DNA of 64,000 nt, from sequence record OR413581.1. The stretch is one strand, 5' to 3'. The notes beneath the pieces were generated by a model. That model was not told where the DNA came from and made no database searches. It saw only the letters and a program-made list of their open reading frames with translations. How positions within the stretch are numbered: the first letter of the stretch is position 1; the number at the start of each line of letters is the position of its first letter. The position numbers were made by a program, and so were the translations under genes. This document shows positions 1 through 64,000 of this stretch, piece by piece.

Positions 1-117
1 TATAAAGAACACGGCGCAGGACATGATATTTATCGTGACTTGGCAATCCCCGACCACACAACAGCCTCGCTCGATATAACGTTTACTATCCCAGACGATC
101 CGCTCGAAACTAATTAA
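1..117 (+). CDS. 3' end of a hypothetical protein entering from upstream of the window
   Basis: Frame 1 open from base 1 (YKEHGAGHDIYRDLAIPDH...PLETN) to TAA at 115-117. Confidence 0.55.
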   Translation, partial: YKEHGAGHDIYRDLAIPDHTTASLDITFTIPDDPLETN

Positions 118-244
118 GTGTATACCAGCTATCCTTCGGGGTGGCTGGTACGCTTTATTTTATTTCAGATAGATGTTATCTCAGTGAACCTCTGAAATTT
201 ACGTTTCAATCAGAGCATATGTCATGTATTAAGGAGCACTTAAA

Positions 245-577
245 ATGTCTAAAGTCTATCACATTGCGGTATTGCGTCAGGCAACTGACCTTGAAGGCGA
301 CGGTGAACTTCGAATGCAGGAAGCCATTCTGAGCACTGTTAAAGAACTTAACCAAGCAAACAATTTCGATGCGCGCTTCGAAGCGCTGCCTGTAAGCCGT
401 GGTGCTTTCTACGGCAGTCAAATACTGGCAACCCAGTATGCGATGGCTTTAAGTGAATTGCGCAATAACCCTAGCCCAGAGACCGCAGCGAAGATGAACA
501 AGCTGTCGTTATGGATGAATAACCTGGATGTCCCCGCAGCATCCACTGTAAGTGGTTTGGGGGTGGTCAATGAGTAG
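245..577 (+). CDS. hypothetical phage protein, 110 aa
   Basis: ORF with AAGGAG RBS; co-oriented early cluster. Confidence 0.8.
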   Translation: MSKVYHIAVLRQATDLEGDGELRMQEAILSTVKELNQANNFDARFEALPVSRGAFYGSQILATQYAMALSELRNNPSPETAAKMNKLSLWMNNLDVPAASTVSGLGVVNE

Positions 578-905
578 AGTAATCGGTGTTGCCAGACCAA
601 TGCGTCTCAATAGGACACCAATGATAAATCGTGATATCGGTGAAGCTGTAAAACAGTTGTCGAATGTCGACGGTTACACCTTTAAAGTGATAACACTGTA
701 CGACTACCCAGAAGGCAAAGTTCCGCAAGAGGCGCTGGATAAATTCGTTAATGTATTAGACGATTGCCTTAAGAGTCCAACGGACGTAAACCTTATCAAA
801 CTAAACACCATGTCCCTTGAACTGTACCGGCTGCGTAAAATGGGCATTCATGCTCGCATCGGTAAAGGTGACCAAACGTTGGCCGAATACTGGGCTAAAC
901 AGTAA
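570..905 (+). CDS. hypothetical phage protein
   Basis: ATG at 570 overlaps the previous stop; ORF track frame 552-905. Confidence 0.75.
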   Translation: MSRVIGVARPMRLNRTPMINRDIGEAVKQLSNVDGYTFKVITLYDYPEGKVPQEALDKFVNVLDDCLKSPTDVNLIKLNTMSLELYRLRKMGIHARIGKGDQTLAEYWAKQ

Positions 906-932
906 GCTATTTTAAATCCTAAGGAGCATTAA

Positions 933-1451
933 GTGAATATTACCATGAACCTGTACACCAAACGGGAACGTAACGTTTTAGAATCTGGCGTTGCCCCAGA
1001 AGTATTGGCTGCGGGGGATATTAGCATCGACCCATTGAAAGTGAAAGTCGCGGAACTGTTCCCTCGTGATGAATGGGACATCTGGTATTTCCGTTGTTCG
1101 TCGGTATTGAATGCAATCAAACAACTGTCTGATTATCAGCCTGGCCCGTACATCGGCACCTGGCACTGGTACGTCCCGCGCACCCCAAACTTCCTCTACT
1201 TACACGATGACGATAAACGTACCCATATTCGCACTGTAGCGACGCCTGAGCGTTTGGAGCGTTATCTGGGGTTAATCCACGACCGTCCTCGTAACGAGCT
1301 GCAGAGCATCGTAGAAGTGCTCAGACAGGTACCTTTAGACGGTATCCTGGAACTGGACATGAAAATTGCTGATCGGCCTCGCCACTACTGGGAATTTTCC
1401 TGGGTAGATGCGAAATACGAAAACCATAACGTTATCTACCTGAAGCGTTGA
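933..1451 (+). CDS. hypothetical phage protein, 172 aa
   Basis: AAGGAG RBS, GTG start. Confidence 0.8.
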   Translation: MNITMNLYTKRERNVLESGVAPEVLAAGDISIDPLKVKVAELFPRDEWDIWYFRCSSVLNAIKQLSDYQPGPYIGTWHWYVPRTPNFLYLHDDDKRTHIRTVATPERLERYLGLIHDRPRNELQSIVEVLRQVPLDGILELDMKIADRPRHYWEFSWVDAKYENHNVIYLKR

Positions 1452-1461
1452 GGGAGACAGG

Positions 1462-1782
1462 ATGTTGAACTGGTTACTTGCGCTGATTAACAAGCGACAA
1501 AAACAACTGTACGAAGAAAACCGAGAATTAGCTGCCGCTAACCGTCGTGTACAAGCCGATAACTTGCAGTTAAGACACGACCTCGCGAAACTAGGTGTTA
1601 ACGCGAGTAGGCTTTGCACGCACATTAGCCGGTGCCACGATATCATCGAACGTATTGGACACTACCATCTTACGTCTCCTGCGCGTCGCGTCTATGACGC
1701 GGCCGTCCAGGGATTAAAAGATACCAGGAATGCGTACGACGAGATGTTAGAAGAGTTTAGCAAACGTGAGGATAAATACTAA
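1462..1782 (+). CDS. hypothetical coiled-coil protein
   Basis: GGGAG RBS; heptad-like LYEENRELAAANRRVQADNLQLRHDL. Confidence 0.75.
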   Translation: MLNWLLALINKRQKQLYEENRELAAANRRVQADNLQLRHDLAKLGVNASRLCTHISRCHDIIERIGHYHLTSPARRVYDAAVQGLKDTRNAYDEMLEEFSKREDKY

Positions 1783-2165
1783 TGGAAATGCCAACGAACA
1801 CCGACTTAGCACTGGCAATCGAACACATGAAAAACCATCAGTTGACGTTACTGAATGCAGGCACAGAAGGGCAACGTCAAGGGTATGCGCTCGTTGCAAA
1901 AGCAGCGTTAGAACTTAACAAGATTCTACTCGCTAAACTTTACGGGCTGGAAAACAGCGTGCTCCATGCGTCGCACCTGGGCGAAGCCAGCGAGTTAGTT
2001 ACGAATGTGCGGCTGTATGCAAGTCGTGAAATGGAACGTTTAACCAACGAATGGAATGTCCAGTGTAACGGCGAGCGTGCTGCTACCGATCCGCGTAAAG
2101 TCGCGCTGACGCCGGGCGTGTACATCAAAGACGGCACCATCGACGAATACAGCGGATTTAACTGA
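1782..2165 (+). CDS. hypothetical phage protein
   Basis: Start overlaps previous stop (TAATG); GAGG RBS. Confidence 0.75.
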   Translation: MEMPTNTDLALAIEHMKNHQLTLLNAGTEGQRQGYALVAKAALELNKILLAKLYGLENSVLHASHLGEASELVTNVRLYASREMERLTNEWNVQCNGERAATDPRKVALTPGVYIKDGTIDEYSGFN

Positions 2166-2188
2166 TCGACGGATAAGGGTGATTGAGA

Positions 2189-2614
2189 ATGGTAACCATA
2201 GACGTGGCTATCTCTATCGAGCTTCAACGCATCGGTGTAGGTACACTAAAACTTCGTTATCGTGATTTACCGCATTACAACAAGATGTTTGATGTTGGGG
2301 TGATAAAGTTTTATAACCGATACGGGCCAAGAGAACTATGTCTATGGTTTGTCGAGTTAGCGATAACTTATGGCGAGTTTTATCATCCTAATGTACCGCA
2401 TGTCGAACATGTGTCAAGAGGGCACCTGGAAACTTCCAGAGAGTTCTATCAGCGATTGTATGGCGCGATGGAGGAGTCCGCACCCATCGACTACGACGTA
2501 CCACCTGAACTGTTATTAATCGACCATGAAGGAGAAGCCGGTGTCTATTTCATTACGGGGATTGACTATTCACGAGATTCAGAAATATTTACTCGAAGGC
2601 GGGAAACTGACTGA
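2189..2614 (+). CDS. hypothetical phage protein
   Basis: ORF 2183-2614; ATG at 2189 preferred over TTG at 2183. Confidence 0.7.
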   Translation: MVTIDVAISIELQRIGVGTLKLRYRDLPHYNKMFDVGVIKFYNRYGPRELCLWFVELAITYGEFYHPNVPHVEHVSRGHLETSREFYQRLYGAMEESAPIDYDVPPELLLIDHEGEAGVYFITGIDYSRDSEIFTRRRETD

Positions 2615-2846
2615 CGATTATCAAACCGCGGATATGTTGTTGCAGTCATTTGTACCGCTACGCGCTGAGTATTACGAAATCGCATTCCTGGGCGATGAAT
2701 ATTGTGTCCGTACGCAAGGGCGTGAATACGAAGCAGTTCGCGTACCGCGCACACTCGGCGGGGTGATGATACTTATCGCTAATATCGAAGCACTCAATGC
2801 GAAATGTGCGTTATACATCGCACAGGGAGGTCGCAATGGATTTTAA
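2526..2846 (+). CDS. hypothetical phage protein
   Basis: 106-aa ORF overlapping the previous gene by 89 nt; start uncertain. Confidence 0.6.
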   Translation: MKEKPVSISLRGLTIHEIQKYLLEGGKLTDDYQTADMLLQSFVPLRAEYYEIAFLGDEYCVRTQGREYEAVRVPRTLGGVMILIANIEALNAKCALYIAQGGRNGF

Positions 2847-2994
2847 GTGGGAACCATTATCGTTAGCAGAAGTTCGTAACAGAATCGATAGAGCTATTGC
2901 AAGGAGAAAACATGTTCGGCCTGTTTCAGGAGAAAAAACAATTGCGTCGCCAATTAGAAATACTGGAATTGGAACTCAGCCTCTCAAAGACTGA
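2836..2994 (+). CDS. small hypothetical protein (MDFKWEPLSL...)
   Basis: Strong GGGAGG RBS before ATG 2836; overlaps next gene by 83 nt. Confidence 0.5.
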   Translation: MDFKWEPLSLAEVRNRIDRAIARRKHVRPVSGEKTIASPIRNTGIGTQPLKD

Positions 2995-3313
2995 GTTGGA
3001 AATTTCGAAAGAAGCGTGGAAGAGAAATCTCGATGAATCTTTCGAAGAACGCCGTAAGCTTACACGATTACTTTCTGAGGAACAGTCTAAGAACCGGAAA
3101 CTCGAAGACGAGCTACGAGATGCCCGACGAGATGCGGATCTGCGTGATAAGATGTTGGGATGGAACCTGGGTGCCCTAATCTATTTCATAGAGCAGCGTT
3201 GGGAACCAAAGACACTCCTTGAGTTACTCTATGAAAAACTCTCCTGCGTAGGTAAACGTTCTGCGGCCATCGAGTATTTTCGTAGTCACGGTTTCGAGGT
3301 AAAAGATGAGTAA
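2912..3313 (+). CDS. hypothetical coiled-coil protein
   Basis: AAGGAG RBS before ATG 2912; heptad-rich N-half. Confidence 0.75.
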   Translation: MFGLFQEKKQLRRQLEILELELSLSKTELEISKEAWKRNLDESFEERRKLTRLLSEEQSKNRKLEDELRDARRDADLRDKMLGWNLGALIYFIEQRWEPKTLLELLYEKLSCVGKRSAAIEYFRSHGFEVKDE

Positions 3314-3356
3314 AAATAACAGTTTGTTTTCCCTTTAACCATGGAAACCACAAGCA

Positions 3357-3689
3357 ATGAAAACGAAACGAACGTCAGTCGTGTTCCAGCAGGGACGTGC
3401 GCGACTCTATAAAGGTAAGAAACTCATTGGTACATTCGAGTATCAAGAGAACCAGCTAATCGTCGATGTTATCATTCTCGGTTTAGCAGCGAAGTGGTCA
3501 CCTTTAAAAAGGACATTAGCCAAACGTGCGATGGAGAAGCTCCGCCGCGACCAGATAAAAGCATTTAACAAACCTTTTCCACTTGAGGCGTACCGAGTAC
3601 AGCCTCGTTGCGCACACATCACGACGTCACCCATGATTGCTAAGCTCGATGTGACCGATCTGAGAGAAATGTTAACTGTACGGCCGTAG
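3357..3689 (+). CDS. hypothetical basic protein
   Basis: 110-aa ORF in co-oriented cluster. Confidence 0.7.
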   Translation: MKTKRTSVVFQQGRARLYKGKKLIGTFEYQENQLIVDVIILGLAAKWSPLKRTLAKRAMEKLRRDQIKAFNKPFPLEAYRVQPRCAHITTSPMIAKLDVTDLREMLTVRP

Positions 3690-3716
3690 TGTCATAGCCC
3701 CTTAAGGAGTATTTAA

Positions 3717-4157
3717 ATGTTAAAGCCACGCAAACAGAAAAGATTACAGTTTGTCAAAATAGTACATCCGGAGTCCCGTCGTGTTACAGGTGGACGTCTC
3801 TACGTGGGTAAACACCGTAGTCGTCTTATCAGCTGGTCGGCAATGGCCAACGTAGCCACCCAACTCCAGGCAATGGTTGAAGACCGTTGTCAGTTAAAAG
3901 GGGACTTCTTTCAAGAGAAGAAACCCTACCGTGATATCTTCCGTACACTGAAAGCGTGCTGGGTACTCAGTTGGGTGCCTGGCCGCGAACAACTTTATTT
4001 TCTGCGTAAGTTCCCACGCCCTATGCCGAAAGAAAACATTAGCGTTTTCTTAGACAAACTAAAACGTTTTAATGGCATCGGCATTAACGCTAATAAAGAG
4101 CAAGTTTCTGCTACAGTAGCAGCCCGGAAACTCTTACGCGATTACGTGGCCGATTGA
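3717..4157 (+). CDS. hypothetical basic protein
   Basis: AAGGAG RBS; 146 aa. Confidence 0.75.
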   Translation: MLKPRKQKRLQFVKIVHPESRRVTGGRLYVGKHRSRLISWSAMANVATQLQAMVEDRCQLKGDFFQEKKPYRDIFRTLKACWVLSWVPGREQLYFLRKFPRPMPKENISVFLDKLKRFNGIGINANKEQVSATVAARKLLRDYVAD

Positions 4158-4198
4158 CTTGAGAGGCACTTATCCCAAAAGCGGTCAATAAAGCAGCA

Positions 4199-4232
4199 CC
4201 CTACTCCCGAAGGAGTAGGGTTTCTTCTTTTT
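4199..4232 (+). terminator. rho-independent terminator
   Basis: CCCTACTCC-CGAA-GGAGTAGGG followed by T tract. Confidence 0.85.
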
Positions 4233-4253
4233 TGTCTAGTCCGATTACAATTA

Positions 4254-4303
4254 TTTTCAGATATATATTACTTAGGTGAGAGTTAACCATTAACTCTTAT
4301 CTA
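4254..4303 (+). promoter_or_regulatory. putative early (virion RNAP) promoter plus 5' hairpin
   Basis: TTTTCAGATATATATTACTTAGGTGAG contains TATATTAC (phiKZ early core); near-identical copy at 52591; 14-bp hairpin 4273-4303. Confidence 0.7.
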
Positions 4304-4331
4304 ATCGACCATTATCTTAAGGAGTTTTAAC

Positions 4332-4778
4332 ATGTACATTCTGAATAACGAACTTACTAAGTACGCTAGCAAAAACCCGATTATGATTTCTTTCCTAATC
4401 GTGATGGCGGCCAACAAACAAGACCCTAGCGAATTCACTACTGAGGTCTTCGAAGAGATTATCGCTAACGCCAAAGAAGCCACGTTCCAGACCACAGAAC
4501 CTACCCGCGGCGAGTTCCCCCTAGGTGAAGCCGGCGATGTAATGTTTAACGATATGGTTGCTTCGTACTACATCAATAGACGTGGCATGGAAATCGAATA
4601 CGATGAACTTCCTACTAGCAGCTTTGCTGAAATGATTCGTGATTATCGTCGTCAAGTTGTCTCTGACGATATCGTAAAGAAATACATGGCACAAATCAGC
4701 CCATTCAGTCTTGAATTCGAAAACCGCGCGGTTGCCTTAGCAACACATCGCCTGCGTTTAGAAAAAGAAGTACACTAA
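4332..4778 (+). CDS. hypothetical phage protein, 148 aa
   Basis: AAGGAG RBS; first gene after the early promoter motif. Confidence 0.85.
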   Translation: MYILNNELTKYASKNPIMISFLIVMAANKQDPSEFTTEVFEEIIANAKEATFQTTEPTRGEFPLGEAGDVMFNDMVASYYINRRGMEIEYDELPTSSFAEMIRDYRRQVVSDDIVKKYMAQISPFSLEFENRAVALATHRLRLEKEVH

Positions 4779-4839
4779 TAATAACCCGGCGGGCAAAGTC
4801 CCGCCAATCAACCTGCAATCTACAAAAAAGGAATATCCC

Positions 4840-5058
4840 ATGCGCAACCTCTTCTCCAAATCTGAAATCAAACCTGTTGTTGAAACCACCGCCAAACGTA
4901 AGCCTGACATGATTGACCTGCTGCTGAAAATGTCTGCAGCAGAAGCCAAAGCTTTCATGAAAACAATGAAAGACGGCGATAAAATGATTGACAATGTTGA
5001 AGTAACCTACGGTGTTAAAGACCGCCCAAAGAATAACGGCCTTGTGTGGGTCTGTTAA
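4840..5058 (+). CDS. small hypothetical protein
   Basis: AAGGA RBS; 72 aa. Confidence 0.75.
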   Translation: MRNLFSKSEIKPVVETTAKRKPDMIDLLLKMSAAEAKAFMKTMKDGDKMIDNVEVTYGVKDRPKNNGLVWVC

Positions 5059-5079
5059 TCGACGATTGAGGATAAAGTC

Positions 5080-5511
5080 GTGAACGTAATCAAAAAGCTG
5101 AACGGCGATACTTTCCATGCTCTGATGCCGAAGGGTGCACGTATTCGGATAAACAACAAAAACAAACCCTATAAGACGGACTACACGTTCGACACCACTG
5201 ACCACGCATTCGGTATCTGCGACGAAGGGACGAACGATGTCAAATGGATTATCGTGGTATACGAAACGTCTAGTGGGTATAAGTTCTGGGATGCCTATGA
5301 ACTGCAGAAGGGCTATTGGTGGTATGTCAGTTGGGAAGCTTTCAATGACAAGGTATCTTATTCGTGGAACGACTTCCCGCACTTTTGCTGGGATAGTTGG
5401 TTTCATGATTGCGGGGATAAGATTTCTGATCTTGTCCAGGAGCTCTACAAACACTACAAAGAACACAATGGAAACTTCGTCTATCCTGAATGGGAACTGC
5501 CGAAGTCGTGA
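5080..5511 (+). CDS. hypothetical Trp/Tyr-rich protein
   Basis: GAGG RBS, GTG start; followed by terminator. Confidence 0.75.
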   Translation: MNVIKKLNGDTFHALMPKGARIRINNKNKPYKTDYTFDTTDHAFGICDEGTNDVKWIIVVYETSSGYKFWDAYELQKGYWWYVSWEAFNDKVSYSWNDFPHFCWDSWFHDCGDKISDLVQELYKHYKEHNGNFVYPEWELPKS

Positions 5512-5517
5512 AGAAAA

Positions 5518-5545
5518 GGGAGCTTCGGCTCCCCTTCTTTTTTGT
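5518..5545 (+). terminator. rho-independent terminator
   Basis: GGGAGC-TTCG-GCTCCC plus long T tract. Confidence 0.85.
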
Positions 5546-5600
5546 TTCCTTTTCTTTTTTTTGTTTGCTCTTGTTCGGATTCTGGTACGCACTACGCTTT

Positions 5601-5607
5601 TAATATG
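5601..5607 (+). promoter_or_regulatory. putative late promoter (TANTATG)
   Basis: TAATATG upstream of the structural array; TANTATG recurs before each structural transcription unit; TATG is the phiKZ late core. Confidence 0.4.
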
Positions 5608-5665
5608 CTGGCAGGGGGTCTAAAAATCTTACGACCTCAATAATCCCTTAACTCGAGTTAACGCG

Positions 5666-6463
5666 ATGTCTTTTACTTCAAAACAGAATCTGCTAAAACT
5701 CATCAACGAAGAGAATAAGATAAGCCCACCGCTTACCTTTGACGATGTTGATATCGGACTGCCGGAGGTTGTGTCAGTAGACGGTCGTGATTCGGAGGTA
5801 GTCCTTACCTCAAAAATGCGCGGTGATGAAGGTACGCAAGTGATTGTGGACTACCATCGTCGTCCATTAGAGGACTACCTTAAAGGCGATGTTGCCTTTG
5901 GAGACGAGGACGTGCAAACCACGCACGACTTACTCGCGGCGATTAACGAGCGTTTTAATCTGTCTATCTTACCTGAGGATATCGAAGATAACCCCATTGA
6001 TGGACAGACGCACACAGTCGTTGCTGTTGAAACTTCCCACGAGTGGCGAAGTCAAGCGGTCATCGAGCTGAAACCTGCTACACCTCTGGCAGAAGTAGTA
6101 ACCAATACAGAGTTGAGCGGTCTTCTGTACCCGGATCACCAGGACATCCAGTTGGGTCAGGCGTATATCTATTCGCGTGACATCGATTGTAGCCACATCT
6201 CTCGTTTCCTGAGCCTCTTAGCGGTCGGTATCGAGGTAGATGACACGGCGTTGGCAATCGAACTCAACAAATGTGTTCCTGAGATTTGGGTAGCTGAAGA
6301 TACCCCATCCCCGTATAACCTGCGTGGTGCCACTGTCGTATTCGACGGCGTACCTGCAGACTTGCCGGGAGCAAATACGGCGTTCGCGAAAGTCGTGTCG
6401 GTGCAACTGACCGATAAATGTACGAACTTCCAGGGCAGCCTCAACCTACACTTTAACAACTAG
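5666..6463 (+). CDS. virion structural protein, paralogue family A
   Basis: Shares N-domain (..DSEVVL..YHR), linker VVTNTELSGLLYP and C-domain (PYNLRGA..NTA..C.NFQG.L.LHFN) with downstream genes. Confidence 0.8.
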   Translation: MSFTSKQNLLKLINEENKISPPLTFDDVDIGLPEVVSVDGRDSEVVLTSKMRGDEGTQVIVDYHRRPLEDYLKGDVAFGDEDVQTTHDLLAAINERFNLSILPEDIEDNPIDGQTHTVVAVETSHEWRSQAVIELKPATPLAEVVTNTELSGLLYPDHQDIQLGQAYIYSRDIDCSHISRFLSLLAVGIEVDDTALAIELNKCVPEIWVAEDTPSPYNLRGATVVFDGVPADLPGANTAFAKVVSVQLTDKCTNFQGSLNLHFNN

Positions 6464-6473
6464 GAGGGTATAG

Positions 6474-7316
6474 GTGTCTATTTACGATAAGCCCTCGAAA
6501 GAGATGTTGTTAGATGCTATTAACCGACAGAACGGATTAACGGCCAATCCACTCACATGGGAGCAGGTTGCAACTGGCTTCCCTGAGTCTGTCCAAACGC
6601 CTGGCGCTGACCGGAATACGCGTGTGCTCTTATACGGGTTGAACGGCAAGGGCTACAAAGGCAACGTTACGCTCGAATACGACCGTATCGAAATGGAAAT
6701 TCTGTTCAGGAACGTAATACCGGTAGTCGTTGCCGACCCGGTAAATAAACTCTCTGAGTTGTTGCCGTTTCTGAATGCGAAATACGGCTTGTCTTTAGTT
6801 GCCGACGATATCGTTGACCAGTCAGTAAAAGATTTGGGAGAAAGCTGGTTAATCGATGTGACTATTAAGCCTGGTTGCTTGGCCTGGCAAGGTGGTTTCC
6901 GTTTACGCTTTGCGAAGTTCTTCCCGAACTTGGCGGACGTGGTGACGGATGTTGACCTCAGCGCAATTATCGCGCCGTTCGTGGTTGCTAGTAAACCACA
7001 GGCTGAGTATGTGGCGTATGGTTACGATTGGACTGAACTGCAAAAACAGTTCACTACCGATTGGGCTTACAACCGCGCAATCACCGCGGCGGATGTTGAA
7101 TTGCTTAACGAAGTGGTGCCATTAAAGTTTGCATATGTGACGGGGGCGACTGCGCAACCTGAACAAATTGCGCTTCAAGGTGCACGATATATGGGGATAA
7201 CTTCAGTCACACCGAACGATAGTTACAACCCCGATTATCAGCGTGTGGCGATTATCAAGCTAGCTGCGGACAGCAACTACGCCGGTAATCTCATCCTTCA
7301 CTATCTCCCGATATAA
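6474..7316 (+). CDS. virion structural protein, paralogue family A
   Basis: DRNTRVLLYGLNGKGYKGNVTLEYDR motif; ends GNLILHY. Confidence 0.8.
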   Translation: MSIYDKPSKEMLLDAINRQNGLTANPLTWEQVATGFPESVQTPGADRNTRVLLYGLNGKGYKGNVTLEYDRIEMEILFRNVIPVVVADPVNKLSELLPFLNAKYGLSLVADDIVDQSVKDLGESWLIDVTIKPGCLAWQGGFRLRFAKFFPNLADVVTDVDLSAIIAPFVVASKPQAEYVAYGYDWTELQKQFTTDWAYNRAITAADVELLNEVVPLKFAYVTGATAQPEQIALQGARYMGITSVTPNDSYNPDYQRVAIIKLAADSNYAGNLILHYLPI

Positions 7317-7326
7317 GGATTTTGAC

Positions 7327-8172
7327 ATGCCACTTTTAGCCACTGCTGAAAAGATTATTATCGCGGAGGTTAACGTCGAAAACAATCTCGATTTAAAAGT
7401 CGAAGATGTGGTTTTCGGTGTCCCTGCGATTCCGACGTCTGACGAAGACCTGGCAAAAGCCAATGGTCATAACGCGATGGTGCGCATTCAGGCATTGGCC
7501 ACCGCTAATGCTATCGGTGCCACTACCGTGTATTACGATCGTGTTGACTTCGCAGACATGTTTACCGACCCAGACGGGATTCAACCTCTACGTGTTCCTG
7601 CACGTCTCGACGCTGTTTACCAGATGCATGACGTGGTCGGGTTAATTAACCAGTATTACGGTCTCAGCCTTAAACCCGCAGATGTGGTGAATACCGAAAT
7701 CGACAGGAAGACATGGCGTGTGGATCTGATTGCCACGCCCACTTCTTTAGGTTGGATAGGGCAACAACAGGTACAGCTATTACCAGGCGATGCGTTGCTT
7801 CCTGCAAACTTCGAACCGTTAACAGTGACACCTTACGAGTATCCGTATTTCAACATCAAGGTCGGTCAAGGTGCGGTTTATTCGTATCCCTGGCGCTTTG
7901 ATAATTTCGCGGAGGAATTTCAACGACTAGGTGCTGCGATAACCGCAGAACGTCTGGCACAGATTCTCAAAACGGTCACCGGTGATAACTGGACAACGTA
8001 CCGTAACCCAATCGACTTTAACCTTCGTGAAGCCGTCGTCGTCTATAACGGGCGTAACAAAGCGGAATTACCAACCAACCCAGCAGTCGACAACGTGCTG
8101 ATTGTGGAGCTGTCGTTGTACTGTCTGAATTTTGGCGGGCGTTTGTATTTGCACTACAACGACCCTGATTAA
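7327..8172 (+). CDS. virion structural protein, paralogue family A
   Basis: TTVYYDR and DFNLREA..CLNFGGRLYLHYN motifs. Confidence 0.8.
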   Translation: MPLLATAEKIIIAEVNVENNLDLKVEDVVFGVPAIPTSDEDLAKANGHNAMVRIQALATANAIGATTVYYDRVDFADMFTDPDGIQPLRVPARLDAVYQMHDVVGLINQYYGLSLKPADVVNTEIDRKTWRVDLIATPTSLGWIGQQQVQLLPGDALLPANFEPLTVTPYEYPYFNIKVGQGAVYSYPWRFDNFAEEFQRLGAAITAERLAQILKTVTGDNWTTYRNPIDFNLREAVVVYNGRNKAELPTNPAVDNVLIVELSLYCLNFGGRLYLHYNDPD

Positions 8173-8193
8173 TCCTGAGTAAAGGAAGTAAGA

Positions 8194-9105
8194 ATGAAAC
8201 CTTTAAACAAAACGTCCGATCAGCTGGTTCTGGATTTTATTAATGAGAAAAACCCAGACGCAGAACTGGAACTTTCTAAAATAACGCTCGGCACACCGAC
8301 CCCTATTGTCGATGGAGGTGCCGATCGCAATACCAGCATGACCCTGACTGCGAAAAAGAACTCCGGGTACATCGGTACTCAGGACGTGACTTATAATCGC
8401 CTGGAAGGCGGTGCGCTGTTCCGTAACGTAACAGCATACCTCGACGTTAAACTGCCGAAAACCACCACAGACCTGCTGACGACCCTGAACACCCAATACG
8501 GATTGAAGCTGACCGAAGACGATATCGTTCCGGCGGCTATTCCGGAAAATACCAACCCGCCGCTGACTAACCCGAACGATCCGGACCCAGCACCGGTTGA
8601 CCATGTCATTACCTTCAAAGAAGACTGCTACGCTTATCTGGGCAGCATCCCGGTTAAAATCGGTGCTAAGCCTCAGGTTGGTGAGCGTCTGAGTCTGGTG
8701 GTAACACAAACCAAGCTCGACGGCCTGGTTTACCCAGATGGTCCAAGCGAAGCGAAGGGTCAGGGCTACATCTACTCTTACGGTGTAGACTGCACAGCAA
8801 TCGCAGCATTCCTGAAAGTACAGGCGAAAGGTGTTATCGCTGGCGACTCTGCATTCCCGGTTGAGCTGAATAAAGTTGTGCCGGAACTGTGGGTTGCATC
8901 TGATGAGCCTGCGGATTATAACCTGAAAGGTGCTAACGTGTTGTACGTTGGTTCTACTACTGATGATGGTACTGCTTCAGGCGACGATCCTAAGAAACCG
9001 GTTGAAGGTGCAAACACTGCTTACAACCAGGTTCTGCTGCTGCAGCTGGATGAGACTCTGTGCACCAACTTCCAGGGCGTCATGTACCTGCACTTTAATG
9101 CCTAA
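8194..9105 (+). CDS. virion structural protein, paralogue family A (Pro-rich insert)
   Basis: DRNTSMTL..GYIG..TYNR; DYNLKGA; CTNFQG.MYLHFN; insert PENTNPPLTNPNDPDPAP. Confidence 0.8.
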   Translation: MKPLNKTSDQLVLDFINEKNPDAELELSKITLGTPTPIVDGGADRNTSMTLTAKKNSGYIGTQDVTYNRLEGGALFRNVTAYLDVKLPKTTTDLLTTLNTQYGLKLTEDDIVPAAIPENTNPPLTNPNDPDPAPVDHVITFKEDCYAYLGSIPVKIGAKPQVGERLSLVVTQTKLDGLVYPDGPSEAKGQGYIYSYGVDCTAIAAFLKVQAKGVIAGDSAFPVELNKVVPELWVASDEPADYNLKGANVLYVGSTTDDGTASGDDPKKPVEGANTAYNQVLLLQLDETLCTNFQGVMYLHFNA

Positions 9106-9116
9106 TTAGGCCTCGC

Positions 9117-9158
9117 TGGGAGGAGGAAATCCTCCTCCTGGCTACTCCTTTCTTTTTT
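9117..9158 (+). terminator. intra-array terminator-like hairpin
   Basis: GGGAGGAGG-AAAT-CCTCCTCCT then T-rich run. Confidence 0.6.
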
Positions 9159-9174
9159 GGCCGAGGAGGCTATT

Positions 9175-10014
9175 ATGGCTTTATATAGTCTGTCTCAGCG
9201 ACAATATCTGTACGATGCGATTAATGCCGAAAACCCGGATGCTGTTCTACCGATGGGTTTAGACAATGCTATCATCGGTACGCCGAAAGCAATCACACCG
9301 ACAGCAAGCGGTGCCAACACCGAGATTATCATTCGTGGTCGTCAAGGTCGTGGCTATATCGGTCCTCAGACGTTCCGTTATAAGCGCTTGTCGCTGAACG
9401 ACTTATTTAAGAACATGACACCTCAGGTAACTGCACCGAATGCCTACGGTTGGTTGAACGTGGAGTCGAAACGTACTGCGTTTGCGCAGAACCTGAACGG
9501 TCGTTATGGATTAAACCTGGTTGCAGATGATATCCCAGAACAATACGTTTATCTGAACGTAAACAACACGATGCGTATTAACGCTAGCTGTATCCAATAC
9601 ACTGGCAGCATCACCTTTATGTCTATCCGGGGTAAGAATAGTCTCGAAGACCTCGTGGTAAACGACATCTTGTCGGCTTTGAACCACCCTGCAGCAGCAA
9701 GCACTGGTAAGAAATACATGGGCTTCTTGACGTACGGGGAAGACTTTACTGATGAAGTGCAGGTTATGGCCTCGTTTAAGAACGGGCGAATGGACGTAGG
9801 AAGTAACTTTGATTTGGGTTACACGTCCAATCTGATGGCCACATTGGTCGCACGTGGGGTACCGTCGTTTGATCCGACGAACTGCACAATTACCCGCTAC
9901 AAAACGAGTGAGTTGGCAACCGCCAATAAAGCGTACGATAATGTATTGCTGATTACCGGCATTCAGAACGACCCGAAAGTAATCGGCGAGTGTATGTTGC
10001 ACTACAACAACTAG
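9175..10014 (+). CDS. virion structural protein, paralogue family A
   Basis: GAGGAGG RBS before ATG 9175; ANTEIIIRG..GYIG..YKR; ends GECMLHYNN. Confidence 0.8.
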   Translation: MALYSLSQRQYLYDAINAENPDAVLPMGLDNAIIGTPKAITPTASGANTEIIIRGRQGRGYIGPQTFRYKRLSLNDLFKNMTPQVTAPNAYGWLNVESKRTAFAQNLNGRYGLNLVADDIPEQYVYLNVNNTMRINASCIQYTGSITFMSIRGKNSLEDLVVNDILSALNHPAAASTGKKYMGFLTYGEDFTDEVQVMASFKNGRMDVGSNFDLGYTSNLMATLVARGVPSFDPTNCTITRYKTSELATANKAYDNVLLITGIQNDPKVIGECMLHYNN

Positions 10015-10024
10015 GAATTAGCGA

Positions 10025-10912
10025 ATGGCTATTTATCAACCTTCTAAAGACGTCCTGTTGGCAGCAGTGAACGCACAGAACTCGCTTGCTGTTAAGATGA
10101 CTGACATCATCTGGTCCTCGCCAAAGGACATCCGTGGTACGGAGAAGGAAACGCTGACTAACCGTAACACGCAAATTAAAATTACGGCAGATGGGGTAAC
10201 GGGCTCTACCTGGTCGGGTAAGAAAAATGTCTTCTACAACCGCATGAAAGTCGAAGACTTGTTAGTGTTGATTGGTGACACGTTGGCGATCGGCCCATCC
10301 AACGAAACCTTGTATGCGGCCATTCCTGGACTGAACCAACGTTACGGTTTTGTTCTGGAAGAAGCTGACCTGCAGGACGCAGATATCGAATGGAACGGTG
10401 ATAAGACCGAAGGTACTGTGCGTGTTGTTGCACATCCAGAGTCTATCGGTTGGGTTGGACAGGCGACATTTAAAGTCGTGAAAGGCGATGAGTCGTTAGT
10501 CTCTGCGGTCACCACTAACGTCCTGACCGGTCTGAAATACCCGAACGGTCAGATGGGTTCTGAAACGGTTAGCGCAATCATTGCGGAAGTTTACTCCTAT
10601 CCGTTCAACTTCACTAAGCACCACGATGCACTGATGGCGTTCACGCCAGGTATTCTGTCTGGCCAACCACTGACCGATATGGTTAACCTGCTGAAAGACG
10701 TCACAGGTGCCGCGTGGGTGGCAACCACTGCAGCGTCTTACGGATTGGCGGGTGCTGAGGTTATCAGTGTTGGTCTGAACGACCCTGTTGCGATGCCGAC
10801 GAACGCGAAGTACAAGTATGCACTGGTGCTGAAACTGCCGGTAACCTGCACGAATATCGTCGGTACGTTGTATCTCCAGTTCAACGAGCTGGATGACCCA
10901 AGCGAGGTGTAA
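10025..10912 (+). CDS. virion structural protein, paralogue family A
   Basis: NRNTQIKI..FYNR; VTTNVLTGLKYP; CTNIVGTLYLQFN. Confidence 0.8.
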   Translation: MAIYQPSKDVLLAAVNAQNSLAVKMTDIIWSSPKDIRGTEKETLTNRNTQIKITADGVTGSTWSGKKNVFYNRMKVEDLLVLIGDTLAIGPSNETLYAAIPGLNQRYGFVLEEADLQDADIEWNGDKTEGTVRVVAHPESIGWVGQATFKVVKGDESLVSAVTTNVLTGLKYPNGQMGSETVSAIIAEVYSYPFNFTKHHDALMAFTPGILSGQPLTDMVNLLKDVTGAAWVATTAASYGLAGAEVISVGLNDPVAMPTNAKYKYALVLKLPVTCTNIVGTLYLQFNELDDPSEV

Positions 10913-10915
10913 CTG

Positions 10916-11743
10916 ATGATCAACTATGCTAAGCCGTCAAACGAGTTGGTCTTTGACCTCATCAACCGCGATAACCCAGACCTGCCGGTCAAAGTGTCCC
11001 CGGCTAACTGCTACGTCGAAAAGGTCACGAAGGTAGCAGTTAACGCTGCCTCTAATAACCGCAACACCTCGGCTCGTTTGCGAGGTATTCAAGGTTCTGG
11101 TTTCCGTGACGCAATTACGGTTTATTACGATCGTGTGGACTTGGCACGTCTCTTGCCGTGGGGAACTAACGCAAACGCCCAATTCGTCACATTCGACGCA
11201 CCAAACCTGCACGCAGCGTTCTCGGTTCTACTCGATACTTACGGGGTTAACTTTTCGGCGGTTGATCTTAGCAACTACTCGTTGGGTGGTATCAGTACCC
11301 CGAACTATACCAGCACGGTACCGATAATTGCGACGACTGCTTCCCCGGCGTACGTAGGGTCGACGGGACTTCGTTATAACCGTGGTCTGCCGGTACTGGA
11401 TACGTCTATCAAGGACGAAGTCCTGAATGCTATCCAGGAACCTATCTCGCCTGCGCTAGGTAAGAAGTGCATCGACCTGTTGACGTACGGTATTGATTTT
11501 ACGGCGTATAAGAACCTGCTCACTGTGGATGCCTCAGGTTTACCACAATGGGCGGGTTTGCGTAAAGTGCTGGACGATTTAGGCATCCCGAACTACGCGG
11601 GGCCACTGAACAGCAACACCGTTCAGGATGTGCCGACTTCCACCGCTCAGTTCGCTAACAAATCGTACGACCGTGTGGTTATCCAAACGGGTATCGATGA
11701 GGAAGGCGTGAAAGGCGTGGCGTACTACCACTATAACAGCTAA
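10916..11743 (+). CDS. virion structural protein, paralogue family A
   Basis: NRNTSARL..ITVYYDR; ends GVAYYHYN. Confidence 0.8.
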   Translation: MINYAKPSNELVFDLINRDNPDLPVKVSPANCYVEKVTKVAVNAASNNRNTSARLRGIQGSGFRDAITVYYDRVDLARLLPWGTNANAQFVTFDAPNLHAAFSVLLDTYGVNFSAVDLSNYSLGGISTPNYTSTVPIIATTASPAYVGSTGLRYNRGLPVLDTSIKDEVLNAIQEPISPALGKKCIDLLTYGIDFTAYKNLLTVDASGLPQWAGLRKVLDDLGIPNYAGPLNSNTVQDVPTSTAQFANKSYDRVVIQTGIDEEGVKGVAYYHYNS

Positions 11744-11748
11744 GTGTA

Positions 11749-11773
11749 GGGGCTCTTCGGAGCCCCATCTTTT
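11749..11773 (+). terminator. rho-independent terminator
   Basis: GGGGCTC-TTCG-GAGCCCC-ATCTTTT. Confidence 0.75.
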
Positions 11774-11790
11774 GGCGATGCGGAGTCCCT

Positions 11791-13203
11791 ATGCTATTTT
11801 ACTCGAAGGAGTCGGCACTGCTTGTATACGACCAGGTCAATCGGGATAACCCTGATTTAGTTGTTAAGCTGACGCCGGCTATCGCTGCTTTAACCGGTGG
11901 CCCAACCTCAGTTACGTTAAACCAACGTAACACCAAAGCTGTTTTCACCGGGTATCCAGGGACAGGTGTACAAGGTAATGTTACCGTGTACTACGACCGG
12001 ATTAACCTGGCCACTTTATTTAATTTTGTACCGACTGTGGCTATCAAAGACACAGTCTTAACGGTACGAGATGCGCTACCTGCAATAAACGACGCATTAG
12101 GACTTACATTAGTTGCGTCAGACTTGCAGTCACCTGACGCAAGTCTACCTAAACCGAGCGCTTCGCCGCAGACGTTGAAATTAAATATCTCAGGTAATTG
12201 TCCTGCGTTTACAGGCAGCTTAACAATAAGTTACACCGTTCCGAGCGGCGCATTTTACCGTGATTCCGGACCTGGCCCTAAAACTTTGCTACAAGGTAAC
12301 ACCGTTGCGGGTTACTTCGGAACGACAACCACTGCAGAGTTGTTTACGCATTATCAGTTTATTAATGCCGTTCTAACGCCCGCATCACTACCACCGCTGT
12401 ATTCGGGTCCTGAGGGATGGTATAAATTCTTTTACCAAGGTAAAGTTATTTACCTCTCTATTAGCCCGGTAGCCAGTTCTATCTCCTGGAATACGCTGTA
12501 TGCAAACGGGCTCGTCTACGGAACAGACGACAACGGTAAGTACCCCGCTGCCACGCCTGTTAACCAGGGACGTATCATCGACTTCACGGGTCCGGACAAC
12601 AAAAAGTTTTACTTCCGCGCACGTTTACCGAGCGCTGGGAAAGACCCGTATGTCCCTGGCACCCCAACTGCTGCGGAGCTGGCGGGTAGCGAGTTTGAGA
12701 TGTTCAACTTCCTGTATAACGGAACATGGGCAAAGTTGACCAACAGCCACTGGGCTTTATTCTGTCTGTTAAAAGACACGTTAAGCACCACCACTGCAAA
12801 CCACCGCATGGCAACGTTGTCTGGAGCCAGTTGGACAAACTTAGGAAAATCGTCGAGCGCAGGCAACTACTACTGGTTCCCGGTGTTAGAGTTGGTGGAT
12901 AAGTCCACGGTTACCTTGGGCTTAGAAGATATCCACGGCGCGGTAGATTACAGCCTCCAACCGTGCAGCGTGTCCGCAGAAAACACGTTTAGTCTCAAGC
13001 CGTTGGTGCTCGGTAATCCAGATACTACCGATTTCGAACCGGTAGTTGTTACTTCAGAAAACAGTTTCGCACTGCATCCGCCTGCTTTAATGCTACCGAA
13101 GACAGTCGATTTCCAACCTATTGCGGCTACCGCTGAAATGTATACGCCACCCGACAAGACATCGTTAACGTCTCTTAACGGTGAACTGGACGGCTTTAAG
13201 TAG
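11791..13203 (+). CDS. fibre-like structural protein, cassette 1 gene A
   Basis: Family A N-domain + GPGP..G.FG..ELF domain + 26-aa repeats + NGELDGF C-terminus. Confidence 0.8.
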   Translation: MLFYSKESALLVYDQVNRDNPDLVVKLTPAIAALTGGPTSVTLNQRNTKAVFTGYPGTGVQGNVTVYYDRINLATLFNFVPTVAIKDTVLTVRDALPAINDALGLTLVASDLQSPDASLPKPSASPQTLKLNISGNCPAFTGSLTISYTVPSGAFYRDSGPGPKTLLQGNTVAGYFGTTTTAELFTHYQFINAVLTPASLPPLYSGPEGWYKFFYQGKVIYLSISPVASSISWNTLYANGLVYGTDDNGKYPAATPVNQGRIIDFTGPDNKKFYFRARLPSAGKDPYVPGTPTAAELAGSEFEMFNFLYNGTWAKLTNSHWALFCLLKDTLSTTTANHRMATLSGASWTNLGKSSSAGNYYWFPVLELVDKSTVTLGLEDIHGAVDYSLQPCSVSAENTFSLKPLVLGNPDTTDFEPVVVTSENSFALHPPALMLPKTVDFQPIAATAEMYTPPDKTSLTSLNGELDGFK

Positions 13204-13214
13204 AGGTATCATCC

Positions 13215-14213
13215 ATGTCTTTTACTTTGCGTTGGAAAAATCCAAACGTAATCTCTACGGTAGTAAAAATCTACCGTGATGTTAAAGATATCACACCAAG
13301 CGCTTTGCCTGAACCGATTGCAACGCTCTCAAATGGCGAGACAGAATGGCGTGATACCACCGCCACACCAGGCGCAACCTATTATTACCTTCTGACGGTA
13401 ACCGCCAACGGTAAAACAGTGGCATCGTCTAGCCAGAAATACACCATTGAGATAAAGCGTGGGATTGGCCCAATGACTATTCTAAACGGTAACGACAGTT
13501 TAGGGTTTATGGGTGCGGTTCCTTACGACGAACAATGGCTTCCGTCGCAAATGCCGCCTGCATTTTTGGCGATGTTCCCTAATCTATTAACCGATCGTGT
13601 GGCGTTGTATAAATTTACCCGAAACGGGAAGATCTATTACATGCTATCTAACACGTCGCAGTTCCCGAATACGCCTGTGGACTGGGCTTCCCTCTATCAA
13701 GCTGGTTTAGTCTATGGTACGGGCGATGCTGGCCCAGAGAACGGCCATGGAACGCTACCGGCCACTCCACAAGACGCTAAGATAGTCCACAAAGGGGATA
13801 CGTACATTATGCGTCTTCCTCGCGGCCTGACGACGTCTAGCGAGCCTCCTGCGTATCCTTTCGTAGCTGACTATAATGGGAAAACCCATGATGAAATCGC
13901 TTCTCTAACCAACCCGTGTGAGTATAACGATTTACTTTACACGATGGTTAACGAGGTGCCGAAGAAACAGCGTTGGGCTAACTGGGCAACAATCGGTTAT
14001 ACTTATCTGGGACAGGGTACTTTGGGAACCTTGGCACAGTATTTCGGCGGTGGTGTTCTCTGTATGGAACACGATACCGCGGAAGACCGTGTGCTCCATC
14101 GTGGTATTTTTAACAATGCCGGTGGAACACCCGTATCCACGATTCAGCGTATAAACTATTTATCACCCACCACGAAAGGGCGCTACTACCCTATCTTTGA
14201 ACTGGTCGAGTAA
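13215..14213 (+). CDS. FN3/Ig-like + GPGP-domain protein, cassette 1 gene B
   Basis: FTLRW..P..IYR..EWRD...PGATYYY resembles FN3; paralogue of 16669. Confidence 0.75.
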   Translation: MSFTLRWKNPNVISTVVKIYRDVKDITPSALPEPIATLSNGETEWRDTTATPGATYYYLLTVTANGKTVASSSQKYTIEIKRGIGPMTILNGNDSLGFMGAVPYDEQWLPSQMPPAFLAMFPNLLTDRVALYKFTRNGKIYYMLSNTSQFPNTPVDWASLYQAGLVYGTGDAGPENGHGTLPATPQDAKIVHKGDTYIMRLPRGLTTSSEPPAYPFVADYNGKTHDEIASLTNPCEYNDLLYTMVNEVPKKQRWANWATIGYTYLGQGTLGTLAQYFGGGVLCMEHDTAEDRVLHRGIFNNAGGTPVSTIQRINYLSPTTKGRYYPIFELVE

Positions 14214-14222
14214 GGGGCAGTC

Positions 14223-15146
14223 ATGACTATACGGTTAAGCTGGCCGTCCCAAGCCAGCAAAGGTCTTACCGCGATTGAAATCTACCGCAAGGAAGGATGG
14301 AACGCAACAATCGACGTTTACAACCCAGGCACACCCCACGCCACCTTATCCGGTAGCGCGGTAGAGTTCGTAGATAATATCGATACCCTGACGAAGAATA
14401 CAACTTATCGTTACTGGGTAGCTGCTGTGAAAGATAATGAACGACTTATCGGCAATCCGATTACGCAAGGGTTCTATCCGGACACTGGACCGGGGCCACA
14501 AACTATTTTGCGTGGCGATTGGGCGTCAGGCTATTTCGGTACGGTATCTAATACCGAGTTCTTTAATACTGCCGAGTTAAAACTCATGTTAACCGCGCAG
14601 CAGGGAAACATGTTTACTTACGACCCTCAGGAATGGCACAAGTTTATTTTCCGTGGGCGAATTGTCTTCTTCCCAGCGACGATGCATTCGAAAAGCAACT
14701 CGGTACAAATGGCGTATCAGTACGGCATGATGTACGGGACCGATGATGTCGGAAGTATTGTTCCGCAGGGAGCCACGGCGACTAAACAAGATTGTAAGGT
14801 CACGAAGGATGGTCGTACGTACCGTATCCGATTACCTTACGCAGTCCCGTACGACGCGGCACTCTCAGGACAGGATTACAACAACGGTGAATGGCGAAAC
14901 ACAATGGGCCGTTTGTATCCTGTCGGTGCACAGTACGCAGCCCTCGGTCTTGGTGCGATTGACTCACTTGAAAGACAAGGCGCGACTGCGCAGCCGAATG
15001 AGTCAGGTGCCGCTGTATTAGCTCCTTTGTGGAGCAACAACATATTCGCTTATGCGTATGGCACCGTGCCTATGGGGATTAGTAACACCGCAGGTGTCGG
15101 GAACTCGGCCACGATATTCTTTGCTTTTGAATTAGTCTTACCGTAA
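14223..15146 (+). CDS. FN3/Ig-like + GPGP-domain protein, cassette 1 gene C
   Basis: IEIYRK..NTTYRYWVAAVKD; DTGPGPQ..GYFG; paralogue of 17658. Confidence 0.75.
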   Translation: MTIRLSWPSQASKGLTAIEIYRKEGWNATIDVYNPGTPHATLSGSAVEFVDNIDTLTKNTTYRYWVAAVKDNERLIGNPITQGFYPDTGPGPQTILRGDWASGYFGTVSNTEFFNTAELKLMLTAQQGNMFTYDPQEWHKFIFRGRIVFFPATMHSKSNSVQMAYQYGMMYGTDDVGSIVPQGATATKQDCKVTKDGRTYRIRLPYAVPYDAALSGQDYNNGEWRNTMGRLYPVGAQYAALGLGAIDSLERQGATAQPNESGAAVLAPLWSNNIFAYAYGTVPMGISNTAGVGNSATIFFAFELVLP

Positions 15147-15159
15147 TGGAGTAAATACC

Positions 15160-16656
15160 ATGGGGTTGTATACAGAACCTTCAATGGAACTGCTCTGCCA
15201 ACAAATTGTGCGTGACAATCCCGGTTTAGCAGGAAAAATCACCCCTGACTCCATTGGGGTCAGGGGTGTTCCTGTTGCGAAAAACGTTAACGGACGAAAC
15301 ACTCAGATTACGTTGGTAGGAAAACCCGGTAAAGGATTTGCTGGGGAAATAACGGTATATTACGACCGGTTGAATCTGGCCAGTCTATTTAAGTCTGGCC
15401 CGAATATGGTGAGTATTCCACGTAGCGCACAAACCCATGCGGAAGCGTTACCGGCGTTCAATGAATTGAACGGGTTGAACTTAACCGCGAGTGACATCAC
15501 CAGTCCAAACGTTGCATTAATGAAATACGCTACGCCGGAAACTGTAACTCTGACGGCGCACGCTAACTCCTTGTGTTATACCGGGTCATGCAAGATGACC
15601 TATGTTTACGAACCGATTGCGATGTATCCGAAGTCGGGTCCTGGGCCAAAAGGATTAATGGCCGGTAATGAGTTATACGGATTCTTTGGGCTGGTAAGCG
15701 CGGAAGAGTTATTCACATCTGATGAAATGGTGTATGCCCTCTATAACGGCACCAACTGGCCTAACCGCTACGCTATCAAGTGGCTCAAATTCTTTCTGAA
15801 TGGGGCGGTAGTGTTTGTTCCGACCCGTGCGATTTGCAACGTTACCTGGGCAGACCTGTACAACAAGGGTGCAATATTTGATTCCGGAGACGCAGGACCT
15901 CGCCCGAAGTCGACTTACACACCTGTCGATGTTGAACAGTTGAAATACATGGTAAAACGGGATGATGAAGGAACGCATTATTTCAGAATGTCTATCCCGT
16001 ATTACACCGAGAACGCCGCCGCGCCTGATTGGAGTAAACCGCCGTCAATCACCTCTATCCTGTCACTGACCAGCAAATTGGGGTCGGTGAACGTATATGG
16101 GGAGTGGGGAACTCTTAGCACGACTGATGCTAACTTCCTGGATTACGTGTGGTTACGACACCAGTTCGGTGCCGACCAAGCGTATTACCAGTCTATCAGT
16201 GGGAGCTATCGTTCATACACCTACATCTACACCTCTTCTGGCTTTTGGCCAATCCTGGAGATGTTTGATGTTGCCAATGAACCTGTGCCGTTGATTGACG
16301 AAGGTGCAGAGCTAACATGGGCACCGTCCGTGGTTACTCTGACGGACATCGACCAAAATGAATCGCTTCGTGTGGTGCCTATTACGGAAACCTCCGCTGC
16401 AGCGAATCCACGTCCGTTAGTTTTCAACACCGACAACACCGAAACTGCCACCCCTGCCTGGCTGCGGGAAGCGTCATCAGACTCACCACGTCCTCTGCTT
16501 GCCGCGACGGACAATGATGAACGTGCATATTCCGTCGCGGTAACAGGCATGGCTAGCGTTAAGATTAGACCGATTATTCTCACGACTGACCAAATCGCCC
16601 AACCTTCAAAAATTACTCTGGGCGATACTAACGGTGAGTTGGATGGATTCCAATAA
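15160..16656 (+). CDS. fibre-like structural protein, cassette 2 gene A
   Basis: Same architecture as 11791 including 26-aa repeats and NGELDGF end. Confidence 0.8.
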   Translation: MGLYTEPSMELLCQQIVRDNPGLAGKITPDSIGVRGVPVAKNVNGRNTQITLVGKPGKGFAGEITVYYDRLNLASLFKSGPNMVSIPRSAQTHAEALPAFNELNGLNLTASDITSPNVALMKYATPETVTLTAHANSLCYTGSCKMTYVYEPIAMYPKSGPGPKGLMAGNELYGFFGLVSAEELFTSDEMVYALYNGTNWPNRYAIKWLKFFLNGAVVFVPTRAICNVTWADLYNKGAIFDSGDAGPRPKSTYTPVDVEQLKYMVKRDDEGTHYFRMSIPYYTENAAAPDWSKPPSITSILSLTSKLGSVNVYGEWGTLSTTDANFLDYVWLRHQFGADQAYYQSISGSYRSYTYIYTSSGFWPILEMFDVANEPVPLIDEGAELTWAPSVVTLTDIDQNESLRVVPITETSAAANPRPLVFNTDNTETATPAWLREASSDSPRPLLAATDNDERAYSVAVTGMASVKIRPIILTTDQIAQPSKITLGDTNGELDGFQ

Positions 16657-16668
16657 GAGGTAACGACA

Positions 16669-17655
16669 ATGGCTTTTACAATTCGTTGGACGAACAATAA
16701 CCCTGGGGCTTCGACCGTGAAGCTGTACCGCGACACCAAACCTCTGGTGCGTGCGGCATTACCTGAACCCCTGGCAACGTTCACTAACGGGGAAACTGAG
16801 TATACTGACCGAACAGCGATACTGGGGACAACGTATTACTACATGACCACCGTGACAGTGGGAAGTCGGACACTGTTCAGTCCGCAGAAATCAATTCTGA
16901 TTCAGAACCGTCGCGGTATCGGCATCGTGGCTCCACAGTACGGTGATGACCGCTTTGCGTATTACGGGTACGTGACGTACGGTGAATTACCTAGCGCGGG
17001 TGATTATCCGCCAGGGTTTGTGGCCCTTTCTGGATACGACCCAACTGTTAAGCCGGGCTTGATGAAGTTCCAGCTAGACGGTAAAATTCTGTATCTGTTT
17101 AGTGGTCTTCGTGTGAACGGCAACACGCTGTATAGCCGTGATGCGATTTATAACGCGGGTTTGCTGTACGGTGTGGCGGGACCTGGTCCGGAAGGCGGTC
17201 ATGGTGATTTACCTGACGTTGACCAGGCTGGGGAGTTTACGTGGTTGGGTGACCGCTATCGGATGCGCCTGCTGCGCGGGTTAACGCTCGACAGTGAAAG
17301 CCCGGTCATGGCACTCGACGCACAGTGGAACGGTAAACTCCATGACGAGTCGCCGTATACTGCCGATAGCGAATACAACCGACTCATCTATGGGATAAGT
17401 AGCTGGTTCCCAGAAAAGAAAAAAGTGATGTCCCTGATAAAGTGGTCGAACACCAGCATATTCGGAAGTGGATCGCTGGTGGCAGGCCGTGGGGCGCATT
17501 GTCAGGAGTTTGACCCAGACAGTAAGTTGGGGCTGACGCGCGGATGGGCGGCGGCGGATTCCACTGATACCGTGGATAACCTCCAGCGTATACAACATGT
17601 CCCTGGTGCGACCGGCGGTATTTGGATTCCAGTAATCGAGCTTATCGAGGATTAA
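16669..17655 (+). CDS. FN3/Ig-like protein, cassette 2 gene B
   Basis: MAFTIRWTN..LPEPLAT..NGETEY, collinear with 13215. Confidence 0.75.
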   Translation: MAFTIRWTNNNPGASTVKLYRDTKPLVRAALPEPLATFTNGETEYTDRTAILGTTYYYMTTVTVGSRTLFSPQKSILIQNRRGIGIVAPQYGDDRFAYYGYVTYGELPSAGDYPPGFVALSGYDPTVKPGLMKFQLDGKILYLFSGLRVNGNTLYSRDAIYNAGLLYGVAGPGPEGGHGDLPDVDQAGEFTWLGDRYRMRLLRGLTLDSESPVMALDAQWNGKLHDESPYTADSEYNRLIYGISSWFPEKKKVMSLIKWSNTSIFGSGSLVAGRGAHCQEFDPDSKLGLTRGWAAADSTDTVDNLQRIQHVPGATGGIWIPVIELIED

Positions 17656-17657
17656 TC

Positions 17658-18557
17658 ATGCCTATTACATTAAACTTTGCACAACGGAAGCCACAGGCGC
17701 TCGATAACATTGAAATCTATCGCAAGACGCCGGGCAACGCCACCATTGATGTTAATGCACCGGGAACGCCTCTGGCAACCCTTCCGGGTGACGCTACATC
17801 GTACGAAGACAACGCTGTGGAAAACAACACCACTTACCGTTATTGGATAGCTGCGGTTAAAGACGGTGAGCGTGTCTTCAACACCCCTACCGCCCAAGGG
17901 TTCTTTTTAGACACCGGGCCTGGCCCCCAGAAGCTGTTATACGGCGACTGGCACGCTGGATACTTTGGAACAGTAACGCCAGCAGAGTTATTCACTAACA
18001 CGGAACTGAACAGCCTCGTGGTGAATATGTTCAGTTCCGCCGTTGGTGCCTGGCATAAGTTCATTTACAAAAACCGTATTCTGTTTATGTCCGATAACTC
18101 GATAATATACGCTAGCCCGCAGTTCATTTATAACCAGGGGATGATGTACGGCCAGGATGGCAATGGATATGTACCGAGCTGGGCTACTGCACGTAACCAA
18201 CGCCGCACGGTGGTGAAGAACGGTTACGAATACGTGGTGCGCTTGCCGTATTTGTTCGACTACAAATTCTGGACGTCTTACGTTGGAAGCGGTAACACTG
18301 AGTTGTATCTCGACGGTGAGTGGTTTAACACCTTCGCGCGCCTGTACAACTACAGTGGGCAGTTTCCGCGCTTTGACGACCTTCCGGTCGGTTCAATCGA
18401 TTCGGTTACTGCCCAACAATCTGCATTCTTTGCGGCTATGAATAACTCGTCCAGTCAGTGGTACAACCGTCCACCTTACCCAGAGTCGCCGACATGGAGT
18501 AACTACGGTACCACTACAGTGCGTTCTATTGCGGTACTTGAACTCGTTCTGCCTTAA
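17658..18557 (+). CDS. FN3/Ig-like protein, cassette 2 gene C
   Basis: GAGG RBS, ATG 17658; collinear with 14223; both end ELVLP. Confidence 0.75.
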   Translation: MPITLNFAQRKPQALDNIEIYRKTPGNATIDVNAPGTPLATLPGDATSYEDNAVENNTTYRYWIAAVKDGERVFNTPTAQGFFLDTGPGPQKLLYGDWHAGYFGTVTPAELFTNTELNSLVVNMFSSAVGAWHKFIYKNRILFMSDNSIIYASPQFIYNQGMMYGQDGNGYVPSWATARNQRRTVVKNGYEYVVRLPYLFDYKFWTSYVGSGNTELYLDGEWFNTFARLYNYSGQFPRFDDLPVGSIDSVTAQQSAFFAAMNNSSSQWYNRPPYPESPTWSNYGTTTVRSIAVLELVLP

Positions 18558-18568
18558 CAGGAGACTTC

Positions 18569-18661
18569 ATGGGATTGTATAGCGCACCCGAACTGGAATT
18601 ACTCTGCCAACAAGTCGTAAGGGATAACCCTGAACTCGCAGGAAGAATCAGCTGGAGTTAA
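18569..18661 (+). pseudogene. truncated relic of a third cassette gene A
   Basis: AGGAG RBS + MGLYSAPELELLCQQVVRDNPELAGRISWS* matches the N-terminus of 15160 (MGLYTEPSMELLCQQIVRDNPGLAGKI). Confidence 0.8.
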
Positions 18662-18690
18662 AGGGATAGCGTACTTCACCATAACAGCTA

Positions 18691-18724
18691 AAAATAGGCC
18701 CTGAAGGGCCTATTTTCTTTTTTT
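18691..18724 (+). terminator. rho-independent terminator
   Basis: AAAATAGGCCC-TGAA-GGGCCTATTTT plus T tract. Confidence 0.85.
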
Positions 18725-18735
18725 AGGACGTTGCA

Positions 18736-20055
18736 ATGATCAACTATAACAAACCTGTCATGCAGCTGGTTTGGGATCAGATTAATCGTGATAACCCGCA
18801 GCTCAAGAAACCACTCAACGCAACCAACGTGGCGTTATTACAAGGTCCTTTAACCAATGCCTTGCGCGATGGCCGCAACAGCCGTATAGTGGTAAACGGA
18901 TTACAGGGTGGCGGTTACAGCGGTAAGATGGACATCTACTACGACCGCTTAAACCTTTCGCAGTATTTTAAAGGCGTCAGCGTACCGGTTAAAGTACCTT
19001 ATCGGGCGACGTCCTACCGCGACATCATCGACCGGATTTCCGCAGCTTGTGGGCTGGTGCTTACTGCTGACGATTTAACGTATCCTGACAGCCAGTTTGC
19101 AATGATCACTGTGGCAACGGGCGATCGGACGGTGGCGATTAAATCGGATAACCCCGCATTCACGGGTCACATTCCTATTAGCTTTATTCGTGAAGAGCCC
19201 AGCTTTGCCGACTTGTACCACACCACCGAAACCGGAGCTTGGGAACCCATGGATGTTTACAGCACGGTCTATCGACTCGACTGGAGCATGTACACCCAAC
19301 AGATAATCAATATCCCGATGGGTACCCCGCTGCGACTAAACAGTAACTCGTACATGACCCAGTTCATCGCGGCGCTGTCGGCATGGTCGGGCATCCCGTT
19401 CACTATCGGTAATGCTGCTACTGATAACCCGTATGACCTCTATGGGTATGTCGCTACACGCAATAACAACCCAGGCTTAGACCCTGATATGCGTGGGGAG
19501 TACAATTACTGCGTGAAGTTGACGCCACCTGAGGATATGGGTAATCTCCGCCGTCCGTTTTTCTTGCACTTTGGTCCGAAAAATAACGTGGCCTATTTGG
19601 CGCAGGAAAAGGACGTCGAACGTTATGCGCGTTACATGAGGTTCCGGGAAACCAGCTCAAATTCGATGAGCGTCACGTTGTATCAAAACGAGTACGTGTT
19701 GACTCGGGCGGAAGCGCCTGAAACAATGGATGATTTAACGGGTTCCCCGTATGGAACTCGATACTGTACCGGGAGTATTCGACGGCTGATGCAACACGCG
19801 TTTCCGACCGAAGAAATGTTCCAAGAAAGTATTGCTAACCGGCGTCGGGTACTGTACCACACTGCTTACACCACCACGACATCAGCTATTACTTACCAGG
19901 GACTATACCGTAACGGATACCAATCCAAACAAATGACGAGCATTTACTCGAATTACTGTAACTATTTCATCTATTACGACCCAAGCAAAGGCGGCTATAT
20001 GGTCTACAGTCCATATAGCAAAACCGCCCCGGTCCCTTGGTATCCACCGCTATAG
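18736..20055 (+). CDS. fibre-like structural protein (family A N-domain)
   Basis: GRNSRIVV..GYSG..YYDR; C-terminal YYD..PY.K.AP.PW shared with 20070. Confidence 0.75.
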   Translation: MINYNKPVMQLVWDQINRDNPQLKKPLNATNVALLQGPLTNALRDGRNSRIVVNGLQGGGYSGKMDIYYDRLNLSQYFKGVSVPVKVPYRATSYRDIIDRISAACGLVLTADDLTYPDSQFAMITVATGDRTVAIKSDNPAFTGHIPISFIREEPSFADLYHTTETGAWEPMDVYSTVYRLDWSMYTQQIINIPMGTPLRLNSNSYMTQFIAALSAWSGIPFTIGNAATDNPYDLYGYVATRNNNPGLDPDMRGEYNYCVKLTPPEDMGNLRRPFFLHFGPKNNVAYLAQEKDVERYARYMRFRETSSNSMSVTLYQNEYVLTRAEAPETMDDLTGSPYGTRYCTGSIRRLMQHAFPTEEMFQESIANRRRVLYHTAYTTTTSAITYQGLYRNGYQSKQMTSIYSNYCNYFIYYDPSKGGYMVYSPYSKTAPVPWYPPL

Positions 20056-20069
20056 ACTAAGGTGTCACC

Positions 20070-22247
20070 ATGTCCTACACTCCTGATTTAGTGGCGACCG
20101 TGATTCGGTCGCTCAACCGTAAAAACGCGGTCGCCAGAGCAGTAGACCCCGCTAACGTACGCCTGGTGTCCGTGGCGCATCGTGACGAAAAAACCCTAGA
20201 CGTCACACTGACAGGGGGTCCGGGGTATTCAAATTACGGTCAAATTACGGCCCAGGTCACGAAGCAAAATATTGCTGATTATTTCGCTAAGGTTAAGTTG
20301 GATGCCATTCCCACTTGTGCATCCATTCACGAACTGTTGCCGCATTTAGACACTTTACTGGGGATTACCTTTTTAACCGACGACTTTGAAGACCTGCCTA
20401 TCACTTGGACAAACAATGCTGCGCGCATCACGTTCCAGGCGAAACAGACAAGTCTTGTCTGGTACGGCAGCCAAACGCTAGATGTGATAAACGGCGACGT
20501 GGATATCAACACCGTCTACACTGTTACCAATATCATTCTCACGCTAAAGGCTGCGAATAAACAGCAGTGGATTAACTTCTACTCTAATGCAGCCAAACGG
20601 ATCGTGGATCTTGATAAAGTCGATGTCAGCGCCCCGATGTCCCCGGAGGATATAGGCCAAACCTCTGCGTATAACAGCGTCGTGGCTTTGACCGCTAGAC
20701 CGGGGAGCGGGATGTTTGGAACGAAGTATGTGTTCTTTTCACGTAACAAACTCGAGGCATATGCAGGAAAAACCACATACGTCCCGGATGATTTCACCGG
20801 TAGCCTGCACGATGCACTGGCCATCGAGACACTCGGCATTCGGAGTGTTTTTGATGTAAACGAAATTGCTCCTGTAGAGAACTTGGCAGGCGAGTGGCCA
20901 AGACAAGTGCAATTGGCACCCGTGGAGGGTTCGTACAAAGTCATGGGCAACGCCACGTTGAATGTGGCACGCTATCAAGATAACGAGCAAACCCTTAACC
21001 TGAACTACACAACTACGTCGCAAGTTTCGGACAGCTACTGGGCCACGACGTTGACCAACCATGCGGCGTGCGGGCGTTTGTTTGTTAACGTGACCGTGGA
21101 TGCAGGGGCTTTCGTTTATCGCGACAGCAACCTGAAACCGACGTTCGTTATCGACGAATTGCCGCAAATTGGCGAGGTGGTTTGGAACTTCGTTAACCGG
21201 GGAACCATTCTTGGTCGTGGTGGTTCGGGTATGGTCTATTCTCTGCCTGCGAACACATCAGCGGACGGAGCTGACGCAATCCACATTACCGATGCCTTCC
21301 GCGGCAAAGTCACCATCGAAAACTACGGCACCATCGCCGGAGGTGGGGGTGGGGGCGACTACTATGCGTTTAGCACCACCAAGATCGGTGGAGCTGGTGG
21401 TGCGCCTCTCGGGCCAGGCGCGGCGGTACCCAGCGGCACCAATAACCGTAACGGCTTAGCTGGGTCCCGTGACAAAGGCGGTGCTACTCAGTTAGTCGTC
21501 GCACAATTTACCGGCTACCAGAGTCGCTACTATGGCGGTCCGGGTGGGGATTGGGGCCAGCCGGGACGATATACAGCGTTCGAGCAATGGAACACCCCGG
21601 CTACCGGCTCACCGATCTATGTCTACAGTCGTGAAGACGGGATGTCATGGACTCGCCCTGGGATGGCAGGCGAAGCCGTCGGTGGGAATAAAAGTATCGT
21701 CAACTGGGTATCCGTCGGAACGGTGAAACCGAATGTCACCGACGAGTACCAAGAGTTCCTCGACTACCTCGCAGATTTAGATGCCAACCGATTGGCCAGT
21801 GCGGATGGGATAGATAAAGTCAGCGACCCAACCAAACCTGTAGTTGTGGAGTTCTTAGGTACGATTATTTCAGGTACGCTGTTCCAAAAGCAAAACATAC
21901 CCGGCGGTTTGGTGGGAACACCATACGGCGATGCTGTAGCCAACTTACCAGCCACCACATTGTTTGGTATCATGGCACACTGTGTATCGGAGTTTGATAT
22001 TGTGCACGACACTTGGCGTTACAACCGCGCGGTAATGTTCACGCTAAAACCCGCACCTACCGGGGCGATTAGCCTCGCTGTGGAACGCAACCGGGTGAAA
22101 TCGGCTACCAGTAGTGCACCGGTGGAGAAGTTCTACGTCGATCGCTTCGTGTATTACGATGCGTATCTCGGTAAAATGATGGAATGTAATCCGTATACCA
22201 AATCTGCCCCTAAACCGTGGGTGCGGCCAACGATACCGTTATCGTAA
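20070..22247 (+). CDS. tail fibre/receptor-binding protein with gp38-like glycine-rich adhesin domain
   Basis: GTILGRGGSG / DAIHI / IENYGTIAGGGGGG / GGAGGAPLG / GGPGGDWGQPG / GMAGEAV..W..VG follows the T-even gp38 motif order. Confidence 0.75.
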   Translation: MSYTPDLVATVIRSLNRKNAVARAVDPANVRLVSVAHRDEKTLDVTLTGGPGYSNYGQITAQVTKQNIADYFAKVKLDAIPTCASIHELLPHLDTLLGITFLTDDFEDLPITWTNNAARITFQAKQTSLVWYGSQTLDVINGDVDINTVYTVTNIILTLKAANKQQWINFYSNAAKRIVDLDKVDVSAPMSPEDIGQTSAYNSVVALTARPGSGMFGTKYVFFSRNKLEAYAGKTTYVPDDFTGSLHDALAIETLGIRSVFDVNEIAPVENLAGEWPRQVQLAPVEGSYKVMGNATLNVARYQDNEQTLNLNYTTTSQVSDSYWATTLTNHAACGRLFVNVTVDAGAFVYRDSNLKPTFVIDELPQIGEVVWNFVNRGTILGRGGSGMVYSLPANTSADGADAIHITDAFRGKVTIENYGTIAGGGGGGDYYAFSTTKIGGAGGAPLGPGAAVPSGTNNRNGLAGSRDKGGATQLVVAQFTGYQSRYYGGPGGDWGQPGRYTAFEQWNTPATGSPIYVYSREDGMSWTRPGMAGEAVGGNKSIVNWVSVGTVKPNVTDEYQEFLDYLADLDANRLASADGIDKVSDPTKPVVVEFLGTIISGTLFQKQNIPGGLVGTPYGDAVANLPATTLFGIMAHCVSEFDIVHDTWRYNRAVMFTLKPAPTGAISLAVERNRVKSATSSAPVEKFYVDRFVYYDAYLGKMMECNPYTKSAPKPWVRPTIPLS

Positions 22248-22293
22248 TTTAACGAGGAACTTGACGGGTTTAAAGCCTGAAGATAATCCATGC

Positions 22294-22325
22294 CCTCTTC
22301 CCCACGGGGAAGAGGCTTTCTTTTT
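22294..22325 (+). terminator. rho-independent terminator
   Basis: CCTCTTCCC-CACG-GGGAAGAGG plus T tract. Confidence 0.75.
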
Positions 22326-22352
22326 ATGACCCTATCAACTCAGGAGGTTATC

Positions 22353-22943
22353 GTGGTCGATCGTTGGAGTAAAGAGGGCATTATTCGTGCCAAAGTAAAC
22401 ATCGAAGCCGGTTACGTTAATAACCCGAAAGATTTGGGCAAAGCAACGAACCGCGGTGTCACCGAACTCACTGCGCGCGAATATGGCTATAAAGGGGATA
22501 TGCGTGACCTGAGCTTAGAAATCGCGTTAGACATTTACAACAAGCTCTGGTGGCAGCGGATGCGTTTAGACCAGATTATGAAAATGAATGTCCTGCTAGC
22601 TGACCGAATGTTTGATTTCGGCATTAACGCAGGACGCGGTAACTGTATCAAGTCCCTGCAACGTATTCTGAACGTATTAAACCGTCAGGGTAAACTATAC
22701 GATGATATCGATGCCGATGGTGGTATCGGGCCACGTACGTTAACAGCGTTAGAAGGCTTCATCAAAGCCCGTGGGGAAGAGGGCCTGAATCGACTGATGT
22801 TCGCTTTAACCTGTCATCAGGTTGCGTATTACACGGAAATCAGTGAAGGGCGTGAGGATAACGAAGAGTTTACTTACGGCTGGTATGGCCGCGTCTATCA
22901 GGAAATGCCAGACTACGTGGCTAAGTTGGGGATGTGCAAATGA
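22353..22943 (+). CDS. endolysin, glycoside hydrolase family 108 with PG-binding domain
   Basis: EAGYVNNPKDLGKATNRGVT (GH108 EGGY..D.GG.T..GIT-type), FDFGINAG, DGGIGPRTL, F.YGW; AGGAGG RBS before GTG 22353. Confidence 0.85.
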   Translation: MVDRWSKEGIIRAKVNIEAGYVNNPKDLGKATNRGVTELTAREYGYKGDMRDLSLEIALDIYNKLWWQRMRLDQIMKMNVLLADRMFDFGINAGRGNCIKSLQRILNVLNRQGKLYDDIDADGGIGPRTLTALEGFIKARGEEGLNRLMFALTCHQVAYYTEISEGREDNEEFTYGWYGRVYQEMPDYVAKLGMCK

Positions 22944-23041
22944 AACAGAATTGGTTTGCTGCCTTAATGAAAGCTATCTGGCGCGCCCTTGTTTTTGCCG
23001 CAAGGAGAAAACGTAATGACCCACCGTCCAACTCCGCCTAA
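22940..23041 (+). CDS. 33-aa amphipathic/basic micro-ORF
   Basis: ATGA overlap with endolysin stop; MKQNWFAALMKAIWRALVFAARRKRNDPPSNSA. Confidence 0.4.
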   Translation: MKQNWFAALMKAIWRALVFAARRKRNDPPSNSA

Positions 23042-23168
23042 GTTCCCCGAAGTACAAACCGTTCCGGAAACGTATTACGATTCTGGGTTCTTCAAACTAT
23101 TACGCGCGATCTTCTGTCAGAGGGTAAAGCCATGCAATACGACAACGACGACTGGCCGAAAGGCTTAA
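23016..23168 (+). CDS. 50-aa micro-ORF
   Basis: AAGGAG RBS; MTHRPTPPKFPEVQ... Confidence 0.45.
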   Translation: MTHRPTPPKFPEVQTVPETYYDSGFFKLLRAIFCQRVKPCNTTTTTGRKA

Positions 23169-23224
23169 TGCCCATTTTACTGGGATTAATGGTCCTCACG
23201 ATGCTCGTGCGTTATATGACGTGA
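23132..23224 (+). CDS. 30-aa single-TM micro-ORF
   Basis: GAGGG RBS; MQYDNDDWPKGLMPILLGLMVLTMLVRYMT. Confidence 0.45.
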   Translation: MQYDNDDWPKGLMPILLGLMVLTMLVRYMT

Positions 23225-23231
23225 GGCCAGT

Positions 23232-23873
23232 ATGGAAGCACTTAAGTATAAGTTGTTAGAGAAGCCGTGGTTTATTCTCACGGATGATTTCCATTTCGAG
23301 TTTACGTTGCGCAGCCTCTACCGTGAACACACCGGAATGGATGCGATGGTAGCATTAGCAGGTGTACATCCGGATACTCCGTTATGGGTAACGGTACCGA
23401 AAGGATTTGTGACGGACCTGGCAAGTATTCCAGAAGCATTACGTCCTATCCTGCATCCGGATGGGCCTTGGGCTGCTGCCGCTTGTGTGCATGATTTGTT
23501 TTACCAGAAACGTTCATCGGTAGGCTTTTACCCTGACACTGTCGAAGGTAATCTATCTCGTGCATGTGACAAAACATTCGCTGACCTGATGTTCTTACGT
23601 ATCATGGAGGCATTAGGCGTTGACACCTTTATTCGTAAGTCCTTCTACCATGCCGTTCACGAGTTTGGTTGGCCGTCCTATGTAGACGATAACTCTAAGG
23701 TGGTTTATAGCCGGCCGGTAGAAAAGACGTTGTCCTATAATCGCAACTACCTGTTCTTTAGAACGTCGCGTACGTTAGCGATTCCTGAACACGAACGTGT
23801 TGACATTACTAATGGGCAACCGGTAAACGTGCAGTATTTGAATATCAAACGTGCGTTCCTGACTACCCCTTAA
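23232..23873 (+). CDS. DUF1353-like phage protein
   Basis: VTVPKGFVTDLASIP..AAACVHDLFY..AD..FL..M..LGV. Confidence 0.75.
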   Translation: MEALKYKLLEKPWFILTDDFHFEFTLRSLYREHTGMDAMVALAGVHPDTPLWVTVPKGFVTDLASIPEALRPILHPDGPWAAAACVHDLFYQKRSSVGFYPDTVEGNLSRACDKTFADLMFLRIMEALGVDTFIRKSFYHAVHEFGWPSYVDDNSKVVYSRPVEKTLSYNRNYLFFRTSRTLAIPEHERVDITNGQPVNVQYLNIKRAFLTTP

Positions 23874-23882
23874 GGAGAGAAA

Positions 23883-24398
23883 ATGTTTCATCCGAATCCT
23901 GCCAACTTCGCGTTAAAAGAGTTGATGCCGCAGGAGTACATCGCGAAATACGGTGAAGGTGCTATTCGTTTCCTTAATCCGTTACTGCTAATCTCGCTCC
24001 AACAGATTCGTAATCGTTTTGGGCGGATGGTGATTTTAACCAGTTCCCAGCAACAGCGTAGTCTGCGTACCCTGCAGTTCTTTATTAATCAAGAGAAACC
24101 AAAGGGTGGCGATTGGCAAACTCGTGCAAACAAACTGTACGCCGAATCAGGCAGTATGCATAAATTCGGTAATGCGTTTGATGCAACAATGCTCGATACT
24201 CCGTTGCAGAAAGTCCACGATTATATTGCCGCGAACCCTGACGAGTTTCCATTTATTCACTTTATCGAGTGCGATATTACCTGGCTGCATGTTGACGTAC
24301 GCAACCAACCTGATATCACCTTCTGGTCACCAACGCGTGGTACCGTTAAAGTGGTAAAACAACAACCCATCGATTGGAGCAAGCTAGTTAAAATCTAA
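23883..24398 (+). CDS. peptidase M15-family Zn endopeptidase (second endolysin-like enzyme)
   Basis: LQQIRNRFG..S..R; SMHKFGNAFD (SxH..G.A.D); WLHVD. Confidence 0.75.
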   Translation: MFHPNPANFALKELMPQEYIAKYGEGAIRFLNPLLLISLQQIRNRFGRMVILTSSQQQRSLRTLQFFINQEKPKGGDWQTRANKLYAESGSMHKFGNAFDATMLDTPLQKVHDYIAANPDEFPFIHFIECDITWLHVDVRNQPDITFWSPTRGTVKVVKQQPIDWSKLVKI

Positions 24399-24490
24399 GC
24401 TACTTTAATCAAAAGTAATATAATTTATCATCTAATACGTTTAACGCTTTTAGAGAGCGTTACAGAGCGTTTTAGAGGGTAAATAAAGCC

Positions 24491-24521
24491 CTTACCCACT
24501 CCCCTTACGGGAGTGGGTAAG
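24491..24521. terminator. bidirectional terminator between convergent genes
   Basis: CTTACCCACTCCC-CTTAC-GGGAGTGGGTAAG, 13-bp perfect stem, A/T-rich flanks. Confidence 0.8.
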
Positions 24522-24523
24522 CA

Positions 24524-25015
24524 CTATTTATTTTCTTCTAACGGAACAATCGTAATCGGGGTAGGAACTTCGTCAATAAGGCCACCGCTGCAGCGAAAGA
24601 ACGTCATCCCTTTACCTTCCCCGGTATGCGGGTTCACATCCGAAAAAGAATAAGTAGGGCCATCGTTTACGGTTTTATTAATACGGTAATAACGTTCGCC
24701 TGTGGTGGTGTTAATATTCCCGTCGATTTTGCCGATCACGTCTTTAAACATCATCGGTGACTCTAGTTTGCCACCGTCCCACGTTGCTACCCAGTTTGCA
24801 CCCACATCCATTACTGTTACTGACCGCGGCATCATTTGTAGGTTGTCCAGTACCGGACGGTAGTCTACAAACTTCTCCTGCGTCCCTGTGCATGTATAAA
24901 TCACCAAGTCGTGATTCTTTACTGGTGTGGCGCTAAATTGCCCTATGTTGCTTGGCGACTGAACACAACCGGCCAACAGGTTTATAATCGCGAATACGAT
25001 AAATAGACGTTTCAT
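24524..25015 (-). CDS. lipoprotein
   Basis: MKRLFIVFAIINLLAGC: basic N, hydrophobic core, LAGC lipobox; AAGGA RBS. Confidence 0.75.
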   Translation of the reverse strand: MKRLFIVFAIINLLAGCVQSPSNIGQFSATPVKNHDLVIYTCTGTQEKFVDYRPVLDNLQMMPRSVTVMDVGANWVATWDGGKLESPMMFKDVIGKIDGNINTTTGERYYRINKTVNDGPTYSFSDVNPHTGEGKGMTFFRCSGGLIDEVPTPITIVPLEENK

Positions 25016-25103
25016 AAGGTATCCTTTCGGTGGTAAAAACTTTCTCGTTTAACAGCCAACTTTACTGTCATATTAAGCCCACTATGTAGTTTTTAGAACG
25101 ATT

Positions 25104-25110
25104 TAGTATG
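25104..25110 (+). promoter_or_regulatory. putative late promoter TAGTATG
   Basis: 30 nt upstream of the structural gene at 25140. Confidence 0.45.
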
Positions 25111-25139
25111 CACCACAAACCTACTATAAGGAAACAACC

Positions 25140-25667
25140 ATGGCAGTCATCTCTGCAAAAGACCAACTCGTCGCGCTGTTTAATGCTGCAAACAGCGGAC
25201 TGTCTAGTCCGTTAACTTCTGCTGACGTTACATTCGGCGCTGTTGCTGACTATTCACCAGCAGATTCTGGAGACACTCGCAACTCCAAACTCACCATCAC
25301 TGCCACCGCGGAATCCGCTAACTTTACTGGCGAGAAAGAGCTGCATTATACCCGCCTCGATTCATCGAACATCATCGGTGCGAAAGCAGTTACCGCTGAC
25401 CAGGCAGAATGGGATACCGATGAAGAAGTGCTTGCTTTTGTCAACGCAGATCTAATTGCCGCCGGTAAAACGGAAGATGCGTTTGCATTGTCTGAACTCA
25501 CCATTTCACGCGAGGACGGCGACAGTGGTGAGAAAATCATCACTGTTATGGTGAAAGAAGGCCACATTAAATACCAGCCTGCCAGCCTTGCAGTTTATAC
25601 TGTAACGCAGCCAATCGTTAAAACTGACCTGAGCACCACTAACGGTGAACTGGACGGATTCGTTTAA
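25140..25667 (+). CDS. stand-alone family A structural protein
   Basis: TRNSKLTITA..FTGEKELHYTR; ends LSTTNGELDGFV; AAGGA RBS. Confidence 0.8.
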   Translation: MAVISAKDQLVALFNAANSGLSSPLTSADVTFGAVADYSPADSGDTRNSKLTITATAESANFTGEKELHYTRLDSSNIIGAKAVTADQAEWDTDEEVLAFVNADLIAAGKTEDAFALSELTISREDGDSGEKIITVMVKEGHIKYQPASLAVYTVTQPIVKTDLSTTNGELDGFV

Positions 25668-25707
25668 CAAAACAACTTAGTAGTTTCTAAGAAATAAATA
25701 AAAGGTA

Positions 25708-25745
25708 CCTACCTCCCTTCGGGGAGGTAGGGCCTTTATTTTCTT
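25708..25745. terminator. bidirectional terminator ending the - strand late operon
   Basis: CCTACCTCCC-TTCG-GGGAGGTAGG with A-rich and T-rich flanks. Confidence 0.85.
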
Positions 25746-25748
25746 TGC

Positions 25749-26420
25749 TTACATGCCGAGTGATTCGGACAATGTTTTTAATCCAGTGTAATCGCGCTTT
25801 TCAGCTAACTCACGGATTTGGCGTTTGTTATCTGCCATTGCTGAGTGCAACACTTGGTCACGTGCAACAATAGCGGCCAGCAACGCTTTACATTGGGCTA
25901 CTGTAAACGGACTGTGCTTAGTATTCAGCGTATCGAGCCAGTATTCTGGTGCGGTATCTGCCTGAATGTATTGACCGAGGATGGTACGCGACGATTCATC
26001 GGCTTGAAAGTGGCTACCTTCAAACTCGATATAACCATGGCGCTCATCTTCGTAGCGGTGGTCGAGTTCCAACAGCATTTTCTGCACGTCTTCGTAAATG
26101 TAACGTGCGGTAGATTTCAGATTCCCGCGAATTTCGTCGAGGTCAATCTCCAGCACATTAGCAATAAACTCTTTCGTGCGTTTCAATGTGAAGTTAGCTT
26201 CAATCTCCGACATCTCATACAGCTTCATGCGTGCCAGGGCTTCTTTATCAGACATCCCTTCGATGAGATGGTAATGGAGTAATGCACAAAATCCGGTACG
26301 GCCCTGATCCTGCGCACCGATTCGTTCCATGAAATTACCGTGACGATCAATCGGCAAATCACGCTGGAAATAACGGGCGCGGATCTCTTCGTTCGTTAAG
26401 CTTTTGTCAGTAACAGACAT
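25749..26420 (-). CDS. DUF4376-domain protein (tail-fibre associated)
   Basis: C-half GSHFQADESSR..YWLDTLN..F...CKALLAAI fits the DUF4376 pattern; GAGGAGG RBS. Confidence 0.65.
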   Translation of the reverse strand: MSVTDKSLTNEEIRARYFQRDLPIDRHGNFMERIGAQDQGRTGFCALLHYHLIEGMSDKEALARMKLYEMSEIEANFTLKRTKEFIANVLEIDLDEIRGNLKSTARYIYEDVQKMLLELDHRYEDERHGYIEFEGSHFQADESSRTILGQYIQADTAPEYWLDTLNTKHSPFTVAQCKALLAAIVARDQVLHSAMADNKRQIRELAEKRDYTGLKTLSESLGM

Positions 26421-26962
26421 TCGTCCTCCTCAATCAGGCCAAGTTCTAACAACAAACCGAAGTCCAGCATCTGGAAGTCCTGATCGAGGTTACCGGCCCA
26501 CAACAGAGAAATGTTGTGTTGCTCTTCTTCTTCCAACTGCGGGAGCAGGTGTTCTTCGAAGATTTGACGCTCTGTGTAATAAGCGTCAACCGGGTTATTG
26601 GAGCGTAAGTTACGAATACGCATCCGCGGGAATGACAAGCCCAACGCCACTAAACTTTCAGGACTGGCTTCATCAATAGAGTGACGTAGCAGTTCGATTT
26701 TGTGGCGTGGGTATGCAAGCAGTCGCTTCTCAAAGCCAGGGTTGCGCTTTTCGATTTCCGCGACAGACTCGTGTCCTTTCTCAACGCAGTAGACCGGGAT
26801 CATCACATTCAGCCCGTATTTAATCAACAGGCTTTGGATTTCATCAGTGAAGTCTTCCCCTGCCACAATTGCGTGCACATTGTACAGCTTGCTTTTGCGC
26901 AGGAAGCGATCGACCAAGTGCAGTTTACGCTTCGTAAAATTGTGAATCAGTATTGACTTCAT
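26396..26962 (-). CDS. hypothetical protein in the radical SAM cluster
   Basis: GGAG RBS before ATG 26962 (MKSILIHNF); overlaps both neighbours. Confidence 0.75.
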   Translation of the reverse strand: MKSILIHNFTKRKLHLVDRFLRKSKLYNVHAIVAGEDFTDEIQSLLIKYGLNVMIPVYCVEKGHESVAEIEKRNPGFEKRLLAYPRHKIELLRHSIDEASPESLVALGLSFPRMRIRNLRSNNPVDAYYTERQIFEEHLLPQLEEEEQHNISLLWAGNLDQDFQMLDFGLLLELGLIEEDECLLLTKA

Positions 26963-28253
26963 TCTGGGCTCCGTTTTGTAATTTTTCTGCTTCAGCACGT
27001 TGGCGTACACAACGTGAACAATAGCACATGGATTTATCATGCAAATCTGATGCGCGAGTCGTACCAGTTTTCTGATACCAATATTCCGCCGCCATCAGCT
27101 TCGCAGTAGTCCAACCACACTGACGACGCTCGGCGTGATACGCTTTACGGTCTTCCAGTGTACCTTCACCGTTTTCGTACGATGCTGCTGCGCAGCTACC
27201 GCAGCTGTGTTTCATCGGACACCCTAAACAGGTTTCTGGGTAGTTGGTGTACTGCGTTTGAATCTCTTCTAACAGCTTACCACCGTCCAGGCTCACAAAC
27301 TCACGACCGACCAGTTCCGCTACAGCAGAGCGGGAAGTTACCGTGGACATGAAACGGTTACAACCGTAAATCTTGCGATCAAAGCCGAGACAGGTCATGT
27401 GTGTCAACGTACCGCAGTACGGTTTCAGGCGTTCTGGGTCGAGACGAACAGAGTCGTCATGTAAGAGTTTGTCACGCCAATCCGGGTCCCAAGTTGCCAT
27501 AAAGTTCAGGCCATCCGGGATGATGTGTGTAATCGTGTTACGCGGGTTGGTGTGCAGACCCTTCTCAATCCAGTAGTCCATCACGTCCATCATCTGGTTC
27601 GCGATATCCAACGCCATATGGCGCGGCAGGATATCTTCGTACGTTACGTTACCAGAGATGGTACCACCGCCGGACATGTCAATTAACGATTTCATGCTGG
27701 CGGCATAGTGCGGCAATGTATCGATCGTAAACGTCGCCTTTACGCCCAGCTCAGCGATGCCAACACTCTTCAGATAATTGTAACCGCGTACCGCAGCTTC
27801 GTACGACCCTTCGCGCGTCGTGGTAAAGATACGATATTTGTCATGGACTTCAGGTAAACCATCGATGGAGACCCCAATAGACAGTTTGTCTTTCCAGCGC
27901 TCGATAATTTCTTTGTTCAGCGGACGGTCCAGAAGCGTACCGTTCGTGGAGATACTGAACATATACGGGCGATTGTGTTCTGCGCATAACTTCTCTGCGG
28001 TTTCAAAGGCCGCCAAAAGAAGTTTAGGCTGCATGAACGGCTCACCACCGATGATATCGATGATGACTTCAACATTCGGGATATCTTTATCACGCTCGAA
28101 ACAAGCGTGGATAAAATCAATCACGTCTGCTACTTTGTTGTTACGCGGATATTTACGCTCGTAGCAGTATTCGCAGTCCAGGTTACATGACAGGTTAGTC
28201 ACAACCTGATACGTGCGTGGTGTGTACTGGATTTGCTGTTCGCTATTACTCAT
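26925..28253 (-). CDS. radical SAM/SPASM peptide maturase, CXXX-repeat-target type
   Basis: CNLDCEYC, IIGGEPF, ISTNGT, SIDG..HD..R; SPASM cysteines YCG..C..GCNRF..CLGC..CGSC..C. Confidence 0.9.
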   Translation of the reverse strand: MSNSEQQIQYTPRTYQVVTNLSCNLDCEYCYERKYPRNNKVADVIDFIHACFERDKDIPNVEVIIDIIGGEPFMQPKLLLAAFETAEKLCAEHNRPYMFSISTNGTLLDRPLNKEIIERWKDKLSIGVSIDGLPEVHDKYRIFTTTREGSYEAAVRGYNYLKSVGIAELGVKATFTIDTLPHYAASMKSLIDMSGGGTISGNVTYEDILPRHMALDIANQMMDVMDYWIEKGLHTNPRNTITHIIPDGLNFMATWDPDWRDKLLHDDSVRLDPERLKPYCGTLTHMTCLGFDRKIYGCNRFMSTVTSRSAVAELVGREFVSLDGGKLLEEIQTQYTNYPETCLGCPMKHSCGSCAAASYENGEGTLEDRKAYHAERRQCGWTTAKLMAAEYWYQKTGTTRASDLHDKSMCYCSRCVRQRAEAEKLQNGAQNEVNTDSQFYEA

Positions 28254-29196
28254 TGTTCGCCGCCCGTTTACGCTTAGCAGAAATTACACGGTTGATGTAG
28301 TTATACGCATCAACGCCGATAGAACGCGCCAGGCGATTACAGCCGACTTCCAATATCTCTGGGGCGTTCTGAATTTGCTCCTGCGTACCGTCGGCGTTAA
28401 GCCACAGCACTTCACTGCACGTGTTGCACTCGGTATCGAACATTTTACTGATCGCGAGCCCACATTCAGAATCGTTCTGCATGTTAAGGCGTTCGATATT
28501 GTCGAGTATTTTCCAATACCCGTACATGAAGTTCATGACGTGGTCTGGCGATAACGGTTTCGGCATCATCGCATCAAACAACAACGACACACCACCTGGA
28601 CGGTAATGATAGATTGCTCGGTGCAGCTCGATGAAATCTTCGTACCAGCGTTTATCGCCTAACTGGTCACGCGTCATCACACCCCAGGTGTAATAGTTGT
28701 CCAGCTCGTACAGCACTTCCAGCGCTTCGTGATTACCACCGTTTACAAAGTTCATAAACGGACGTTCCGACTTCTTGTAGCCGTCAATGGACACAAAGAT
28801 AAGGTCGAACTGTTTCAGCAACGGCAGATGTGATTTACGCATCTTTAAACCGTTGGTGTACATGTGATGACGGAGGTTCGGATGAGACTCCTTCAGCTCG
28901 TTCACGAAGTCTTCAATCTTACGCTGCGCTAACAGCGGCTCACCGCCCGTCCAATGAATCTCACCGATATCCGGATTCTTCTCTAAAATCGAGAGAATCT
29001 CTTCACGTTGAAACTCACGAGAAGTATCTTCTCTATCCATGTAATAAGCCCCTCCACAGAAGCTACAGTCTAAGTTACACTTAGAAGTTGCGACAACCGA
29101 CAGAATTGACGGTTTGTCGTACAGTTCAGACGAGATCCTGGATTCTACTTGATCTGTCATTGCAGGTTGCTCCAGTATATTTTTAAATATAATCAA
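28246..29196 (-). CDS. second radical SAM protein
   Basis: CNLDCSFC, WTGGEPLL, YTNG, VSIDG; short C-terminal CNTC...C. Confidence 0.85.
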   Translation of the reverse strand: MIIFKNILEQPAMTDQVESRISSELYDKPSILSVVATSKCNLDCSFCGGAYYMDREDTSREFQREEILSILEKNPDIGEIHWTGGEPLLAQRKIEDFVNELKESHPNLRHHMYTNGLKMRKSHLPLLKQFDLIFVSIDGYKKSERPFMNFVNGGNHEALEVLYELDNYYTWGVMTRDQLGDKRWYEDFIELHRAIYHYRPGGVSLLFDAMMPKPLSPDHVMNFMYGYWKILDNIERLNMQNDSECGLAISKMFDTECNTCSEVLWLNADGTQEQIQNAPEILEVGCNRLARSIGVDAYNYINRVISAKRKRAANNE

Positions 29197-30070
29197 TGGC
29201 GAATAAAGGATCTTCGTCTACGTTAGCGCCAGGCACCAGTAACATCGGGTCGTGATAGGCAGCTAAAATTTTGTTCAGGTCGGCGTGTCTTTCGTTCAGA
29301 CGTTTCAAATCGGCCAACGTTACCGAACGACCACGAATCTCAGAAACAGCTTCTGCTTCTTCTTTCGTTAAATCCACCTTCGTTAAGAGGAAACTTACCA
29401 GCTTACTCAAATCCGCTTCTGTCGCCGGGTAATCCCCATATCGAGTTTGAACCAGGTGTTGCATCCACGGCTTACGAATACGTTTGGTGATTTCAAAATC
29501 GTCAGTCAGCGCATGCCAGACAGAACGCTTTTTATCCCACACGAACTTATAGCTATACGCCATCATGTCCGCTAAACGGGTGATGCCGAGTTCTTTATAC
29601 CCCTCGATATCGATGTATGGTTCGGTGTCGAAATACGTTTCCGTATCGGCAGGTACCAGTACAAAGTAGTAAGGGAAAGAGCCCAGATAGTCCGGACTCC
29701 ACCAACGGCGCGCCATTGGTTTTGCTTCAAGTTCGTCAAACGGTGTAAACATCAGCTCTAAATCGACGCTGTTGTTCAAAATCCCTTCACTGAAGAAATA
29801 CTTACCGTCGACTAACACGCCACGAGAGTTACCATCACCGTTAAAGATAACGATGGCCTCTGCAACCATATCACGGATCTTAAACGTATTTTCTACGGTG
29901 TAGTTCTTCTTGTCGGTCAAGAAGCGACCACGAACCTTTGGCCACTCACCAGGAATCTGTGCAATCAGTCTGACTTTGTCAGCGAGGTGTGCACGCACTG
30001 AATCTGGGGATGATAGATGCAGCGGGTGGTTGAATGTGGTTTTATACGCAAGATGCAAATCGTTTTTCAT
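29183..30070 (-). CDS. hypothetical protein in the radical SAM cluster, 295 aa
   Basis: GGAG RBS; overlaps the rSAM start by 14 nt. Confidence 0.8.
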   Translation of the reverse strand: MKNDLHLAYKTTFNHPLHLSSPDSVRAHLADKVRLIAQIPGEWPKVRGRFLTDKKNYTVENTFKIRDMVAEAIVIFNGDGNSRGVLVDGKYFFSEGILNNSVDLELMFTPFDELEAKPMARRWWSPDYLGSFPYYFVLVPADTETYFDTEPYIDIEGYKELGITRLADMMAYSYKFVWDKKRSVWHALTDDFEITKRIRKPWMQHLVQTRYGDYPATEADLSKLVSFLLTKVDLTKEEAEAVSEIRGRSVTLADLKRLNERHADLNKILAAYHDPMLLVPGANVDEDPLFAIDYI

Positions 30071-30092
30071 TTAATACTCCGAACGTTTTCTG

Positions 30093-30299
30093 TTATCGAT
30101 TCCCCGCTCCACGGCTACAGCTTCCGCTGCAGGACCAGCTACACCCACCATTACAGTTATAGTGAGAAAGCGGTAAACCAGCCAGGTTGTTCGTGGTCGA
30201 CACGGTGCCCTGGTTAGCGATGTAGTTGTTTGCCTGTGCGGTTGTAATGTAACCTTCTACCGTAACGAGACGGTTTCGAATAGTCTTGAGACTGATCAC
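30093..30299 (-). CDS. Cys-repeat precursor peptide 3 (68 aa, 4 Cys)
   Basis: GGAGG RBS, GTG start; leader homologous to peptides 1 and 2; HYNCNGGCSWSCSGSC. Confidence 0.8.
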   Translation of the reverse strand: MISLKTIRNRLVTVEGYITTAQANNYIANQGTVSTTNNLAGLPLSHYNCNGGCSWSCSGSCSRGAGNR

Positions 30300-30314
30300 A
30301 TAAGCCTCCGTCAG

Positions 30315-30719
30315 TTAGGAGTTAGGACCTGAACAACCACCAGAGCACGCACCTGAGCAGTTTGCGGAGCAGGATTTACCACAACCCCCAGAACAGCTGC
30401 CTGTGCACGTGCCGCTACAACCACCAGAGCACGAAGAGCTACAGCCCGTGCAGCTGCTGCTACAGCCTGATACACAGTTTGCCGAGCAAGTCGACCCACA
30501 ACCACCTGTCGCAGACCCTGTGCAGCCGCCAGAGCAACTTGAGCAGCTAAAAGAACACGTACCACCACAGTCGTAGTGCGAACGACCTTGACCTGCGAAC
30601 AAGTCAGCGTTATTCGTAGCTTTATTGCGAATGTAGTTTTGCACATTCGTGGTATTCTTTAGAGCGTTTGCATCGATCGTGTTTAATCGGTTATTCAGTT
30701 CTTTTAATCCAATTGCCAT
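30315..30719 (-). CDS. Cys-repeat precursor peptide 2 (134 aa, 20 Cys)
   Basis: 50-aa leader then CxxxC repeats flanked by S/G/T/A. Confidence 0.9.
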   Translation of the reverse strand: MAIGLKELNNRLNTIDANALKNTTNVQNYIRNKATNNADLFAGQGRSHYDCGGTCSFSCSSCSGGCTGSATGGCGSTCSANCVSGCSSSCTGCSSSCSGGCSGTCTGSCSGGCGKSCSANCSGACSGGCSGPNS

Positions 30720-30729
30720 TTAATCCCCC

Positions 30730-31122
30730 TTAGCGACCTGAACAGCCGCCGGAGCAGGCCCCGGAACAACTGGAAGAACATGAGCCACCGCAACCACCTG
30801 TGCAGTTACCGGTACAGCTACTACTGCAACCACCAGAACAACCAGAGCAACCAGAACAGTTACCGCCACACGTCGAAGAACAGCTACCGATACAAGAAGC
30901 AGAACAGCTTCCTGAACAGCTCGAACAGCCGTGCGAGCAACCGTTAGAGCATGTCCAAGAACATGTCCCGCCGCAATCTAGCTGTGCTTTCGTCCAACCC
31001 CCAAATCGGTCTGCCGCATTATGGGCTTTAGAGGCCACTTGCGCCTCGATGCGGGGGCCTGTCGCCATGTTAGCTTCGACTATCTGGACGCGGTTTCTGA
31101 CGTCTTTAATAGATATCGCCAT
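30730..31122 (-). CDS. Cys-repeat precursor peptide 1 (130 aa, 21 Cys)
   Basis: AAGGA RBS; 49-aa leader then CxxxC repeats. Confidence 0.9.
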   Translation of the reverse strand: MAISIKDVRNRVQIVEANMATGPRIEAQVASKAHNAADRFGGWTKAQLDCGGTCSWTCSNGCSHGCSSCSGSCSASCIGSCSSTCGGNCSGCSGCSGGCSSSCTGNCTGGCGGSCSSSCSGACSGGCSGR

Positions 31123-31187
31123 TACGCTTCCTTAAAAAGTAGAACGAGCGGACTATGTCCATAAACATAGTCCGGCTCGTAAACAAG

Positions 31188-32390
31188 TTACTTAGTACCC
31201 GCTTCAGCTTGAACATCGTCGCGCGAGGTGAGGTTGTTGTTGACGTGAACAGCAGCCTGCACAACACCGCCATACTGTTTATGGAGGTAATTCGGGTGTG
31301 GGTTATCCGCAGCCGCATGGTTCGCCAGATTCTGGTTTGCCTGCGAAATTGCGTTGGTGTTGTTTATAACCTGAGTTTTAAGACTGTTGATTTGTCCTTG
31401 CAGGTTATCAATTTGCTGTTGGAAGTCCTTGCCCTGATTCTCAAGATCCGTGACGCGCTGATTTGTTTCATTCAGTGCAGACTGCAGATCGTTAACCATC
31501 TTCTGTAATTGCAACACCAGAGAATTAAGGTTAGCTAATGCTAACGACATTTTCTGGTAATTTTGAGCAACCACATTAAGCTGGTCGTTCCACGCGGCTA
31601 ACGAAGCCACAATTGCATCGATGCGTTTCCCCAACGCCGTGTCTGCTGCTCTTAAGTCGCCGATATCTTTGATAGTGGCGTCAATGGCAGTCTGTACACT
31701 TTGAATCAGAGCACGAATCTCCGTCTCCGTCAGGCCATTAACCTGATGAATGTCGAGATTGTGTACGTTACCTTCGGCGTTGATGTGGGTATTTAAGGCG
31801 TCGAGGAAGTCGTTTTTCAGACCGTCCAGAATACCTTTAATTTCTTCCAGCTGTACTGCAGAGCCGGAGTTAATCGCATCTTTAATCCCCGCGAGTACGG
31901 TAATGATATACTCAAAACCGTAGATATCGCCAAGGTCTTTATACGTCGGGGCGGACGGGAACGTATCGGGTACGTTTCGAAGATCCTTGAAGTCCACCAC
32001 ACGGTCTTCAATTTTCAACGACGCAATCGCTTGTCGGATGCCTTCGACGTTCGCAGACTGAAAACCACCAACGACTTGCGCAGAGACTTCGATATCAGTA
32101 GGAATGGCCGAGTTAGTTACCACCACACCCATGACCACTTCGCGGTTCTTGGTCATTTTCTGATATGCAGTATGTGCAAAAATCAGCTCGTAGTCTGTAC
32201 CACGTTTGTACGGGTAGACACCCGGTTTGTTCGCAGCCGCTAAGCGGAAAGTATCCGCGTAGAAAGCTCCGTCAGGAAATGCAAAAGCCCGGTTAACTTT
32301 ACCAGAACCTAACGTAATACGCCGCGTAACGGCGTTCGACGTTAATGTCCCGGTAAGGTCGAGCGGGTACTGATAAATGATTTCGGCCAT
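31188..32390 (-). CDS. tail-fibre-family protein with long C-terminal coiled coil
   Basis: AAGGAG RBS before ATG 32390; YQYPLDLTG, AFY..L..G.DY N-domain shared with upstream giants; heptads; HAAADNPH motif. Confidence 0.8.
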   Translation of the reverse strand: MAEIIYQYPLDLTGTLTSNAVTRRITLGSGKVNRAFAFPDGAFYADTFRLAAANKPGVYPYKRGTDYELIFAHTAYQKMTKNREVVMGVVVTNSAIPTDIEVSAQVVGGFQSANVEGIRQAIASLKIEDRVVDFKDLRNVPDTFPSAPTYKDLGDIYGFEYIITVLAGIKDAINSGSAVQLEEIKGILDGLKNDFLDALNTHINAEGNVHNLDIHQVNGLTETEIRALIQSVQTAIDATIKDIGDLRAADTALGKRIDAIVASLAAWNDQLNVVAQNYQKMSLALANLNSLVLQLQKMVNDLQSALNETNQRVTDLENQGKDFQQQIDNLQGQINSLKTQVINNTNAISQANQNLANHAAADNPHPNYLHKQYGGVVQAAVHVNNNLTSRDDVQAEAGTK

Positions 32391-32437
32391 TGCCAAACTC
32401 CTTTGATTGGGGCTTCCTTGCCCCATAGCGCTATCTG

Positions 32438-35400
32438 TTAGGTACGGAACATAAGATTGACCTGGATAACATTAGCCTGTTGCCATCCTCTCTCGTTCAC
32501 CCAATCGTGCGCAATCGTTAACGTAAGATCATCGCCATCCCACGCCACGATCGGTGGTGGGAATAAACCCTGAGCGCCCGTGGTAACAACCGGAATTGCA
32601 CCCGCCACATCCACAAACGTGTAGCTACGGCTGTTAAAAACAACTGGTGTGCCGTTGGTCTCTCCCGCCGCTGGTAAGATTTGAATCTTACTATCCGAAA
32701 GATCGGTGGTGATTGGTAGACCCCCAGCGTCCGTGAAAAGCCAAGAGCAAATATGCTGGTTAGCTGTTTCGAGCGCTGAAGAACTTACCGCCGCGACAAA
32801 TGTAAAGGTGCACGGCACGCCTGCTGGCAGAGAGTGCTGTTTGTGGTGCACGGTATGTGGTGACGGCAATAACACTTCTGGATTTTCGTCAATGTTAACA
32901 TCCGTACCTTCCGCCTCGACGTTGTAGAAAAAGCCATCCACAGCCTCCCATGGGGCAACGTGGACATTAAAGGTCGTTTCTACTCCCGGTGTACCTGGGA
33001 CGACGAATTTACTTTGCACCACCACCATCAGGTTTGTTGAGGTCGGAGAGAAAGCAGGCGTAGGGATACCTACCCACTCCATTCCCAACGATGCCGCTTC
33101 ACCGTTCTCATCGGCCGTTACCGTCGCAATTGTTGTAGGATGTTTCCAAAACGCCCCCGACTTGTTTGCCTGAGTAAACGCCGGCAAAGTTTTCAAGCCT
33201 TCGAAACGTTTGGAGACCATCGCTTTACCGCGACGCTGTGCGTCAGATACGGTATAAAGCAACTGACTATCCAGATAGCCTTTCGTAGCATCGATCGACA
33301 AAGGACCCATCGCTTCTTTACGCAATGGTGCCAGTCTGCCCGTTGCTGCATCCCTTCCCACTTCCACATCATGCTTATTCTCAACCGCCGCATGTTCCAA
33401 CAGTTGTTTCACCGCCCCCAATCGCTTAGCATGTTCGACGTTAGTCTCGACGACTCGCGACGTGCCCGTTTTAACATACCCGATATAGAGTTCCGTTTCA
33501 GTGTCTGGATGTCGAATCACGTCCATTACGTACTTCGGTGTACCATTTTCTACCTTGGCGTACAGGTAGAATGTCCGGTTCTGATGGTTTGTTGGAAATG
33601 CTGCGCTGAGGTCAATATACCACGTAGGCAGCCTATAAGTGCTCGAGCCGAAACGCAGGTCAACTTCCTCAGTCACATATACCAGCCAACCTTCGGCTGT
33701 TTCCACACCAGCAATGACGACCGATTCAGTCGGGCCACTAAAATTAGGAGCCGCGACAAAATCACTCGACGACATTGCGATACCACCACAATAGACGTAG
33801 TCGAGAGATGAGTTGTGTAGCATCACCTGATCACGATGAGCCAGATAAGCTGGGCTGACTGGAGTGTGGGATGGTGCCATGCGTCCAATGCCGTGTGGAG
33901 CAGAAGAACGCGTCCAGGTACCGTTAGACAGCGTAAGACCAACACCGTAGTTAAGCGCACCCAAGTCGCCAATTTGGCGCAAGGTTAACGTGTGTGGAAG
34001 ATACAACCCGAACTGAGTACCATCTACTGACACCAGTGTAGGTTGTCCCGGCCGGCGTGTTTTTCCTCCCGTTATCTCGCCCAACGTAGCATAGTTCAAG
34101 CCATAGTCGAGGTTGTTATAGAAGTCAAACAGTGCCAATATCGCTGCTGGGAATGTTACCTGCCCGTTGCTGATTGTTGGTTTCAGTGTAAAGTAGTAGA
34201 TATCCAACAAGTTAACATTGTTCACAGTACGCGTACATGCTACTTGTGCTAATGTAAGCGGCGTGGCTGTACCGATACCGATGAACCAAACGGAGAACAG
34301 TGCCTTTCCTGCGTTATTTGCGGCAAGAATATATTCCGAAGCATAACCATTCGCAGCGCCTGCCGGTGCTCCGTCGATGATCATCTGCTTCATCTTATCC
34401 CATTCAGCTTGTGACAGCGTCAATCGATCGGCATGAATCGTGAAAGTGCCGGAAACGTTGTGGTAAGGGAATGTTTCTGGTCCTGTGCAATACCAGCCGT
34501 TTAACTCTGTACCAGGCGACGTCGGTGTAACAATGTGGCACATCTGCGACAGATTCTCATACGTGAGAGAATCTACTAGACGACGATTGTTAGTTGGGCC
34601 ATACCCCGCCTTACCTGAGTAAGTGGTGTTCGGATCAAACTCAACTTCAATTGCCAAGCGGGTACGCGGCTGTGACAACCAGATAAGTCTGGAATTCGCT
34701 CCCAGAGTCAGCGGATACGCCATACCCAGCTCGTAGATAGAACCACGACCTTGGTTTAACATTACCGCACTAAAACTTCTGGCAGTGAAGTTGTAGTCGC
34801 ACGACAGGTACTCGTACCAACTCACACCGTCATCTAACGTTGTAATCGTGACATAAGGCATTAGGTCGCGATCGCCTGCATGTCCTTGCGAAACGATATA
34901 CTTGTCTTGCGATGTTGCAAAGGTTCGGTTATTAGCTTGACCTTCGCCCCATTTCCGGCTCGGAATCCCAATCTCAGCGCCACCGTTATAACGAACCGTG
35001 GTAAGATCGGCCACAATAGGGAATCGATCAGCACCTTCCAGCGTTATCGTCATTGAACTACAATCAACAACAAAGCTTGACACCCATTGTTTAAAGTTAA
35101 TAGTTTGCCCTGTAGTAGAAGCAAACCAAACCGTTGGAGTTAAACCAACACGAAAGTTCAGCCCATCCACACCAATCGCGTGATTACATTCCGGACCATG
35201 GACGAAATTTCGCGCACTATTCCACTTCGCCGATGCGTCTGCGTAGATTTGTGTTACTGGCGCTACCAACACATCTGTATCAGAACGTTTCTGACCCTGA
35301 CGCAAGTAGATATTATCTCCCGACGTTAACATCCCACCTGTTAACACATCCGCCACAAACGTGTTGCTACCACCCGGATTAAGTTCGTCGAGTGCGATGC

Positions 35401-37621
35401 TACGCATACTCACGAAATAGTCACCGGAGGTAAGCACAGTACGGAGCAGATAAACCCGCTCGTTGCAAACGATCAAATCGTTTGTTGATGGATCAACAAC
35501 CCATGGAGCGGTTGTAATCACACCGGCCGCGTTACCATTTCGGTAATCGCCCAACTGAACTTTAACAACACGATGATGTTTTGCATGGTCAATGGTGCCG
35601 TCAAAGATGACCAGGTAGTACGCACCGTCACTGCCTAAGCAGATCATTGCATCTGTACCGGTAATCACAATAGCAACCAGATTCACCCCAGGATACGCCG
35701 ACATTCCAGCGGGTCGATAACGTACGGACGTCTGCTGCATATTTTCCAGCGTATTGCTTGGCGACACATCAGCATAGGCGTAATAGATAGCCCAGTCACC
35801 TGGTGGATTTCCGTTAGAACCGTTACGGAGCGAGTAAACCTTACCAGACTCGTAACGCGCCAAACCTTTCTGCCAGGTTTGGTTTTTGGTATACCCTTCG
35901 TAGTTCCCCTGGACTGGTATAGGCAAGAAGTTATTGTTGCCGTACGATGATCCGCCGACAGTCCACGCCGGTAATAACGTAGCAATCTTGTCATTCAGCG
36001 TGTCAATCTTCTGTTCAAGCAAGAAACCTTGGCGCGAAGTGACCATCTTATCCGAGGTAGTGTCGATTGCATCCCACAGTTTAGCCAAACCTGTAACAGA
36101 CGTGGATGCGTACGGCACGTTATCGAGATCTGCAATGGTGTGGGTGTGCGTTGTAAGCGCTTTGCCTGATAGCACGGTACGCAATGCGTTAGTAACAGGC
36201 TTTTCTAACGGTCCGGTATTGTCCATTTTCTCAATACCGAAATCTGCCGCGGTTAAGGTCAGATGCATCTGCCCGTTTGAATCTATTACAAACCCTTTAC
36301 CATTGACCGTATACGTGTCGTCCACATATCCGTCGAGTTTGTTCTTCAAGTCAGTAACAGCTTTTTGGGAAATCGCTGTGGACGCTGCAGCGGATGCCGA
36401 GAGGTTAGTAATCGCAAACAAACCCTGCACAGTTGTGGTTGCTGCAGGCAGCTCCGCATTCATGTAAACTTTGTTTGTTTCTTTACCAGAGCCGTAAATC
36501 TTCAACGTGTCGCTGGACTTGAAGTAGGCGTTTGCTGGAAGTATCTTCACCGAGGTCAAGTACATCTTAACCATATCCGGTGTAACGAGATACACGCTGT
36601 TATACACAGGTGCAAGCACACCTGCATCATAAGCGCCCCACTTGTCACCTGCTTTACCCGAGTGAACCCAAAGCGTGTTCAGGCCAGCACTGAACTCCGT
36701 AGCGATACCCGGTTCGTTGTTATCCTGGTCAGATTTTAATACCAGCGGTTTTGTCGAGGTGATGATGAACTTCTCACCTTTCATGCTGATAACGTGACCA
36801 GACGTTGTTTGGAACGTAATCGCGTCGTTATTCAGAACACGCATACGGCCCAGTAAATCACCCAGGGTATTATCCAGAAGCATGTCAACGTGTTTCTGTT
36901 GGATACCGCTGGTAGACATTAGCGTCACTAACTCTGCCAGTGTACGTCCAAACGCTTTAGTCGCATCCACGGCCTTACCGAGCACAGGGAGTGCGCCAAT
37001 GTCACCGCAGGTGTAACCATGTGCATTTTTAATCAGGTGGTGTTGATACATTTCGTCATCAAACACCTGTTTACCGTTCTGATAAATCAAATCGGTAACT
37101 TCGGCAAATGCCTCATCCAGTTCGTGGGCGCGCTCTAAAATACCCAGACGGATATCTTCCAACGCCTTTACGATTTCATCGCGAAGAATCGCTTCTTCGA
37201 GATCTTTTGGCGGGTCGATTGGCGAGATAATCGGTGGATATTTCATCAGCTCAGACCAATCGCAGTTGCGCGGGTCTTTCATATCCGTCTTAACCAGATA
37301 CTTGCCGATTTCAGAAGCAGGGATGCGATACTGTCGACCAACCGACAACAACTCGTATTCTACCTCTGTGGCGTTCAGCAGCATTATGCTGCCGTATATT
37401 GCATCGTTCTCAGCCTCGGCTAATTCCTGGAAGTAATGTCCTAAGAAATAATCAAGACCTTCTATTAACTTGCGTTTGGTTCCGGTTGTTTTATCGGTAA
37501 CGGTTAACGTTAACCCGATGCGATAGAACGGTGCTTCGACGGGAATGACCGTCGAATAACGGTTCGGGTAAGTAGCGGTACTGAGGGTACCGTTAAACTG
37601 CGCCGCATCTTCTCTCGGCAT
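32438..37621 (-). CDS. giant tail fibre protein (~1727 aa)
   Basis: AGGAG RBS before ATG 37621; APFY..G.DY N-domain, H..T..D.GA, HTH motifs. Confidence 0.8.
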   Translation of the reverse strand: MPREDAAQFNGTLSTATYPNRYSTVIPVEAPFYRIGLTLTVTDKTTGTKRKLIEGLDYFLGHYFQELAEAENDAIYGSIMLLNATEVEYELLSVGRQYRIPASEIGKYLVKTDMKDPRNCDWSELMKYPPIISPIDPPKDLEEAILRDEIVKALEDIRLGILERAHELDEAFAEVTDLIYQNGKQVFDDEMYQHHLIKNAHGYTCGDIGALPVLGKAVDATKAFGRTLAELVTLMSTSGIQQKHVDMLLDNTLGDLLGRMRVLNNDAITFQTTSGHVISMKGEKFIITSTKPLVLKSDQDNNEPGIATEFSAGLNTLWVHSGKAGDKWGAYDAGVLAPVYNSVYLVTPDMVKMYLTSVKILPANAYFKSSDTLKIYGSGKETNKVYMNAELPAATTTVQGLFAITNLSASAAASTAISQKAVTDLKNKLDGYVDDTYTVNGKGFVIDSNGQMHLTLTAADFGIEKMDNTGPLEKPVTNALRTVLSGKALTTHTHTIADLDNVPYASTSVTGLAKLWDAIDTTSDKMVTSRQGFLLEQKIDTLNDKIATLLPAWTVGGSSYGNNNFLPIPVQGNYEGYTKNQTWQKGLARYESGKVYSLRNGSNGNPPGDWAIYYAYADVSPSNTLENMQQTSVRYRPAGMSAYPGVNLVAIVITGTDAMICLGSDGAYYLVIFDGTIDHAKHHRVVKVQLGDYRNGNAAGVITTAPWVVDPSTNDLIVCNERVYLLRTVLTSGDYFVSMRSIALDELNPGGSNTFVADVLTGGMLTSGDNIYLRQGQKRSDTDVLVAPVTQIYADASAKWNSARNFVHGPECNHAIGVDGLNFRVGLTPTVWFASTTGQTINFKQWVSSFVVDCSSMTITLEGADRFPIVADLTTVRYNGGAEIGIPSRKWGEGQANNRTFATSQDKYIVSQGHAGDRDLMPYVTITTLDDGVSWYEYLSCDYNFTARSFSAVMLNQGRGSIYELGMAYPLTLGANSRLIWLSQPRTRLAIEVEFDPNTTYSGKAGYGPTNNRRLVDSLTYENLSQMCHIVTPTSPGTELNGWYCTGPETFPYHNVSGTFTIHADRLTLSQAEWDKMKQMIIDGAPAGAANGYASEYILAANNAGKALFSVWFIGIGTATPLTLAQVACTRTVNNVNLLDIYYFTLKPTISNGQVTFPAAILALFDFYNNLDYGLNYATLGEITGGKTRRPGQPTLVSVDGTQFGLYLPHTLTLRQIGDLGALNYGVGLTLSNGTWTRSSAPHGIGRMAPSHTPVSPAYLAHRDQVMLHNSSLDYVYCGGIAMSSSDFVAAPNFSGPTESVVIAGVETAEGWLVYVTEEVDLRFGSSTYRLPTWYIDLSAAFPTNHQNRTFYLYAKVENGTPKYVMDVIRHPDTETELYIGYVKTGTSRVVETNVEHAKRLGAVKQLLEHAAVENKHDVEVGRDAATGRLAPLRKEAMGPLSIDATKGYLDSQLLYTVSDAQRRGKAMVSKRFEGLKTLPAFTQANKSGAFWKHPTTIATVTADENGEAASLGMEWVGIPTPAFSPTSTNLMVVVQSKFVVPGTPGVETTFNVHVAPWEAVDGFFYNVEAEGTDVNIDENPEVLLPSPHTVHHKQHSLPAGVPCTFTFVAAVSSSALETANQHICSWLFTDAGGLPITTDLSDSKIQILPAAGETNGTPVVFNSRSYTFVDVAGAIPVVTTGAQGLFPPPIVAWDGDDLTLTIAHDWVNERGWQQANVIQVNLMFRT

Positions 37622-37716
37622 TGCAAACACTCCTAATCTGTAATAAAACGGAGACCGCCCTCCCAATAACGGAAGGGCGGTTTACCTACGGACTACCCGC
37701 CCGTAGGCAGTCCGTC

Positions 37717-40700
37717 CTAAGAGGCCCACTCACCCGAGTTGTTGCCTTCGTTTCTACGTTCAGTATCCAACGTTTGTAAAATCCAATCCCATGTCCTGGT
37801 GGGGATGTGGAATGGATTACGCTTCTCAATGAGAATCGTCTCGCCACCAGTGCGAAGTTCCACCGGTGTCGTTTCAGTAATCACGAACATCGGATTACCA
37901 CTACTGCCCACGCCATTAATAGTGAACTTCGCTTGCAGCGGCGGCACAGAACCTTCCGGAGGCACGAACACGATGTGAATTGGCTGCATCGGTTTCGTGC
38001 GGGCAAGAGTCCCAGATATCTGAACAGCTGTTGTCGATGCACTGAAAGGTATAACATTACCCGGAATTTTCTCACTACCCACGATGATATATCCAGGGTA
38101 GTTAGAGAGCATTGTCCCATTTACCGACACAAAACGCTCATTTTGAGTTGGGCGATAAGCCCGCATAAAGCCGTACTTCCATTCACCACCGTTAGACGTA
38201 TAGTCTGCAGGAGCCGACTCAAGTAGCGGAGCACCACGTTTCTGCAGCCCTTTGTAAAACGGTGCGGGGAGTTTACCGTTCGGTGCAAGTTCCGGATAAC
38301 CCTCACTTGCAGCAGACATCGTGATGTATTCCGTAACCGGGTTATCGACGTTATCTCCAAAGTTCGCGAACGTGACGGTTGATATCGACATCTCCTCATG
38401 CCCAGAAGACTGGCTGTCTGGAGAACGCTCAATATACGACTCAAATAGTGAGCGTAGATAATGGAAACGATTTAAATCTACTTCTGTTGTGGAGGGGTCC
38501 ATCAAACCGTGGTTGATTGTGACGCCTTCACCAGTTTCGATGCCAGTAACACTAATCGATAAAGCGCCACCTTTAAAATAATCAATCGCGTCAAACGGAA
38601 CGTCGTATTCTATCTCACGAACAGTTGCCGAAGCCTGGCCACCTATCTTACTAATCGTCGATATTCGCAGTATCTGCGTATCAACAATATAGCGATAACG
38701 AATAAGCCAGCGCGAACCAATGGCTGCGAACTCGCTAGCGATTGAAACCGGGAGATAGTCTAAACAGTCAGGCGACTGAACATCCACGCTCTTGATTACA
38801 CGAGGAGCATCAACCAGCGTATTAGTAACGCTGGATTGTGTGCTGGCAATTCTTCCGGTTGGTTTATCGTACGGCGCGGCAATAAAGCCACAATTTAAAC
38901 TGGTCTTGGAGTTACTCCACCGCAGGACTCTGGTTTTACCTTTCTCATCAGCAGAAGGGGCCATGAAGTTTAATGAAACTTCGACGTCCGAGGTTTTTGG
39001 GACTTCAGGATAATCAGTGTCGATTACCACCGAACCCTCGAATGTCGCCATTCCGTTTTCTTTCGGGTTGCTTGGTGTAAACCAGCAATACGGGGACGCG
39101 TTTTCAGTGGAAACAACCGCCGCAAGAAGAATCCTAAGCGAGGTGGCACTTACGAATTTATAATCAAATAACCCACGATCTAAACGAACGAGGTTATCCC
39201 CAGAAACAGACGGGTTAGTTGGATACGCATACAGCCATTGTTTAGGTAATGGATCAACCTTATTCAACGGCAGCATTTTCGGGTTATCCGTCAACGACCA
39301 GTCGGTGTTACTCACCCCGTGTGCTAGACGTGTTTCGAAGTGCCGTTTAAGTTCGGACGCCATGCCGAAGTCAAACGTCGTTTCAAACTCGTAAGTCGTG
39401 CCTGCAACCAATCCCGCGTCAGGGACATCGATGTGGCCGATATAGCCGCGTTCCAAGTTAATACCTTCCGTGTCCACAATAGGTTCGGCGCGCGAATATA
39501 ACGCATCGGTTATCATGTTCACATAGAGGTAATGCCTTAAACCGTTCGGCGTCTTAACAAACTCCTGCAGGCGGGCAACTTTGGTGTTTTTATCCGAGGC
39601 CCCAACCGCAAAGTCACCGTCGTAAATTGTGAAACGAATTGCGGCTGCTTTAGCGCTATCGTTACATTCTGCACGGAATGCTAAGCAGTGTTGCTTCCAC
39701 CCCTCTTTGACAGTCGCCTCCAGATACCCCGCTTCTGTAATACCCGCACCGATAATTTCACCGTCCAGATAAACAGAAACAGCACCACCGCCACGAACCC
39801 AAATCCGCAGCTTACCAGAGTCGCAACGAACCCACGTTTTCGCCAAGAGGTTAACGACCGACAAATCACCCATTCCGGTTGTCGTTAAACCAATCTGCGC
39901 ACCGTAGTTCGTTTCCGGGACGGCAACCTCAAACCCACTAAAATCAATACCGGCACCGGTATTAATTACCGCGTTCTGCCACGTTCTTTCCATACGGTTA
40001 TCTGGAGAGAACCACTGGAACATCGGTGTGGTTTGCAGGTCTATCGAACCAGATACCGTCCCCTCTTTACGTGCACCATTTAACAGATAGAAATAATTCA
40101 AATCCGTTACGGCGAGGGTGGTACGTGTAGATCCCACAGTCCAAGTCTTACCACGCACAGCGGCAAAATCGGTCACGGAATCCTCTTTCGCGTTTGCTAG
40201 CGCAGCTGCAACTACGTCTAAACGTTTTGACAAATCGTTCAGAACGTTCGGGGTAACGCCGCGATTATCCGACAAGCCGTTTAGGTTGGTAGAATATCGA
40301 GCGGTACCGGGAACTGTTTGAGAAGCCGTTGGGATCTGTAAATCGGCGAAGTTGTGATGGTGACCTTTATCACTAAGACCGGTAACTGCTTCTGCCAACG
40401 CATCAGAAAGTGGTTTATCGACGTCAGCTGTGTTATCAGCCAAGTCCAGACCCAAATCCTTTTTCGTTAGCGTTCGGCTACCAGTGTCCATCGGCTGGTT
40501 ATTCAGCAGCGTTGTCTTCCTGACGTACGAAGACAGGTCACCCTCGTACGGTAAGAGCGAAGCTGGGGTGACTGCTTGTCCCTTGACTACATCGCTCGGC
40601 TTATCAGTCAGCGTCACAACGCCGGGTTCAGAGGTCGTCGCGGGTTTGGCTGTGACCTTCCCGGTGACGGGATCGGCTTTTGACCCTTTACCCGTGAAAG

Positions 40701-41847
40701 TAATGCCGTTCACCCCGCTAATGTACAGTTTGTTGTCATCCGGGTCAACGGTACCACCGCCGGTACCAGGGTCTTGTTGATAGCCCATGAGAGCAGTTGT
40801 GGTCAGTAACGTCGTACCATTAAGCGTCAGCTTATCCATCCCCAAGGCACTGCCAGTCGACTCAATACGTAATGTATTGATGCCTGCTTTCCACTCCATA
40901 AACCGGACGGTTCCAGTAGTGTCGGCATACCCACACGCCAACACAACAGAGCCATTAGATTTAAGAGTGAATGCCTCAGCAGAGAACACAATTTCGGATT
41001 CACCAGCAGGAGAACGGAACAGGGCACGAGTACCGGATATCGTCGCATTAAACACCCCTTTGGATTCTTTCGATACCCATTTAGAAATGTACTTGTCGAT
41101 ATCCGATTGTTGCAGACCCAGTGCACGGACCTCGCTGGTTAACTGACGCAACGTCTTTCCATACGCCAGGAAAGTATCTGGCGTTTTCAGGTTGACAGGA
41201 TGCGCACCGGCCTGCGCCGCGGTAGTCCCATGAGGGTTAGTCGACGCAATGTGTCCGGGGTAGTTAAATGCGGCGATTTCAGTTCCTAAGCCCAAAACCG
41301 CATCTTTCAGCTCAGTAAGCTTTTCACGAATCTGCTCGTTGGCCGCCCCGGCATCTAACTCCACATCATGCACTGCAGAGGCAACATACTTTTTATTCAG
41401 CATGTCTGACCAAGCTACCGCTGCAGGGGTGGCTGGGTACAGGGAGGGTCGATTACCTAAAAGCAGCCAATCTGCAGCCGTTGGGTTGTTGAGTGCCTTA
41501 ATTAGCTCATCCAACATCTCAATCAAACCACTGTAAAACGTACCCCCAAGCATCTGGCCTTCAAAGACCACCGCACCACGCAGTTTAGGGTTAATAAGAT
41601 GCACCCCGCAAAATACCGGGGTCGTCACCGAGTCGTCCAACGGTGTTAAAGCATACTCCAGCTCATAGTCCGTCCCGCGGGTAAGCGGTATGGACGAGCC
41701 GGCGAGCCTTACCACCAATCCTTCGAAAAACGGGCGATGATCTAGCATCACCACCCGATCGTTAGGATTGTCGGAGTCGATGATACGTTCCTCGATGAAG
41801 TGACACTCAGGATTTACACCCCGAGGATCGTAAGGATACGTTTTCAT
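37717..41847 (-). CDS. giant tail fibre protein (1376 aa)
   Basis: YPYDPRG..PFF..G.DY; HIASTNPHGTT; DNTAD.DKP.S; HHH motif; paralogue of neighbours. Confidence 0.8.
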   Translation of the reverse strand: MKTYPYDPRGVNPECHFIEERIIDSDNPNDRVVMLDHRPFFEGLVVRLAGSSIPLTRGTDYELEYALTPLDDSVTTPVFCGVHLINPKLRGAVVFEGQMLGGTFYSGLIEMLDELIKALNNPTAADWLLLGNRPSLYPATPAAVAWSDMLNKKYVASAVHDVELDAGAANEQIREKLTELKDAVLGLGTEIAAFNYPGHIASTNPHGTTAAQAGAHPVNLKTPDTFLAYGKTLRQLTSEVRALGLQQSDIDKYISKWVSKESKGVFNATISGTRALFRSPAGESEIVFSAEAFTLKSNGSVVLACGYADTTGTVRFMEWKAGINTLRIESTGSALGMDKLTLNGTTLLTTTALMGYQQDPGTGGGTVDPDDNKLYISGVNGITFTGKGSKADPVTGKVTAKPATTSEPGVVTLTDKPSDVVKGQAVTPASLLPYEGDLSSYVRKTTLLNNQPMDTGSRTLTKKDLGLDLADNTADVDKPLSDALAEAVTGLSDKGHHHNFADLQIPTASQTVPGTARYSTNLNGLSDNRGVTPNVLNDLSKRLDVVAAALANAKEDSVTDFAAVRGKTWTVGSTRTTLAVTDLNYFYLLNGARKEGTVSGSIDLQTTPMFQWFSPDNRMERTWQNAVINTGAGIDFSGFEVAVPETNYGAQIGLTTTGMGDLSVVNLLAKTWVRCDSGKLRIWVRGGGAVSVYLDGEIIGAGITEAGYLEATVKEGWKQHCLAFRAECNDSAKAAAIRFTIYDGDFAVGASDKNTKVARLQEFVKTPNGLRHYLYVNMITDALYSRAEPIVDTEGINLERGYIGHIDVPDAGLVAGTTYEFETTFDFGMASELKRHFETRLAHGVSNTDWSLTDNPKMLPLNKVDPLPKQWLYAYPTNPSVSGDNLVRLDRGLFDYKFVSATSLRILLAAVVSTENASPYCWFTPSNPKENGMATFEGSVVIDTDYPEVPKTSDVEVSLNFMAPSADEKGKTRVLRWSNSKTSLNCGFIAAPYDKPTGRIASTQSSVTNTLVDAPRVIKSVDVQSPDCLDYLPVSIASEFAAIGSRWLIRYRYIVDTQILRISTISKIGGQASATVREIEYDVPFDAIDYFKGGALSISVTGIETGEGVTINHGLMDPSTTEVDLNRFHYLRSLFESYIERSPDSQSSGHEEMSISTVTFANFGDNVDNPVTEYITMSAASEGYPELAPNGKLPAPFYKGLQKRGAPLLESAPADYTSNGGEWKYGFMRAYRPTQNERFVSVNGTMLSNYPGYIIVGSEKIPGNVIPFSASTTAVQISGTLARTKPMQPIHIVFVPPEGSVPPLQAKFTINGVGSSGNPMFVITETTPVELRTGGETILIEKRNPFHIPTRTWDWILQTLDTERRNEGNNSGEWAS

Positions 41848-41859
41848 TCAAAAATCTCC

Positions 41860-44800
41860 TTAATCACGAATAATAAGTGTTCGAGCTGACGTGTTTTTCG
41901 GATTGAACGTCATCATCTTGGATGGGTGCGCCGCCGGTGGAATTTTACCTGTATCCACTGGTCGGAACGAACTGTATGAATAGTTGCACATCGCGCTGTT
42001 CATCTCATTAATCGTTGAACCTGCATCCACCACGCCAGTAAAGAATCTTGCGCGGTTTAAGCCGGAATAGTTAATCGCATAGTCAAGGAACGTGGCGTAA
42101 TAACGATTCTTCATCGGCATCGAATTCAGGTTAGCGTAAGTCAAACGCGCTTCTGTGTCGGAACTAAACAAACCACCCACGCCGTGATAAATCGGCGTAC
42201 TCGGATCGGTAATCAGTTTCGTCAAGTCGATATAGTCAGGACGGAGACGGGTAGACAAATCCTCAGTCCACGACTCGCCGGTCGACTGCAAGGTGTATTT
42301 CAGCGTCTTTGTTGTCGCGGTTAGCGTCAGCTCAAAGTTAATCGTTTTGGAATCGATGTTAATCGTTCCCACGAACGAAATACCGTCCGCTGTTCGCGTG
42401 TGGCTGAAACGCACCGATGGATTAAGTGCCGTCCAGTCATGGCCGGAACCAGTAACGCCGTTCAAGCCAATAACAACCTGCGCAGCACGTCCGTAGTTAA
42501 CCGCGATTCCCGCATACGTGCTCACGCCGCCTGGAGTGGTAATACGCCCTGCGGTGCGTGCGACGAGTACAGAAATACGGTGCATGAACGTGGCCGAGTG
42601 ATGGCAACACCCAATTACCGTTTCTAGCACACTGTCCGCTGTTGCGGTTAAAGGTGTCCACGTTGCGGTAATGCCGTTATTCTGGAACATCGGGAATGTG
42701 TTGTGGACAAAACGATAGTCGGTTACAGATAAACTGGTTGTTTTAAACGTCCATTTATCAGCAGCCGGATCGTAGTCCGCTTTCAACATAGGCGTATAGC
42801 TGCTAGCCTGCGCGTAACGCCAATCGGCATCTATACGTTTTGTACCCGGTGCGCCCGTGGACCACACAGGCCCGCCCGTACCGTAAGTAAATCCGAAATC
42901 AGCTTGCGTCATGCCCCGACGAATATGGGCGTTATCATCCTCGATATGCTCGCCTAATTCACGGAACTCACCTAAACGCGTCACGTTGCGGATTTCTACA
43001 AAAACCACACCGGTTTCACTGGTGATGATGGAACCTATTTTGGTCATCGTCTCAGTTTCTGCCGTGTTTGGATTTTCGTAGATAATGTACTTGCCATCAT
43101 CACCTGCTGCGTCAACATACACGCCAAACTCAGCATCTTCGTGCGTCGCTGGGAATAGCTCCGCCAAGTTAAATGTGGAGAGAGGTACTTTGTACTCGCG
43201 ACCAACGAAATAATCGTTCGCTTTAATAGTAACCATCCAGTCGGTGTAAGTGATGCCGTTTTCAATGATATCCGTGCCGGGTAAACCGTAGCGAATAATG
43301 TTGATTGAAGCACCAGAGTCGACTGTCTTCGCAACCTTCTCTATCTCTGTGATCGCGTCCGCCTGTCGGATAACCTCACCGCCGTCTAATGCCAGCGTGG
43401 CATCGTCAACCGCGGTGCCGAATTGTACTAAACCGAACTCCGTCGTTGTTGCACGCTTAATCCCGAGCGCAGCAGGAGTGTGTGTGTGACCGACGACTGC
43501 ATACTTGTCCAGCTCAGCTTGTTGGAGCGGGGAAATTGGCAATTGCACATCTGGGATGTTCTGTACGTTCGATAAGCCGAAGTTAGTTTTATCGATGTAA
43601 ATAGAACTCGTCAGTGGCATGTCGTTGATGTACGATTTAACCGCAACCAACTTGCCCGTAAACTGCTGATCCAGTTTCTTGATGAGTGCCGGCGTTGCGG
43701 CCAAGTCCTCACGATCACCGAATTCAGTAGCCAGCATCCGAACGGCCATCAAGCCGAGATCTGCGGATTCAGGTGGAACAAAAGTACAAATGAACGGAAC
43801 AGACTGAATACCGTTACCGTTAATGGTTACAGTAGCTGTGGATGTTCCGTAAAACAGCCCGTCGCCACCTGACTCGTTACCCGGCAGGTACGGCCCGACC
43901 GTAGTAGGGTCCAACAGTTTCTTACCGTTGAACTCCAATCCACGGGAATCCGGATAAAGGATAAGTTGGTTAGCCCCACCTTGCCATGTAATCGGGTTAT
44001 TCCCAGCGTTAACGGTTTGCGAATCACGTCCAATAAAACGGATAACCCTCGGGTCAACCGTAAACTGTGCGCCCACGCCATTAGACTCATCGGTGCCCAC
44101 TGCTGACGTTATTGAAGTCAGGCCAGGCTTCATGCCGAACGTGCCGTTAATAGACTGCGCCACGGTTGGTAAACGTAATAGCTTGTTCGCCAACGTCGAC
44201 AGTTTCGGCAACAGATTGTTAACGTAATCTGTCAGTTGCGGTTGTGTCTTTCCGTAAACCAGTGTCGCATCCGAAGCAATGCCGTTATTCTCCAAAGCAC
44301 GGATTGCGCCCCACGAATCGCGATGCGGGTTATCCTTGCGCGGCACGTGCGTGTGTGCCGGTGCATCACGGTACAATTTATCGACAATCTGGTGATATTT
44401 TACCAGCAGCTGGTACACGTCATTGTTAACGTCAGGCGACGGTGCGCCTGGTAATGAACGAATTTGGACGTAATCGTCCTCACCCGCCCACCAGTTTAGG
44501 TTGACGCTCGATTTAAACTTCAGCCATTTTGCGACATCGGTTTTCTGATACCCTGGTGCAAATTCGCTCGGTGGGTTGTCAACGTTAAAGCTGTAGTTGA
44601 CGGTTTGCTTGCTTGTTTTAACGGTGATGTCGTAAATGCCATTACCTTCGCGCCTGACCACGCTAAACTCAATCACACCCGCCAACTCGGTATCAGTCAG
44701 GCCGGTCGTCAACGTATAGCTGTAATTAGACGAACCAGAACCAATCGCCGTCGTTAAGGTAAGATAAATCGCGCGTTGCTTCAACTGAAGACGCAGGATA

Positions 44801-45573
44801 CTTGTCCCACCGTTTGCGTAACAGAGCATCCAATCGATCAACTCGCCTGGGTTTAACGTTGTTTCCGGTGGAATGCTCGGTAAACGGTGTTTTACCGCTA
44901 ACGAATACGCATTGAACGTCGTGTTCTGGTAAGATAACGAATAACGACGACGTTTCGCGTTATACGTGTAGCCGCCAGTACCGTCGTACGTCGCATACTG
45001 CTCGGATGTGATAAGCGTGACACCGGCGCGATATTGAAGGTCTAACGTGTTACGAGCAATCGGGTCAACGCGACTGATCGCTTCACCGAGCTTAGCACCA
45101 ACCGCAACAATGGCTTCCATCAACTCGGATTCGCCACGCCAGTTTTCCCAGTCGAACTTAATATCGACCGGTGGGAAATATAAATCCCCAATGACGTTAT
45201 CCCATTGGCAGTCTACGGGATAGCGATCTTTATTCGCTTCTCGTTCTGCGGCGATCATTTCTGCAGTGGCTTCACCGATGCCAATTGCGTGGTAATCGAG
45301 TGTAAAGCCACTCTGATATTTCGGGTTGGTAATCCACACACCACCATGACAAACATGGCCAGTGCGTGCCATACCCGTAACGTACGCGTGGGTGATGACG
45401 TAATCATCACCTAATGTTAATTTCTTGCCGCCACTCTTGACCACCAGGGATGTGGTATAAAAGGGGGCGTGTGCGGGGAACAGCATCCGGTACTTAGTAC
45501 CGATCGGCGTTACCGCTTCACCGGTCTGCATATTCCCCGGTTCTTGATAGTGCGGGTCAGGGACGACAGCCAT
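41860..45573 (-). CDS. giant tail fibre protein (1237 aa)
   Basis: APFY..L..G.DY; H..R.DNPH; GHTH; VTRLG..L.EH shared with 32438. Confidence 0.8.
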   Translation of the reverse strand: MAVVPDPHYQEPGNMQTGEAVTPIGTKYRMLFPAHAPFYTTSLVVKSGGKKLTLGDDYVITHAYVTGMARTGHVCHGGVWITNPKYQSGFTLDYHAIGIGEATAEMIAAEREANKDRYPVDCQWDNVIGDLYFPPVDIKFDWENWRGESELMEAIVAVGAKLGEAISRVDPIARNTLDLQYRAGVTLITSEQYATYDGTGGYTYNAKRRRYSLSYQNTTFNAYSLAVKHRLPSIPPETTLNPGELIDWMLCYANGGTSILRLQLKQRAIYLTLTTAIGSGSSNYSYTLTTGLTDTELAGVIEFSVVRREGNGIYDITVKTSKQTVNYSFNVDNPPSEFAPGYQKTDVAKWLKFKSSVNLNWWAGEDDYVQIRSLPGAPSPDVNNDVYQLLVKYHQIVDKLYRDAPAHTHVPRKDNPHRDSWGAIRALENNGIASDATLVYGKTQPQLTDYVNNLLPKLSTLANKLLRLPTVAQSINGTFGMKPGLTSITSAVGTDESNGVGAQFTVDPRVIRFIGRDSQTVNAGNNPITWQGGANQLILYPDSRGLEFNGKKLLDPTTVGPYLPGNESGGDGLFYGTSTATVTINGNGIQSVPFICTFVPPESADLGLMAVRMLATEFGDREDLAATPALIKKLDQQFTGKLVAVKSYINDMPLTSSIYIDKTNFGLSNVQNIPDVQLPISPLQQAELDKYAVVGHTHTPAALGIKRATTTEFGLVQFGTAVDDATLALDGGEVIRQADAITEIEKVAKTVDSGASINIIRYGLPGTDIIENGITYTDWMVTIKANDYFVGREYKVPLSTFNLAELFPATHEDAEFGVYVDAAGDDGKYIIYENPNTAETETMTKIGSIITSETGVVFVEIRNVTRLGEFRELGEHIEDDNAHIRRGMTQADFGFTYGTGGPVWSTGAPGTKRIDADWRYAQASSYTPMLKADYDPAADKWTFKTTSLSVTDYRFVHNTFPMFQNNGITATWTPLTATADSVLETVIGCCHHSATFMHRISVLVARTAGRITTPGGVSTYAGIAVNYGRAAQVVIGLNGVTGSGHDWTALNPSVRFSHTRTADGISFVGTINIDSKTINFELTLTATTKTLKYTLQSTGESWTEDLSTRLRPDYIDLTKLITDPSTPIYHGVGGLFSSDTEARLTYANLNSMPMKNRYYATFLDYAINYSGLNRARFFTGVVDAGSTINEMNSAMCNYSYSSFRPVDTGKIPPAAHPSKMMTFNPKNTSARTLIIRD

Positions 45574-45605
45574 TTTACACTCCTTTTCTCTGAGGGCGTC
45601 GAGTT

Positions 45606-45614
45606 CATACTATG
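45606..45614. promoter_or_regulatory. back-to-back putative late promoters (CATA-C-TATG)
   Basis: TATG on both strands in the 67-nt gap between divergent structural genes. Confidence 0.5.
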
Positions 45615-45640
45615 ACCCGAATCCTTAGAGGAAACAGCCA

Positions 45641-46903
45641 GTGACTACTGCTTATCAAGTGCGGGCCGACAGCGCTTTTGGCTTCTCTCGAGACACCCGA
45701 ACTTGGGGAACCATCGATGTCACGCAGCCCTTAAATACCCTTTGTGCTAACTACCACTTTTTCGAAGTAGGACTAGAAGCATTAGGTGCCGAATATACCT
45801 TCTATAGCCAGTATCACCTGGCCGATTTACAAAACCGTACGGACACCCTGCAGGATTGGTTGAATACCAAGTCAGGAACGGCGATTCCAACGCTTGGGAA
45901 AGGCCTACCGAAGCTCGAATTCGTTGAGGCACACTACCAGTCTATTAATGCCGACGTGCCCGTAGAAACGCACCTGTGCCCTCCTGGGTACCATTACACT
46001 CAGGACTTCAATCCTGATGATGCACACGACGTTGTTGTAGTCTGCGATGATGAATGGAAAGAGAAATACCGTACTGGGGTACTGTACAACATCAACGGTC
46101 AATGGGTGCCGCACCAATCTGACCCTGTGGGTGTTCGCTTAACCGGCGCTGGTAACATCGTGCGGAGAGCCAACACACCCGATATCGGCTGTCTAGTGAT
46201 GGCGAATATTGGTAAAGTGAAGACTTACCCCATATCCGGTTTAACGATGAACAAACTCGATACTACGCGAGATTACTATTCTTCGTTAATGCTGACCTTA
46301 CCCGATTCCATTACAGGGAAAACCGTTGGGTTCGTCATCGGAGGTATTCTGCATTGGTTGCCGCCGCAAGGCTATTTCAGCGACCGTGCGATTATGCTGA
46401 GTCTGCCAAACCTTAGCGTGGCGAAGATTGTATTGGAAACCCGTCGCTATTACGATTGGGATGCCATCGGTGTAGGTGATTTAAGTACGCCTACGTCCGT
46501 TCAACGTATTCGTAACTCAGAAACGTTAAAAGCGTTGCTGACGCACGAATCCTCGTTTATCTTTACGATAGACAACCCGTATCTCGAAAAAGAGATTCAC
46601 GGAATAAGCCACAACGCTATCTGGGGCCGGTTCTATTTAAAAGACCCGACTGACCCAGATGGGAAGAAGACGCTAGGTCCTATCTTTAACCGTATTGGTA
46701 AATGTGTAGGGTACTGGCCGACCTGGGAAGAAGGGGAGTGGGTCTTTAATACCACATTCTTCGACCGGGAAAACTTTTTGTTGGGGAACGCGCGTTGGTA
46801 TAACCAGAATTTGGTAAACGACGCGCAGGCAATCGTCGGGCCTTTCGGGGCTTGGGGTAAGCCGTTTGTTGAAATGCATCGCTACAAAGCAAGAAAAAAA
46901 TAA
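45641..46903 (+). CDS. probable virion structural protein, 420 aa
   Basis: GAGG RBS, GTG start; late-type promoter; location among tail genes. Confidence 0.7.
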   Translation: MTTAYQVRADSAFGFSRDTRTWGTIDVTQPLNTLCANYHFFEVGLEALGAEYTFYSQYHLADLQNRTDTLQDWLNTKSGTAIPTLGKGLPKLEFVEAHYQSINADVPVETHLCPPGYHYTQDFNPDDAHDVVVVCDDEWKEKYRTGVLYNINGQWVPHQSDPVGVRLTGAGNIVRRANTPDIGCLVMANIGKVKTYPISGLTMNKLDTTRDYYSSLMLTLPDSITGKTVGFVIGGILHWLPPQGYFSDRAIMLSLPNLSVAKIVLETRRYYDWDAIGVGDLSTPTSVQRIRNSETLKALLTHESSFIFTIDNPYLEKEIHGISHNAIWGRFYLKDPTDPDGKKTLGPIFNRIGKCVGYWPTWEEGEWVFNTTFFDRENFLLGNARWYNQNLVNDAQAIVGPFGAWGKPFVEMHRYKARKK

Positions 46904-46910
46904 AAGGTAA

Positions 46911-46950
46911 ACCCTACTCCCAACGGGAGTAGGGTACCTATATCTTTTTT
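46911..46950. terminator. bidirectional terminator
   Basis: ACCCTACTCCC-AAC-GGGAGTAGGGT between convergent genes. Confidence 0.85.
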
Positions 46951-46963
46951 GCCTGCAGGCCGA

Positions 46964-47173
46964 TTACGCGTTTACGTAATAGATGGCGTTGCCGAACATT
47001 TTGTTGTTGCCGCCACAAGCGGTAACTTTAAATGCTACGCCGCCTTCAGCTTCGGCTTTCTTAGCCAGCGCTTCGGTAACTTCGGTAACGGTGCTCAGTC
47101 CAGAAACCTGAACGGTGCCTGCTTCTACCAGACCAGAAACGTCGCTGCCTGCGGTGATTTCACGAATGCTCAT
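46964..47173 (-). CDS. DUF1471 (YdgH/BhsA/McbA-like) protein lacking a signal peptide
   Basis: GTVQVSG..T..EALAKKAEAEGG..FKVT..GNNKMFGNAIYY parallels BhsA/YhcN; GGAG RBS; in-frame stop just before ATG. Confidence 0.7.
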   Translation of the reverse strand: MSIREITAGSDVSGLVEAGTVQVSGLSTVTEVTEALAKKAEAEGGVAFKVTACGGNNKMFGNAIYYVNA

Positions 47174-47380
47174 TTACTTATCTCCATTAACAAATGATAG
47201 CAGAAGAACTCTATGTTCAACTACTTGTACTTCGAGGCATATTAACTGCCCCGACTCGTAAATTAGTTGACAATAAACCGGCTTTTGTGCGAAAAAAGTG
47301 GCTAACTGTGCACAAGCGATTCGGGTTATCGTTACAGTTAGGGGTTTATTGTCACATTATACCCCACACACGTAAATAAC

Positions 47381-48313
47381 TTAGTGTGGTGTACTGGTGT
47401 CGTTGCCCGGACCATGGCCAGTATGTACGTGAAGAGTAAAGGTGATGCCGCCGATAACCGATTCGGTAACTGTGAATGTGCCCTTACCCTCACCCTTGCC
47501 GTTATAGAGGAAATCCTTACCTACTTCCAGGTTACCGGTAAATAGATTCGTTGGGCATGTGGTCTTCCAGTCTTTAGTCGTCCATGCCATGTTTTTCGAC
47601 GCTGTAGAGTTGCGAGTTTCGCACTTCTCGTTAATCGTCTTTGTCTCGAGATTAATAGAACGTTTAGCATAAATGAAAGCGTCCTCTTTATTGATATTAA
47701 TCTTCGACCGGCAGGCGTTTTCAAATCCCAAGTCATCCTCTGGAGAGTTGAGGTAGAACTTACGCCCTTCGTCATCCACTAACTGGCAAAACCCATCGCG
47801 CGTGTTCAGCTGAAGCAGATACGCGTTTTTCTCACCGTTAGTCATACTGGTACGTAAAGTAACGTGACCATCCATCGGAGAGATATTCAGTACGTAGGCG
47901 TTAGAGAGGTCATCGGCCATCTGGTTTACTGGGTCAGCAGACCAGGCGTATACGCCGTCTTCCAGTCGCTTAACGTTACTGTTGTTTAAATCTTCCCAGA
48001 AGTACATATCGGTTTCACCGATACGCCAGATTCTTACGTAGTCTTCTTTTTTCACATCCGGAGGGTTAACCCGGTTGCTGTTGGACTTCATCCATTTTGC
48101 AGTGATGGCATTACCTTGCTTTACAGTAAGGTTGTCAGTACCACTTAAACTGTTGTGTTGCTTCTCTACAGGTGTCTCTGTTGCATCGACAGCTGTTGGA
48201 TTAATAAAGTTAACTTCGATAGGGATGACTTTAACTCGAGTGGCACCACGAGGTTTATCTTCCGCGACGATACCTATCGAGAAGATGTGCAACCCTGACT
48301 TAGATTTATTCAT
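47381..48313 (-). CDS. baseplate central spike (gpV/gp5-like)
   Basis: OB-like N-domain, beta-repeat body, C-terminal TLHVHTGH (HxH metal-binding apex); GGAGG RBS. Confidence 0.7.
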   Translation of the reverse strand: MNKSKSGLHIFSIGIVAEDKPRGATRVKVIPIEVNFINPTAVDATETPVEKQHNSLSGTDNLTVKQGNAITAKWMKSNSNRVNPPDVKKEDYVRIWRIGETDMYFWEDLNNSNVKRLEDGVYAWSADPVNQMADDLSNAYVLNISPMDGHVTLRTSMTNGEKNAYLLQLNTRDGFCQLVDDEGRKFYLNSPEDDLGFENACRSKININKEDAFIYAKRSINLETKTINEKCETRNSTASKNMAWTTKDWKTTCPTNLFTGNLEVGKDFLYNGKGEGKGTFTVTESVIGGITFTLHVHTGHGPGNDTSTPH

Positions 48314-48323
48314 ACCACCCTCC

Positions 48324-48333
48324 TCTCATACTA
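48324..48333 (-). promoter_or_regulatory. putative late promoter TAGTATG
   Basis: TAGTATG on the - strand just upstream of the spike gene RBS. Confidence 0.45.
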
Positions 48334-48498
48334 CACTTTTTTTACGTTTCGATCTCATCGTTTGACAATCGAGGAGAGTACGGGGGTAAGGGGGTTTATG
48401 TATTGGATGCGAACATAAACGGAGGTATCCGTAGGATACCGACATCCTTTTGTTTTGTAGTTGACCTTGACTTTTAACCTAACGAGGAGTGCAGTACC

Positions 48499-48816
48499 AT
48501 GTCTTTATTTCAAACCATTAAAAGTGCATTAGAGCGTAATGATGCAGACAGTGCCTTTACTGCGTTACAGAAAGCCAGTAACGGGAAGCTAGACAGCGTC
48601 TTTGCTAACAATCAAAGAATGCGCTTTTACAAAGTCGGGGAAGTAGACCAATTCTACGACGAACTGTTTACGGGGGTAGTGCAAAGCGCGGTATACGCCA
48701 TGCCGACTGAACAATTAAGTCAGTTTGAAAAAGGGATGCGTTACCAGCGGTTAAGTAACGACTACGCATTACTGAATCTGGCTATCGATGACTGCGTCGT
48801 GCTGGTCGTATACTAA
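48499..48816 (+). CDS. hypothetical protein
   Basis: GAGGAG RBS. Confidence 0.8.
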   Translation: MSLFQTIKSALERNDADSAFTALQKASNGKLDSVFANNQRMRFYKVGEVDQFYDELFTGVVQSAVYAMPTEQLSQFEKGMRYQRLSNDYALLNLAIDDCVVLVVY

Positions 48817-48817
48817 G

Positions 48818-48873
48818 TTTTTACAGATAGATGTCATCTTAGTGAGCATTGTGTATAAACCCACAGTCGCTTA
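48818..48873 (+). promoter_or_regulatory. variant early promoter motif plus hairpin
   Basis: TTTTTACAGATAGATGTCATCTTAGTGAG aligns with the 4254/52591/54408 motif. Confidence 0.5.
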
Positions 48874-48936
48874 AACACCAACTGTTCTTTAGTAACAGTT
48901 TTTGGTCACTTTAGTGTACTTTAAAGGAAATACCAA

Positions 48937-50175
48937 ATGTATAACGAATACGAATTAGTTTACCAGACACCGAAAGAAGCATTCTTTAATGCAGTAATTA
49001 CTAACTCAATTGTACTGTTGGGAATGCAGTTCAGTATTCGGAGTATGGCTTACAGCGACGTAACGTGGCAGGATTGTGCGTACCTGCCACAAAAGCTCTC
49101 AACCGTTGTCGAAAAGCGGCTGCTTGACAAAGGGGAAGTAAAGTGCCGTTTAGGCCACCACGTCTCTGACTTAGCGCCGTGGGTTGAGTTAACCATGACG
49201 TTCGAAGGGGATTCGCGGGTAGCTTACCTATCGGGCAATCAAAACATCGGACGCGCCATTGCTGAGGGTAACACAATGTGGGTGCACTACATTCTTACTC
49301 TGCTGACCGGTAAACCGGTGTTCGAGTTAACACCTGACATGCCGGCACTAAGCGATAGCAACTGGTGGACTGGCGGAGAGCTGAATACAGGGTTTAATGA
49401 GAAATTACAAAACTTTAATTCAGAGCGACTCGATGTTGATGCGGAAGTGTTGGTGCAGCAGTTCCCCGAATTCACTGCGTACCAAATTACTACCGTATGG
49501 AATAGAGCGGTAAGCAAGCGCAGATTCTACACGAAAAACGCACCGCGTGAAGCAGCCAAACCTGTGGAAATTGACGAAGACACCAAGGAAGCACTGCGTG
49601 ATCTAGCCACCATAGCCAATGATGGCAATACGATGTTCTGGACATCTGATGAAAACGCTAACCATTATTTCGGTGAGATGTTAGACGCCGATGTTTGGTC
49701 AGTAATGCCGATAGCAGAGCCCGGAAACCTTAAAGATTACCATAAGGTCGAAAAAGGCGATGTGGTTAATGAGAAGGTCGTCACCCTTCTTAACGTTTTC
49801 CGCGAAGTTATCCAATCGGAAATACTGTTAAGCATCTATAAGCGTAAGACCCCGGCCAGTGAAAATGACACGGCCTGGGTATTTGACTGTCGACCGACAA
49901 ATACAATATCGCCTGCGTTCTGGATACAGGTGTCAGGAACGCTGCAGCGCGTGAACAGTTCCGTTGTTTCTCGCCTGCCAGATTCTGAAATGCGCTCCGT
50001 TGCCGAACCTGCTTATTTGATGTCAGCGAAGGCGGTACGAGAAGCGTGGGGTACCAGCGAACTGAAACAGTGGCATTACGACGCTATCATCAAATGGGGT
50101 GTTAACAATGGCTGGAAAGAAGTGACTAAGTACGGCCGTCAACTGTTGTTTGTCGCAGATTTGCGTTTACTGTAA
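48937..50175 (+). CDS. hypothetical protein, 412 aa
   Basis: AAGGA RBS; long ORF. Confidence 0.85.
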   Translation: MYNEYELVYQTPKEAFFNAVITNSIVLLGMQFSIRSMAYSDVTWQDCAYLPQKLSTVVEKRLLDKGEVKCRLGHHVSDLAPWVELTMTFEGDSRVAYLSGNQNIGRAIAEGNTMWVHYILTLLTGKPVFELTPDMPALSDSNWWTGGELNTGFNEKLQNFNSERLDVDAEVLVQQFPEFTAYQITTVWNRAVSKRRFYTKNAPREAAKPVEIDEDTKEALRDLATIANDGNTMFWTSDENANHYFGEMLDADVWSVMPIAEPGNLKDYHKVEKGDVVNEKVVTLLNVFREVIQSEILLSIYKRKTPASENDTAWVFDCRPTNTISPAFWIQVSGTLQRVNSSVVSRLPDSEMRSVAEPAYLMSAKAVREAWGTSELKQWHYDAIIKWGVNNGWKEVTKYGRQLLFVADLRLL

Positions 50176-50185
50176 TCTCGTCATC

Positions 50186-50214
50186 GGGGGTCTTGTACCC
50201 CCTTCTTATTTTTT
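50186..50214 (+). terminator. rho-independent terminator
   Basis: GGGGGT-CTTGT-ACCCCC plus T tract. Confidence 0.7.
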
Positions 50215-50235
50215 AACCGTAAAGAGTATTTAACC

Positions 50236-50817
50236 ATGTCACAACCAATTATTGAACAACATGAAATGAACTACGAAGAACTGACCCGCCGCTATCGCGT
50301 GAAAGCCCCACGGGTAGTAGAAGGTTGCGAGAAATACAAAGAAGCAGACTTCGTGGTATTCCAACGCGAAGGTGTTCCGATGTTGGTGTTCGTAAAACAC
50401 GTCACCACCGATAACGACGACCGTCTAGTGATGCTGTATAACGTGATGGCTACCGTACTAGATACCGATATTGGACTGTTACGTCGTTATAAATCATCCT
50501 ACGAACAGAAAGCGAAGGTGGTTGCTTTTGACTTACCACGCACGGTACTAGTAGATGGTTCCCGTCCGGCTATTCTTCGTTTTACGAAAAGCGAAGACGA
50601 CAGTAACCCAGCACATATCGTTCAGCCGCTAACGCTGTCGCAAGATACGTTACAGCAGAACGGCGGGATGGATTGGCTAAACGTCATGTTACCGGGACTA
50701 GCTGAAGGTCAGGAATTGCATCTGGTTTGCTACACCCCATCCGTTGAGCACACCTATGCGCGTTACCTTACCGAAGAACACGGTTTCCGTAACCACCGTG
50801 GTATTTACATTGCGTAA
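50236..50817 (+). CDS. hypothetical protein
   Basis: 193-aa ORF. Confidence 0.8.
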   Translation: MSQPIIEQHEMNYEELTRRYRVKAPRVVEGCEKYKEADFVVFQREGVPMLVFVKHVTTDNDDRLVMLYNVMATVLDTDIGLLRRYKSSYEQKAKVVAFDLPRTVLVDGSRPAILRFTKSEDDSNPAHIVQPLTLSQDTLQQNGGMDWLNVMLPGLAEGQELHLVCYTPSVEHTYARYLTEEHGFRNHRGIYIA

Positions 50818-50826
50818 GGTGAGTGT

Positions 50827-51390
50827 ATGTTCCGTTTACTAGAAATTCGAAACGATATCTGGCAAGAGCACATCCGCAACGATCCGGAGTGGGAAGGAGT
50901 TGAAAGTGATTTACCGGATAACCCCGACCAGCTGTTGGTGTTCCTTTATAGCGATAAGGCCAAACAGATCAAGGGGATATTTGAACGCAAAACGACAAGC
51001 TTGTCGACCTTACTGAACTGCATTTGCTGTGGCGTCAGTGAGCTTGATCCCAATCTATTCACCAACTATCTTGCGCGTAAAGTCCGTACACCGCTACTGG
51101 AGGTTACACTCCCGCCAGATATTCGTATCAGTAAAACTGTACCGACCGTTTTGCGTTTACAGGATGTCTCTGGTAGTAGCGACGATGGGGAAACAACGAT
51201 TACCCTTTCCTCGTCAGAGAGTGAACTCGCAACCGAATCGTTTCTTAGCGAAGTCGAGGCCGGATTAAAGCAGGACGTAATCGTCTATAATCTCGGCGGT
51301 GTGCCCATTGAACCCATTTTACACTTCTTTGAAAGCCAAACCTGCCATCTCGTAGAAAGCTTAACATATCACTTTAAAGGAGCCTTATAA
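50827..51390 (+). CDS. hypothetical acidic protein
   Basis: AAGGTGA RBS; 187 aa. Confidence 0.75.
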   Translation: MFRLLEIRNDIWQEHIRNDPEWEGVESDLPDNPDQLLVFLYSDKAKQIKGIFERKTTSLSTLLNCICCGVSELDPNLFTNYLARKVRTPLLEVTLPPDIRISKTVPTVLRLQDVSGSSDDGETTITLSSSESELATESFLSEVEAGLKQDVIVYNLGGVPIEPILHFFESQTCHLVESLTYHFKGAL

Positions 51391-51917
51391 TGAAACTCGA
51401 AGGTTATATTGTTACTGATAAGCCGTTTGTTGAGGCTAACCTTTCACGTTCTCAAGTTGTCTATAAAGACATCGATGTCCCTGCTGAAATTGTTAAAGCG
51501 AATCCCAGCTGGCTAATCAACCACGTTTCTTTGGAAATCACCAATCCATTTATCAACGATCCTACTGACCCGTTCGTCGATATCGGTAATTTCCGCGAGA
51601 TTCTTTCCCCGCATCAATACCAGACAGTTGCACAGAAGAAAGGGAACTTGCTCATTGAAACAAATGAGTGGGAGCGTATCCAAGAGCGTCATCCTGAAAA
51701 GGGTTTGATGGAGGTTTACCACCAACACCCTAAAGAGTTTGACAAGTTACCACTATGGGCGTCGGTGGCGTATAACTGTAGTGCGATATATGACCATCTG
51801 TTGCTGAGCGGATACGATGGCGCAATACACGCAGCCGAAGGCCCGCACGCGCCGGTAACTGTTTATCACACATTTCACCCAGCGCGCATCAAATTCATTG
51901 AAACGTTGAGTGTGTAG
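51390..51917 (+). CDS. hypothetical protein, possible ADP-ribosyltransferase-like fold
   Basis: AAGGAG RBS; V.LEITNPF and GYDGAIH..TFHPARIK resemble ART-PolyVal motifs. Confidence 0.6.
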   Translation: MKLEGYIVTDKPFVEANLSRSQVVYKDIDVPAEIVKANPSWLINHVSLEITNPFINDPTDPFVDIGNFREILSPHQYQTVAQKKGNLLIETNEWERIQERHPEKGLMEVYHQHPKEFDKLPLWASVAYNCSAIYDHLLLSGYDGAIHAAEGPHAPVTVYHTFHPARIKFIETLSV

Positions 51918-51922
51918 TTTAT

Positions 51923-51963
51923 CTCCAGTAACCCTCGTGGTTACTGGAGTCCTCTTATTTTTT
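51923..51963 (+). terminator. rho-independent terminator
   Basis: CTCCAGTAACC-CTCGT-GGTTACTGGAG then T tract. Confidence 0.8.
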
Positions 51964-51996
51964 ACACTTAACTCAAATTAATTTGAGGTGTGGTAT

Positions 51997-52584
51997 ATGA
52001 CAGAACGTATTTTACGACTGCAAGAGAACAAGTTAGAAGACCTGCACGTAATGCGTAGTCGTGGCTTGTTTCCGGTGGGGCTTGATGTGAGTGGATTATT
52101 AACTGCCGCAGAGCACGGGGATAGGGTCATTACAATGCATTCGCGTGGGAGCGAAGTGGTCTCTGCGATTTTCATCGATAAGGTTATTCCAGACTCGGAA
52201 AGCGGTAGGGAGGCAGGACACATCATTTACGAATACTTTCGCAGCATTCTATACGAGGAAAAGATAAATGTCAAAACTTTTATGGAGTACGCTAAGCGAA
52301 ATAACTACATCGATGCGCGACTGATGGTCACGGAAGGCACCCCAACTATAAACGGTAAAGTCCATCATCGTTTACTTGGAGCACAGTTGCCGAGACTAGG
52401 CGAGATACCAACGACGATAGAGCTGCACCAAAAAACAGATTGGCGACACAAAATCGAAGTGCTTCACAAGCTTTACGATTTATCGATCGTTCAAATCAAA
52501 CTGGTGGACTTTACGCCTGCAAATATGCAAATCGCTAAGCGTGCATTGGGTTTTCGTATTCTTAACACAACGTTCACATTGTAA
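51997..52584 (+). CDS. hypothetical protein
   Basis: GAGGTG RBS before ATG 51997. Confidence 0.8.
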   Translation: MTERILRLQENKLEDLHVMRSRGLFPVGLDVSGLLTAAEHGDRVITMHSRGSEVVSAIFIDKVIPDSESGREAGHIIYEYFRSILYEEKINVKTFMEYAKRNNYIDARLMVTEGTPTINGKVHHRLLGAQLPRLGEIPTTIELHQKTDWRHKIEVLHKLYDLSIVQIKLVDFTPANMQIAKRALGFRILNTTFTL

Positions 52585-52590
52585 AATATC

Positions 52591-52631
52591 TCAGATATAT
52601 ATTACCTAGGTGAGAGTTAAGAGATTAACTC
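52591..52631 (+). promoter_or_regulatory. putative early promoter plus hairpin
   Basis: 29/30 identical to 4257-4286; TATATTAC core; GAGTTAA-gaga-TTAACTC stem. Confidence 0.7.
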
Positions 52632-52635
52632 AACT

Positions 52636-52664
52636 GGCTACCCTCGGGTAGCCTATTCTTTTTT
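52636..52664 (+). terminator. terminator-like hairpin downstream of the promoter motif
   Basis: GGCTACC-CTCG-GGTAGCC-TATTCTTTTTT. Confidence 0.7.
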
Positions 52665-52689
52665 AAACCAATCGACTATAGAGTAAAAC

Positions 52690-53091
52690 ATGACTATCAA
52701 GAAGTTCTTACAAGCAGTAGTAGTTCTGGCCGCATGTGGTATTGCAGCAACTTATGCTTTCGATAAGCCAGACGTGACTGAATACACATCAGCTGATTCG
52801 GATTATGGCATTGCACCGAATGAAAAACCGGAACTGATGCGTGAGGTCGAACAGTTACAAATCTACAGACTGACGGACGGTAAGAACTGCACAGGGCTGG
52901 TTATCGCTGATAAGAAATTGAAAATGTATCAGCGGTTAATCGACATATCGTGCAATCAACCAAAAGTCACCTCGGTCAGTGTATCGCCACTGGAATTACC
53001 GAATTTGGTTGCTGTGAGCTTTTATCACAACGATGTGCTCGTCGGTCGCATCACCCTCAATCGTGGAGATATCAAAAATGAAATGCAATAA
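52690..53091 (+). CDS. exported protein (signal peptide, possible LAAC lipobox)
   Basis: MTIKKFLQAVVVLAAC; one Cys pair in the mature part. Confidence 0.75.
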   Translation: MTIKKFLQAVVVLAACGIAATYAFDKPDVTEYTSADSDYGIAPNEKPELMREVEQLQIYRLTDGKNCTGLVIADKKLKMYQRLIDISCNQPKVTSVSVSPLELPNLVAVSFYHNDVLVGRITLNRGDIKNEMQ

Positions 53092-53569
53092 CGTTAATCG
53101 CCACTTGGCCAAAGTGGTGCTTTTTACTGTGCTGTTGATGGCAGTTGTTGTTGGGCTACGGATTTCTAAGGCACGCGCTGACGAATTCAGCGGGTTCCAG
53201 GGCAGCATTAACGGCAGCATTCCAGCATATACCCGCACCATCAATCTTAATGATAAGCCGTTCTGGTGCAATGCGCGTAAGCTGCTTAAGAAACAGTGTC
53301 GTGTAGTTGACATATCCTTCAACGGTCGTGTCGCTATCGTACACCGTCCGGGCGATAAAGATTGCCCAGGTGGTTGGTGGGGTGCAGTCGACCGTCACAA
53401 TGGTGACGCGTTATGGCTTATCCCTAATCGTGATGAACTATCAGTGGAGAAAATTTGCAGCAAAGATTTCAGAGCCGGTTTTGTACAGCGACCGGATACC
53501 AAAACTCTGGCCTCCATCGCTATGTACTACGGTATGGAAACCATCAAAACAATCGACTATTCAGAATAA
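53078..53569 (+). CDS. exported Cys-containing protein, paralogue 1
   Basis: GGAG RBS, ATG 53078; hydrophobic signal ..ARA; PFWC..C..C..C pattern. Confidence 0.75.
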   Translation: MKCNNVNRHLAKVVLFTVLLMAVVVGLRISKARADEFSGFQGSINGSIPAYTRTINLNDKPFWCNARKLLKKQCRVVDISFNGRVAIVHRPGDKDCPGGWWGAVDRHNGDALWLIPNRDELSVEKICSKDFRAGFVQRPDTKTLASIAMYYGMETIKTIDYSE

Positions 53570-53591
53570 CTCAAAAAATTGAGGTGCTATT

Positions 53592-54002
53592 ATGAAACAT
53601 TTTTTATTACCAGTTTTACTTGCTACTCTGGCCATTAGCTTCTTCGCTCGCGCTGGGAGTATCGAGTTACCAAAAGTTGTTAACGATCACGAATACGGCG
53701 GGCCGTTCTGGTGCCAGAACTCTGACGTACAAGGCGGTAGCTGCCAGATCGTTGCGATGTCCGATAACAACCGTTACCTGTTAGTGAAAACGATGGGCGG
53801 TGTCGCATGTGGCGACCCTGAATACGGGGTTATTAACATGGCAACCGGGCAAGCCGAATCCATGAACTATAATGATAACCAAGCCTGCAGTGGTGAAGCC
53901 GTTGCTGAGTTTACACGCGACCCAGGCGACAATGCCCTGACGGTTATCATGTACGACCCTACGATTAAGAAAAACGTAGGCATCAATAAACTCGACTTTT
54001 AA
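53592..54002 (+). CDS. exported Cys-containing protein, paralogue 2
   Basis: GAGGTG RBS; signal ..FARA; PFWC..C..C..C. Confidence 0.8.
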   Translation: MKHFLLPVLLATLAISFFARAGSIELPKVVNDHEYGGPFWCQNSDVQGGSCQIVAMSDNNRYLLVKTMGGVACGDPEYGVINMATGQAESMNYNDNQACSGEAVAEFTRDPGDNALTVIMYDPTIKKNVGINKLDF

Positions 54003-54015
54003 GTAAGGAAACAAC

Positions 54016-54399
54016 ATGCGTGGATTTATGGGTATTATCGCGGCGGTGTTCTTGACCGCTTCTGCTTCAGCTACAACCAGCGTAGAAGATTTACTGCCAG
54101 GCACACCGTATCAGTACAACCCGCCTTCATTCGAAGTCTGTACTGGCGACGATGGCAGATGTGAAGAAGTCAGCCGTCACGACGAGTATATCCTGGTCCA
54201 CGCAAAGGGCGAGGAAACTTGTCCGGCTGGTTACTACTTCTTGTTGAACTCAAAGGCACAAGAGATTGTGCCAGTAGAGACAATAACGTGCGACCCGACG
54301 CTTCGCGCGTCGCTCGCTTACAATACGAAAACCAAACAACGCCTCCTGGTTATTGAACAGCAAGGGGTGGTGCGTGGTTCAGTAGCGCTCGACCAGTAA
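54016..54399 (+). CDS. exported Cys-containing protein, paralogue 3
   Basis: AAGGA RBS; signal ..ASA; C..C..CPAGYY..C. Confidence 0.8.
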   Translation: MRGFMGIIAAVFLTASASATTSVEDLLPGTPYQYNPPSFEVCTGDDGRCEEVSRHDEYILVHAKGEETCPAGYYFLLNSKAQEIVPVETITCDPTLRASLAYNTKTKQRLLVIEQQGVVRGSVALDQ

Positions 54400-54407
54400 C
54401 CGAAAAG

Positions 54408-54450
54408 TTTTCAGACAGATGTTATAACGTGAGATGACGACCCATCTCAC
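54408..54450 (+). promoter_or_regulatory. variant early promoter motif plus hairpin
   Basis: TTTTCAGACAGATGTTATAACGTGAG; GTGAGATG-acgacc-CATCTCAC stem. Confidence 0.55.
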
Positions 54451-54528
54451 TTTGGCCCTGCGGTGATTTCCCCAACACTTAGCCGCAGGGTCCTTTTTAA
54501 TCGACTATTACTCGTAAGGATTAAGCAA

Positions 54529-55029
54529 ATGAACATGAACATTCTCGACGATACCCGTTCTTCTTTCTTTACTCAGATGAACGTCAATCCCGAACGTACC
54601 CGTGCCATTCTTTCCACTGGCTGGAAGTTAAAGCTGTTAGGCGAGTTAACCCTAAACCGCACCGACTGGCCAGAAGAAGCGACCGTATTGATTAACAGCA
54701 TTCACAGCGAGTGGCTAGATGCTGCGTTGAATGCCCCACAACTACGTCCGTACTATCGGATGCTTCATGCGGGTTATGAAGTATACCGCAAAGGTTGGTA
54801 CGCTGCAGCCACTTATTGCAAAACCCCTGAAGGTCGTGAAGACAACACTGTCGACCACGTATTAGTAAACAATTTCTGGGGCGACCAAATCGAAGTCTTA
54901 CAACTTTCCACCGGTGACCGTATTCCGGCCTGTGAGTTATTCGAAACTAACGCACAAATGTACGAACCATATGCAATGATTCGTGGCCGTAAGGTCCCAA
55001 TCATTTCCCTTATGCATATGGGGCTGTAA
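54529..55029 (+). CDS. hypothetical protein
   Basis: AAGGA RBS before ATG 54529. Confidence 0.8.
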   Translation: MNMNILDDTRSSFFTQMNVNPERTRAILSTGWKLKLLGELTLNRTDWPEEATVLINSIHSEWLDAALNAPQLRPYYRMLHAGYEVYRKGWYAAATYCKTPEGREDNTVDHVLVNNFWGDQIEVLQLSTGDRIPACELFETNAQMYEPYAMIRGRKVPIISLMHMGL

Positions 55030-55036
55030 ATACGAG

Positions 55037-55066
55037 AGGTAGCCTACGGGCTACCTTCTTTTTTTG
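55037..55066 (+). terminator. rho-independent terminator
   Basis: AGGTAGCC-TACG-GGCTACCT plus T tract. Confidence 0.85.
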
Positions 55067-55083
55067 TTGAAGAAGGATTAAAC

Positions 55084-55710
55084 ATGAACGAGATTACCCT
55101 GATTCGTTTCATCGACGACATGGTGACGTGTCAGAAAGCGAATCGTCAGGATACCAAACTGCGTATCAATCTGATGGAAGAAGAGGTAGAAGGGTTTCTG
55201 GAATACCCGCGATTGGTGAAGTGGTTTAAAGAAGCGCTGCCGCGTAGCTGGGAACAGCTAGAAGCGTGGTTTGCTCTACCTATTGCAGAACGTAATCCCA
55301 ATAATACGATCTTCACCGGAACTACTGCATTAGATTTGGCTGGTTCGGTGGAGCAACCTAAACGTTTAGTTTTCTTCTACGTCAATGGCGATTCAATAAT
55401 GGCTGATACAGTTAACTGGATTTCCGATGAGTTAACTGTAAACACCACTTTGGTCGGTAGCGCTGCTGATGCCTGGGTTGTTGGTCAGCACCAATCGCAA
55501 CCGTACGAAGAAATCAAAACCGGTTATTTAATCCCGATATATCTCGACGGCGTGGCACCGGGTCGTAGCGCAGAACTGTTCAAATTCCTGCTTACTGAAA
55601 CGTTAAAGGTTGTCGATTCTGATGCCGGACGTGCGTGGTACGAATTAACCAAAGAGCGCACCGATAGTTTTTGGGAATCACTCGGACACCGTAAGTTTAT
55701 TCCGCAATAA
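55084..55710 (+). CDS. hypothetical protein, 208 aa
   Basis: AAGGA RBS. Confidence 0.85.
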   Translation: MNEITLIRFIDDMVTCQKANRQDTKLRINLMEEEVEGFLEYPRLVKWFKEALPRSWEQLEAWFALPIAERNPNNTIFTGTTALDLAGSVEQPKRLVFFYVNGDSIMADTVNWISDELTVNTTLVGSAADAWVVGQHQSQPYEEIKTGYLIPIYLDGVAPGRSAELFKFLLTETLKVVDSDAGRAWYELTKERTDSFWESLGHRKFIPQ

Positions 55711-55720
55711 CTCTCCTCTC

Positions 55721-55754
55721 TGGAACCCTTCGGGGTTCCATTTCTTCTTTTTTA
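55721..55754 (+). terminator. rho-independent terminator
   Basis: TGGAACCC-TTCG-GGGTTCCA plus T tract. Confidence 0.85.
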
Positions 55755-55806
55755 CGCATGACCTTTTGGATATGAACGACTAATACTTTCTCATTAGAAG
55801 GCAAAC

Positions 55807-58317
55807 ATGCTCAAGGTCGAACGTATCATTTTGAAAGGATTTACCGGCATGGGGTTACATGAAATCGAAACGTTTGATTTCACCCTTAAGTCAACCGTTA
55901 CCATCATCCTCGGTGGCAACGGCTGCGGTAAAACAAGCCTCCTATCTGTTTTTCTCCCCTTAGCTCCAGCAAAATCTGAATTCCGTGAAGGTGGTTCTTA
56001 CACTAACTACGCGTTAGTCGGGGACGACCGTCTTAAGTTTGAAGTCCTGCGACGTGGGTCTTCTTTGTCTTGTAGTATTTTCAATATCACTAAAGGTGTC
56101 TCCATCGTAGACTCGGTAAACGCCAAAGTTTACAACTCCATGGTGGAGCAATTAACCGGAATCACCAAAGAAATCAAAGAGTTAATTAATGGTGAGACCT
56201 TATTAACTGACGCCACTACCGAAGTTCGTCGTAAATGGTTTACGTTAATGTCAGAATCTGATCTGACGTACGTTGTTGGTTGTTATCGTCGTCTGCGTAA
56301 ACTCGCTTCCAGTTTAAGTGGGGCCATTGAGCACACCGGCCGTAAAATCGGTGAGGCAAAAATGCGCGTGGTGGACGATGAAGAAGATCGTGCACGTTTG
56401 GAAGTTCGTTTGAAAGAACTGGACGTTGAGCTTCAGGAACTAAACCGCACCATTGAAGCGAGACCCGGTTTAGATAACGCCGTTTCGGTTGATAGTATCC
56501 GGAAACGCATTGCTTCGTTGCAACCGGCTGTAAAACTCATTATGGAACGTTATGGCGTTCTGCCTTCTGACGAACTGATTAACGAGTTTCAAAGTCGTGT
56601 GGTTGCCTGGCGTGAGCAAGCTGCCTCTGCTGAAACTGAATGCAACATGTACAATAAAGAGTTGTCACAGTTACTGGATGAGGAGTCGCGTCAAGCGTAT
56701 CTGATGCGCAACCATACCGGTCTAAAACAAACAATCGACAGCTTAAAACAGGAACTGGCAACGTTCCAACAGAACTGGATGTTCCCGGCTCTGTTTGAAG
56801 GTACCCGCATTGATGTGGATAGCATTCAGAACGCGTTAAACGATGCCTGTAACTGGAATTTACCGTTGTCCATGCATTTGGACCAGTTAAAGACAACAGA
56901 TCGCCTGGGAGCGTTAGAGAAGCGTTTACAGGGTATGGATTTAACCTCTGCGGGTCTATCTGAAAAGCTGCAACGTTGTGAGAATGTGCTACACGGTTTA
57001 TACCACGACCGTCAACACTTCTTAGAAACTGCAGAAGTTGATTGTCCACAGTGTAACCACCGTTTCCGTCCTGGGATTCGTAAGTCGTTACCTGAAATTG
57101 AAAAGGCCATCAACGATAATGAAGGTTGGAAGAAGCAGCTGAAAGACGAAATGGATAGTCTTTTGCGTGACCGCAAAGAGATTGAAGAGGACGTCCGTAG
57201 CTTACGTACGATTCGCGAAATTGTCATGTCGTATTCCAATCATCCCGTTGTCGGTTTGTTTTTCCGTAAACTGCAGGAGCTGGATATCTTCACCACGTCG
57301 CGGGATCGTTATGGTGCCATTGCACGTGCCTTTACCGAAGAGCTAGATTCGGCCATGATGTATCTGCGTCAATCGGCGAAGCTTGCAACAGCGGAACGGG
57401 AATGGCAAGAGGCTGTTGCCGCAGTAGGTAATGTTGATGGTGCGCTGAGTCAGAAAATTGAACACATCCGTTCACAACTAGACGGGGCTAACCGTCGACT
57501 GATAGAATACCGCAGACAAGCCAATGAGCTGGAACGCGAAACCACCCAACTGCAACAAACCAAAGAAGCAATCGAACGTTTCCAAAAAGGCTACGAACAT
57601 CTGGTATCGGAAATGAACATCTCCGTTAACAACGTCGTGGTTCGCGAGTTGTTAAACCGACGCGAAGCGAAGCTCGATGCGTACACTTCCGCTCGTGAAC
57701 GGTTTCGTCAAATGGAAGGGGCTATTGCACGTTTAGCGGAATTGGAAAAAGAGCAAGCTGAGTTGCTCAAAGAACACCATCATGCCAGATTGATTATCAA
57801 TGCCGTCTCACCCGAAAAAGGATTATTGCGTCGTTACTTTTATGCTGCGATTACCCGCATCATGGATTTAATGAATCGGTATATCGAAATGGTGTGGGCA
57901 TATCCGATGCAGGTTATTCCATGCGATCTAACCGACGGGGATTTGGATTATACTTTCCCGGTGCGATTAAAAGACCATGAAGAACTGGTGCCGGATGTGA
58001 AGAAAGGTTCGAAGGCACAGCGTATTATCTTTAACATGATGTTTCGTTTAACGGCGTATAAAGCGCTTGGTTTACAAAACTATCCTTTGTTATTGGATGA
58101 ACCCTCTGAAGGCATGGATGAAGAACACAAAAATCGACTGGTCAACTTCATTAAATCGTTGGCGTTGTCGGGAGAGTTTTCTCAATTGCTGGTCGTTTCG
58201 CATGAAGCGGAAGTTCATTCTAAACTTAACGAAGCCACCTACTGTGTCGTAGAACCAGAAGGTGTAACGCTTCCACCGGTGTATAACGAAGGGGTAATAA
58301 TCAAATATGCATCATAA
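55807..58317 (+). CDS. sbcC: SbcC/Rad50-like SMC ATPase
   Basis: Walker A GGNGCGKT, long coiled coils, CPQC zinc hook, GSKAQ signature-like motif, Walker B LLLDEP, SH motif. Confidence 0.9.
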   Translation: MLKVERIILKGFTGMGLHEIETFDFTLKSTVTIILGGNGCGKTSLLSVFLPLAPAKSEFREGGSYTNYALVGDDRLKFEVLRRGSSLSCSIFNITKGVSIVDSVNAKVYNSMVEQLTGITKEIKELINGETLLTDATTEVRRKWFTLMSESDLTYVVGCYRRLRKLASSLSGAIEHTGRKIGEAKMRVVDDEEDRARLEVRLKELDVELQELNRTIEARPGLDNAVSVDSIRKRIASLQPAVKLIMERYGVLPSDELINEFQSRVVAWREQAASAETECNMYNKELSQLLDEESRQAYLMRNHTGLKQTIDSLKQELATFQQNWMFPALFEGTRIDVDSIQNALNDACNWNLPLSMHLDQLKTTDRLGALEKRLQGMDLTSAGLSEKLQRCENVLHGLYHDRQHFLETAEVDCPQCNHRFRPGIRKSLPEIEKAINDNEGWKKQLKDEMDSLLRDRKEIEEDVRSLRTIREIVMSYSNHPVVGLFFRKLQELDIFTTSRDRYGAIARAFTEELDSAMMYLRQSAKLATAEREWQEAVAAVGNVDGALSQKIEHIRSQLDGANRRLIEYRRQANELERETTQLQQTKEAIERFQKGYEHLVSEMNISVNNVVVRELLNRREAKLDAYTSARERFRQMEGAIARLAELEKEQAELLKEHHHARLIINAVSPEKGLLRRYFYAAITRIMDLMNRYIEMVWAYPMQVIPCDLTDGDLDYTFPVRLKDHEELVPDVKKGSKAQRIIFNMMFRLTAYKALGLQNYPLLLDEPSEGMDEEHKNRLVNFIKSLALSGEFSQLLVVSHEAEVHSKLNEATYCVVEPEGVTLPPVYNEGVIIKYAS

Positions 58318-58498
58318 AGGTTGGCGCTTATGGGCTTGGTGGGGTTTTCAGTTCCTTCAGTTTGTTGTGATGGTACTGTACCTCTCCTTTTGTGCAGCCG
58401 TGGTGGTTATCGCTGCGGTTGTCTATTTAGCCTCTGCTCTTAAAGAACGCCTTTTTGACACGCGTTGTGAGTGGCGAGATATAGGAGAACGGACATGA
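58307..58498 (+). CDS. small membrane protein
   Basis: Long hydrophobic stretch; overlaps sbcC stop. Confidence 0.6.
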   Translation: MHHKGWRLWAWWGFQFLQFVVMVLYLSFCAAVVVIAAVVYLASALKERLFDTRCEWRDIGERT

Positions 58499-58599
58499 TT
58501 GAAGGTATCGTATTAACCGGTATTGCACTGTGGTTGATTCGTGGTGCCTGGGGTTGGATTATCCGCACGAAAGGATGGGCATTCCATGGCAAGACGTAA
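58495..58599 (+). CDS. 34-aa membrane micro-protein
   Basis: AGGAG RBS, ATGA overlap; MIEGIVLTGIALWLIRGAWGWIIRTKGWAFHGKT. Confidence 0.6.
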   Translation: MIEGIVLTGIALWLIRGAWGWIIRTKGWAFHGKT

Positions 58600-58789
58600 A
58601 CCTGGTCGTTTAAAGTTTTGGGCAGTTGTGGTAATGCACACTGTGGTGCTACTCGGTATTTTCATGTCTCGCGCTACGCCTGCCTTTTGGGGCTTAGTTG
58701 TTTTGGTGTTCTTAGAAGGGGTTTACTTCGGTAATCTGTGGAGCAAGCCCCCGCGTTTAAGGGACCCGGCTTATGACAGTCGTGAATAG
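58586..58789 (+). CDS. two-TM small membrane protein
   Basis: MARRKPGRLK then two hydrophobic segments. Confidence 0.6.
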   Translation: MARRKPGRLKFWAVVVMHTVVLLGIFMSRATPAFWGLVVLVFLEGVYFGNLWSKPPRLRDPAYDSRE

Positions 58790-58904
58790 TGTCAACGCAG
58801 CCATGATTGCAACAGGTGCGTATGATGGTGCCACCTGGACAGACCTTGGCATTACGATTATCATCTGTGCAATCGGAGCATTTCTGGCATCATGGTTATT
58901 TTAG
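58782..58904 (+). CDS. 40-aa membrane micro-protein
   Basis: GTG overlapping previous stop; C-terminal LGITIIICAIGAFLASWLF. Confidence 0.45.
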   Translation: MNSVNAAMIATGAYDGATWTDLGITIIICAIGAFLASWLF

Positions 58905-58999
58905 TGAAGTGGGTTGGGTGTATCATCTGTAGCCTGGTACTAGGAGCAGGCGCATACGCCCTAGGCGCAATCCTTGCATTGACGCAAGGTTGGTTTTAA
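58904..58999 (+). CDS. 31-aa membrane micro-protein
   Basis: TAGTG overlap; MKWVGCIICSLVLGAGAYALGAILALTQGWF. Confidence 0.45.
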   Translation: MKWVGCIICSLVLGAGAYALGAILALTQGWF

Positions 59000-59017
59000 C
59001 AGGAGGGTAATTACGAA

Positions 59018-59296
59018 GTGGGAGAAGTATCATGTGACAGTGAAACAGTCTCTGATCCCGTGGTCGTGGGTTCAGGGGCGGCCGAGCCAACCCGGCGTAT
59101 CGTTCTTTCGAGCGTGGGGATGGCTATAGGGTCTTCAAAGAACCTTCTAGCAGACATCGCGGAAGTCTGCGGGCCGGATGATTTTGCAGTTTCACGCACA
59201 GTCGGGGAAGACTGGCGTGGTAATCAGAAGCGCCATGAGCGAATGTGGCGACGGAAGGTTACCTCAGCATCGCGACGTTTTCAACGACGTTGCTGA
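59018..59296 (+). CDS. possible hypothetical protein (may instead or also be a structured RNA)
   Basis: AGGAGG RBS 10 nt upstream of GTG; region rich in hairpins. Confidence 0.4.
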   Translation: MGEVSCDSETVSDPVVVGSGAAEPTRRIVLSSVGMAIGSSKNLLADIAEVCGPDDFAVSRTVGEDWRGNQKRHERMWRRKVTSASRRFQRRC

Positions 59297-59442
59297 TTAA
59301 AGACACGGTTCCGATAGAGAACTGGTCTTTACCTGCAGCGGTATACACCGCTAAGCTTTACCGGTAAACTTAAGAAAACACAAACGCAATTCTTCGTTAC
59401 TCGCTTTCATCGCAGGTGAAAGCTCACTTAGGAATTCAGCTC

Positions 59443-59931
59443 ATGGCCGAAATTGTCATTCTTTCCTCATCCTCAGATTTAACGGAAGCACAAAATAAAC
59501 AGCTGTTGGGGCTGCATTATAAATTTCTGAACCACCAACGTACCATACTCCATATCGAAAAAGGTGAGATTCCGAACCTCACTCTGGAGAAACTGTTGGC
59601 GGGGAACCGTGCTTGTGTTGCTCTGGAAGGGGGTACCCCTGTTGGTTACTGTTTGTATCGCGTAATCGCTGGGGTTCTGAAGATTCGTACGATGTTCGTG
59701 TCTGAAATGGCACGCCGTCGTAAAACGATGACGCAGATTTTTGATGCGCTTGATGTGAATGAACAGTTCACCAGTGCGCATGGGGGAATATACGCTTGCC
59801 AGGAAGCTGGTATTGCGTTCTTTACCGCTCGCGGTTTTGACAAGACCGTCTCTACCGACGGACAATGGCTTGAATTTAAGAAGCAGGTTCTTGCGGAAGC
59901 AGATGAACCTTTAAGGACTGCGGTAGCATAG
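59443..59931 (+). CDS. GNAT-family acetyltransferase-like protein
   Basis: G.PVGYC...LKIRTMFVSEMARRRK...AGIAFF..RGF pattern. Confidence 0.7.
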   Translation: MAEIVILSSSSDLTEAQNKQLLGLHYKFLNHQRTILHIEKGEIPNLTLEKLLAGNRACVALEGGTPVGYCLYRVIAGVLKIRTMFVSEMARRRKTMTQIFDALDVNEQFTSAHGGIYACQEAGIAFFTARGFDKTVSTDGQWLEFKKQVLAEADEPLRTAVA

Positions 59932-59956
59932 TCCTGTTTTAGCACTCCTTACGATT

Positions 59957-60220
59957 ATGCCTCACTATGAGTGGGGTATTTTTACGCGAGGAGTGCTATT
60001 TATGTTTCACCGTCCTGGGTTTTCAGCTTTAAACACCGATGTCTGTTGGGCTGAGTACGAGCGGGTGAATGAGTTCTTACCCGTAAATCCTAAACACATC
60101 AACGTGGGTACTATCGGGCGTGTTGCGTTCGATGATACTCCGCTGAGTACGTGTATTAAAGCAGCGCTTGGTACGCTGCCTGAGCCTCACCACCACGACT
60201 GGGAGGCAACTTTACCCTAA
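59957..60220 (+). CDS. hypothetical protein
   Basis: 87-aa ORF; GAGGAG RBS suggests possible start at 60002. Confidence 0.6.
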   Translation: MPHYEWGIFTRGVLFMFHRPGFSALNTDVCWAEYERVNEFLPVNPKHINVGTIGRVAFDDTPLSTCIKAALGTLPEPHHHDWEATLP

Positions 60221-60231
60221 GGAGCATTAAA

Positions 60232-60654
60232 ATGGTTACCGCTATTCGCGAAACAAAATCACTATACGATCATTTATCAGAAGAAGAAACAGCCTTATTC
60301 TACGACCTGTTACCTGAAACCAAAGCAAATGTTCAGTGGTGGTTACGTTTAGCGCTACGTGATAAAGTTGGGGAAACGCCGGTTAGTATTCTCGCGCACA
60401 CGTTGGACATGACGCCCATGATTGAAATCGCGATTACCCGCCCTAAATTCTGGCGGCCTGGTATGGTGCGTGAGGCGTATCTACTCCAACGCTTAGGTGT
60501 TGACCCGGAGAAGTGTTGGCGTAAGATGGACGACCATCGCTACCGTGAAGAAATTACGAATAGCCTCAACACTATGTTGGCAATGAAACGGCTCGGTATC
60601 GAACACGAAGGTTTCGAGTCAGCGGTAAAAGCCTGGGTGAAAAGGAATAGCTAA
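60232..60654 (+). CDS. hypothetical protein
   Basis: AAGGAG RBS. Confidence 0.8.
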   Translation: MVTAIRETKSLYDHLSEEETALFYDLLPETKANVQWWLRLALRDKVGETPVSILAHTLDMTPMIEIAITRPKFWRPGMVREAYLLQRLGVDPEKCWRKMDDHRYREEITNSLNTMLAMKRLGIEHEGFESAVKAWVKRNS

Positions 60655-60903
60655 ATGCAAAAAACAATCATCGGAATAACGGTTGGTTCTTTCTGTGGCT
60701 TCCCTACCCCACAAACAGAACCCCAATATTTGGGCGCAGGCAAACCTGACCCGGAAGTCCGTAAGTTGCGCGAAGAAGCAAAAGCCAGAGTTCTTACTGA
60801 GCTGGAATCGTTGCTTCAGTCTCCGGTTATTTCACAATGGGGTATGGCAATAGATGTCACTAGAACTGATCGACGAGGCTATTATCTCCCACGACTTGTT
60901 TAA
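60655..60903 (+). CDS. hypothetical protein
   Basis: AAGGA RBS; abuts previous stop. Confidence 0.65.
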   Translation: MQKTIIGITVGSFCGFPTPQTEPQYLGAGKPDPEVRKLREEAKARVLTELESLLQSPVISQWGMAIDVTRTDRRGYYLPRLV

Positions 60904-61354
60904 CGCGCCTGAGCGCTTCAAGGTCGTTACAGTTAACTGTGTTGGTGCAATGGGAAGGGGCATTGCTTTGGCGTGCCGAGAACGCTTCCCATCGCTTTAT
61001 AATGACTATCGCCAGAAATGTCGTAAAGAGCAAATCGTTATCGGTGAGGTCTATTGTTATCCTGAGGAAGGGGTAATACTCCTTCCTACTAAAACCCATT
61101 TTCGCTATAAATCGCAGATTTACTATGTCACGTCCGGCATTGATGCGCTGGCGCGACTAGGGGAAGACTTAGAAGGAGGGATTGCGATACCGCCCCTAGG
61201 GATGGCTAACGGTTGGTTACGTTACCATGAGCGATTGGAAATCTTTATACACTTACAGAAACGACTACAGCACACGGAGCAGACTTATCGATTCTATTTA
61301 CCGGACACCCTGCTGAGGGAAGCAGAGAAAATCATCCCAAATAGTTTCAAATAG
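60854..61354 (+). CDS. macrodomain protein (DarG/TARG1-like ADP-ribose hydrolase)
   Basis: TVNCVGAMGRGIAL..RFP, LLPTK.HF, IAIPPLGMANG.L. Confidence 0.85.
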   Translation: MSLELIDEAIISHDLFNAPERFKVVTVNCVGAMGRGIALACRERFPSLYNDYRQKCRKEQIVIGEVYCYPEEGVILLPTKTHFRYKSQIYYVTSGIDALARLGEDLEGGIAIPPLGMANGWLRYHERLEIFIHLQKRLQHTEQTYRFYLPDTLLREAEKIIPNSFK

Positions 61355-61453
61355 ATATTATCATCAGGGCACATTACAAAGGAGCACAATGCCGTCCGCG
61401 CCGTCTTCCCGGATTGGGAACGGAAAAGTATAAATCCGTTTGGAGATACATCC

Positions 61454-62176
61454 ATGTTTCGCACCATTTTATTTCTTCTGGTAGCAATGACTACGTTCAA
61501 CAGCAACGCTTCTTACCAGACCACCAGTAACAAACACCAAAAAGAATTCGTCCTTATCCAGGACCAGTTCAATGAGATTAAACCTCTCATCGTCACCGCA
61601 TCTCGAAAACAAGGCGTACATGCCGGGATGCTCGCGACCACCATTTATCGTGAATCCCGTTTTAATAAAAACGTGGGTAAGAATAAATCGAGCAGTGCTA
61701 GTAGTGTTGTCCAAATGACGACAGGCACTAAACGCTCCATGATACGTCTGTATGGGAAACAACTTAACATCCCAAAGAATGCGGACCTTAATAAACCGAA
61801 GTATGCTGTACAGCTTGCTGCCGTTTACATGAAACACATCGAGGATCATCTGACAAAACAACTCAAACGCAAGCCGAGCACAGCCGAAATCGCTTTAGGC
61901 TACCGCTTCGGTGAGGGTGCTGCTGTTGCGATGATTAAAAAGAAATCACCGGTCGGGAAACGCTGGATGGCCAGCTACCGAAAAGACGCAGCATTCTACG
62001 GTGCGAAAATGACACCACCGAAAGCTGAAACACGTCAGCTTGCTTTTGCGAAGGAAGACCACGACCAACGCGTCGCCGAACTTCAGAAAATCTGGGATAC
62101 GCTGTACACCAAAATATCACCTGCGGCCGGTACATTACTGGCAAATAACACTATCATGAAAGGAGCATTGCTTTGA
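61454..62176 (+). CDS. soluble lytic transglycosylase (SLT-like) with signal peptide
   Basis: IYRESRFN (catalytic Glu), SSASSVVQM, AAVYM, ALGYRFG; N-terminal signal. Confidence 0.75.
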   Translation: MFRTILFLLVAMTTFNSNASYQTTSNKHQKEFVLIQDQFNEIKPLIVTASRKQGVHAGMLATTIYRESRFNKNVGKNKSSSASSVVQMTTGTKRSMIRLYGKQLNIPKNADLNKPKYAVQLAAVYMKHIEDHLTKQLKRKPSTAEIALGYRFGEGAAVAMIKKKSPVGKRWMASYRKDAAFYGAKMTPPKAETRQLAFAKEDHDQRVAELQKIWDTLYTKISPAAGTLLANNTIMKGALL

Positions 62177-62766
62177 CACTCGTAACACGCCCCTGGTATC
62201 CAGGTCTTAAAACAGCCGCACAAATCACCGCCAAAGACGTTTACGAACTGATTCGCGCGGGTGCGGAACACGTTCAAACCAATCCGAACTACGTTGAGCG
62301 TCCTATCGGTGAAGTCGATGGGGAAGCTGTCGAAGCACCTGTCTACGTTGAGTACGGCGAATGGTTCGCAGAGAACCACGGTTTCTACGACGCGTTAAAC
62401 GCGGCGTTTGGTGATGACGAAGACGAAGGTATCGAATTCGACTGGAACGTTAATCTGGCGCTGATGTGGATTTGTGGTTTACGTCCAGCAATTAACGAAA
62501 CCGAAGCAGGCTTCGTGCTGACGTGGCGACAGTCGGCGGGTTACGATAAAGAACTCGACTTCAAACAGGCGTATATGGATGTGTCGATTGCACTGCAGAA
62601 ACTGTTCTTCGGCGATCGTGCTTTCTGCCAGCTCAGCTGGTTGACCATCCTGGAAAAACTGGCAACGTGCCACAAACTGTGGCGAGCAGAAGATGCCCCA
62701 GAACATCTTTTCGTGCTCGAATATGCAGTGGTACCGAACCAGCCGTTCTTTGAGGCCGAAGCGTAA
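62173..62766 (+). CDS. hypothetical acidic protein
   Basis: AAGGAG RBS, TTG start overlapping previous stop. Confidence 0.75.
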   Translation: MTLVTRPWYPGLKTAAQITAKDVYELIRAGAEHVQTNPNYVERPIGEVDGEAVEAPVYVEYGEWFAENHGFYDALNAAFGDDEDEGIEFDWNVNLALMWICGLRPAINETEAGFVLTWRQSAGYDKELDFKQAYMDVSIALQKLFFGDRAFCQLSWLTILEKLATCHKLWRAEDAPEHLFVLEYAVVPNQPFFEAEA

Positions 62767-62771
62767 TTAAC

Positions 62772-62802
62772 GGTCAGACCTTCGGGTCTGACCACCTTTT
62801 AT
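62772..62802 (+). terminator. rho-independent terminator
   Basis: GGTCAGACC-TTCG-GGTCTGACC then T run. Confidence 0.8.
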
Positions 62803-62817
62803 TTAATTCTTGGGTGT

Positions 62818-63084
62818 GTGTTCGTGAAACGTTTAATAAATATTCTCTACTGGATGGAGAAACGCTATAGCCACAACATTCCGATGATGTATAGTTTGTT
62901 ATTCTCTACGGTAATGCTGGTGATCGGTGCGATTGTCGCGCATCTGATGGAACTCACGTCTCCATGGGCGCAACTCTTTCTTACCATCTGGATGTTGTTC
63001 TCAGGCTACCACATACGTGGTTTCATAACCCGATTCTTTCGCTGGCGGAGTACCTGGCACGTCTTTAATTCCGACCGTAACTAG
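62818..63084 (+). CDS. two-TM membrane protein
   Basis: Two hydrophobic segments; GTG start uncertain. Confidence 0.6.
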   Translation: MFVKRLINILYWMEKRYSHNIPMMYSLLFSTVMLVIGAIVAHLMELTSPWAQLFLTIWMLFSGYHIRGFITRFFRWRSTWHVFNSDRN

Positions 63085-63144
63085 TTTTTTACAGCAGTAA
63101 CTAATCATCTGAAAATACCATTGACTTTTATAAGGACTATTAAC

Positions 63145-64000
63145 ATGCAATTTCCAATTTCCGTAATCGAAGATATGGCTCGTGTAGTACGTGACCGTGC
63201 GTATGTGCTTAGCTACGAAGGTATTCGTGCATATTCAGAAGCTCTGATTGCACAACACGTCACTGGCACCGGTGTTATCAACCCGGATCTTTACAATGCG
63301 CTGGTCGATAACAATGTGGAGGCTTATCTGCCGCTGCCGCACCTGCGTAATAAGTTGTGCCTTTCTTCTCAAACTCTTCAGTTTGATAACCTGCCGCCAC
63401 TGAAATATTCGCCAGATGACCGTTGGGGAAGTATGCTGGGTGTAGCTTTCCAAAATTGCCACGCGCCTTATAACTGGTCTATTCTCGTTGAAGGTGTTGA
63501 TGGTGTCTGGTATGCCATTGCACATTCTGACGGATTCTTCTTCGAACCAGGTGAGCTGATTAAACCAGTAAGTGCCCCACAAGGTCGTGCTAAGGTTGGG
63601 CATTGTTACATTGAATCGACTCATGTCCAGTGGACTATCGAAGACTGGCGTGCTGCCTCCGTTATCTTCGGTGACGGTAAACCACACTCAGTTACTTTCG
63701 AGCGTTGTGAAGCAGAGCATGTTGAAGAGACTGACAATGACGAAGTGGGAGATCGTTACGCGCCGCTGGAAGAGTGTCGTAACATCGCGAACATCGACTG
63801 GGTGAAAGTCTTTACGGCCAACCCCGGTTTCCGTGGTCAGACTATCAACCCCGGCGAAGTAACCTGGGAAGGTTTCGTACAACTCGCAGATAAACTCGGT
63901 TATGACGTGTGGGATTACACCTACAAACGTCCATACCCGAATGCGTCGGAAGATGAAGACCACGATGAAATCATTCTGGAAAACCTGGCTGATATCGAAA
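63145..64000 (+). CDS. hypothetical protein, runs off the window end
   Basis: AAGGA RBS, ATG 63145, open to 64000 (translated by hand; absent from the ORF track). Confidence 0.8.
   Translation, partial: MQFPISVIEDMARVVRDRAYVLSYEGIRAYSEALIAQHVTGTGVINPDLYNALVDNNVEAYLPLPHLRNKLCLSSQTLQFDNLPPLKYSPDDRWGSMLGVAFQNCHAPYNWSILVEGVDGVWYAIAHSDGFFFEPGELIKPVSAPQGRAKVGHCYIESTHVQWTIEDWRAASVIFGDGKPHSVTFERCEAEHVEETDNDEVGDRYAPLEECRNIANIDWVKVFTANPGFRGQTINPGEVTWEGFVQLADKLGYDVWDYTYKRPYPNASEDEDHDEIILENLADIE

Follow-up and report, generated by a model that had tools for sequence, protein, structure and literature searches.

A Candidate Tail-Fibre-Tip Maturation Module with Two Radical SAM Enzymes in the Salmonella Jumbo Phage SPLA3

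The radical SAM enzymes encoded by a cluster of eight genes in SPLA3, a Salmonella jumbo phage related to SPN3US, most likely modify the tip of a tail fibre rather than an antibiotic-like peptide. We favour, with moderate confidence, the reading of this cluster as a tail-fibre-tip maturation module that would apply RiPP-type radical chemistry to stand-alone tip proteins. The original prediction made from this DNA had also argued for a fibre or virion component instead of a secreted RiPP, at first from gene position alone; the argument now draws on the fusion of the homologous Cys repeat, next to homologous enzymes, to the C-terminus of fibres or of fibre-like proteins in tail modules at seven loci of unrelated phages, and on the assignment of the last gene to the DUF4376 chaperone family.

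Gene Organization and Transcription

Within the window, the 64,000-nucleotide stretch of record OR413581.1 that was analysed, an ORF check places eight tightly spaced minus-strand ORFs at 25749-31122, separated by gaps of 10-22 nt where they do not overlap (Table 1). The original description of eight contiguous, overlapping or nearly abutting genes is thus borne out, as is the bidirectional terminator said to close them. In agreement with its statement that the cluster holds no exporter or protease gene, profile searches with the cluster ORFs gave no match to peptidase or transporter families; nor was an immunity gene found. The gene order after the fibre genes (gp167, A, B, C, gp165, radical SAM, radical SAM/SPASM-type, gp162, gp161) is constant in four phage genera, a synteny that supports tip maturation.

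The junction with the fibre genes, previously thought to lack an obvious terminator, does carry a terminator-like hairpin, conserved in seven phages. Its predicted stability is -18 to -27 kcal/mol in all seven; the stems vary in sequence, a TATG in or beside the loop is common to all, four of the seven show a clear U-rich tail, and no other hairpin of this kind stands within the window. It could act as a leaky terminator or be an RNA element of some other kind, and it weakens the case for co-transcription of the cluster with the fibre genes, which counts against a tip function.

Table 1. Features of the cluster and its neighbours in the window.
Feature	Position	Strand	Remarks
Bidirectional intrinsic terminator closing the cluster	25708..25731		10-bp stem, 7 G-C pairs, T-rich tails on both strands
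gp161, DUF4376 protein	25749..26420	-	Pfam PF14301, 38.8 bits (cut-off 25)
gp162	26396..26962	-	188 aa; phrog_7988
Radical SAM/SPASM-type maturase (SPN3US gp163)	26925..28253	-	442 aa; CNLDCEYC at residues 23-30
Short radical SAM enzyme (SPN3US gp164)	28246..29160	-	CNLDCSFC; Pfam Radical_SAM, E 1e-15
gp165-like accessory protein	29183..30070	-	295 aa; phrog_8030
Short paralogue C	30093..30299	-	68 aa, 4 Cys; GTG start
Cys-repeat protein B	30315..30719	-	134 aa, 20 Cys
Cys-repeat protein A	30730..31122	-	130 aa, 21 Cys; 49-aa N-terminal part and 81-aa core of C-[S/T]-G-x units
Hairpin between gp167 and protein A	31149..31174	-	kept in seven phages
gp167, immediately upstream neighbour	31188..32390	-	tail protein with long coiled coil; virion protein in SPN3US
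gp168-gp170, neighbours	32438..45573	-	three large paralogous baseplate or tail-fibre proteins (32438-37621, 37717-41847, 41860-45573); virion/tail proteins, paralogue family C

The Cys-Repeat Proteins

In protein A, 17 of the 20 Cys-Cys spacings equal four. Protein C shares with A and B the N-terminal part and the start of the core (C-x-G-x-C-S-W). The three CxxxC-repeat peptides first described are therefore two, A and B, plus a barely repetitive C that retains only two core Cys in phages CR5 and Kwan. The cores of all three are free of Asp, Glu and Gln.

All three genes are unannotated in the SPLA3 and SPN3US GenBank records, and protein C is called "hypothetical protein" in many assemblies. 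There is a vanishingly small chance that the ORFs are mere open frames of low-complexity DNA: further frames of the same DNA are open too, and one of them, the wrong-frame ORF SPN3US_0166, is annotated over gene B, but each of A, B and C is preceded by a Shine-Dalgarno sequence, their length differences are in frame, and dN/dS is 0.09-0.45, well under 1, with synonymous sites saturated. Furthermore, an HMM built from the leader alone finds A, B and C, at E 1e-13 to 1e-24, on SPN3US-like viral contigs outside its building set. Together with the matches to phrog_6085 (E 1e-40 for A, 3e-41 for B and 2.8e-25 for C), the low dN/dS and the presence of the set in all four genera read directly, this recovery establishes the Cys frame as the genuine coding frame.

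The Radical SAM Enzymes

The short radical SAM enzyme starts either at an ATG with a Shine-Dalgarno sequence, as tabulated, or at a TTG that extends it to 29196. It keeps conserved C-terminal Cys and lacks a full SPASM domain (alignment A5). The larger enzyme, gp163, has eight conserved C-terminal Cys (alignment A1) and no N-terminal recognition domain, its radical SAM core starting at residue 22. It scores 125.6 bits against TIGR04115 (cut-off 350) and 113.6 bits against the PapB family, again below cut-off, and its best PDB match is CteB (5WGG/5WHY, E 3e-10). The three peptides reach 19.6 (A), 17.1 and 13.7 bits against TIGR04114 (cut-off 20). The HMM check thus places the cluster where the original prediction had put it, near TIGR04114 and TIGR04115, which are the best NCBIfam matches, and at the same time leaves its proteins below both curated cut-offs. 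PapB and CteB form thioethers from Cys to carbon, and the proximity of gp163 to such maturases (TIGR04115, PapB family, CteB) is part of the case for tip maturation.

The Repeat at the End of Tail Fibres in Other Phages

The strongest pointer to a function comes from more distant phages. Every relative of the SPASM-type enzyme in the 30-39% identity range maps to a phage tail module (in P2-like, lambda-like or other jumbo phages), and next to it stands a fibre or fibre-like protein that ends C-terminally in this C-[S/T]-G-x repeat, which argues for a role at the tip. Some of these loci follow lambda J-like genes (L006, L009 and L014), others have the baseplate J and I genes on one side and the sheath gene on the other (L015 and L017), and two come from contigs longer than 200 kb (L007 and L016); the fibre of L015 has a Pfam tail-fibre N-terminal domain (E 1.8e-40). 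The linkage to tail genes extends over four tail architectures. Additionally, a gp165-like protein and a short radical SAM partner accompany the enzyme at the majority of these loci, including a gp164-like homologue in L006 (E 2e-14), and in L016 the short enzyme is fused to the SPASM-type one, both of which support tip maturation. In P2-like phages a fibre-assembly chaperone gene usually stands directly after the fibre gene, and it is at this position that the module is found in P2-like loci, again in line with a tip function. The 49-residue N-terminal part of A-C has no significant similarity to the shafts of the fibres in these distant phages (best leader-only matches E 0.033 and E 7.7), nor does gp167 resemble their fibres, which speaks against tip maturation. 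We found no paper linking SPASM enzymes to tail fibres.

These loci also bear on whether the cluster is a classical RiPP system, in which the N-terminal 49 residues would serve as a leader and the crosslinked core, set free when the cell lyses, would act as toxin, signal or anti-defence peptide. The leader-then-core-like layout is what such a system would have, as are three paralogous precursors adjoining maturases of families related to TIGR04114 and TIGR04115. We nevertheless give this reading little chance: protease, exporter and immunity gene are absent, the enzyme has no recognition domain, the homologous repeat elsewhere lies within tail fibres of 258-568 aa, and tail-gene linkage spans the four architectures. 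The joint absence of protease, exporter and recognition domain fits tip maturation instead.

An equally slim prospect is that the repeats are metal- or iron-sulfur-binding tips whose free Cys would coordinate metal ions along the fibre axis, the radical SAM enzymes having some other task, for example a different side-chain modification. Cys at each fourth position with small residues between would suit such a tip, and ahead of the repeat the fused fibres of L006 and L009 contain recurring His-x-His motifs. Asp and Glu, the acceptors used by characterised ranthisynthases, are also missing from the cores, so the characterised chemistry of PapB, QhpD and CrpC is inapplicable as such, which counts against tip maturation as well. 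Against metal-binding tips, the nearest characterised relatives of the enzyme all make thioethers on Cys, and the strict co-occurrence of Cys repeat and SPASM-type enzyme in about 80 viral loci points to the repeat as substrate.

Proteomic Evidence and Fibre Assembly

In SPN3US proteomics, gp167-170 are in virions and classed as tail proteins, whereas gp161-163 are classed as non-virion and occur at trace level in infection, as enzymes acting in tip assembly should. Proteins A, B and C are not among the entries of published SPN3US virion lists, an absence that would weigh against a tip location; since the genes are unannotated, the proteins were probably missing from the search databases, and the absence is uninformative. 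[quoted passage not shown]

The same lists enter into the proposal that A, B and C, and likewise the fused repeats, are assembly factors that nucleate or cap fibre trimerisation and are then released or cut off, in the manner of known intermolecular and intramolecular fibre chaperones. Such a role would agree with the absence of A-C from the lists, with the DUF4376 chaperone gene at the end of the cluster, with the non-virion status of the detected cluster proteins and with the position of the fused repeat, always at the very C-terminal end, the reported starting point of fibre folding. Indeed, the repeat could be taken off the C-terminus once the fibre is assembled, like some fibre chaperone domains, which tells against a permanent tip. 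We consider this proposal unlikely, if less so than the two above: absence from the virion lists is uninformative, the cluster ORFs contain no detected protease or self-cleaving domain, and two radical SAM enzymes seem costly for a throwaway scaffold.

Accessory Proteins and a Model for Tip Maturation

The gp165-like protein is predicted to have a beta-rich N-terminal and a helical C-terminal domain (AF2, pLDDT 90), a fold with no PDB or BFVD match except its own orthologue, and its family comprises only 49 clusters in 1.84 billion representative proteins. Its homologues adjoin Cys-tipped fibres in L006, L009, L014, L016 and L017, and we propose that it is a substrate adaptor or fibre-tip chaperone. 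Homologues of gp162 are confined to SPN3US-like phages. Its modelled alternating beta/alpha fold (AF2 pLDDT 89) is similar to that of a radical-SAM core but has none of the cluster cysteines; Foldseek matches SkfB, ChlB and QueE at probability 0.95-0.98 but E 0.007-0.02, and hhalign against a radical SAM profile gave no support. For gp161, an HMM check upheld the DUF4376-like assignment of the last gene. This domain occurs in V22 gp27 and A5 gp9, whose role as tail-fibre chaperones is experimentally proven; by analogy gp161 is a probable tail-fibre chaperone, which favours tip maturation.

From these elements we infer the following course. A, B and C would be stand-alone forms of the Cys-repeat domain that elsewhere makes up the distal C-terminal fibre end. 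In the reducing cytoplasm of the cell late in infection, the C-[S/T]-G-x repeats would be acted on by the CteB/PapB-like radical SAM/SPASM-type enzyme together with its short partner. The likeliest product is a series of small thioether bridges within the chain, arranged like a ladder, each linking the sulfur of a Cys to a carbon of a nearby Ser, Thr, Gly or Asn. The gp165-like protein would probably present the substrate, given that the maturase has no recognition domain of its own, and the DUF4376 protein would serve as fibre chaperone. The modified proteins would then be mounted on the fibre apparatus gp167-170.

Comparison with Known Systems

The closest system by profile is the CXXX-repeat system (TIGR04115 maturase, TIGR04114/TIGR04117 targets), in which a SPASM-type enzyme likewise adjoins proteins with Cys at each fourth residue and which gives the best NCBIfam match for enzyme and peptides alike. 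True members of this family (434 and 455 bits) also occur on viral contigs beside Cys-repeat proteins. The window's clade differs in its sub-threshold scores and in having its own gp165-like protein and a second, short radical SAM enzyme. A literature search found no experimental study of the TIGR04115 family. Among characterised enzymes, PapB (ranthipeptides) is the nearest by profile and CteB (SCIFF peptides) by solved structure, though neither score reaches the family cut-off; CteB, unlike gp163, has a recognition domain in front of its radical SAM core, which starts at about residue 106.

A similar substrate is found in Methanococcus voltae, where the SPASM-type enzyme CrpC (TIGR04463) installs thioether crosslinks on CrpA, which, as here, is a large Cys-rich repeat protein and not a short peptide, and where a common 47-residue N-terminal part of the substrates aids enzyme engagement (PMC13692751). 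However, CrpA is cellular, not viral, its motifs are C-x-x-Q/D, residues missing from the window's cores, and CrpC has a predicted recognition domain. On the chaperone side, gp161 shares its C-terminal domain and non-virion status with V22 gp27 and A5 gp9 of Alteromonas phages, whose genes directly follow the fibre gene, whereas seven genes intervene in the window. Finally, PMC13692751 summarises QhpD, a SPASM-type radical SAM enzyme that forms three Cys-Asp/Glu links in QhpC of quinohemoprotein amine dehydrogenase. As described there, QhpD relies on a recognition domain and its substrate is a subunit of a cellular enzyme, but it offers a precedent for a crosslinked structural protein subunit that is not a natural product.

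Gene Organization and Conservation of the Cluster

Across its 5.4 kb, the region matches Salmonella phage SPLA3 (OR413581.1, genus Seoulvirus) at 100% identity and the model jumbo phage SPN3US at 98%; in SPN3US it corresponds to genes 161-166, with genes 167-170 located upstream. All eight minus-strand ORFs of the original prediction were recovered as described, as was the bidirectional terminator that closes the cluster (see the table). Full-length homologues of the SPASM-type radical SAM enzyme (gp163 in SPN3US numbering) with at least 63% identity were confined to jumbo phages of the SPN3US type from Salmonella, Escherichia, Proteus, Erwinia and Cronobacter. One gene order is common to Seoulvirus, Machinavirus, Wellingtonvirus and Derbicusvirus: large fibre protein, gp167-like protein, the three Cys-repeat proteins A, B and C, gp165-like protein, short radical SAM enzyme, radical SAM/SPASM-type enzyme, gp162-like protein and DUF4376 protein. 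The synteny with tail-fibre genes across jumbo phages, which had been proposed as a check, is thus kept in four genera.

Coordinates of the features discussed (for the window, SPLA3 coordinate minus 124000)
Feature	Sequence	Coordinates	Strand
Eight-gene cluster	window	25749-31122	-
Cys-repeat protein A	window	30730-31122	-
Cys-repeat protein B	window	30315-30719	-
Cys-repeat protein C	window	30093-30299	-
ORF equivalent to SPN3US_0166	window	30311-30646	-
Stretch without annotation in the SPLA3 record	window	30071-31187	
Terminator-like hairpin at the gp167/peptide A junction	window	31149-31174	-
Bidirectional terminator closing the cluster	window	25708-25731	
ORF of SPN3US gp159	window	24524-25015	-
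ORF fusing two radical SAM enzymes	L016	7242-9197	
Thrombospondin type 1 domain protein	L009	9876-10418	

Several observations concern the phage and its deposited records more generally. The SPFM phage records of the LR5359xx set (LR535901, LR535903-LR535908, LR535911-LR535913 and LR535917) match the region in at least 40 pieces at >99% identity, the match covering only ~46% of the query and the deposited proteins being fragmentary; this looks like a sequence-quality problem rather than biology. Identical or near-identical copies of the window proteins P0001-P0030 and P0195-P0209 occur on ~240-kb contigs in numerous assemblies of Salmonella and E. coli isolates, 598 contigs carrying the SPASM-type enzyme and 230 carrying one variant of peptide C. 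This suggests that sequenced isolates often bring the phage with them, either in a carrier state or as a contaminant. Additionally, the 163-aa ORF of gp159, a solitary minus-strand gene flanked by the endolysin-like genes and the head gene gp160, encodes a signal peptide with a lipobox-like L-A-G-C at its end and may specify a phage lipoprotein.

The Cys-Repeat Proteins and Their Reading Frame

Proteins A (130 aa, 21 Cys) and B (134 aa, 20 Cys) are built on a C-[S/T]-G-[S/T/G] core repeat, consecutive cysteines being spaced by four residues in 17 of 20 and 16 of 19 cases, respectively. Protein C is a 68-aa product of a GTG start with only 4 Cys. Asp and Glu are absent from the cores of all three proteins, each gene has a Shine-Dalgarno sequence, and all three products match phrog_6085 (E 1e-25 to 1e-41). 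The suggested kinship with TIGR04114 held in part: A and B show the hallmark spacing of one Cys per four residues through a long series of units, but the profile scores of A (19.6 bits, just short), B (17.1 bits) and C (13.7 bits) stay below the cut-off of 20. The three genes lie on the same strand, 1.8-2.9 kb upstream of the SPASM-type enzyme gene, and provide the adjacent Cys-x-x-x repeat that accompanies TIGR04115 enzymes.

This low-complexity DNA is open in other frames as well. SPN3US_0166 in GenBank is a 111-aa Ala/Val-rich ORF in the wrong frame that overlaps peptide B, none of the three Cys frames is annotated in the SPN3US record, and the SPLA3 record carries no annotation over the peptide genes. 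Comparative evidence shows that the Cys frame is the real coding frame: a 49-residue N-terminal HMM recovers A, B and C from SPN3US-like viral contigs outside its training set (E 1e-13 to 1e-24), the three-peptide set is also present in CR5, Kwan and Machina, length differences among phages are in frame, and dN/dS in the Cys frame is 0.09-0.45, with synonymous sites saturated.

Radical SAM Enzymes of the Cluster

The SPASM-type enzyme (442 aa) combines the three-Cys motif CNLDCEYC at residues 23-30 with a C-terminal SPASM-type set of cysteines (C280, C288, C298, C342, C345, C351, C354 and C379) conserved in 20 homologues, and it aligns to the PapB model across residues 22-357; a separate Pfam SPASM match was not found at E <= 0.1. 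The suggested assignment to TIGR04115 stood as far as the Cys set and the adjacent repeat gene are concerned but not in score, which is 125.6 bits against a cut-off of 350; fibre-linked relatives of the enzyme (see below) reach 144-183 bits. Membership of the PapB-type ranthipeptide family is likewise not indicated, given a score of 113.6 bits against a cut-off of 340 and the lack, in the A, B and C cores, of any Asp/Glu for the Cys-x3-Asp/Glu acceptor motifs. Among solved structures, the best match is CteB (5WGG/5WHY, E 3e-10), which forms thioethers. However, whereas the radical SAM core of CteB starts at about residue 106, that of the phage enzyme starts at residue 22, and thus the latter has no N-terminal recognition domain.

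The second, 304-aa enzyme (gp164) carries CNLDCSFC and a few conserved C-terminal Cys, with no full SPASM domain. Searches of the eight ORFs against defence families returned no match except generic radical SAM core similarity to pVip; since this similarity extends over no more than the first, generic ~100 core residues, a viperin-like or defence role was rejected.

The Repeat at the End of Tail Fibres in Distant Phages

Homologues of the SPASM-type enzyme show a gap in identity below 47%, and the next group, at 30-39%, lies entirely in the tail modules of quite different phages. In three of these loci (L009, L014 and the Deferribacter prophage L006), a side-fibre gene comes after a lambda J-like central fibre gene, and its product ends C-terminally in the Cys repeat. 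Two others (L015 and L017) are P2-like and encode baseplate J and I, a Cys-tipped fibre, an accessory protein and radical SAM enzymes, and then sheath and tube. The fibre of L015 has the Pfam tail-fibre N-terminal domain PF12571 (E 1.8e-40), and the Cys-tipped proteins of L014 and L016 match PHROG tail-fibre families (E 2e-40 and 1.4e-31, respectively). L007 and L016 are contigs of 213 and 284 kb, with Cys-tipped fibres of 568 and 437 aa. In L006, L007, L009 and L017, phrog_6085 matches over the repeat, whose opening, C-x(1-3)-C-S-W-[S/T]-C preceded by a short stretch containing L-x-G, is the one seen in the window. A domain homologous to the phage peptides therefore forms the distal, C-terminal end of recognised tail-fibre proteins within tail modules.

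The link to the fibre shafts is looser. A leader-only HMM of the N-terminal 49-aa part reached E < 0.01 only in SPN3US-like phages; the fibres of L006 and L009 fall just short of this threshold, yet in exactly the right register, so that homology with them is suggestive only. The notion that gp167 is the detached shaft of an ancestral Cys-tipped fibre found no support, gp167 having no similarity to the L007 or L017 fibres.

The partner genes travel with the repeat. The helical C-terminal domain of gp165 (295 aa) matches the protein beside the Cys-tipped fibre in L006 (E 8e-10) and L009 (E 2e-7) and, by hhalign, in L014, L016 and L017 (probabilities of 96, 97 and 93%, respectively); the match in L015 is weak, and in L007 no counterpart was found. 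A gp165-type protein belongs to the conserved set. The short radical SAM enzyme also recurs among the loci (L006 at E 2e-14), and in L016, a viral contig, a 651-aa ORF fuses a short-radical-SAM-like domain to the SPASM-type enzyme, the first domain, as called, being without the three-Cys motif. In the P2-like loci, the accessory and radical SAM genes come directly after the fibre gene, a position that in P2-like phages is usually occupied by the gene for a fibre-assembly chaperone.

At 24-28% identity, viral loci include true TIGR04115 members (L018 at 434 bits and L037 at 455 bits), and almost all such loci have a Cys-repeat protein beside the enzyme; that of L021 passes TIGR04114 at 43.6 bits. 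At least two of them lie downstream of a tail gene, which encodes a baseplate wedge protein in L021 and a tail fibre in L058.

Two findings from the comparison loci stand apart. Cellular MAG contigs of Margulisiibacteriota and Termititenax (L090-L093) encode ~500-670-aa proteins with 79-119 Cys, almost all in C-x3 repeats, next to relatives of the SPASM-type enzyme (28-31% identity). In L009, the prophage-like tail module encodes, just after the radical SAM genes, a 180-aa protein bearing a thrombospondin type 1 domain (PF19030, E 4.9e-13), which is unusual for a phage.

Accessory Proteins

The confident AF2 model of gp165 (pLDDT 90) comprises a beta-rich N-terminal and a helical C-terminal domain. 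With 49 clusters in a set of 1.84 billion representative proteins, the family is rare, and identification with a known fold, recognition element or known chaperone was rejected, as the best Foldseek hit in the PDB had E 0.3 and BFVD returned only its own orthologue. gp165 is a candidate adaptor or chaperone. Homologues of gp162 (188 aa) are confined to SPN3US-like phages; its model resembles radical SAM cores (SkfB, ChlB and QueE) without the cluster cysteines and at weak E-values, and hhalign against the radical SAM profile (0.2% probability) gave no homology support for a degenerate radical SAM paralogue.

The last gene had been called DUF4376-like, and its product gp161 indeed matches PF14301 at residues 121-205 (38.8 bits against a threshold of 25). 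In Alteromonas phages V22 and A5, DUF4376 proteins were shown experimentally to be tail-fibre chaperones. gp161 shares with this family the C-terminal PF14301 domain, the location in a fibre module and, in SPN3US, a non-virion status, and by this analogy it is best read as a predicted fibre chaperone.

The Junction with the Fibre Genes and Published Data

The claim that no obvious terminator separates the peptide genes from the fibre genes needs correction: the 65-nt spacer between gp167 and peptide A contains a terminator-like hairpin, the sole one of its kind in the window. Single-sequence folds, the only ones used here, predict it at the corresponding position in each of the seven phages compared (-18 to -27 kcal/mol). 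Stem sequences differ between phages, whereas a TATG in or beside the loop is shared; four phages have an evident U-rich tail, which in the window is weaker. From a MAFFT alignment with mis-registered stems, RNAalifold derived no consensus structure. The hairpin looks like a terminator, possibly a leaky one, and may act as a terminator, attenuator or processing site. Thus, co-transcription of the cluster with the fibre genes is not established; a literature search for SPN3US transcriptomics yielded nothing useful.

Among the proteins listed in the published SPN3US virion proteome are gp167-173 (gp167-170 being classed as tail proteins), but not gp161-166. In a 2023 SPN3US data set, gp161, gp162 and gp163 were represented by 2-4 spectra and labelled non-virion, indicating that they are made during infection and are not structural. 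A, B and C, being unannotated in GenBank, were probably missing from the search databases. Moreover, the 2023 search fixed every Cys as carbamidomethylated, so that modified core peptides could not have matched. Searches of the available literature library found no paper linking SPASM enzymes with tail fibres and no prior description of such a system, whether for SPN3US with radical SAM enzymes or for the CXXX repeat and the TIGR families, and the Goslar structure preprint does not mention the cluster genes.

A Putative Fibre-Tip Maturation Module

On the whole, the cluster is best explained, with moderate confidence, as a tail-fibre-tip maturation module. A, B and C would be free-standing versions of the fibre end, which the two radical SAM enzymes would modify, most plausibly by thioether bridges, with gp165 as candidate adaptor or chaperone and gp161 as putative fibre chaperone. 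Under three rival readings, the Cys-repeat proteins would instead be a scaffold discarded after assembly, a tip that binds metal, or a RiPP that is released. The RiPP reading is the weakest of the three, since relatives carry the repeat fused to fibres and since, as originally claimed, the cluster has no protease or exporter: in family profile searches none of the eight ORFs matches a peptidase or transporter family, which, with the missing N-terminal recognition domain, also sets the cluster apart from RiPP loci in the strict sense.

The idea of fibre-tip maturation can be extended to a wider proposal, which as a whole is tentative and somewhat less likely than not. Enzyme-installed radical crosslinks might be a widespread, unrecognised way of building receptor-facing fibre tips; the CXXX-repeat 'RiPP' family, TIGR04114/TIGR04115 included, might be mainly a phage fibre-tip system and not a natural-product pathway; and in SPN3US-like phages the tip might have been split into A, B and C, armoured post-translationally and then mounted on the fibre. 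Within this proposal, the three proteins, which equal in number the fibre paralogues gp168-170, could also form a mixed trimer.

Fibre tips decide the binding specificity of phages, and an unusual, enzyme-made tip would therefore matter for host recognition and particle stability. If true, the modification of a receptor-facing fibre end by a dedicated radical SAM set would introduce a principle new to virion assembly and would give a biological role to 'orphan' systems of Cys-repeat proteins and SPASM enzymes now filed under natural products. That a phage as well studied as SPN3US has still-unannotated genes also implies that its virion proteome may be incomplete. To our knowledge, the covalent crosslinks described in phage particles until now, such as those of the HK97 capsid, are self-made. 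The closest published system is CrpA/CrpC, where a radical SAM enzyme of the SPASM type forms crosslinks in a Cys-rich protein (PMC13692751).

Follow-up and report, generated by a model that had tools for sequence, protein, structure and literature searches.

The CXXX-repeat system is a target/maturase pair (TIGR04114/TIGR04115; PF27846) that was defined by comparative genomics. Its target has small-residue Cys-Xaa3 repeats in tandem and is encoded beside a SPASM radical-SAM enzyme. In the searchable literature we found no published chemistry for any member of this family, nor any link between the family and phage fibres. Among characterized enzymes, the ranthipeptide and SCIFF maturases PapB and CteB combine a radical-SAM core with a SPASM domain and form thioethers in Cys-rich RiPP precursors. 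The acceptors of PapB are Asp/Glu residues, arranged as CX3D/E in PapA. In the His-Xaa-Ser system, a SPASM enzyme and a smaller radical-SAM enzyme are encoded next to a short-period repeat peptide, the repeated residues of which are His and Ser, with no phage context. Phage particles are put together in the reducing cytoplasm, an environment that does not allow disulfide bonds to form.

The stretch of DNA analyzed in this study (64 kb, hereafter the window) is 100% identical to the Salmonella jumbo phage SPLA3, a member of the SPN3US group, and 98% identical to SPN3US. The minus strand carries, in the order of transcription, the fibre genes gp170-gp167, three small Cys-rich genes (P1, P2 and P3), gp165, gp164, gp163, gp162, gp161 and a terminator. 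The features are as follows.

37717-41847 and 41860-45573: two large genes paralogous to gp168, upstream of it
32438..37666, minus strand: gp168, a phiKZ gp131-family tail-fibre protein (named a tail or tail-fibre protein in PMC5105663 and PMC7411985)
31188..32426, minus strand: gp167, structural protein of the virion with a coiled coil at the C-terminus (phrog_2163), directly upstream of P1
31144..31180, minus strand: strong RNA hairpin (-25.7 kcal/mol, z -3.7) with a U-rich stretch after it
30730..31122, minus strand: P1, ORF of 130 aa with 21 Cys and an RBS (phrog_6085, E 1e-40)
30315..30719, minus strand: P2, ORF of 134 aa with 20 Cys and an RBS (phrog_6085)
30093..30299, minus strand: P3, ORF of 68 aa with 4 Cys, a GTG start and an RBS (phrog_6085, E 2.8e-25)
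29183..30070, minus strand: gp165-type accessory protein, 295 aa (phrog_8030), a cassette member in the closest subclade
28246..29196, minus strand: gp164, small radical-SAM enzyme with a CX3CX2C motif and no full SPASM domain
26925..28253, minus strand: gp163, 442 aa, radical-SAM/SPASM enzyme of the peptide-maturase type (from family profiles, CteB similarity and Cys motifs)
26396..27040, minus strand: gp162 (phrog_7988), a cassette member in the jumbo-phage clade, its position kept in all relatives examined
25749..26420, minus strand: gp161, DUF4376 protein (PF14301, E 1.4e-9; phrog_8169), the final gene of the unit
25708..25731, no strand assigned: bidirectional terminator-like hairpin (10-bp stem, 7 GC pairs) closing the minus-strand unit

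This gene order, including the three paralogues, is kept in Huxley, Derbicus, Wellington, Phobos, CR5 and two uncultured viral genomes, and five phage genera have the cassette embedded in their fibre operon. The hairpin at 31144..31180 separates the stop codon of the fibre gene gp167 from the RBS of P1; five relatives have a hairpin at the equivalent position, with different stem sequences. In the public record the starts of gp164 and gp162 are placed at window positions 29160 and 26962, respectively. The DUF4376 domain of gp161 weakly matches phrog_2837, which is annotated as 'tail protein'.

The genes upstream of P1 (gp167, gp168 and the paralogues) are homologous to those of the phiKZ fibres (gp131, gp133, gp134, gp135). 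SPN3US gp167 was paired with phiKZ ORF134 (supplement of PMC5105663). Its homologue gp134 is a fibre-base paralogue of phiKZ, and the N-terminus of gp134 is part of a hetero-hexameric fibre base (PMC13250141). The homologue table of PMC5105663 contains no phiKZ counterpart of gp163-gp165. In the group of SPN3US, PhiEaH2 and CR5, the Cys-repeat cassette is a group-specific addition.

An earlier note on this DNA had described three ORFs with 21, 20 and 4 Cys, which share a leader and a junction and continue into CxxxC cores of small residues with an occasional CxxC. All of this was borne out by the ORFs at the coordinates listed above and by their alignments. Shine-Dalgarno-like sequences (AAGGAAG, AGGGGG and GGAGG) are found 6-9 nt 5' of the starts of P1-P3. 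The N-terminal part, about 48-49 aa in length, and the junction are common to the three peptides (P1 LDCGGTCSWTCS; P2 YDCGGTCSFSCS; P3 YNCNGGCSWSCS), the junction in the window following the pattern ...HYDC-GGTCS-F/W-SCS... and being preceded by a conserved F/L-G/A-G motif. The cores are composed of C/S/G/T with few A/N, and Asp/Glu are absent. Successive Cys residues of P1 are spaced as CxxxC in 17 of the 20 gaps and as CxxC in the other three. P2 has one gap of 8, at which Ala occupies a repeat position otherwise taken by Cys. This replacement, also pointed out earlier, is lineage-specific, being Ala in Seoulvirus/Machinavirus and Cys in Derbicus, Phobos, CR5 and Wellington. A Cys run, defined as at least 5 Cys at 3-5-residue spacing with at least 45% small residues, was found only in P1 and P2 across the six frames of the 64-kb window. 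The cores had been called 'graded'; the counts agree with this, but the layout is really one of two long forms and one short form. Across five phage genera the Cys counts are 21 in P1, 20-23 in P2 and 2-4 in P3, and the short form of P3 is kept in nine phages.

All three peptides were assigned to a single PHROG, phrog_6085, and matched no other PHROG; they are true paralogues, as had been proposed. No Pfam family was matched by P1-P3, and no PDB sequence match was obtained below E 0.3. The 15 database homologues of P3 are all named hypothetical. A search of the P1 leader (residues 1-60) against a collection of 5.8 billion proteins gave zero matches, probably because such genes are seldom called and because the search depends on shared 5-residue words. 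The idea that the leader is an adaptor common to the fibre genes was rejected, since the leader HMM matched no other gene of the window. The AlphaFold2 monomer of P1, calculated from a 16-row alignment, had a mean pLDDT of 40; it is of low confidence and unusable beyond two weakly predicted helices near the N-terminus (residues 5-19 and 22-36).

The codon usage is varied: Cys is encoded 13 times by TGT and 8 times by TGC in P1, and 10 times by each in P2, while Ser draws on all six of its codons. The longest exact internal DNA repeat in the Cys-run genes is 17 nt, and Tandem Repeats Finder detected weak short arrays only. These facts indicate that the repeat is kept at the protein level, in agreement with the earlier argument from codon usage. 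A recent origin by slippage can be set aside on account of the short DNA repeats, the mixed codons and the saturated synonymous sites of the orthologues. Among nine related phages, synonymous change has reached saturation (pS 0.45-0.97), whereas non-synonymous differences amount to 0.02-0.30 in leader and core alike. P1 has 21 Cys in every one of the nine phages; all 21 Cys columns are invariant, compared with 13 of the 57 ungapped non-Cys columns of the core. The exact maintenance of this number suggests a defined final structure. The leaders are as strongly constrained as the cores, and each paralogue has conserved features peculiar to it. P1-P3 are under strong purifying selection; they are real members of the tail-fibre operon and are predicted to be late genes.

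Most records miss the genes of P1-P3 or call the wrong frame or strand. The three genes are unannotated in the record of SPLA3, and the annotated gp166 of SPN3US is an out-of-frame ORF overlapping the P2 gene. P1-P3 are likewise missing from the annotations used for the published virion proteome searches, and were therefore undetectable to them. The absence of P1-P3 from virion reports is thus uninformative. The supplements of two SPN3US papers (including PMC5105663) do not mention P1-P3, and do not give the virion status of gp161-165.

The relationship to the described maturase systems was analyzed on the basis of family profiles. The top family of gp163 is TIGR04115, the CXXX-repeat maturase, at 125.6 bits against a cutoff of 350, followed by PapB (113.6 bits, cutoff 340); the SCIFF maturase profile gave 53.9 bits (cutoff 425). 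The ten nearest relatives outside the clade that were scanned behave similarly, with TIGR04115 scores of 125-181 bits, below the same cutoff of 350. On the target side, TIGR04114 is the sole family match of P1 (19.6 bits; P2, 17.1; P3, 13.7), again below the curated cutoff of 20, though for P1 only narrowly, and a Pfam scan gave no match for P1-P3. PF27846 is recorded on Cys-run proteins adjoining relatives of gp163. The locus thus resembles the CXXX-repeat system in its repeats and its SPASM enzyme. It differs in that all scores in the window fall under the curated cutoffs, and in that a second radical-SAM enzyme, a gp165-type protein, three short targets and a tail-fibre operon are added.

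The solved structure nearest to gp163 is CteB (5wgg, E 3e-10), with the similarity confined to the radical-SAM core. Since the alignment begins at residue 106 of CteB, gp163, unlike CteB, is without the N-terminal recognition domain. The CX3CX2C motif (C23, C27, C30) and the seven SPASM Cys residues (C280, C298, C342, C345, C351, C354, C379) are invariant in 32 sequences, so that gp163 shares with PapB and CteB the radical-SAM core and a 7-Cys SPASM domain; the cores of P1-P3, unlike PapA, offer no Asp/Glu acceptors. Homologues of gp164 are paired with a SPASM enzyme in other phages, and fused rSAM-rSAM proteins of 634-668 aa occur, which indicates that the two enzymes are functionally linked. 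Matches to the His-Xaa-Ser enzymes are weak (gp163 against HxsB, 75 bits with a cut-off of 370; gp164 against HxsC, 45 bits with a cut-off of 268), and the likeness to that system is an analogy of layout only, the repeated residue here being Cys. PADLOC returned a generic radical-SAM-core likeness to viperins and nothing more specific. The 49 homologues of gp165 are all from jumbo-phage-type contigs, and distant homologues occupy the equivalent place in 12 loci of lambda-like, P2-like and other phages. The structure model of gp165 is confident (pLDDT 90.5); its fold found no match in the PDB (best E 0.12), nor in BFVD except orthologues, and a sequence-profile search of the PDB was also empty. 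These searches did not identify gp165 as a peptide-recognition (RRE-like) protein.

Relatives of gp163 were found on at least 164 viral contigs, of which 84 loci were examined, and at least 432 relatives come from cellular genomes. In 79 of the 84 viral loci a Cys-run ORF is present on the same strand near the gp163-type enzyme. Counted as ORFs, 81 are on the strand of the enzyme and 2 on the opposite strand, typically about 1 kb upstream. Beside more distant SPASM enzymes of cellular genomes, Cys-run proteins were seen in only 9 of 80 loci, 7 of these 9 being within the 13 best matches. Such near-obligate pairing with one SPASM subfamily, and its scarcity with others, points to an enzyme-substrate relation. 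It is likely that gp163 is the modifier of the Cys runs, and P1-P3 are very probably the substrates of gp163/gp164, as the earlier note had supposed for the neighbouring radical-SAM enzymes. Across the family, the gaps are CxxxC in 83% and CxxC in 15%, and about 26% of the residues of a run are Cys. Of 81 distinct Cys-run proteins, 65 are longer chains with the run at their C-terminus. Among the neighbouring genes tested across the wider viral set, half had no annotated function.

The Cys-run loci of relatives adjoin genes for the J protein, baseplate wedge or tail fibres. Among the closest relatives, which are lambda-like, P2-like and jumbo phages, the Cys-run protein adjacent to the enzyme is itself a recognizable tail fibre with the junction motif. 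In three loci (L009, L011 and L018), a protein of 273-482 aa encoded after the central tail-fibre J gene ends in a Cys run, and downstream of it follow a gp165 homologue and then the radical-SAM genes. In L021, a 401-aa Cys-run protein has P2-type baseplate genes on one side and the tail sheath on the other. The N-terminal part of this protein matches tail-fibre PHROGs and its C-terminal part phrog_6085, with the junction YYRCANGCSWTCS. Residues 243-399 of this protein are the counterpart of P2 residues 5-118 in an alignment (E 1e-9) that takes in the P2 leader. In a distant relative, L015, the run is internal and is followed by a domain of 114 aa. The module is composed of a short helical or fibre-shaft segment, the conserved junction, and Cys at every fourth residue amid Gly/Ser/Thr. 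Judged by these comparisons, P1-P3 are predicted to be stand-alone versions of a fibre C-terminal module carried by many unrelated phages. The homology of P1-P3 to fibres is indirect, because the peptides themselves match only phrog_6085. For the N-terminal part, the earlier note had offered either a helix recognized by the maturase or a segment associating with a fibre; the P2-L021 alignment and the Cys runs that end tail fibres favour the latter, and the former is less favoured.

On balance, we favour the reading that P1-P3 are fibre-associated structural peptides, the Cys runs of which would be covalently cross-linked by the radical-SAM pair. That the role is structural and fibre-associated, rather than that of a released peptide, seems probable when taken by itself. 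In the reducing cytoplasm, gp163 would abstract an H atom and join the sulfur of a Cys to a nearby carbon, while gp164 and gp165 may help gp163, which itself is without an N-terminal peptide-recognition domain. The cross-links would be of the thioether type after the nearest characterized relatives, PapB and CteB; by this analogy, thioether formation is a possible chemistry that we put forward tentatively. The flexible Cys run would be turned into a covalently stapled rod or knot that resists reduction and proteases. The N-terminal residues, about 48, would serve as an anchor to the gp167-170 fibre complex or to one another, not as a disposable leader. The end product may be a stabilized fibre tip, or a fibre-associated element, for host adsorption. 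A simple 'rod' role is not in keeping with the 2-4 Cys of P3. It is rather doubtful that the P1, P2 and P3 chains form a putative heteromer.

It is worth noting that there are other possible interpretations. P1-P3 might be transient assembly factors, in which the Cys run serves as a trimerization or registration clamp, much like the intramolecular chaperone domains or separate assembly proteins of other tail fibres. The clamp would aid the folding of gp167-170 and, once cut away or shed, would be absent from the virion. The site right after the fibre genes is the usual one for fibre-assembly genes of phages, and small genes in this position are often assembly chaperones absent from the virion. 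A DUF4376 gene ends the cassette. The intramolecular chaperone domains of fibres lie at the C-terminus of the protein, as does the Cys run in the 65 of 81 relatives mentioned above. Enzymatic modification by three proteins, however, seems costly for a throwaway segment; the fixed 21 Cys of P1 in nine phages speak for a defined final structure, and the run of L015 is internal. We consider such a transient role unlikely, and nothing in the present analysis separates it from the fibre-associated structural reading.

The term 'precursor', used in the earlier note, implies a classical RiPP: the 48-residue leader would guide the radical-SAM enzymes and be cut off, and the cross-linked cores would be freed at lysis as antibacterial or signalling peptides. 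The peptide size, the common leader with variable cores and the two adjoining peptide-maturase-type radical-SAM enzymes agree with this, as does the conserved F/L-G/A-G motif ahead of the junction, and a C39 peptidase gene is found near L015. Family profile scans of the cassette genes of the window, in contrast, matched no protease, exporter or immunity gene, and five phage genera keep the cassette inside their fibre operon. The P2 leader matches, over its entire length, an interior stretch of a fibre protein of 401 aa, and selection on the leaders is as strong as on the cores, with conserved features specific to each paralogue. The PapB/CteB systems differ in the same respects, since the targets here resemble fibre modules and not short secreted peptides, and no protease or exporter accompanies them. 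Because the Cys run ends recognizable tail fibres or sits within larger proteins, the label 'precursor' is doubtful, and the released-peptide interpretation is quite unlikely.

Another interpretation is that P1-P3 are Cys proteins that bind metal or iron-sulfur clusters, either metallothionein-like or as the metal-thiolate spine of a trimeric fibre, and that the radical-SAM enzymes modify another substrate. The high Cys content of the runs, with small residues alone between the Cys, would suit such a role, and metal ions are bound along the axis of phage fibre tips. The near-obligate pairing with one SPASM subfamily, others being unpaired, argues against it. The strict period of four is also unlike the CxC and CC motifs of metallothioneins, and neither Pfam nor the PDB gave a match to metal-binding families. 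Metal binding in place of modification is therefore very unlikely.

A last reading takes the ORFs for artefacts of repetitive, G+C-rich DNA, the real gene being an annotated ORF in an alternative frame or antisense. It finds a basis in the several records that annotate other frames or the opposite strand here, but it is effectively refuted already, since the Cys frame is open in all nine phages with an RBS and saturated synonymous against low non-synonymous change, PHROG and NCBIfam profiles match that frame, and the alternative annotations are mutually inconsistent in frame and strand.

If the fibre-associated structural reading is correct, a thioether (or similar) ladder made by enzymes would be a new way of hardening the host-recognition apparatus of phages. 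SPN3US-type phages are model giant phages and have been proposed for biocontrol; their annotation would gain three conserved genes, and a systematic failure of gene calling would be exposed for genes of the P1-P3 type. Radical-SAM cross-linking of Cys-repeat fibre ends could, with somewhat less than even confidence on our part, be a widespread step of virion maturation and a first role for the orphan CXXX-repeat/TIGR04115 family. On that reading, jumbo, P2-like, lambda-like and many gut phages would share this so far undescribed chemistry of the adsorption organelle. A radical-SAM family defined by bioinformatics would then be given a biological role, and would shift from 'natural-product precursor' to 'structural protein modification'.

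The earlier note had placed three Cys-repeat frames (21, 20 and 4 Cys) on this DNA, and all three were found as minus-strand ORFs, designated P1, P2 and P3. They lie between fibre genes and radical-SAM genes as follows.

32438-37666, upstream: gp168, phiKZ gp131 family
31188-32426, upstream of P1: gp167
31144-31180, minus strand, between the gp167 gene and the P1 ribosome-binding site: strong RNA hairpin, then a U-rich stretch
30730-31122, minus strand: P1, 130 aa, 21 Cys
30315-30719, minus strand: P2, 134 aa, 20 Cys
30093-30299, minus strand: P3, 68 aa, 4 Cys, GTG start
downstream of P3: gp165, 295 aa, phrog_8030
downstream of P3: gp164, small radical-SAM enzyme
downstream of P3: gp163, 442 aa, radical-SAM/SPASM enzyme
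downstream, after gp163: gp162
downstream: gp161, DUF4376 protein
25708-25731: hairpin, perfect 10-bp GC-rich stem with T-runs on both sides

A Shine-Dalgarno-like sequence is located 5' of each of P1, P2 and P3. The first Cys is residue 49-51, the Cys spacing is mostly 4 residues and sometimes 3, and the cores consist of C, S, G and T with a few A and N, acidic residues being absent. The N-terminal part and junction that the note regarded as shared could be aligned, and phrog_6085 is the sole PHROG for P1 (E 1e-40), P2 (3e-41) and P3 (2.8e-25). The proposed Cys-to-Ala replacement in P2 was also confirmed, as a single gap of 8 with Ala in place of Cys, and so was the varied codon usage: codons are mixed, and the longest internal exact DNA repeat is 17 nt. 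When all six frames of the whole window were searched with a simple Cys-run criterion, only P1 and P2 were picked up.

Over 26000-32500 the DNA matches Salmonella phage SPLA3 (OR413581.1) at 100% identity and SPN3US, the type giant phage of the genus Seoulvirus, at about 98%; Erwinia and Cronobacter jumbo phages are more distant matches. In a comparison of nine phages from five genera, the Cys frame is open in all nine. The Cys count is constant at 21 in P1 and ranges over 20-23 in P2 and 2-4 in P3. In the P1 alignment all 21 Cys columns are invariant, versus 13 of the 57 ungapped non-Cys core columns; these column statistics hinge on the alignment of a repeat, but neither the equality of the Cys counts nor the identity of the spacing strings does. 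Synonymous differences have reached saturation (pS 0.45-0.97), whereas few non-synonymous ones (0.02-0.30) occur in either the leader or the core. The open frame in nine phages and this contrast in substitution exclude the possibility that P1-P3 are ORF artefacts. Since each paralogue keeps its own N-terminal features in the nine phages, the triplication is older than the five genera. The Ala of P2 is common to the Seoulvirus/Machinavirus lineage, and Cys is found there in Derbicus, Phobos, CR5 and Wellington.

P1-P3 are real genes overlooked by annotation. The GenBank record identical to the window has no annotation between gp165 and gp167, and SPN3US gp166 is an out-of-frame ORF over P2. The Huxley and Phobos records carry antisense ORFs over P1 and P2, and the Derbicus record uses other frames of the same strand for both. 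In the Wellington record P1 is in another frame of the same strand and P2 has the right frame and a later start. The Huxley, Phobos, Derbicus, Wellington and CR5 records annotate P3 correctly. Gene callers were misled over the Cys-repeat DNA because long open frames arise on either strand from its repeat composition. Differing spurious ORFs were seen across public records at 30311-30646 (minus strand) and in the equivalent DNA of the compared loci L001, L003, L004 and L006. Separately, in several records of the otherwise near-identical Salmonella phages SPFM (e.g. SPFM1, 6, 8, 10, 14, 20) the cassette genes match piecemeal with lowered identity, which looks like assembly sequence-quality problems rather than biology.

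Upstream of P1, gp168 is a tail or tail-fibre protein (PMC5105663, PMC7411985), and gp167 has been paired with phiKZ ORF134 (supplement of PMC5105663). The phiKZ fibre base is a hetero-hexamer with a six-helix bundle, built from the N-termini of gp131, gp133, gp134 and gp135 (PMC13250141). Because gp163-165 are listed for PhiEaH2 and CR5 and absent for phiKZ in a homologue table (PMC5105663), the cassette is an addition to a phiKZ-type fibre operon. The hairpin at 25708-25731 lies between the convergent gp161 gene (minus strand) and an ORF at 25140-25667 (plus strand), closes the minus-strand unit, and looks like a bidirectional terminator. The hairpin at 31144-31180 has equivalents in five relatives, L003 (about 5946-5977), L004, L005, L008 and L017, in which the structure persists with a different stem sequence. 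Its function may be that of a partial terminator or of a stability element, setting the ratio of fibre to Cys-peptide expression.

The NCBIfam models that score best for gp163 are TIGR04115, the CXXX-repeat-target maturase (125.6 bits; cut-off 350), and PapB, the ranthipeptide maturase (113.6 bits; cut-off 340). Among solved structures, the SCIFF thioether synthase CteB (5wgg, E 3e-10) comes closest; since the alignment begins at CteB residue 106, gp163 is without the N-terminal recognition domain of CteB. When gp163 was aligned with 31 relatives (27-47% identity), none departed from the CX3CX2C motif or from seven SPASM Cys. In gp164 the radical-SAM motif is accompanied by up to three conserved C-terminal Cys, the full SPASM domain being absent. 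Among the gp163 relatives are fused proteins of 634-668 aa (P0062, P0067, P0078). P0062 has two radical-SAM domains and is apparently a fusion of the small and SPASM enzymes; its gene is preceded by those of a 570-aa protein, with a faint precomputed match to PF27846 (Pfam CXXX-repeat), and a 221-aa protein. The gp165 model is confident (pLDDT 90.5), and fold and sequence comparison gave no match to anything known. Proteins of the gp165 type occur in a 12-locus subclade of closest relatives; small radical-SAM enzymes also occur in 12 loci, 10 of them common to both sets.

At least 164 IMG/VR stretches encode gp163 relatives. The genome scan used one peptide pattern, at least 5 Cys spaced 3-5 apart among small residues, and HMM profiles were built for searching the fetched loci. 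A same-strand Cys-run ORF was found in 79 of 84 scanned viral loci. In 65 loci the closest such ORF lies on the upstream side and in 11 on the downstream side; the median distance to it is about 1 kb. Cys-run ORFs numbered 81 on the same strand versus 2 on the opposite strand, a comparison helped by the mostly co-directional genes at these loci. The stronger control came from more distant SPASM enzymes of cellular genomes, with a Cys-run ORF in 9 of 80 loci, 7 of the 9 falling among the 13 best matches. Cys numbers in the 81 distinct Cys-run proteins range from 9 to 126 (median 31), with spacing as in P1 and P2 (83% CxxxC, 15% CxxC). The run is C-terminal in a longer protein in 65, N-terminal with a domain after it in 6, and internal in 3.

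Cys-rich ends of fibre-like proteins were seen next to such enzymes. The nearest gp163 relative outside the jumbo-phage clade (36% identity) is on the siphovirus-like contig L009, in the order central tail-fibre J protein, two unannotated genes, a 273-aa protein, homologues of gp165 (E 6e-6 over the full length) and gp164 (E 4e-13), and the SPASM enzyme. The 273-aa protein has typical fibre repeats and then a terminal Cys run (...SYYRCTGCTWTC...). In prophage L011/L012, J is followed by a 296-aa protein whose end is rich in Cys, then by a 252-aa protein and three radical-SAM genes. In L011/L012, a temperate phage or prophage, the cassette adjoins the integrase, genes for ParE toxin and holin/endolysin are close by, and at the end of the contig is a host gene of the pantoate-transferase family (PF02548). 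Locus L018 has a J protein, a 482-aa protein with a Cys-rich end and matches to many tail-fibre PHROGs, a phrog_8030 protein and the SPASM enzyme. In L021, P2-type baseplate genes are followed by a 401-aa protein, a small radical-SAM enzyme, a further gene, the SPASM enzyme and the tail sheath. Among ten upstream neighbours tested in a wider set, four are tail-fibre or J proteins, an amidase domain occurs in one, and the others lack annotation; one of the four also matches the PHROG of gp167, PHROG labels being annotations rather than experiments.

Other arrangements were also observed. L015 has two adjacent Cys-run proteins (2955-3638 and 3652-4620) 5' of a gp163-like enzyme, one with an internal run and a 114-aa domain after it and the other with 62 Cys; a C39 peptidase gene is downstream, and on the upstream side a gene with a faint PAAR match comes directly before them, with a methyl-accepting-chemotaxis-domain gene farther out. 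In L096, L097 and L098 (Margulisiibacteriota and Termititenax MAGs, uncultured termite-gut bacteria), genes upstream of gp163-like enzymes encode proteins of 667-672 aa that carry 112-122 Cys in CXXX-type runs. On the gut-phage contig L025, a 62-Cys protein and its radical-SAM enzyme are followed, a few kb further on, by a reverse-transcriptase gene (phrog_1423, 11604-12881) that may represent a diversity-generating retroelement targeting the tail module.

The earlier note took P1-P3 to be precursors, and a classical released RiPP is still a serious rival. The leader-plus-core sense is disfavoured by the 401-aa protein of L021, which has N-terminal tail-fibre matches, a phrog_6085 match at residues 270-357 and the junction YYRCANGCSWTCS: P2 residues 5-118, leader included, align to its residues 243-399 (E 1e-9). 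Ranthipeptide systems are defined in part by an equivalog score, an acidic acceptor, and a protease or exporter, none of which the window proteins show. P1-P3 are best read as stand-alone fibre-end modules, not as leader-plus-core precursors of a secreted peptide. Another serious rival is that they act as a transient assembly clamp. Metal binding without modification is less likely.

Because enzyme and target are coupled across loci, P1-P3 very probably serve as substrates of gp163, which gp164 and gp165 would assist. By analogy with the closest enzymes of known function, we propose sulfur-to-carbon cross-links in the Cys run. They would make it a covalently stapled segment, useful because disulfides cannot form at the site of phage assembly. 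P1-P3 may be present in the virion and may form a heteromer, and the short P3 may have a role as well. The window proteins most resemble the TIGR04114/TIGR04115/PF27846 family, yet score under its curated thresholds. This pairing of CXXX-repeat target and SPASM maturase is a known and purely bioinformatic family, and the literature searched contained no published phage-tail-fibre link and no chemistry for it.
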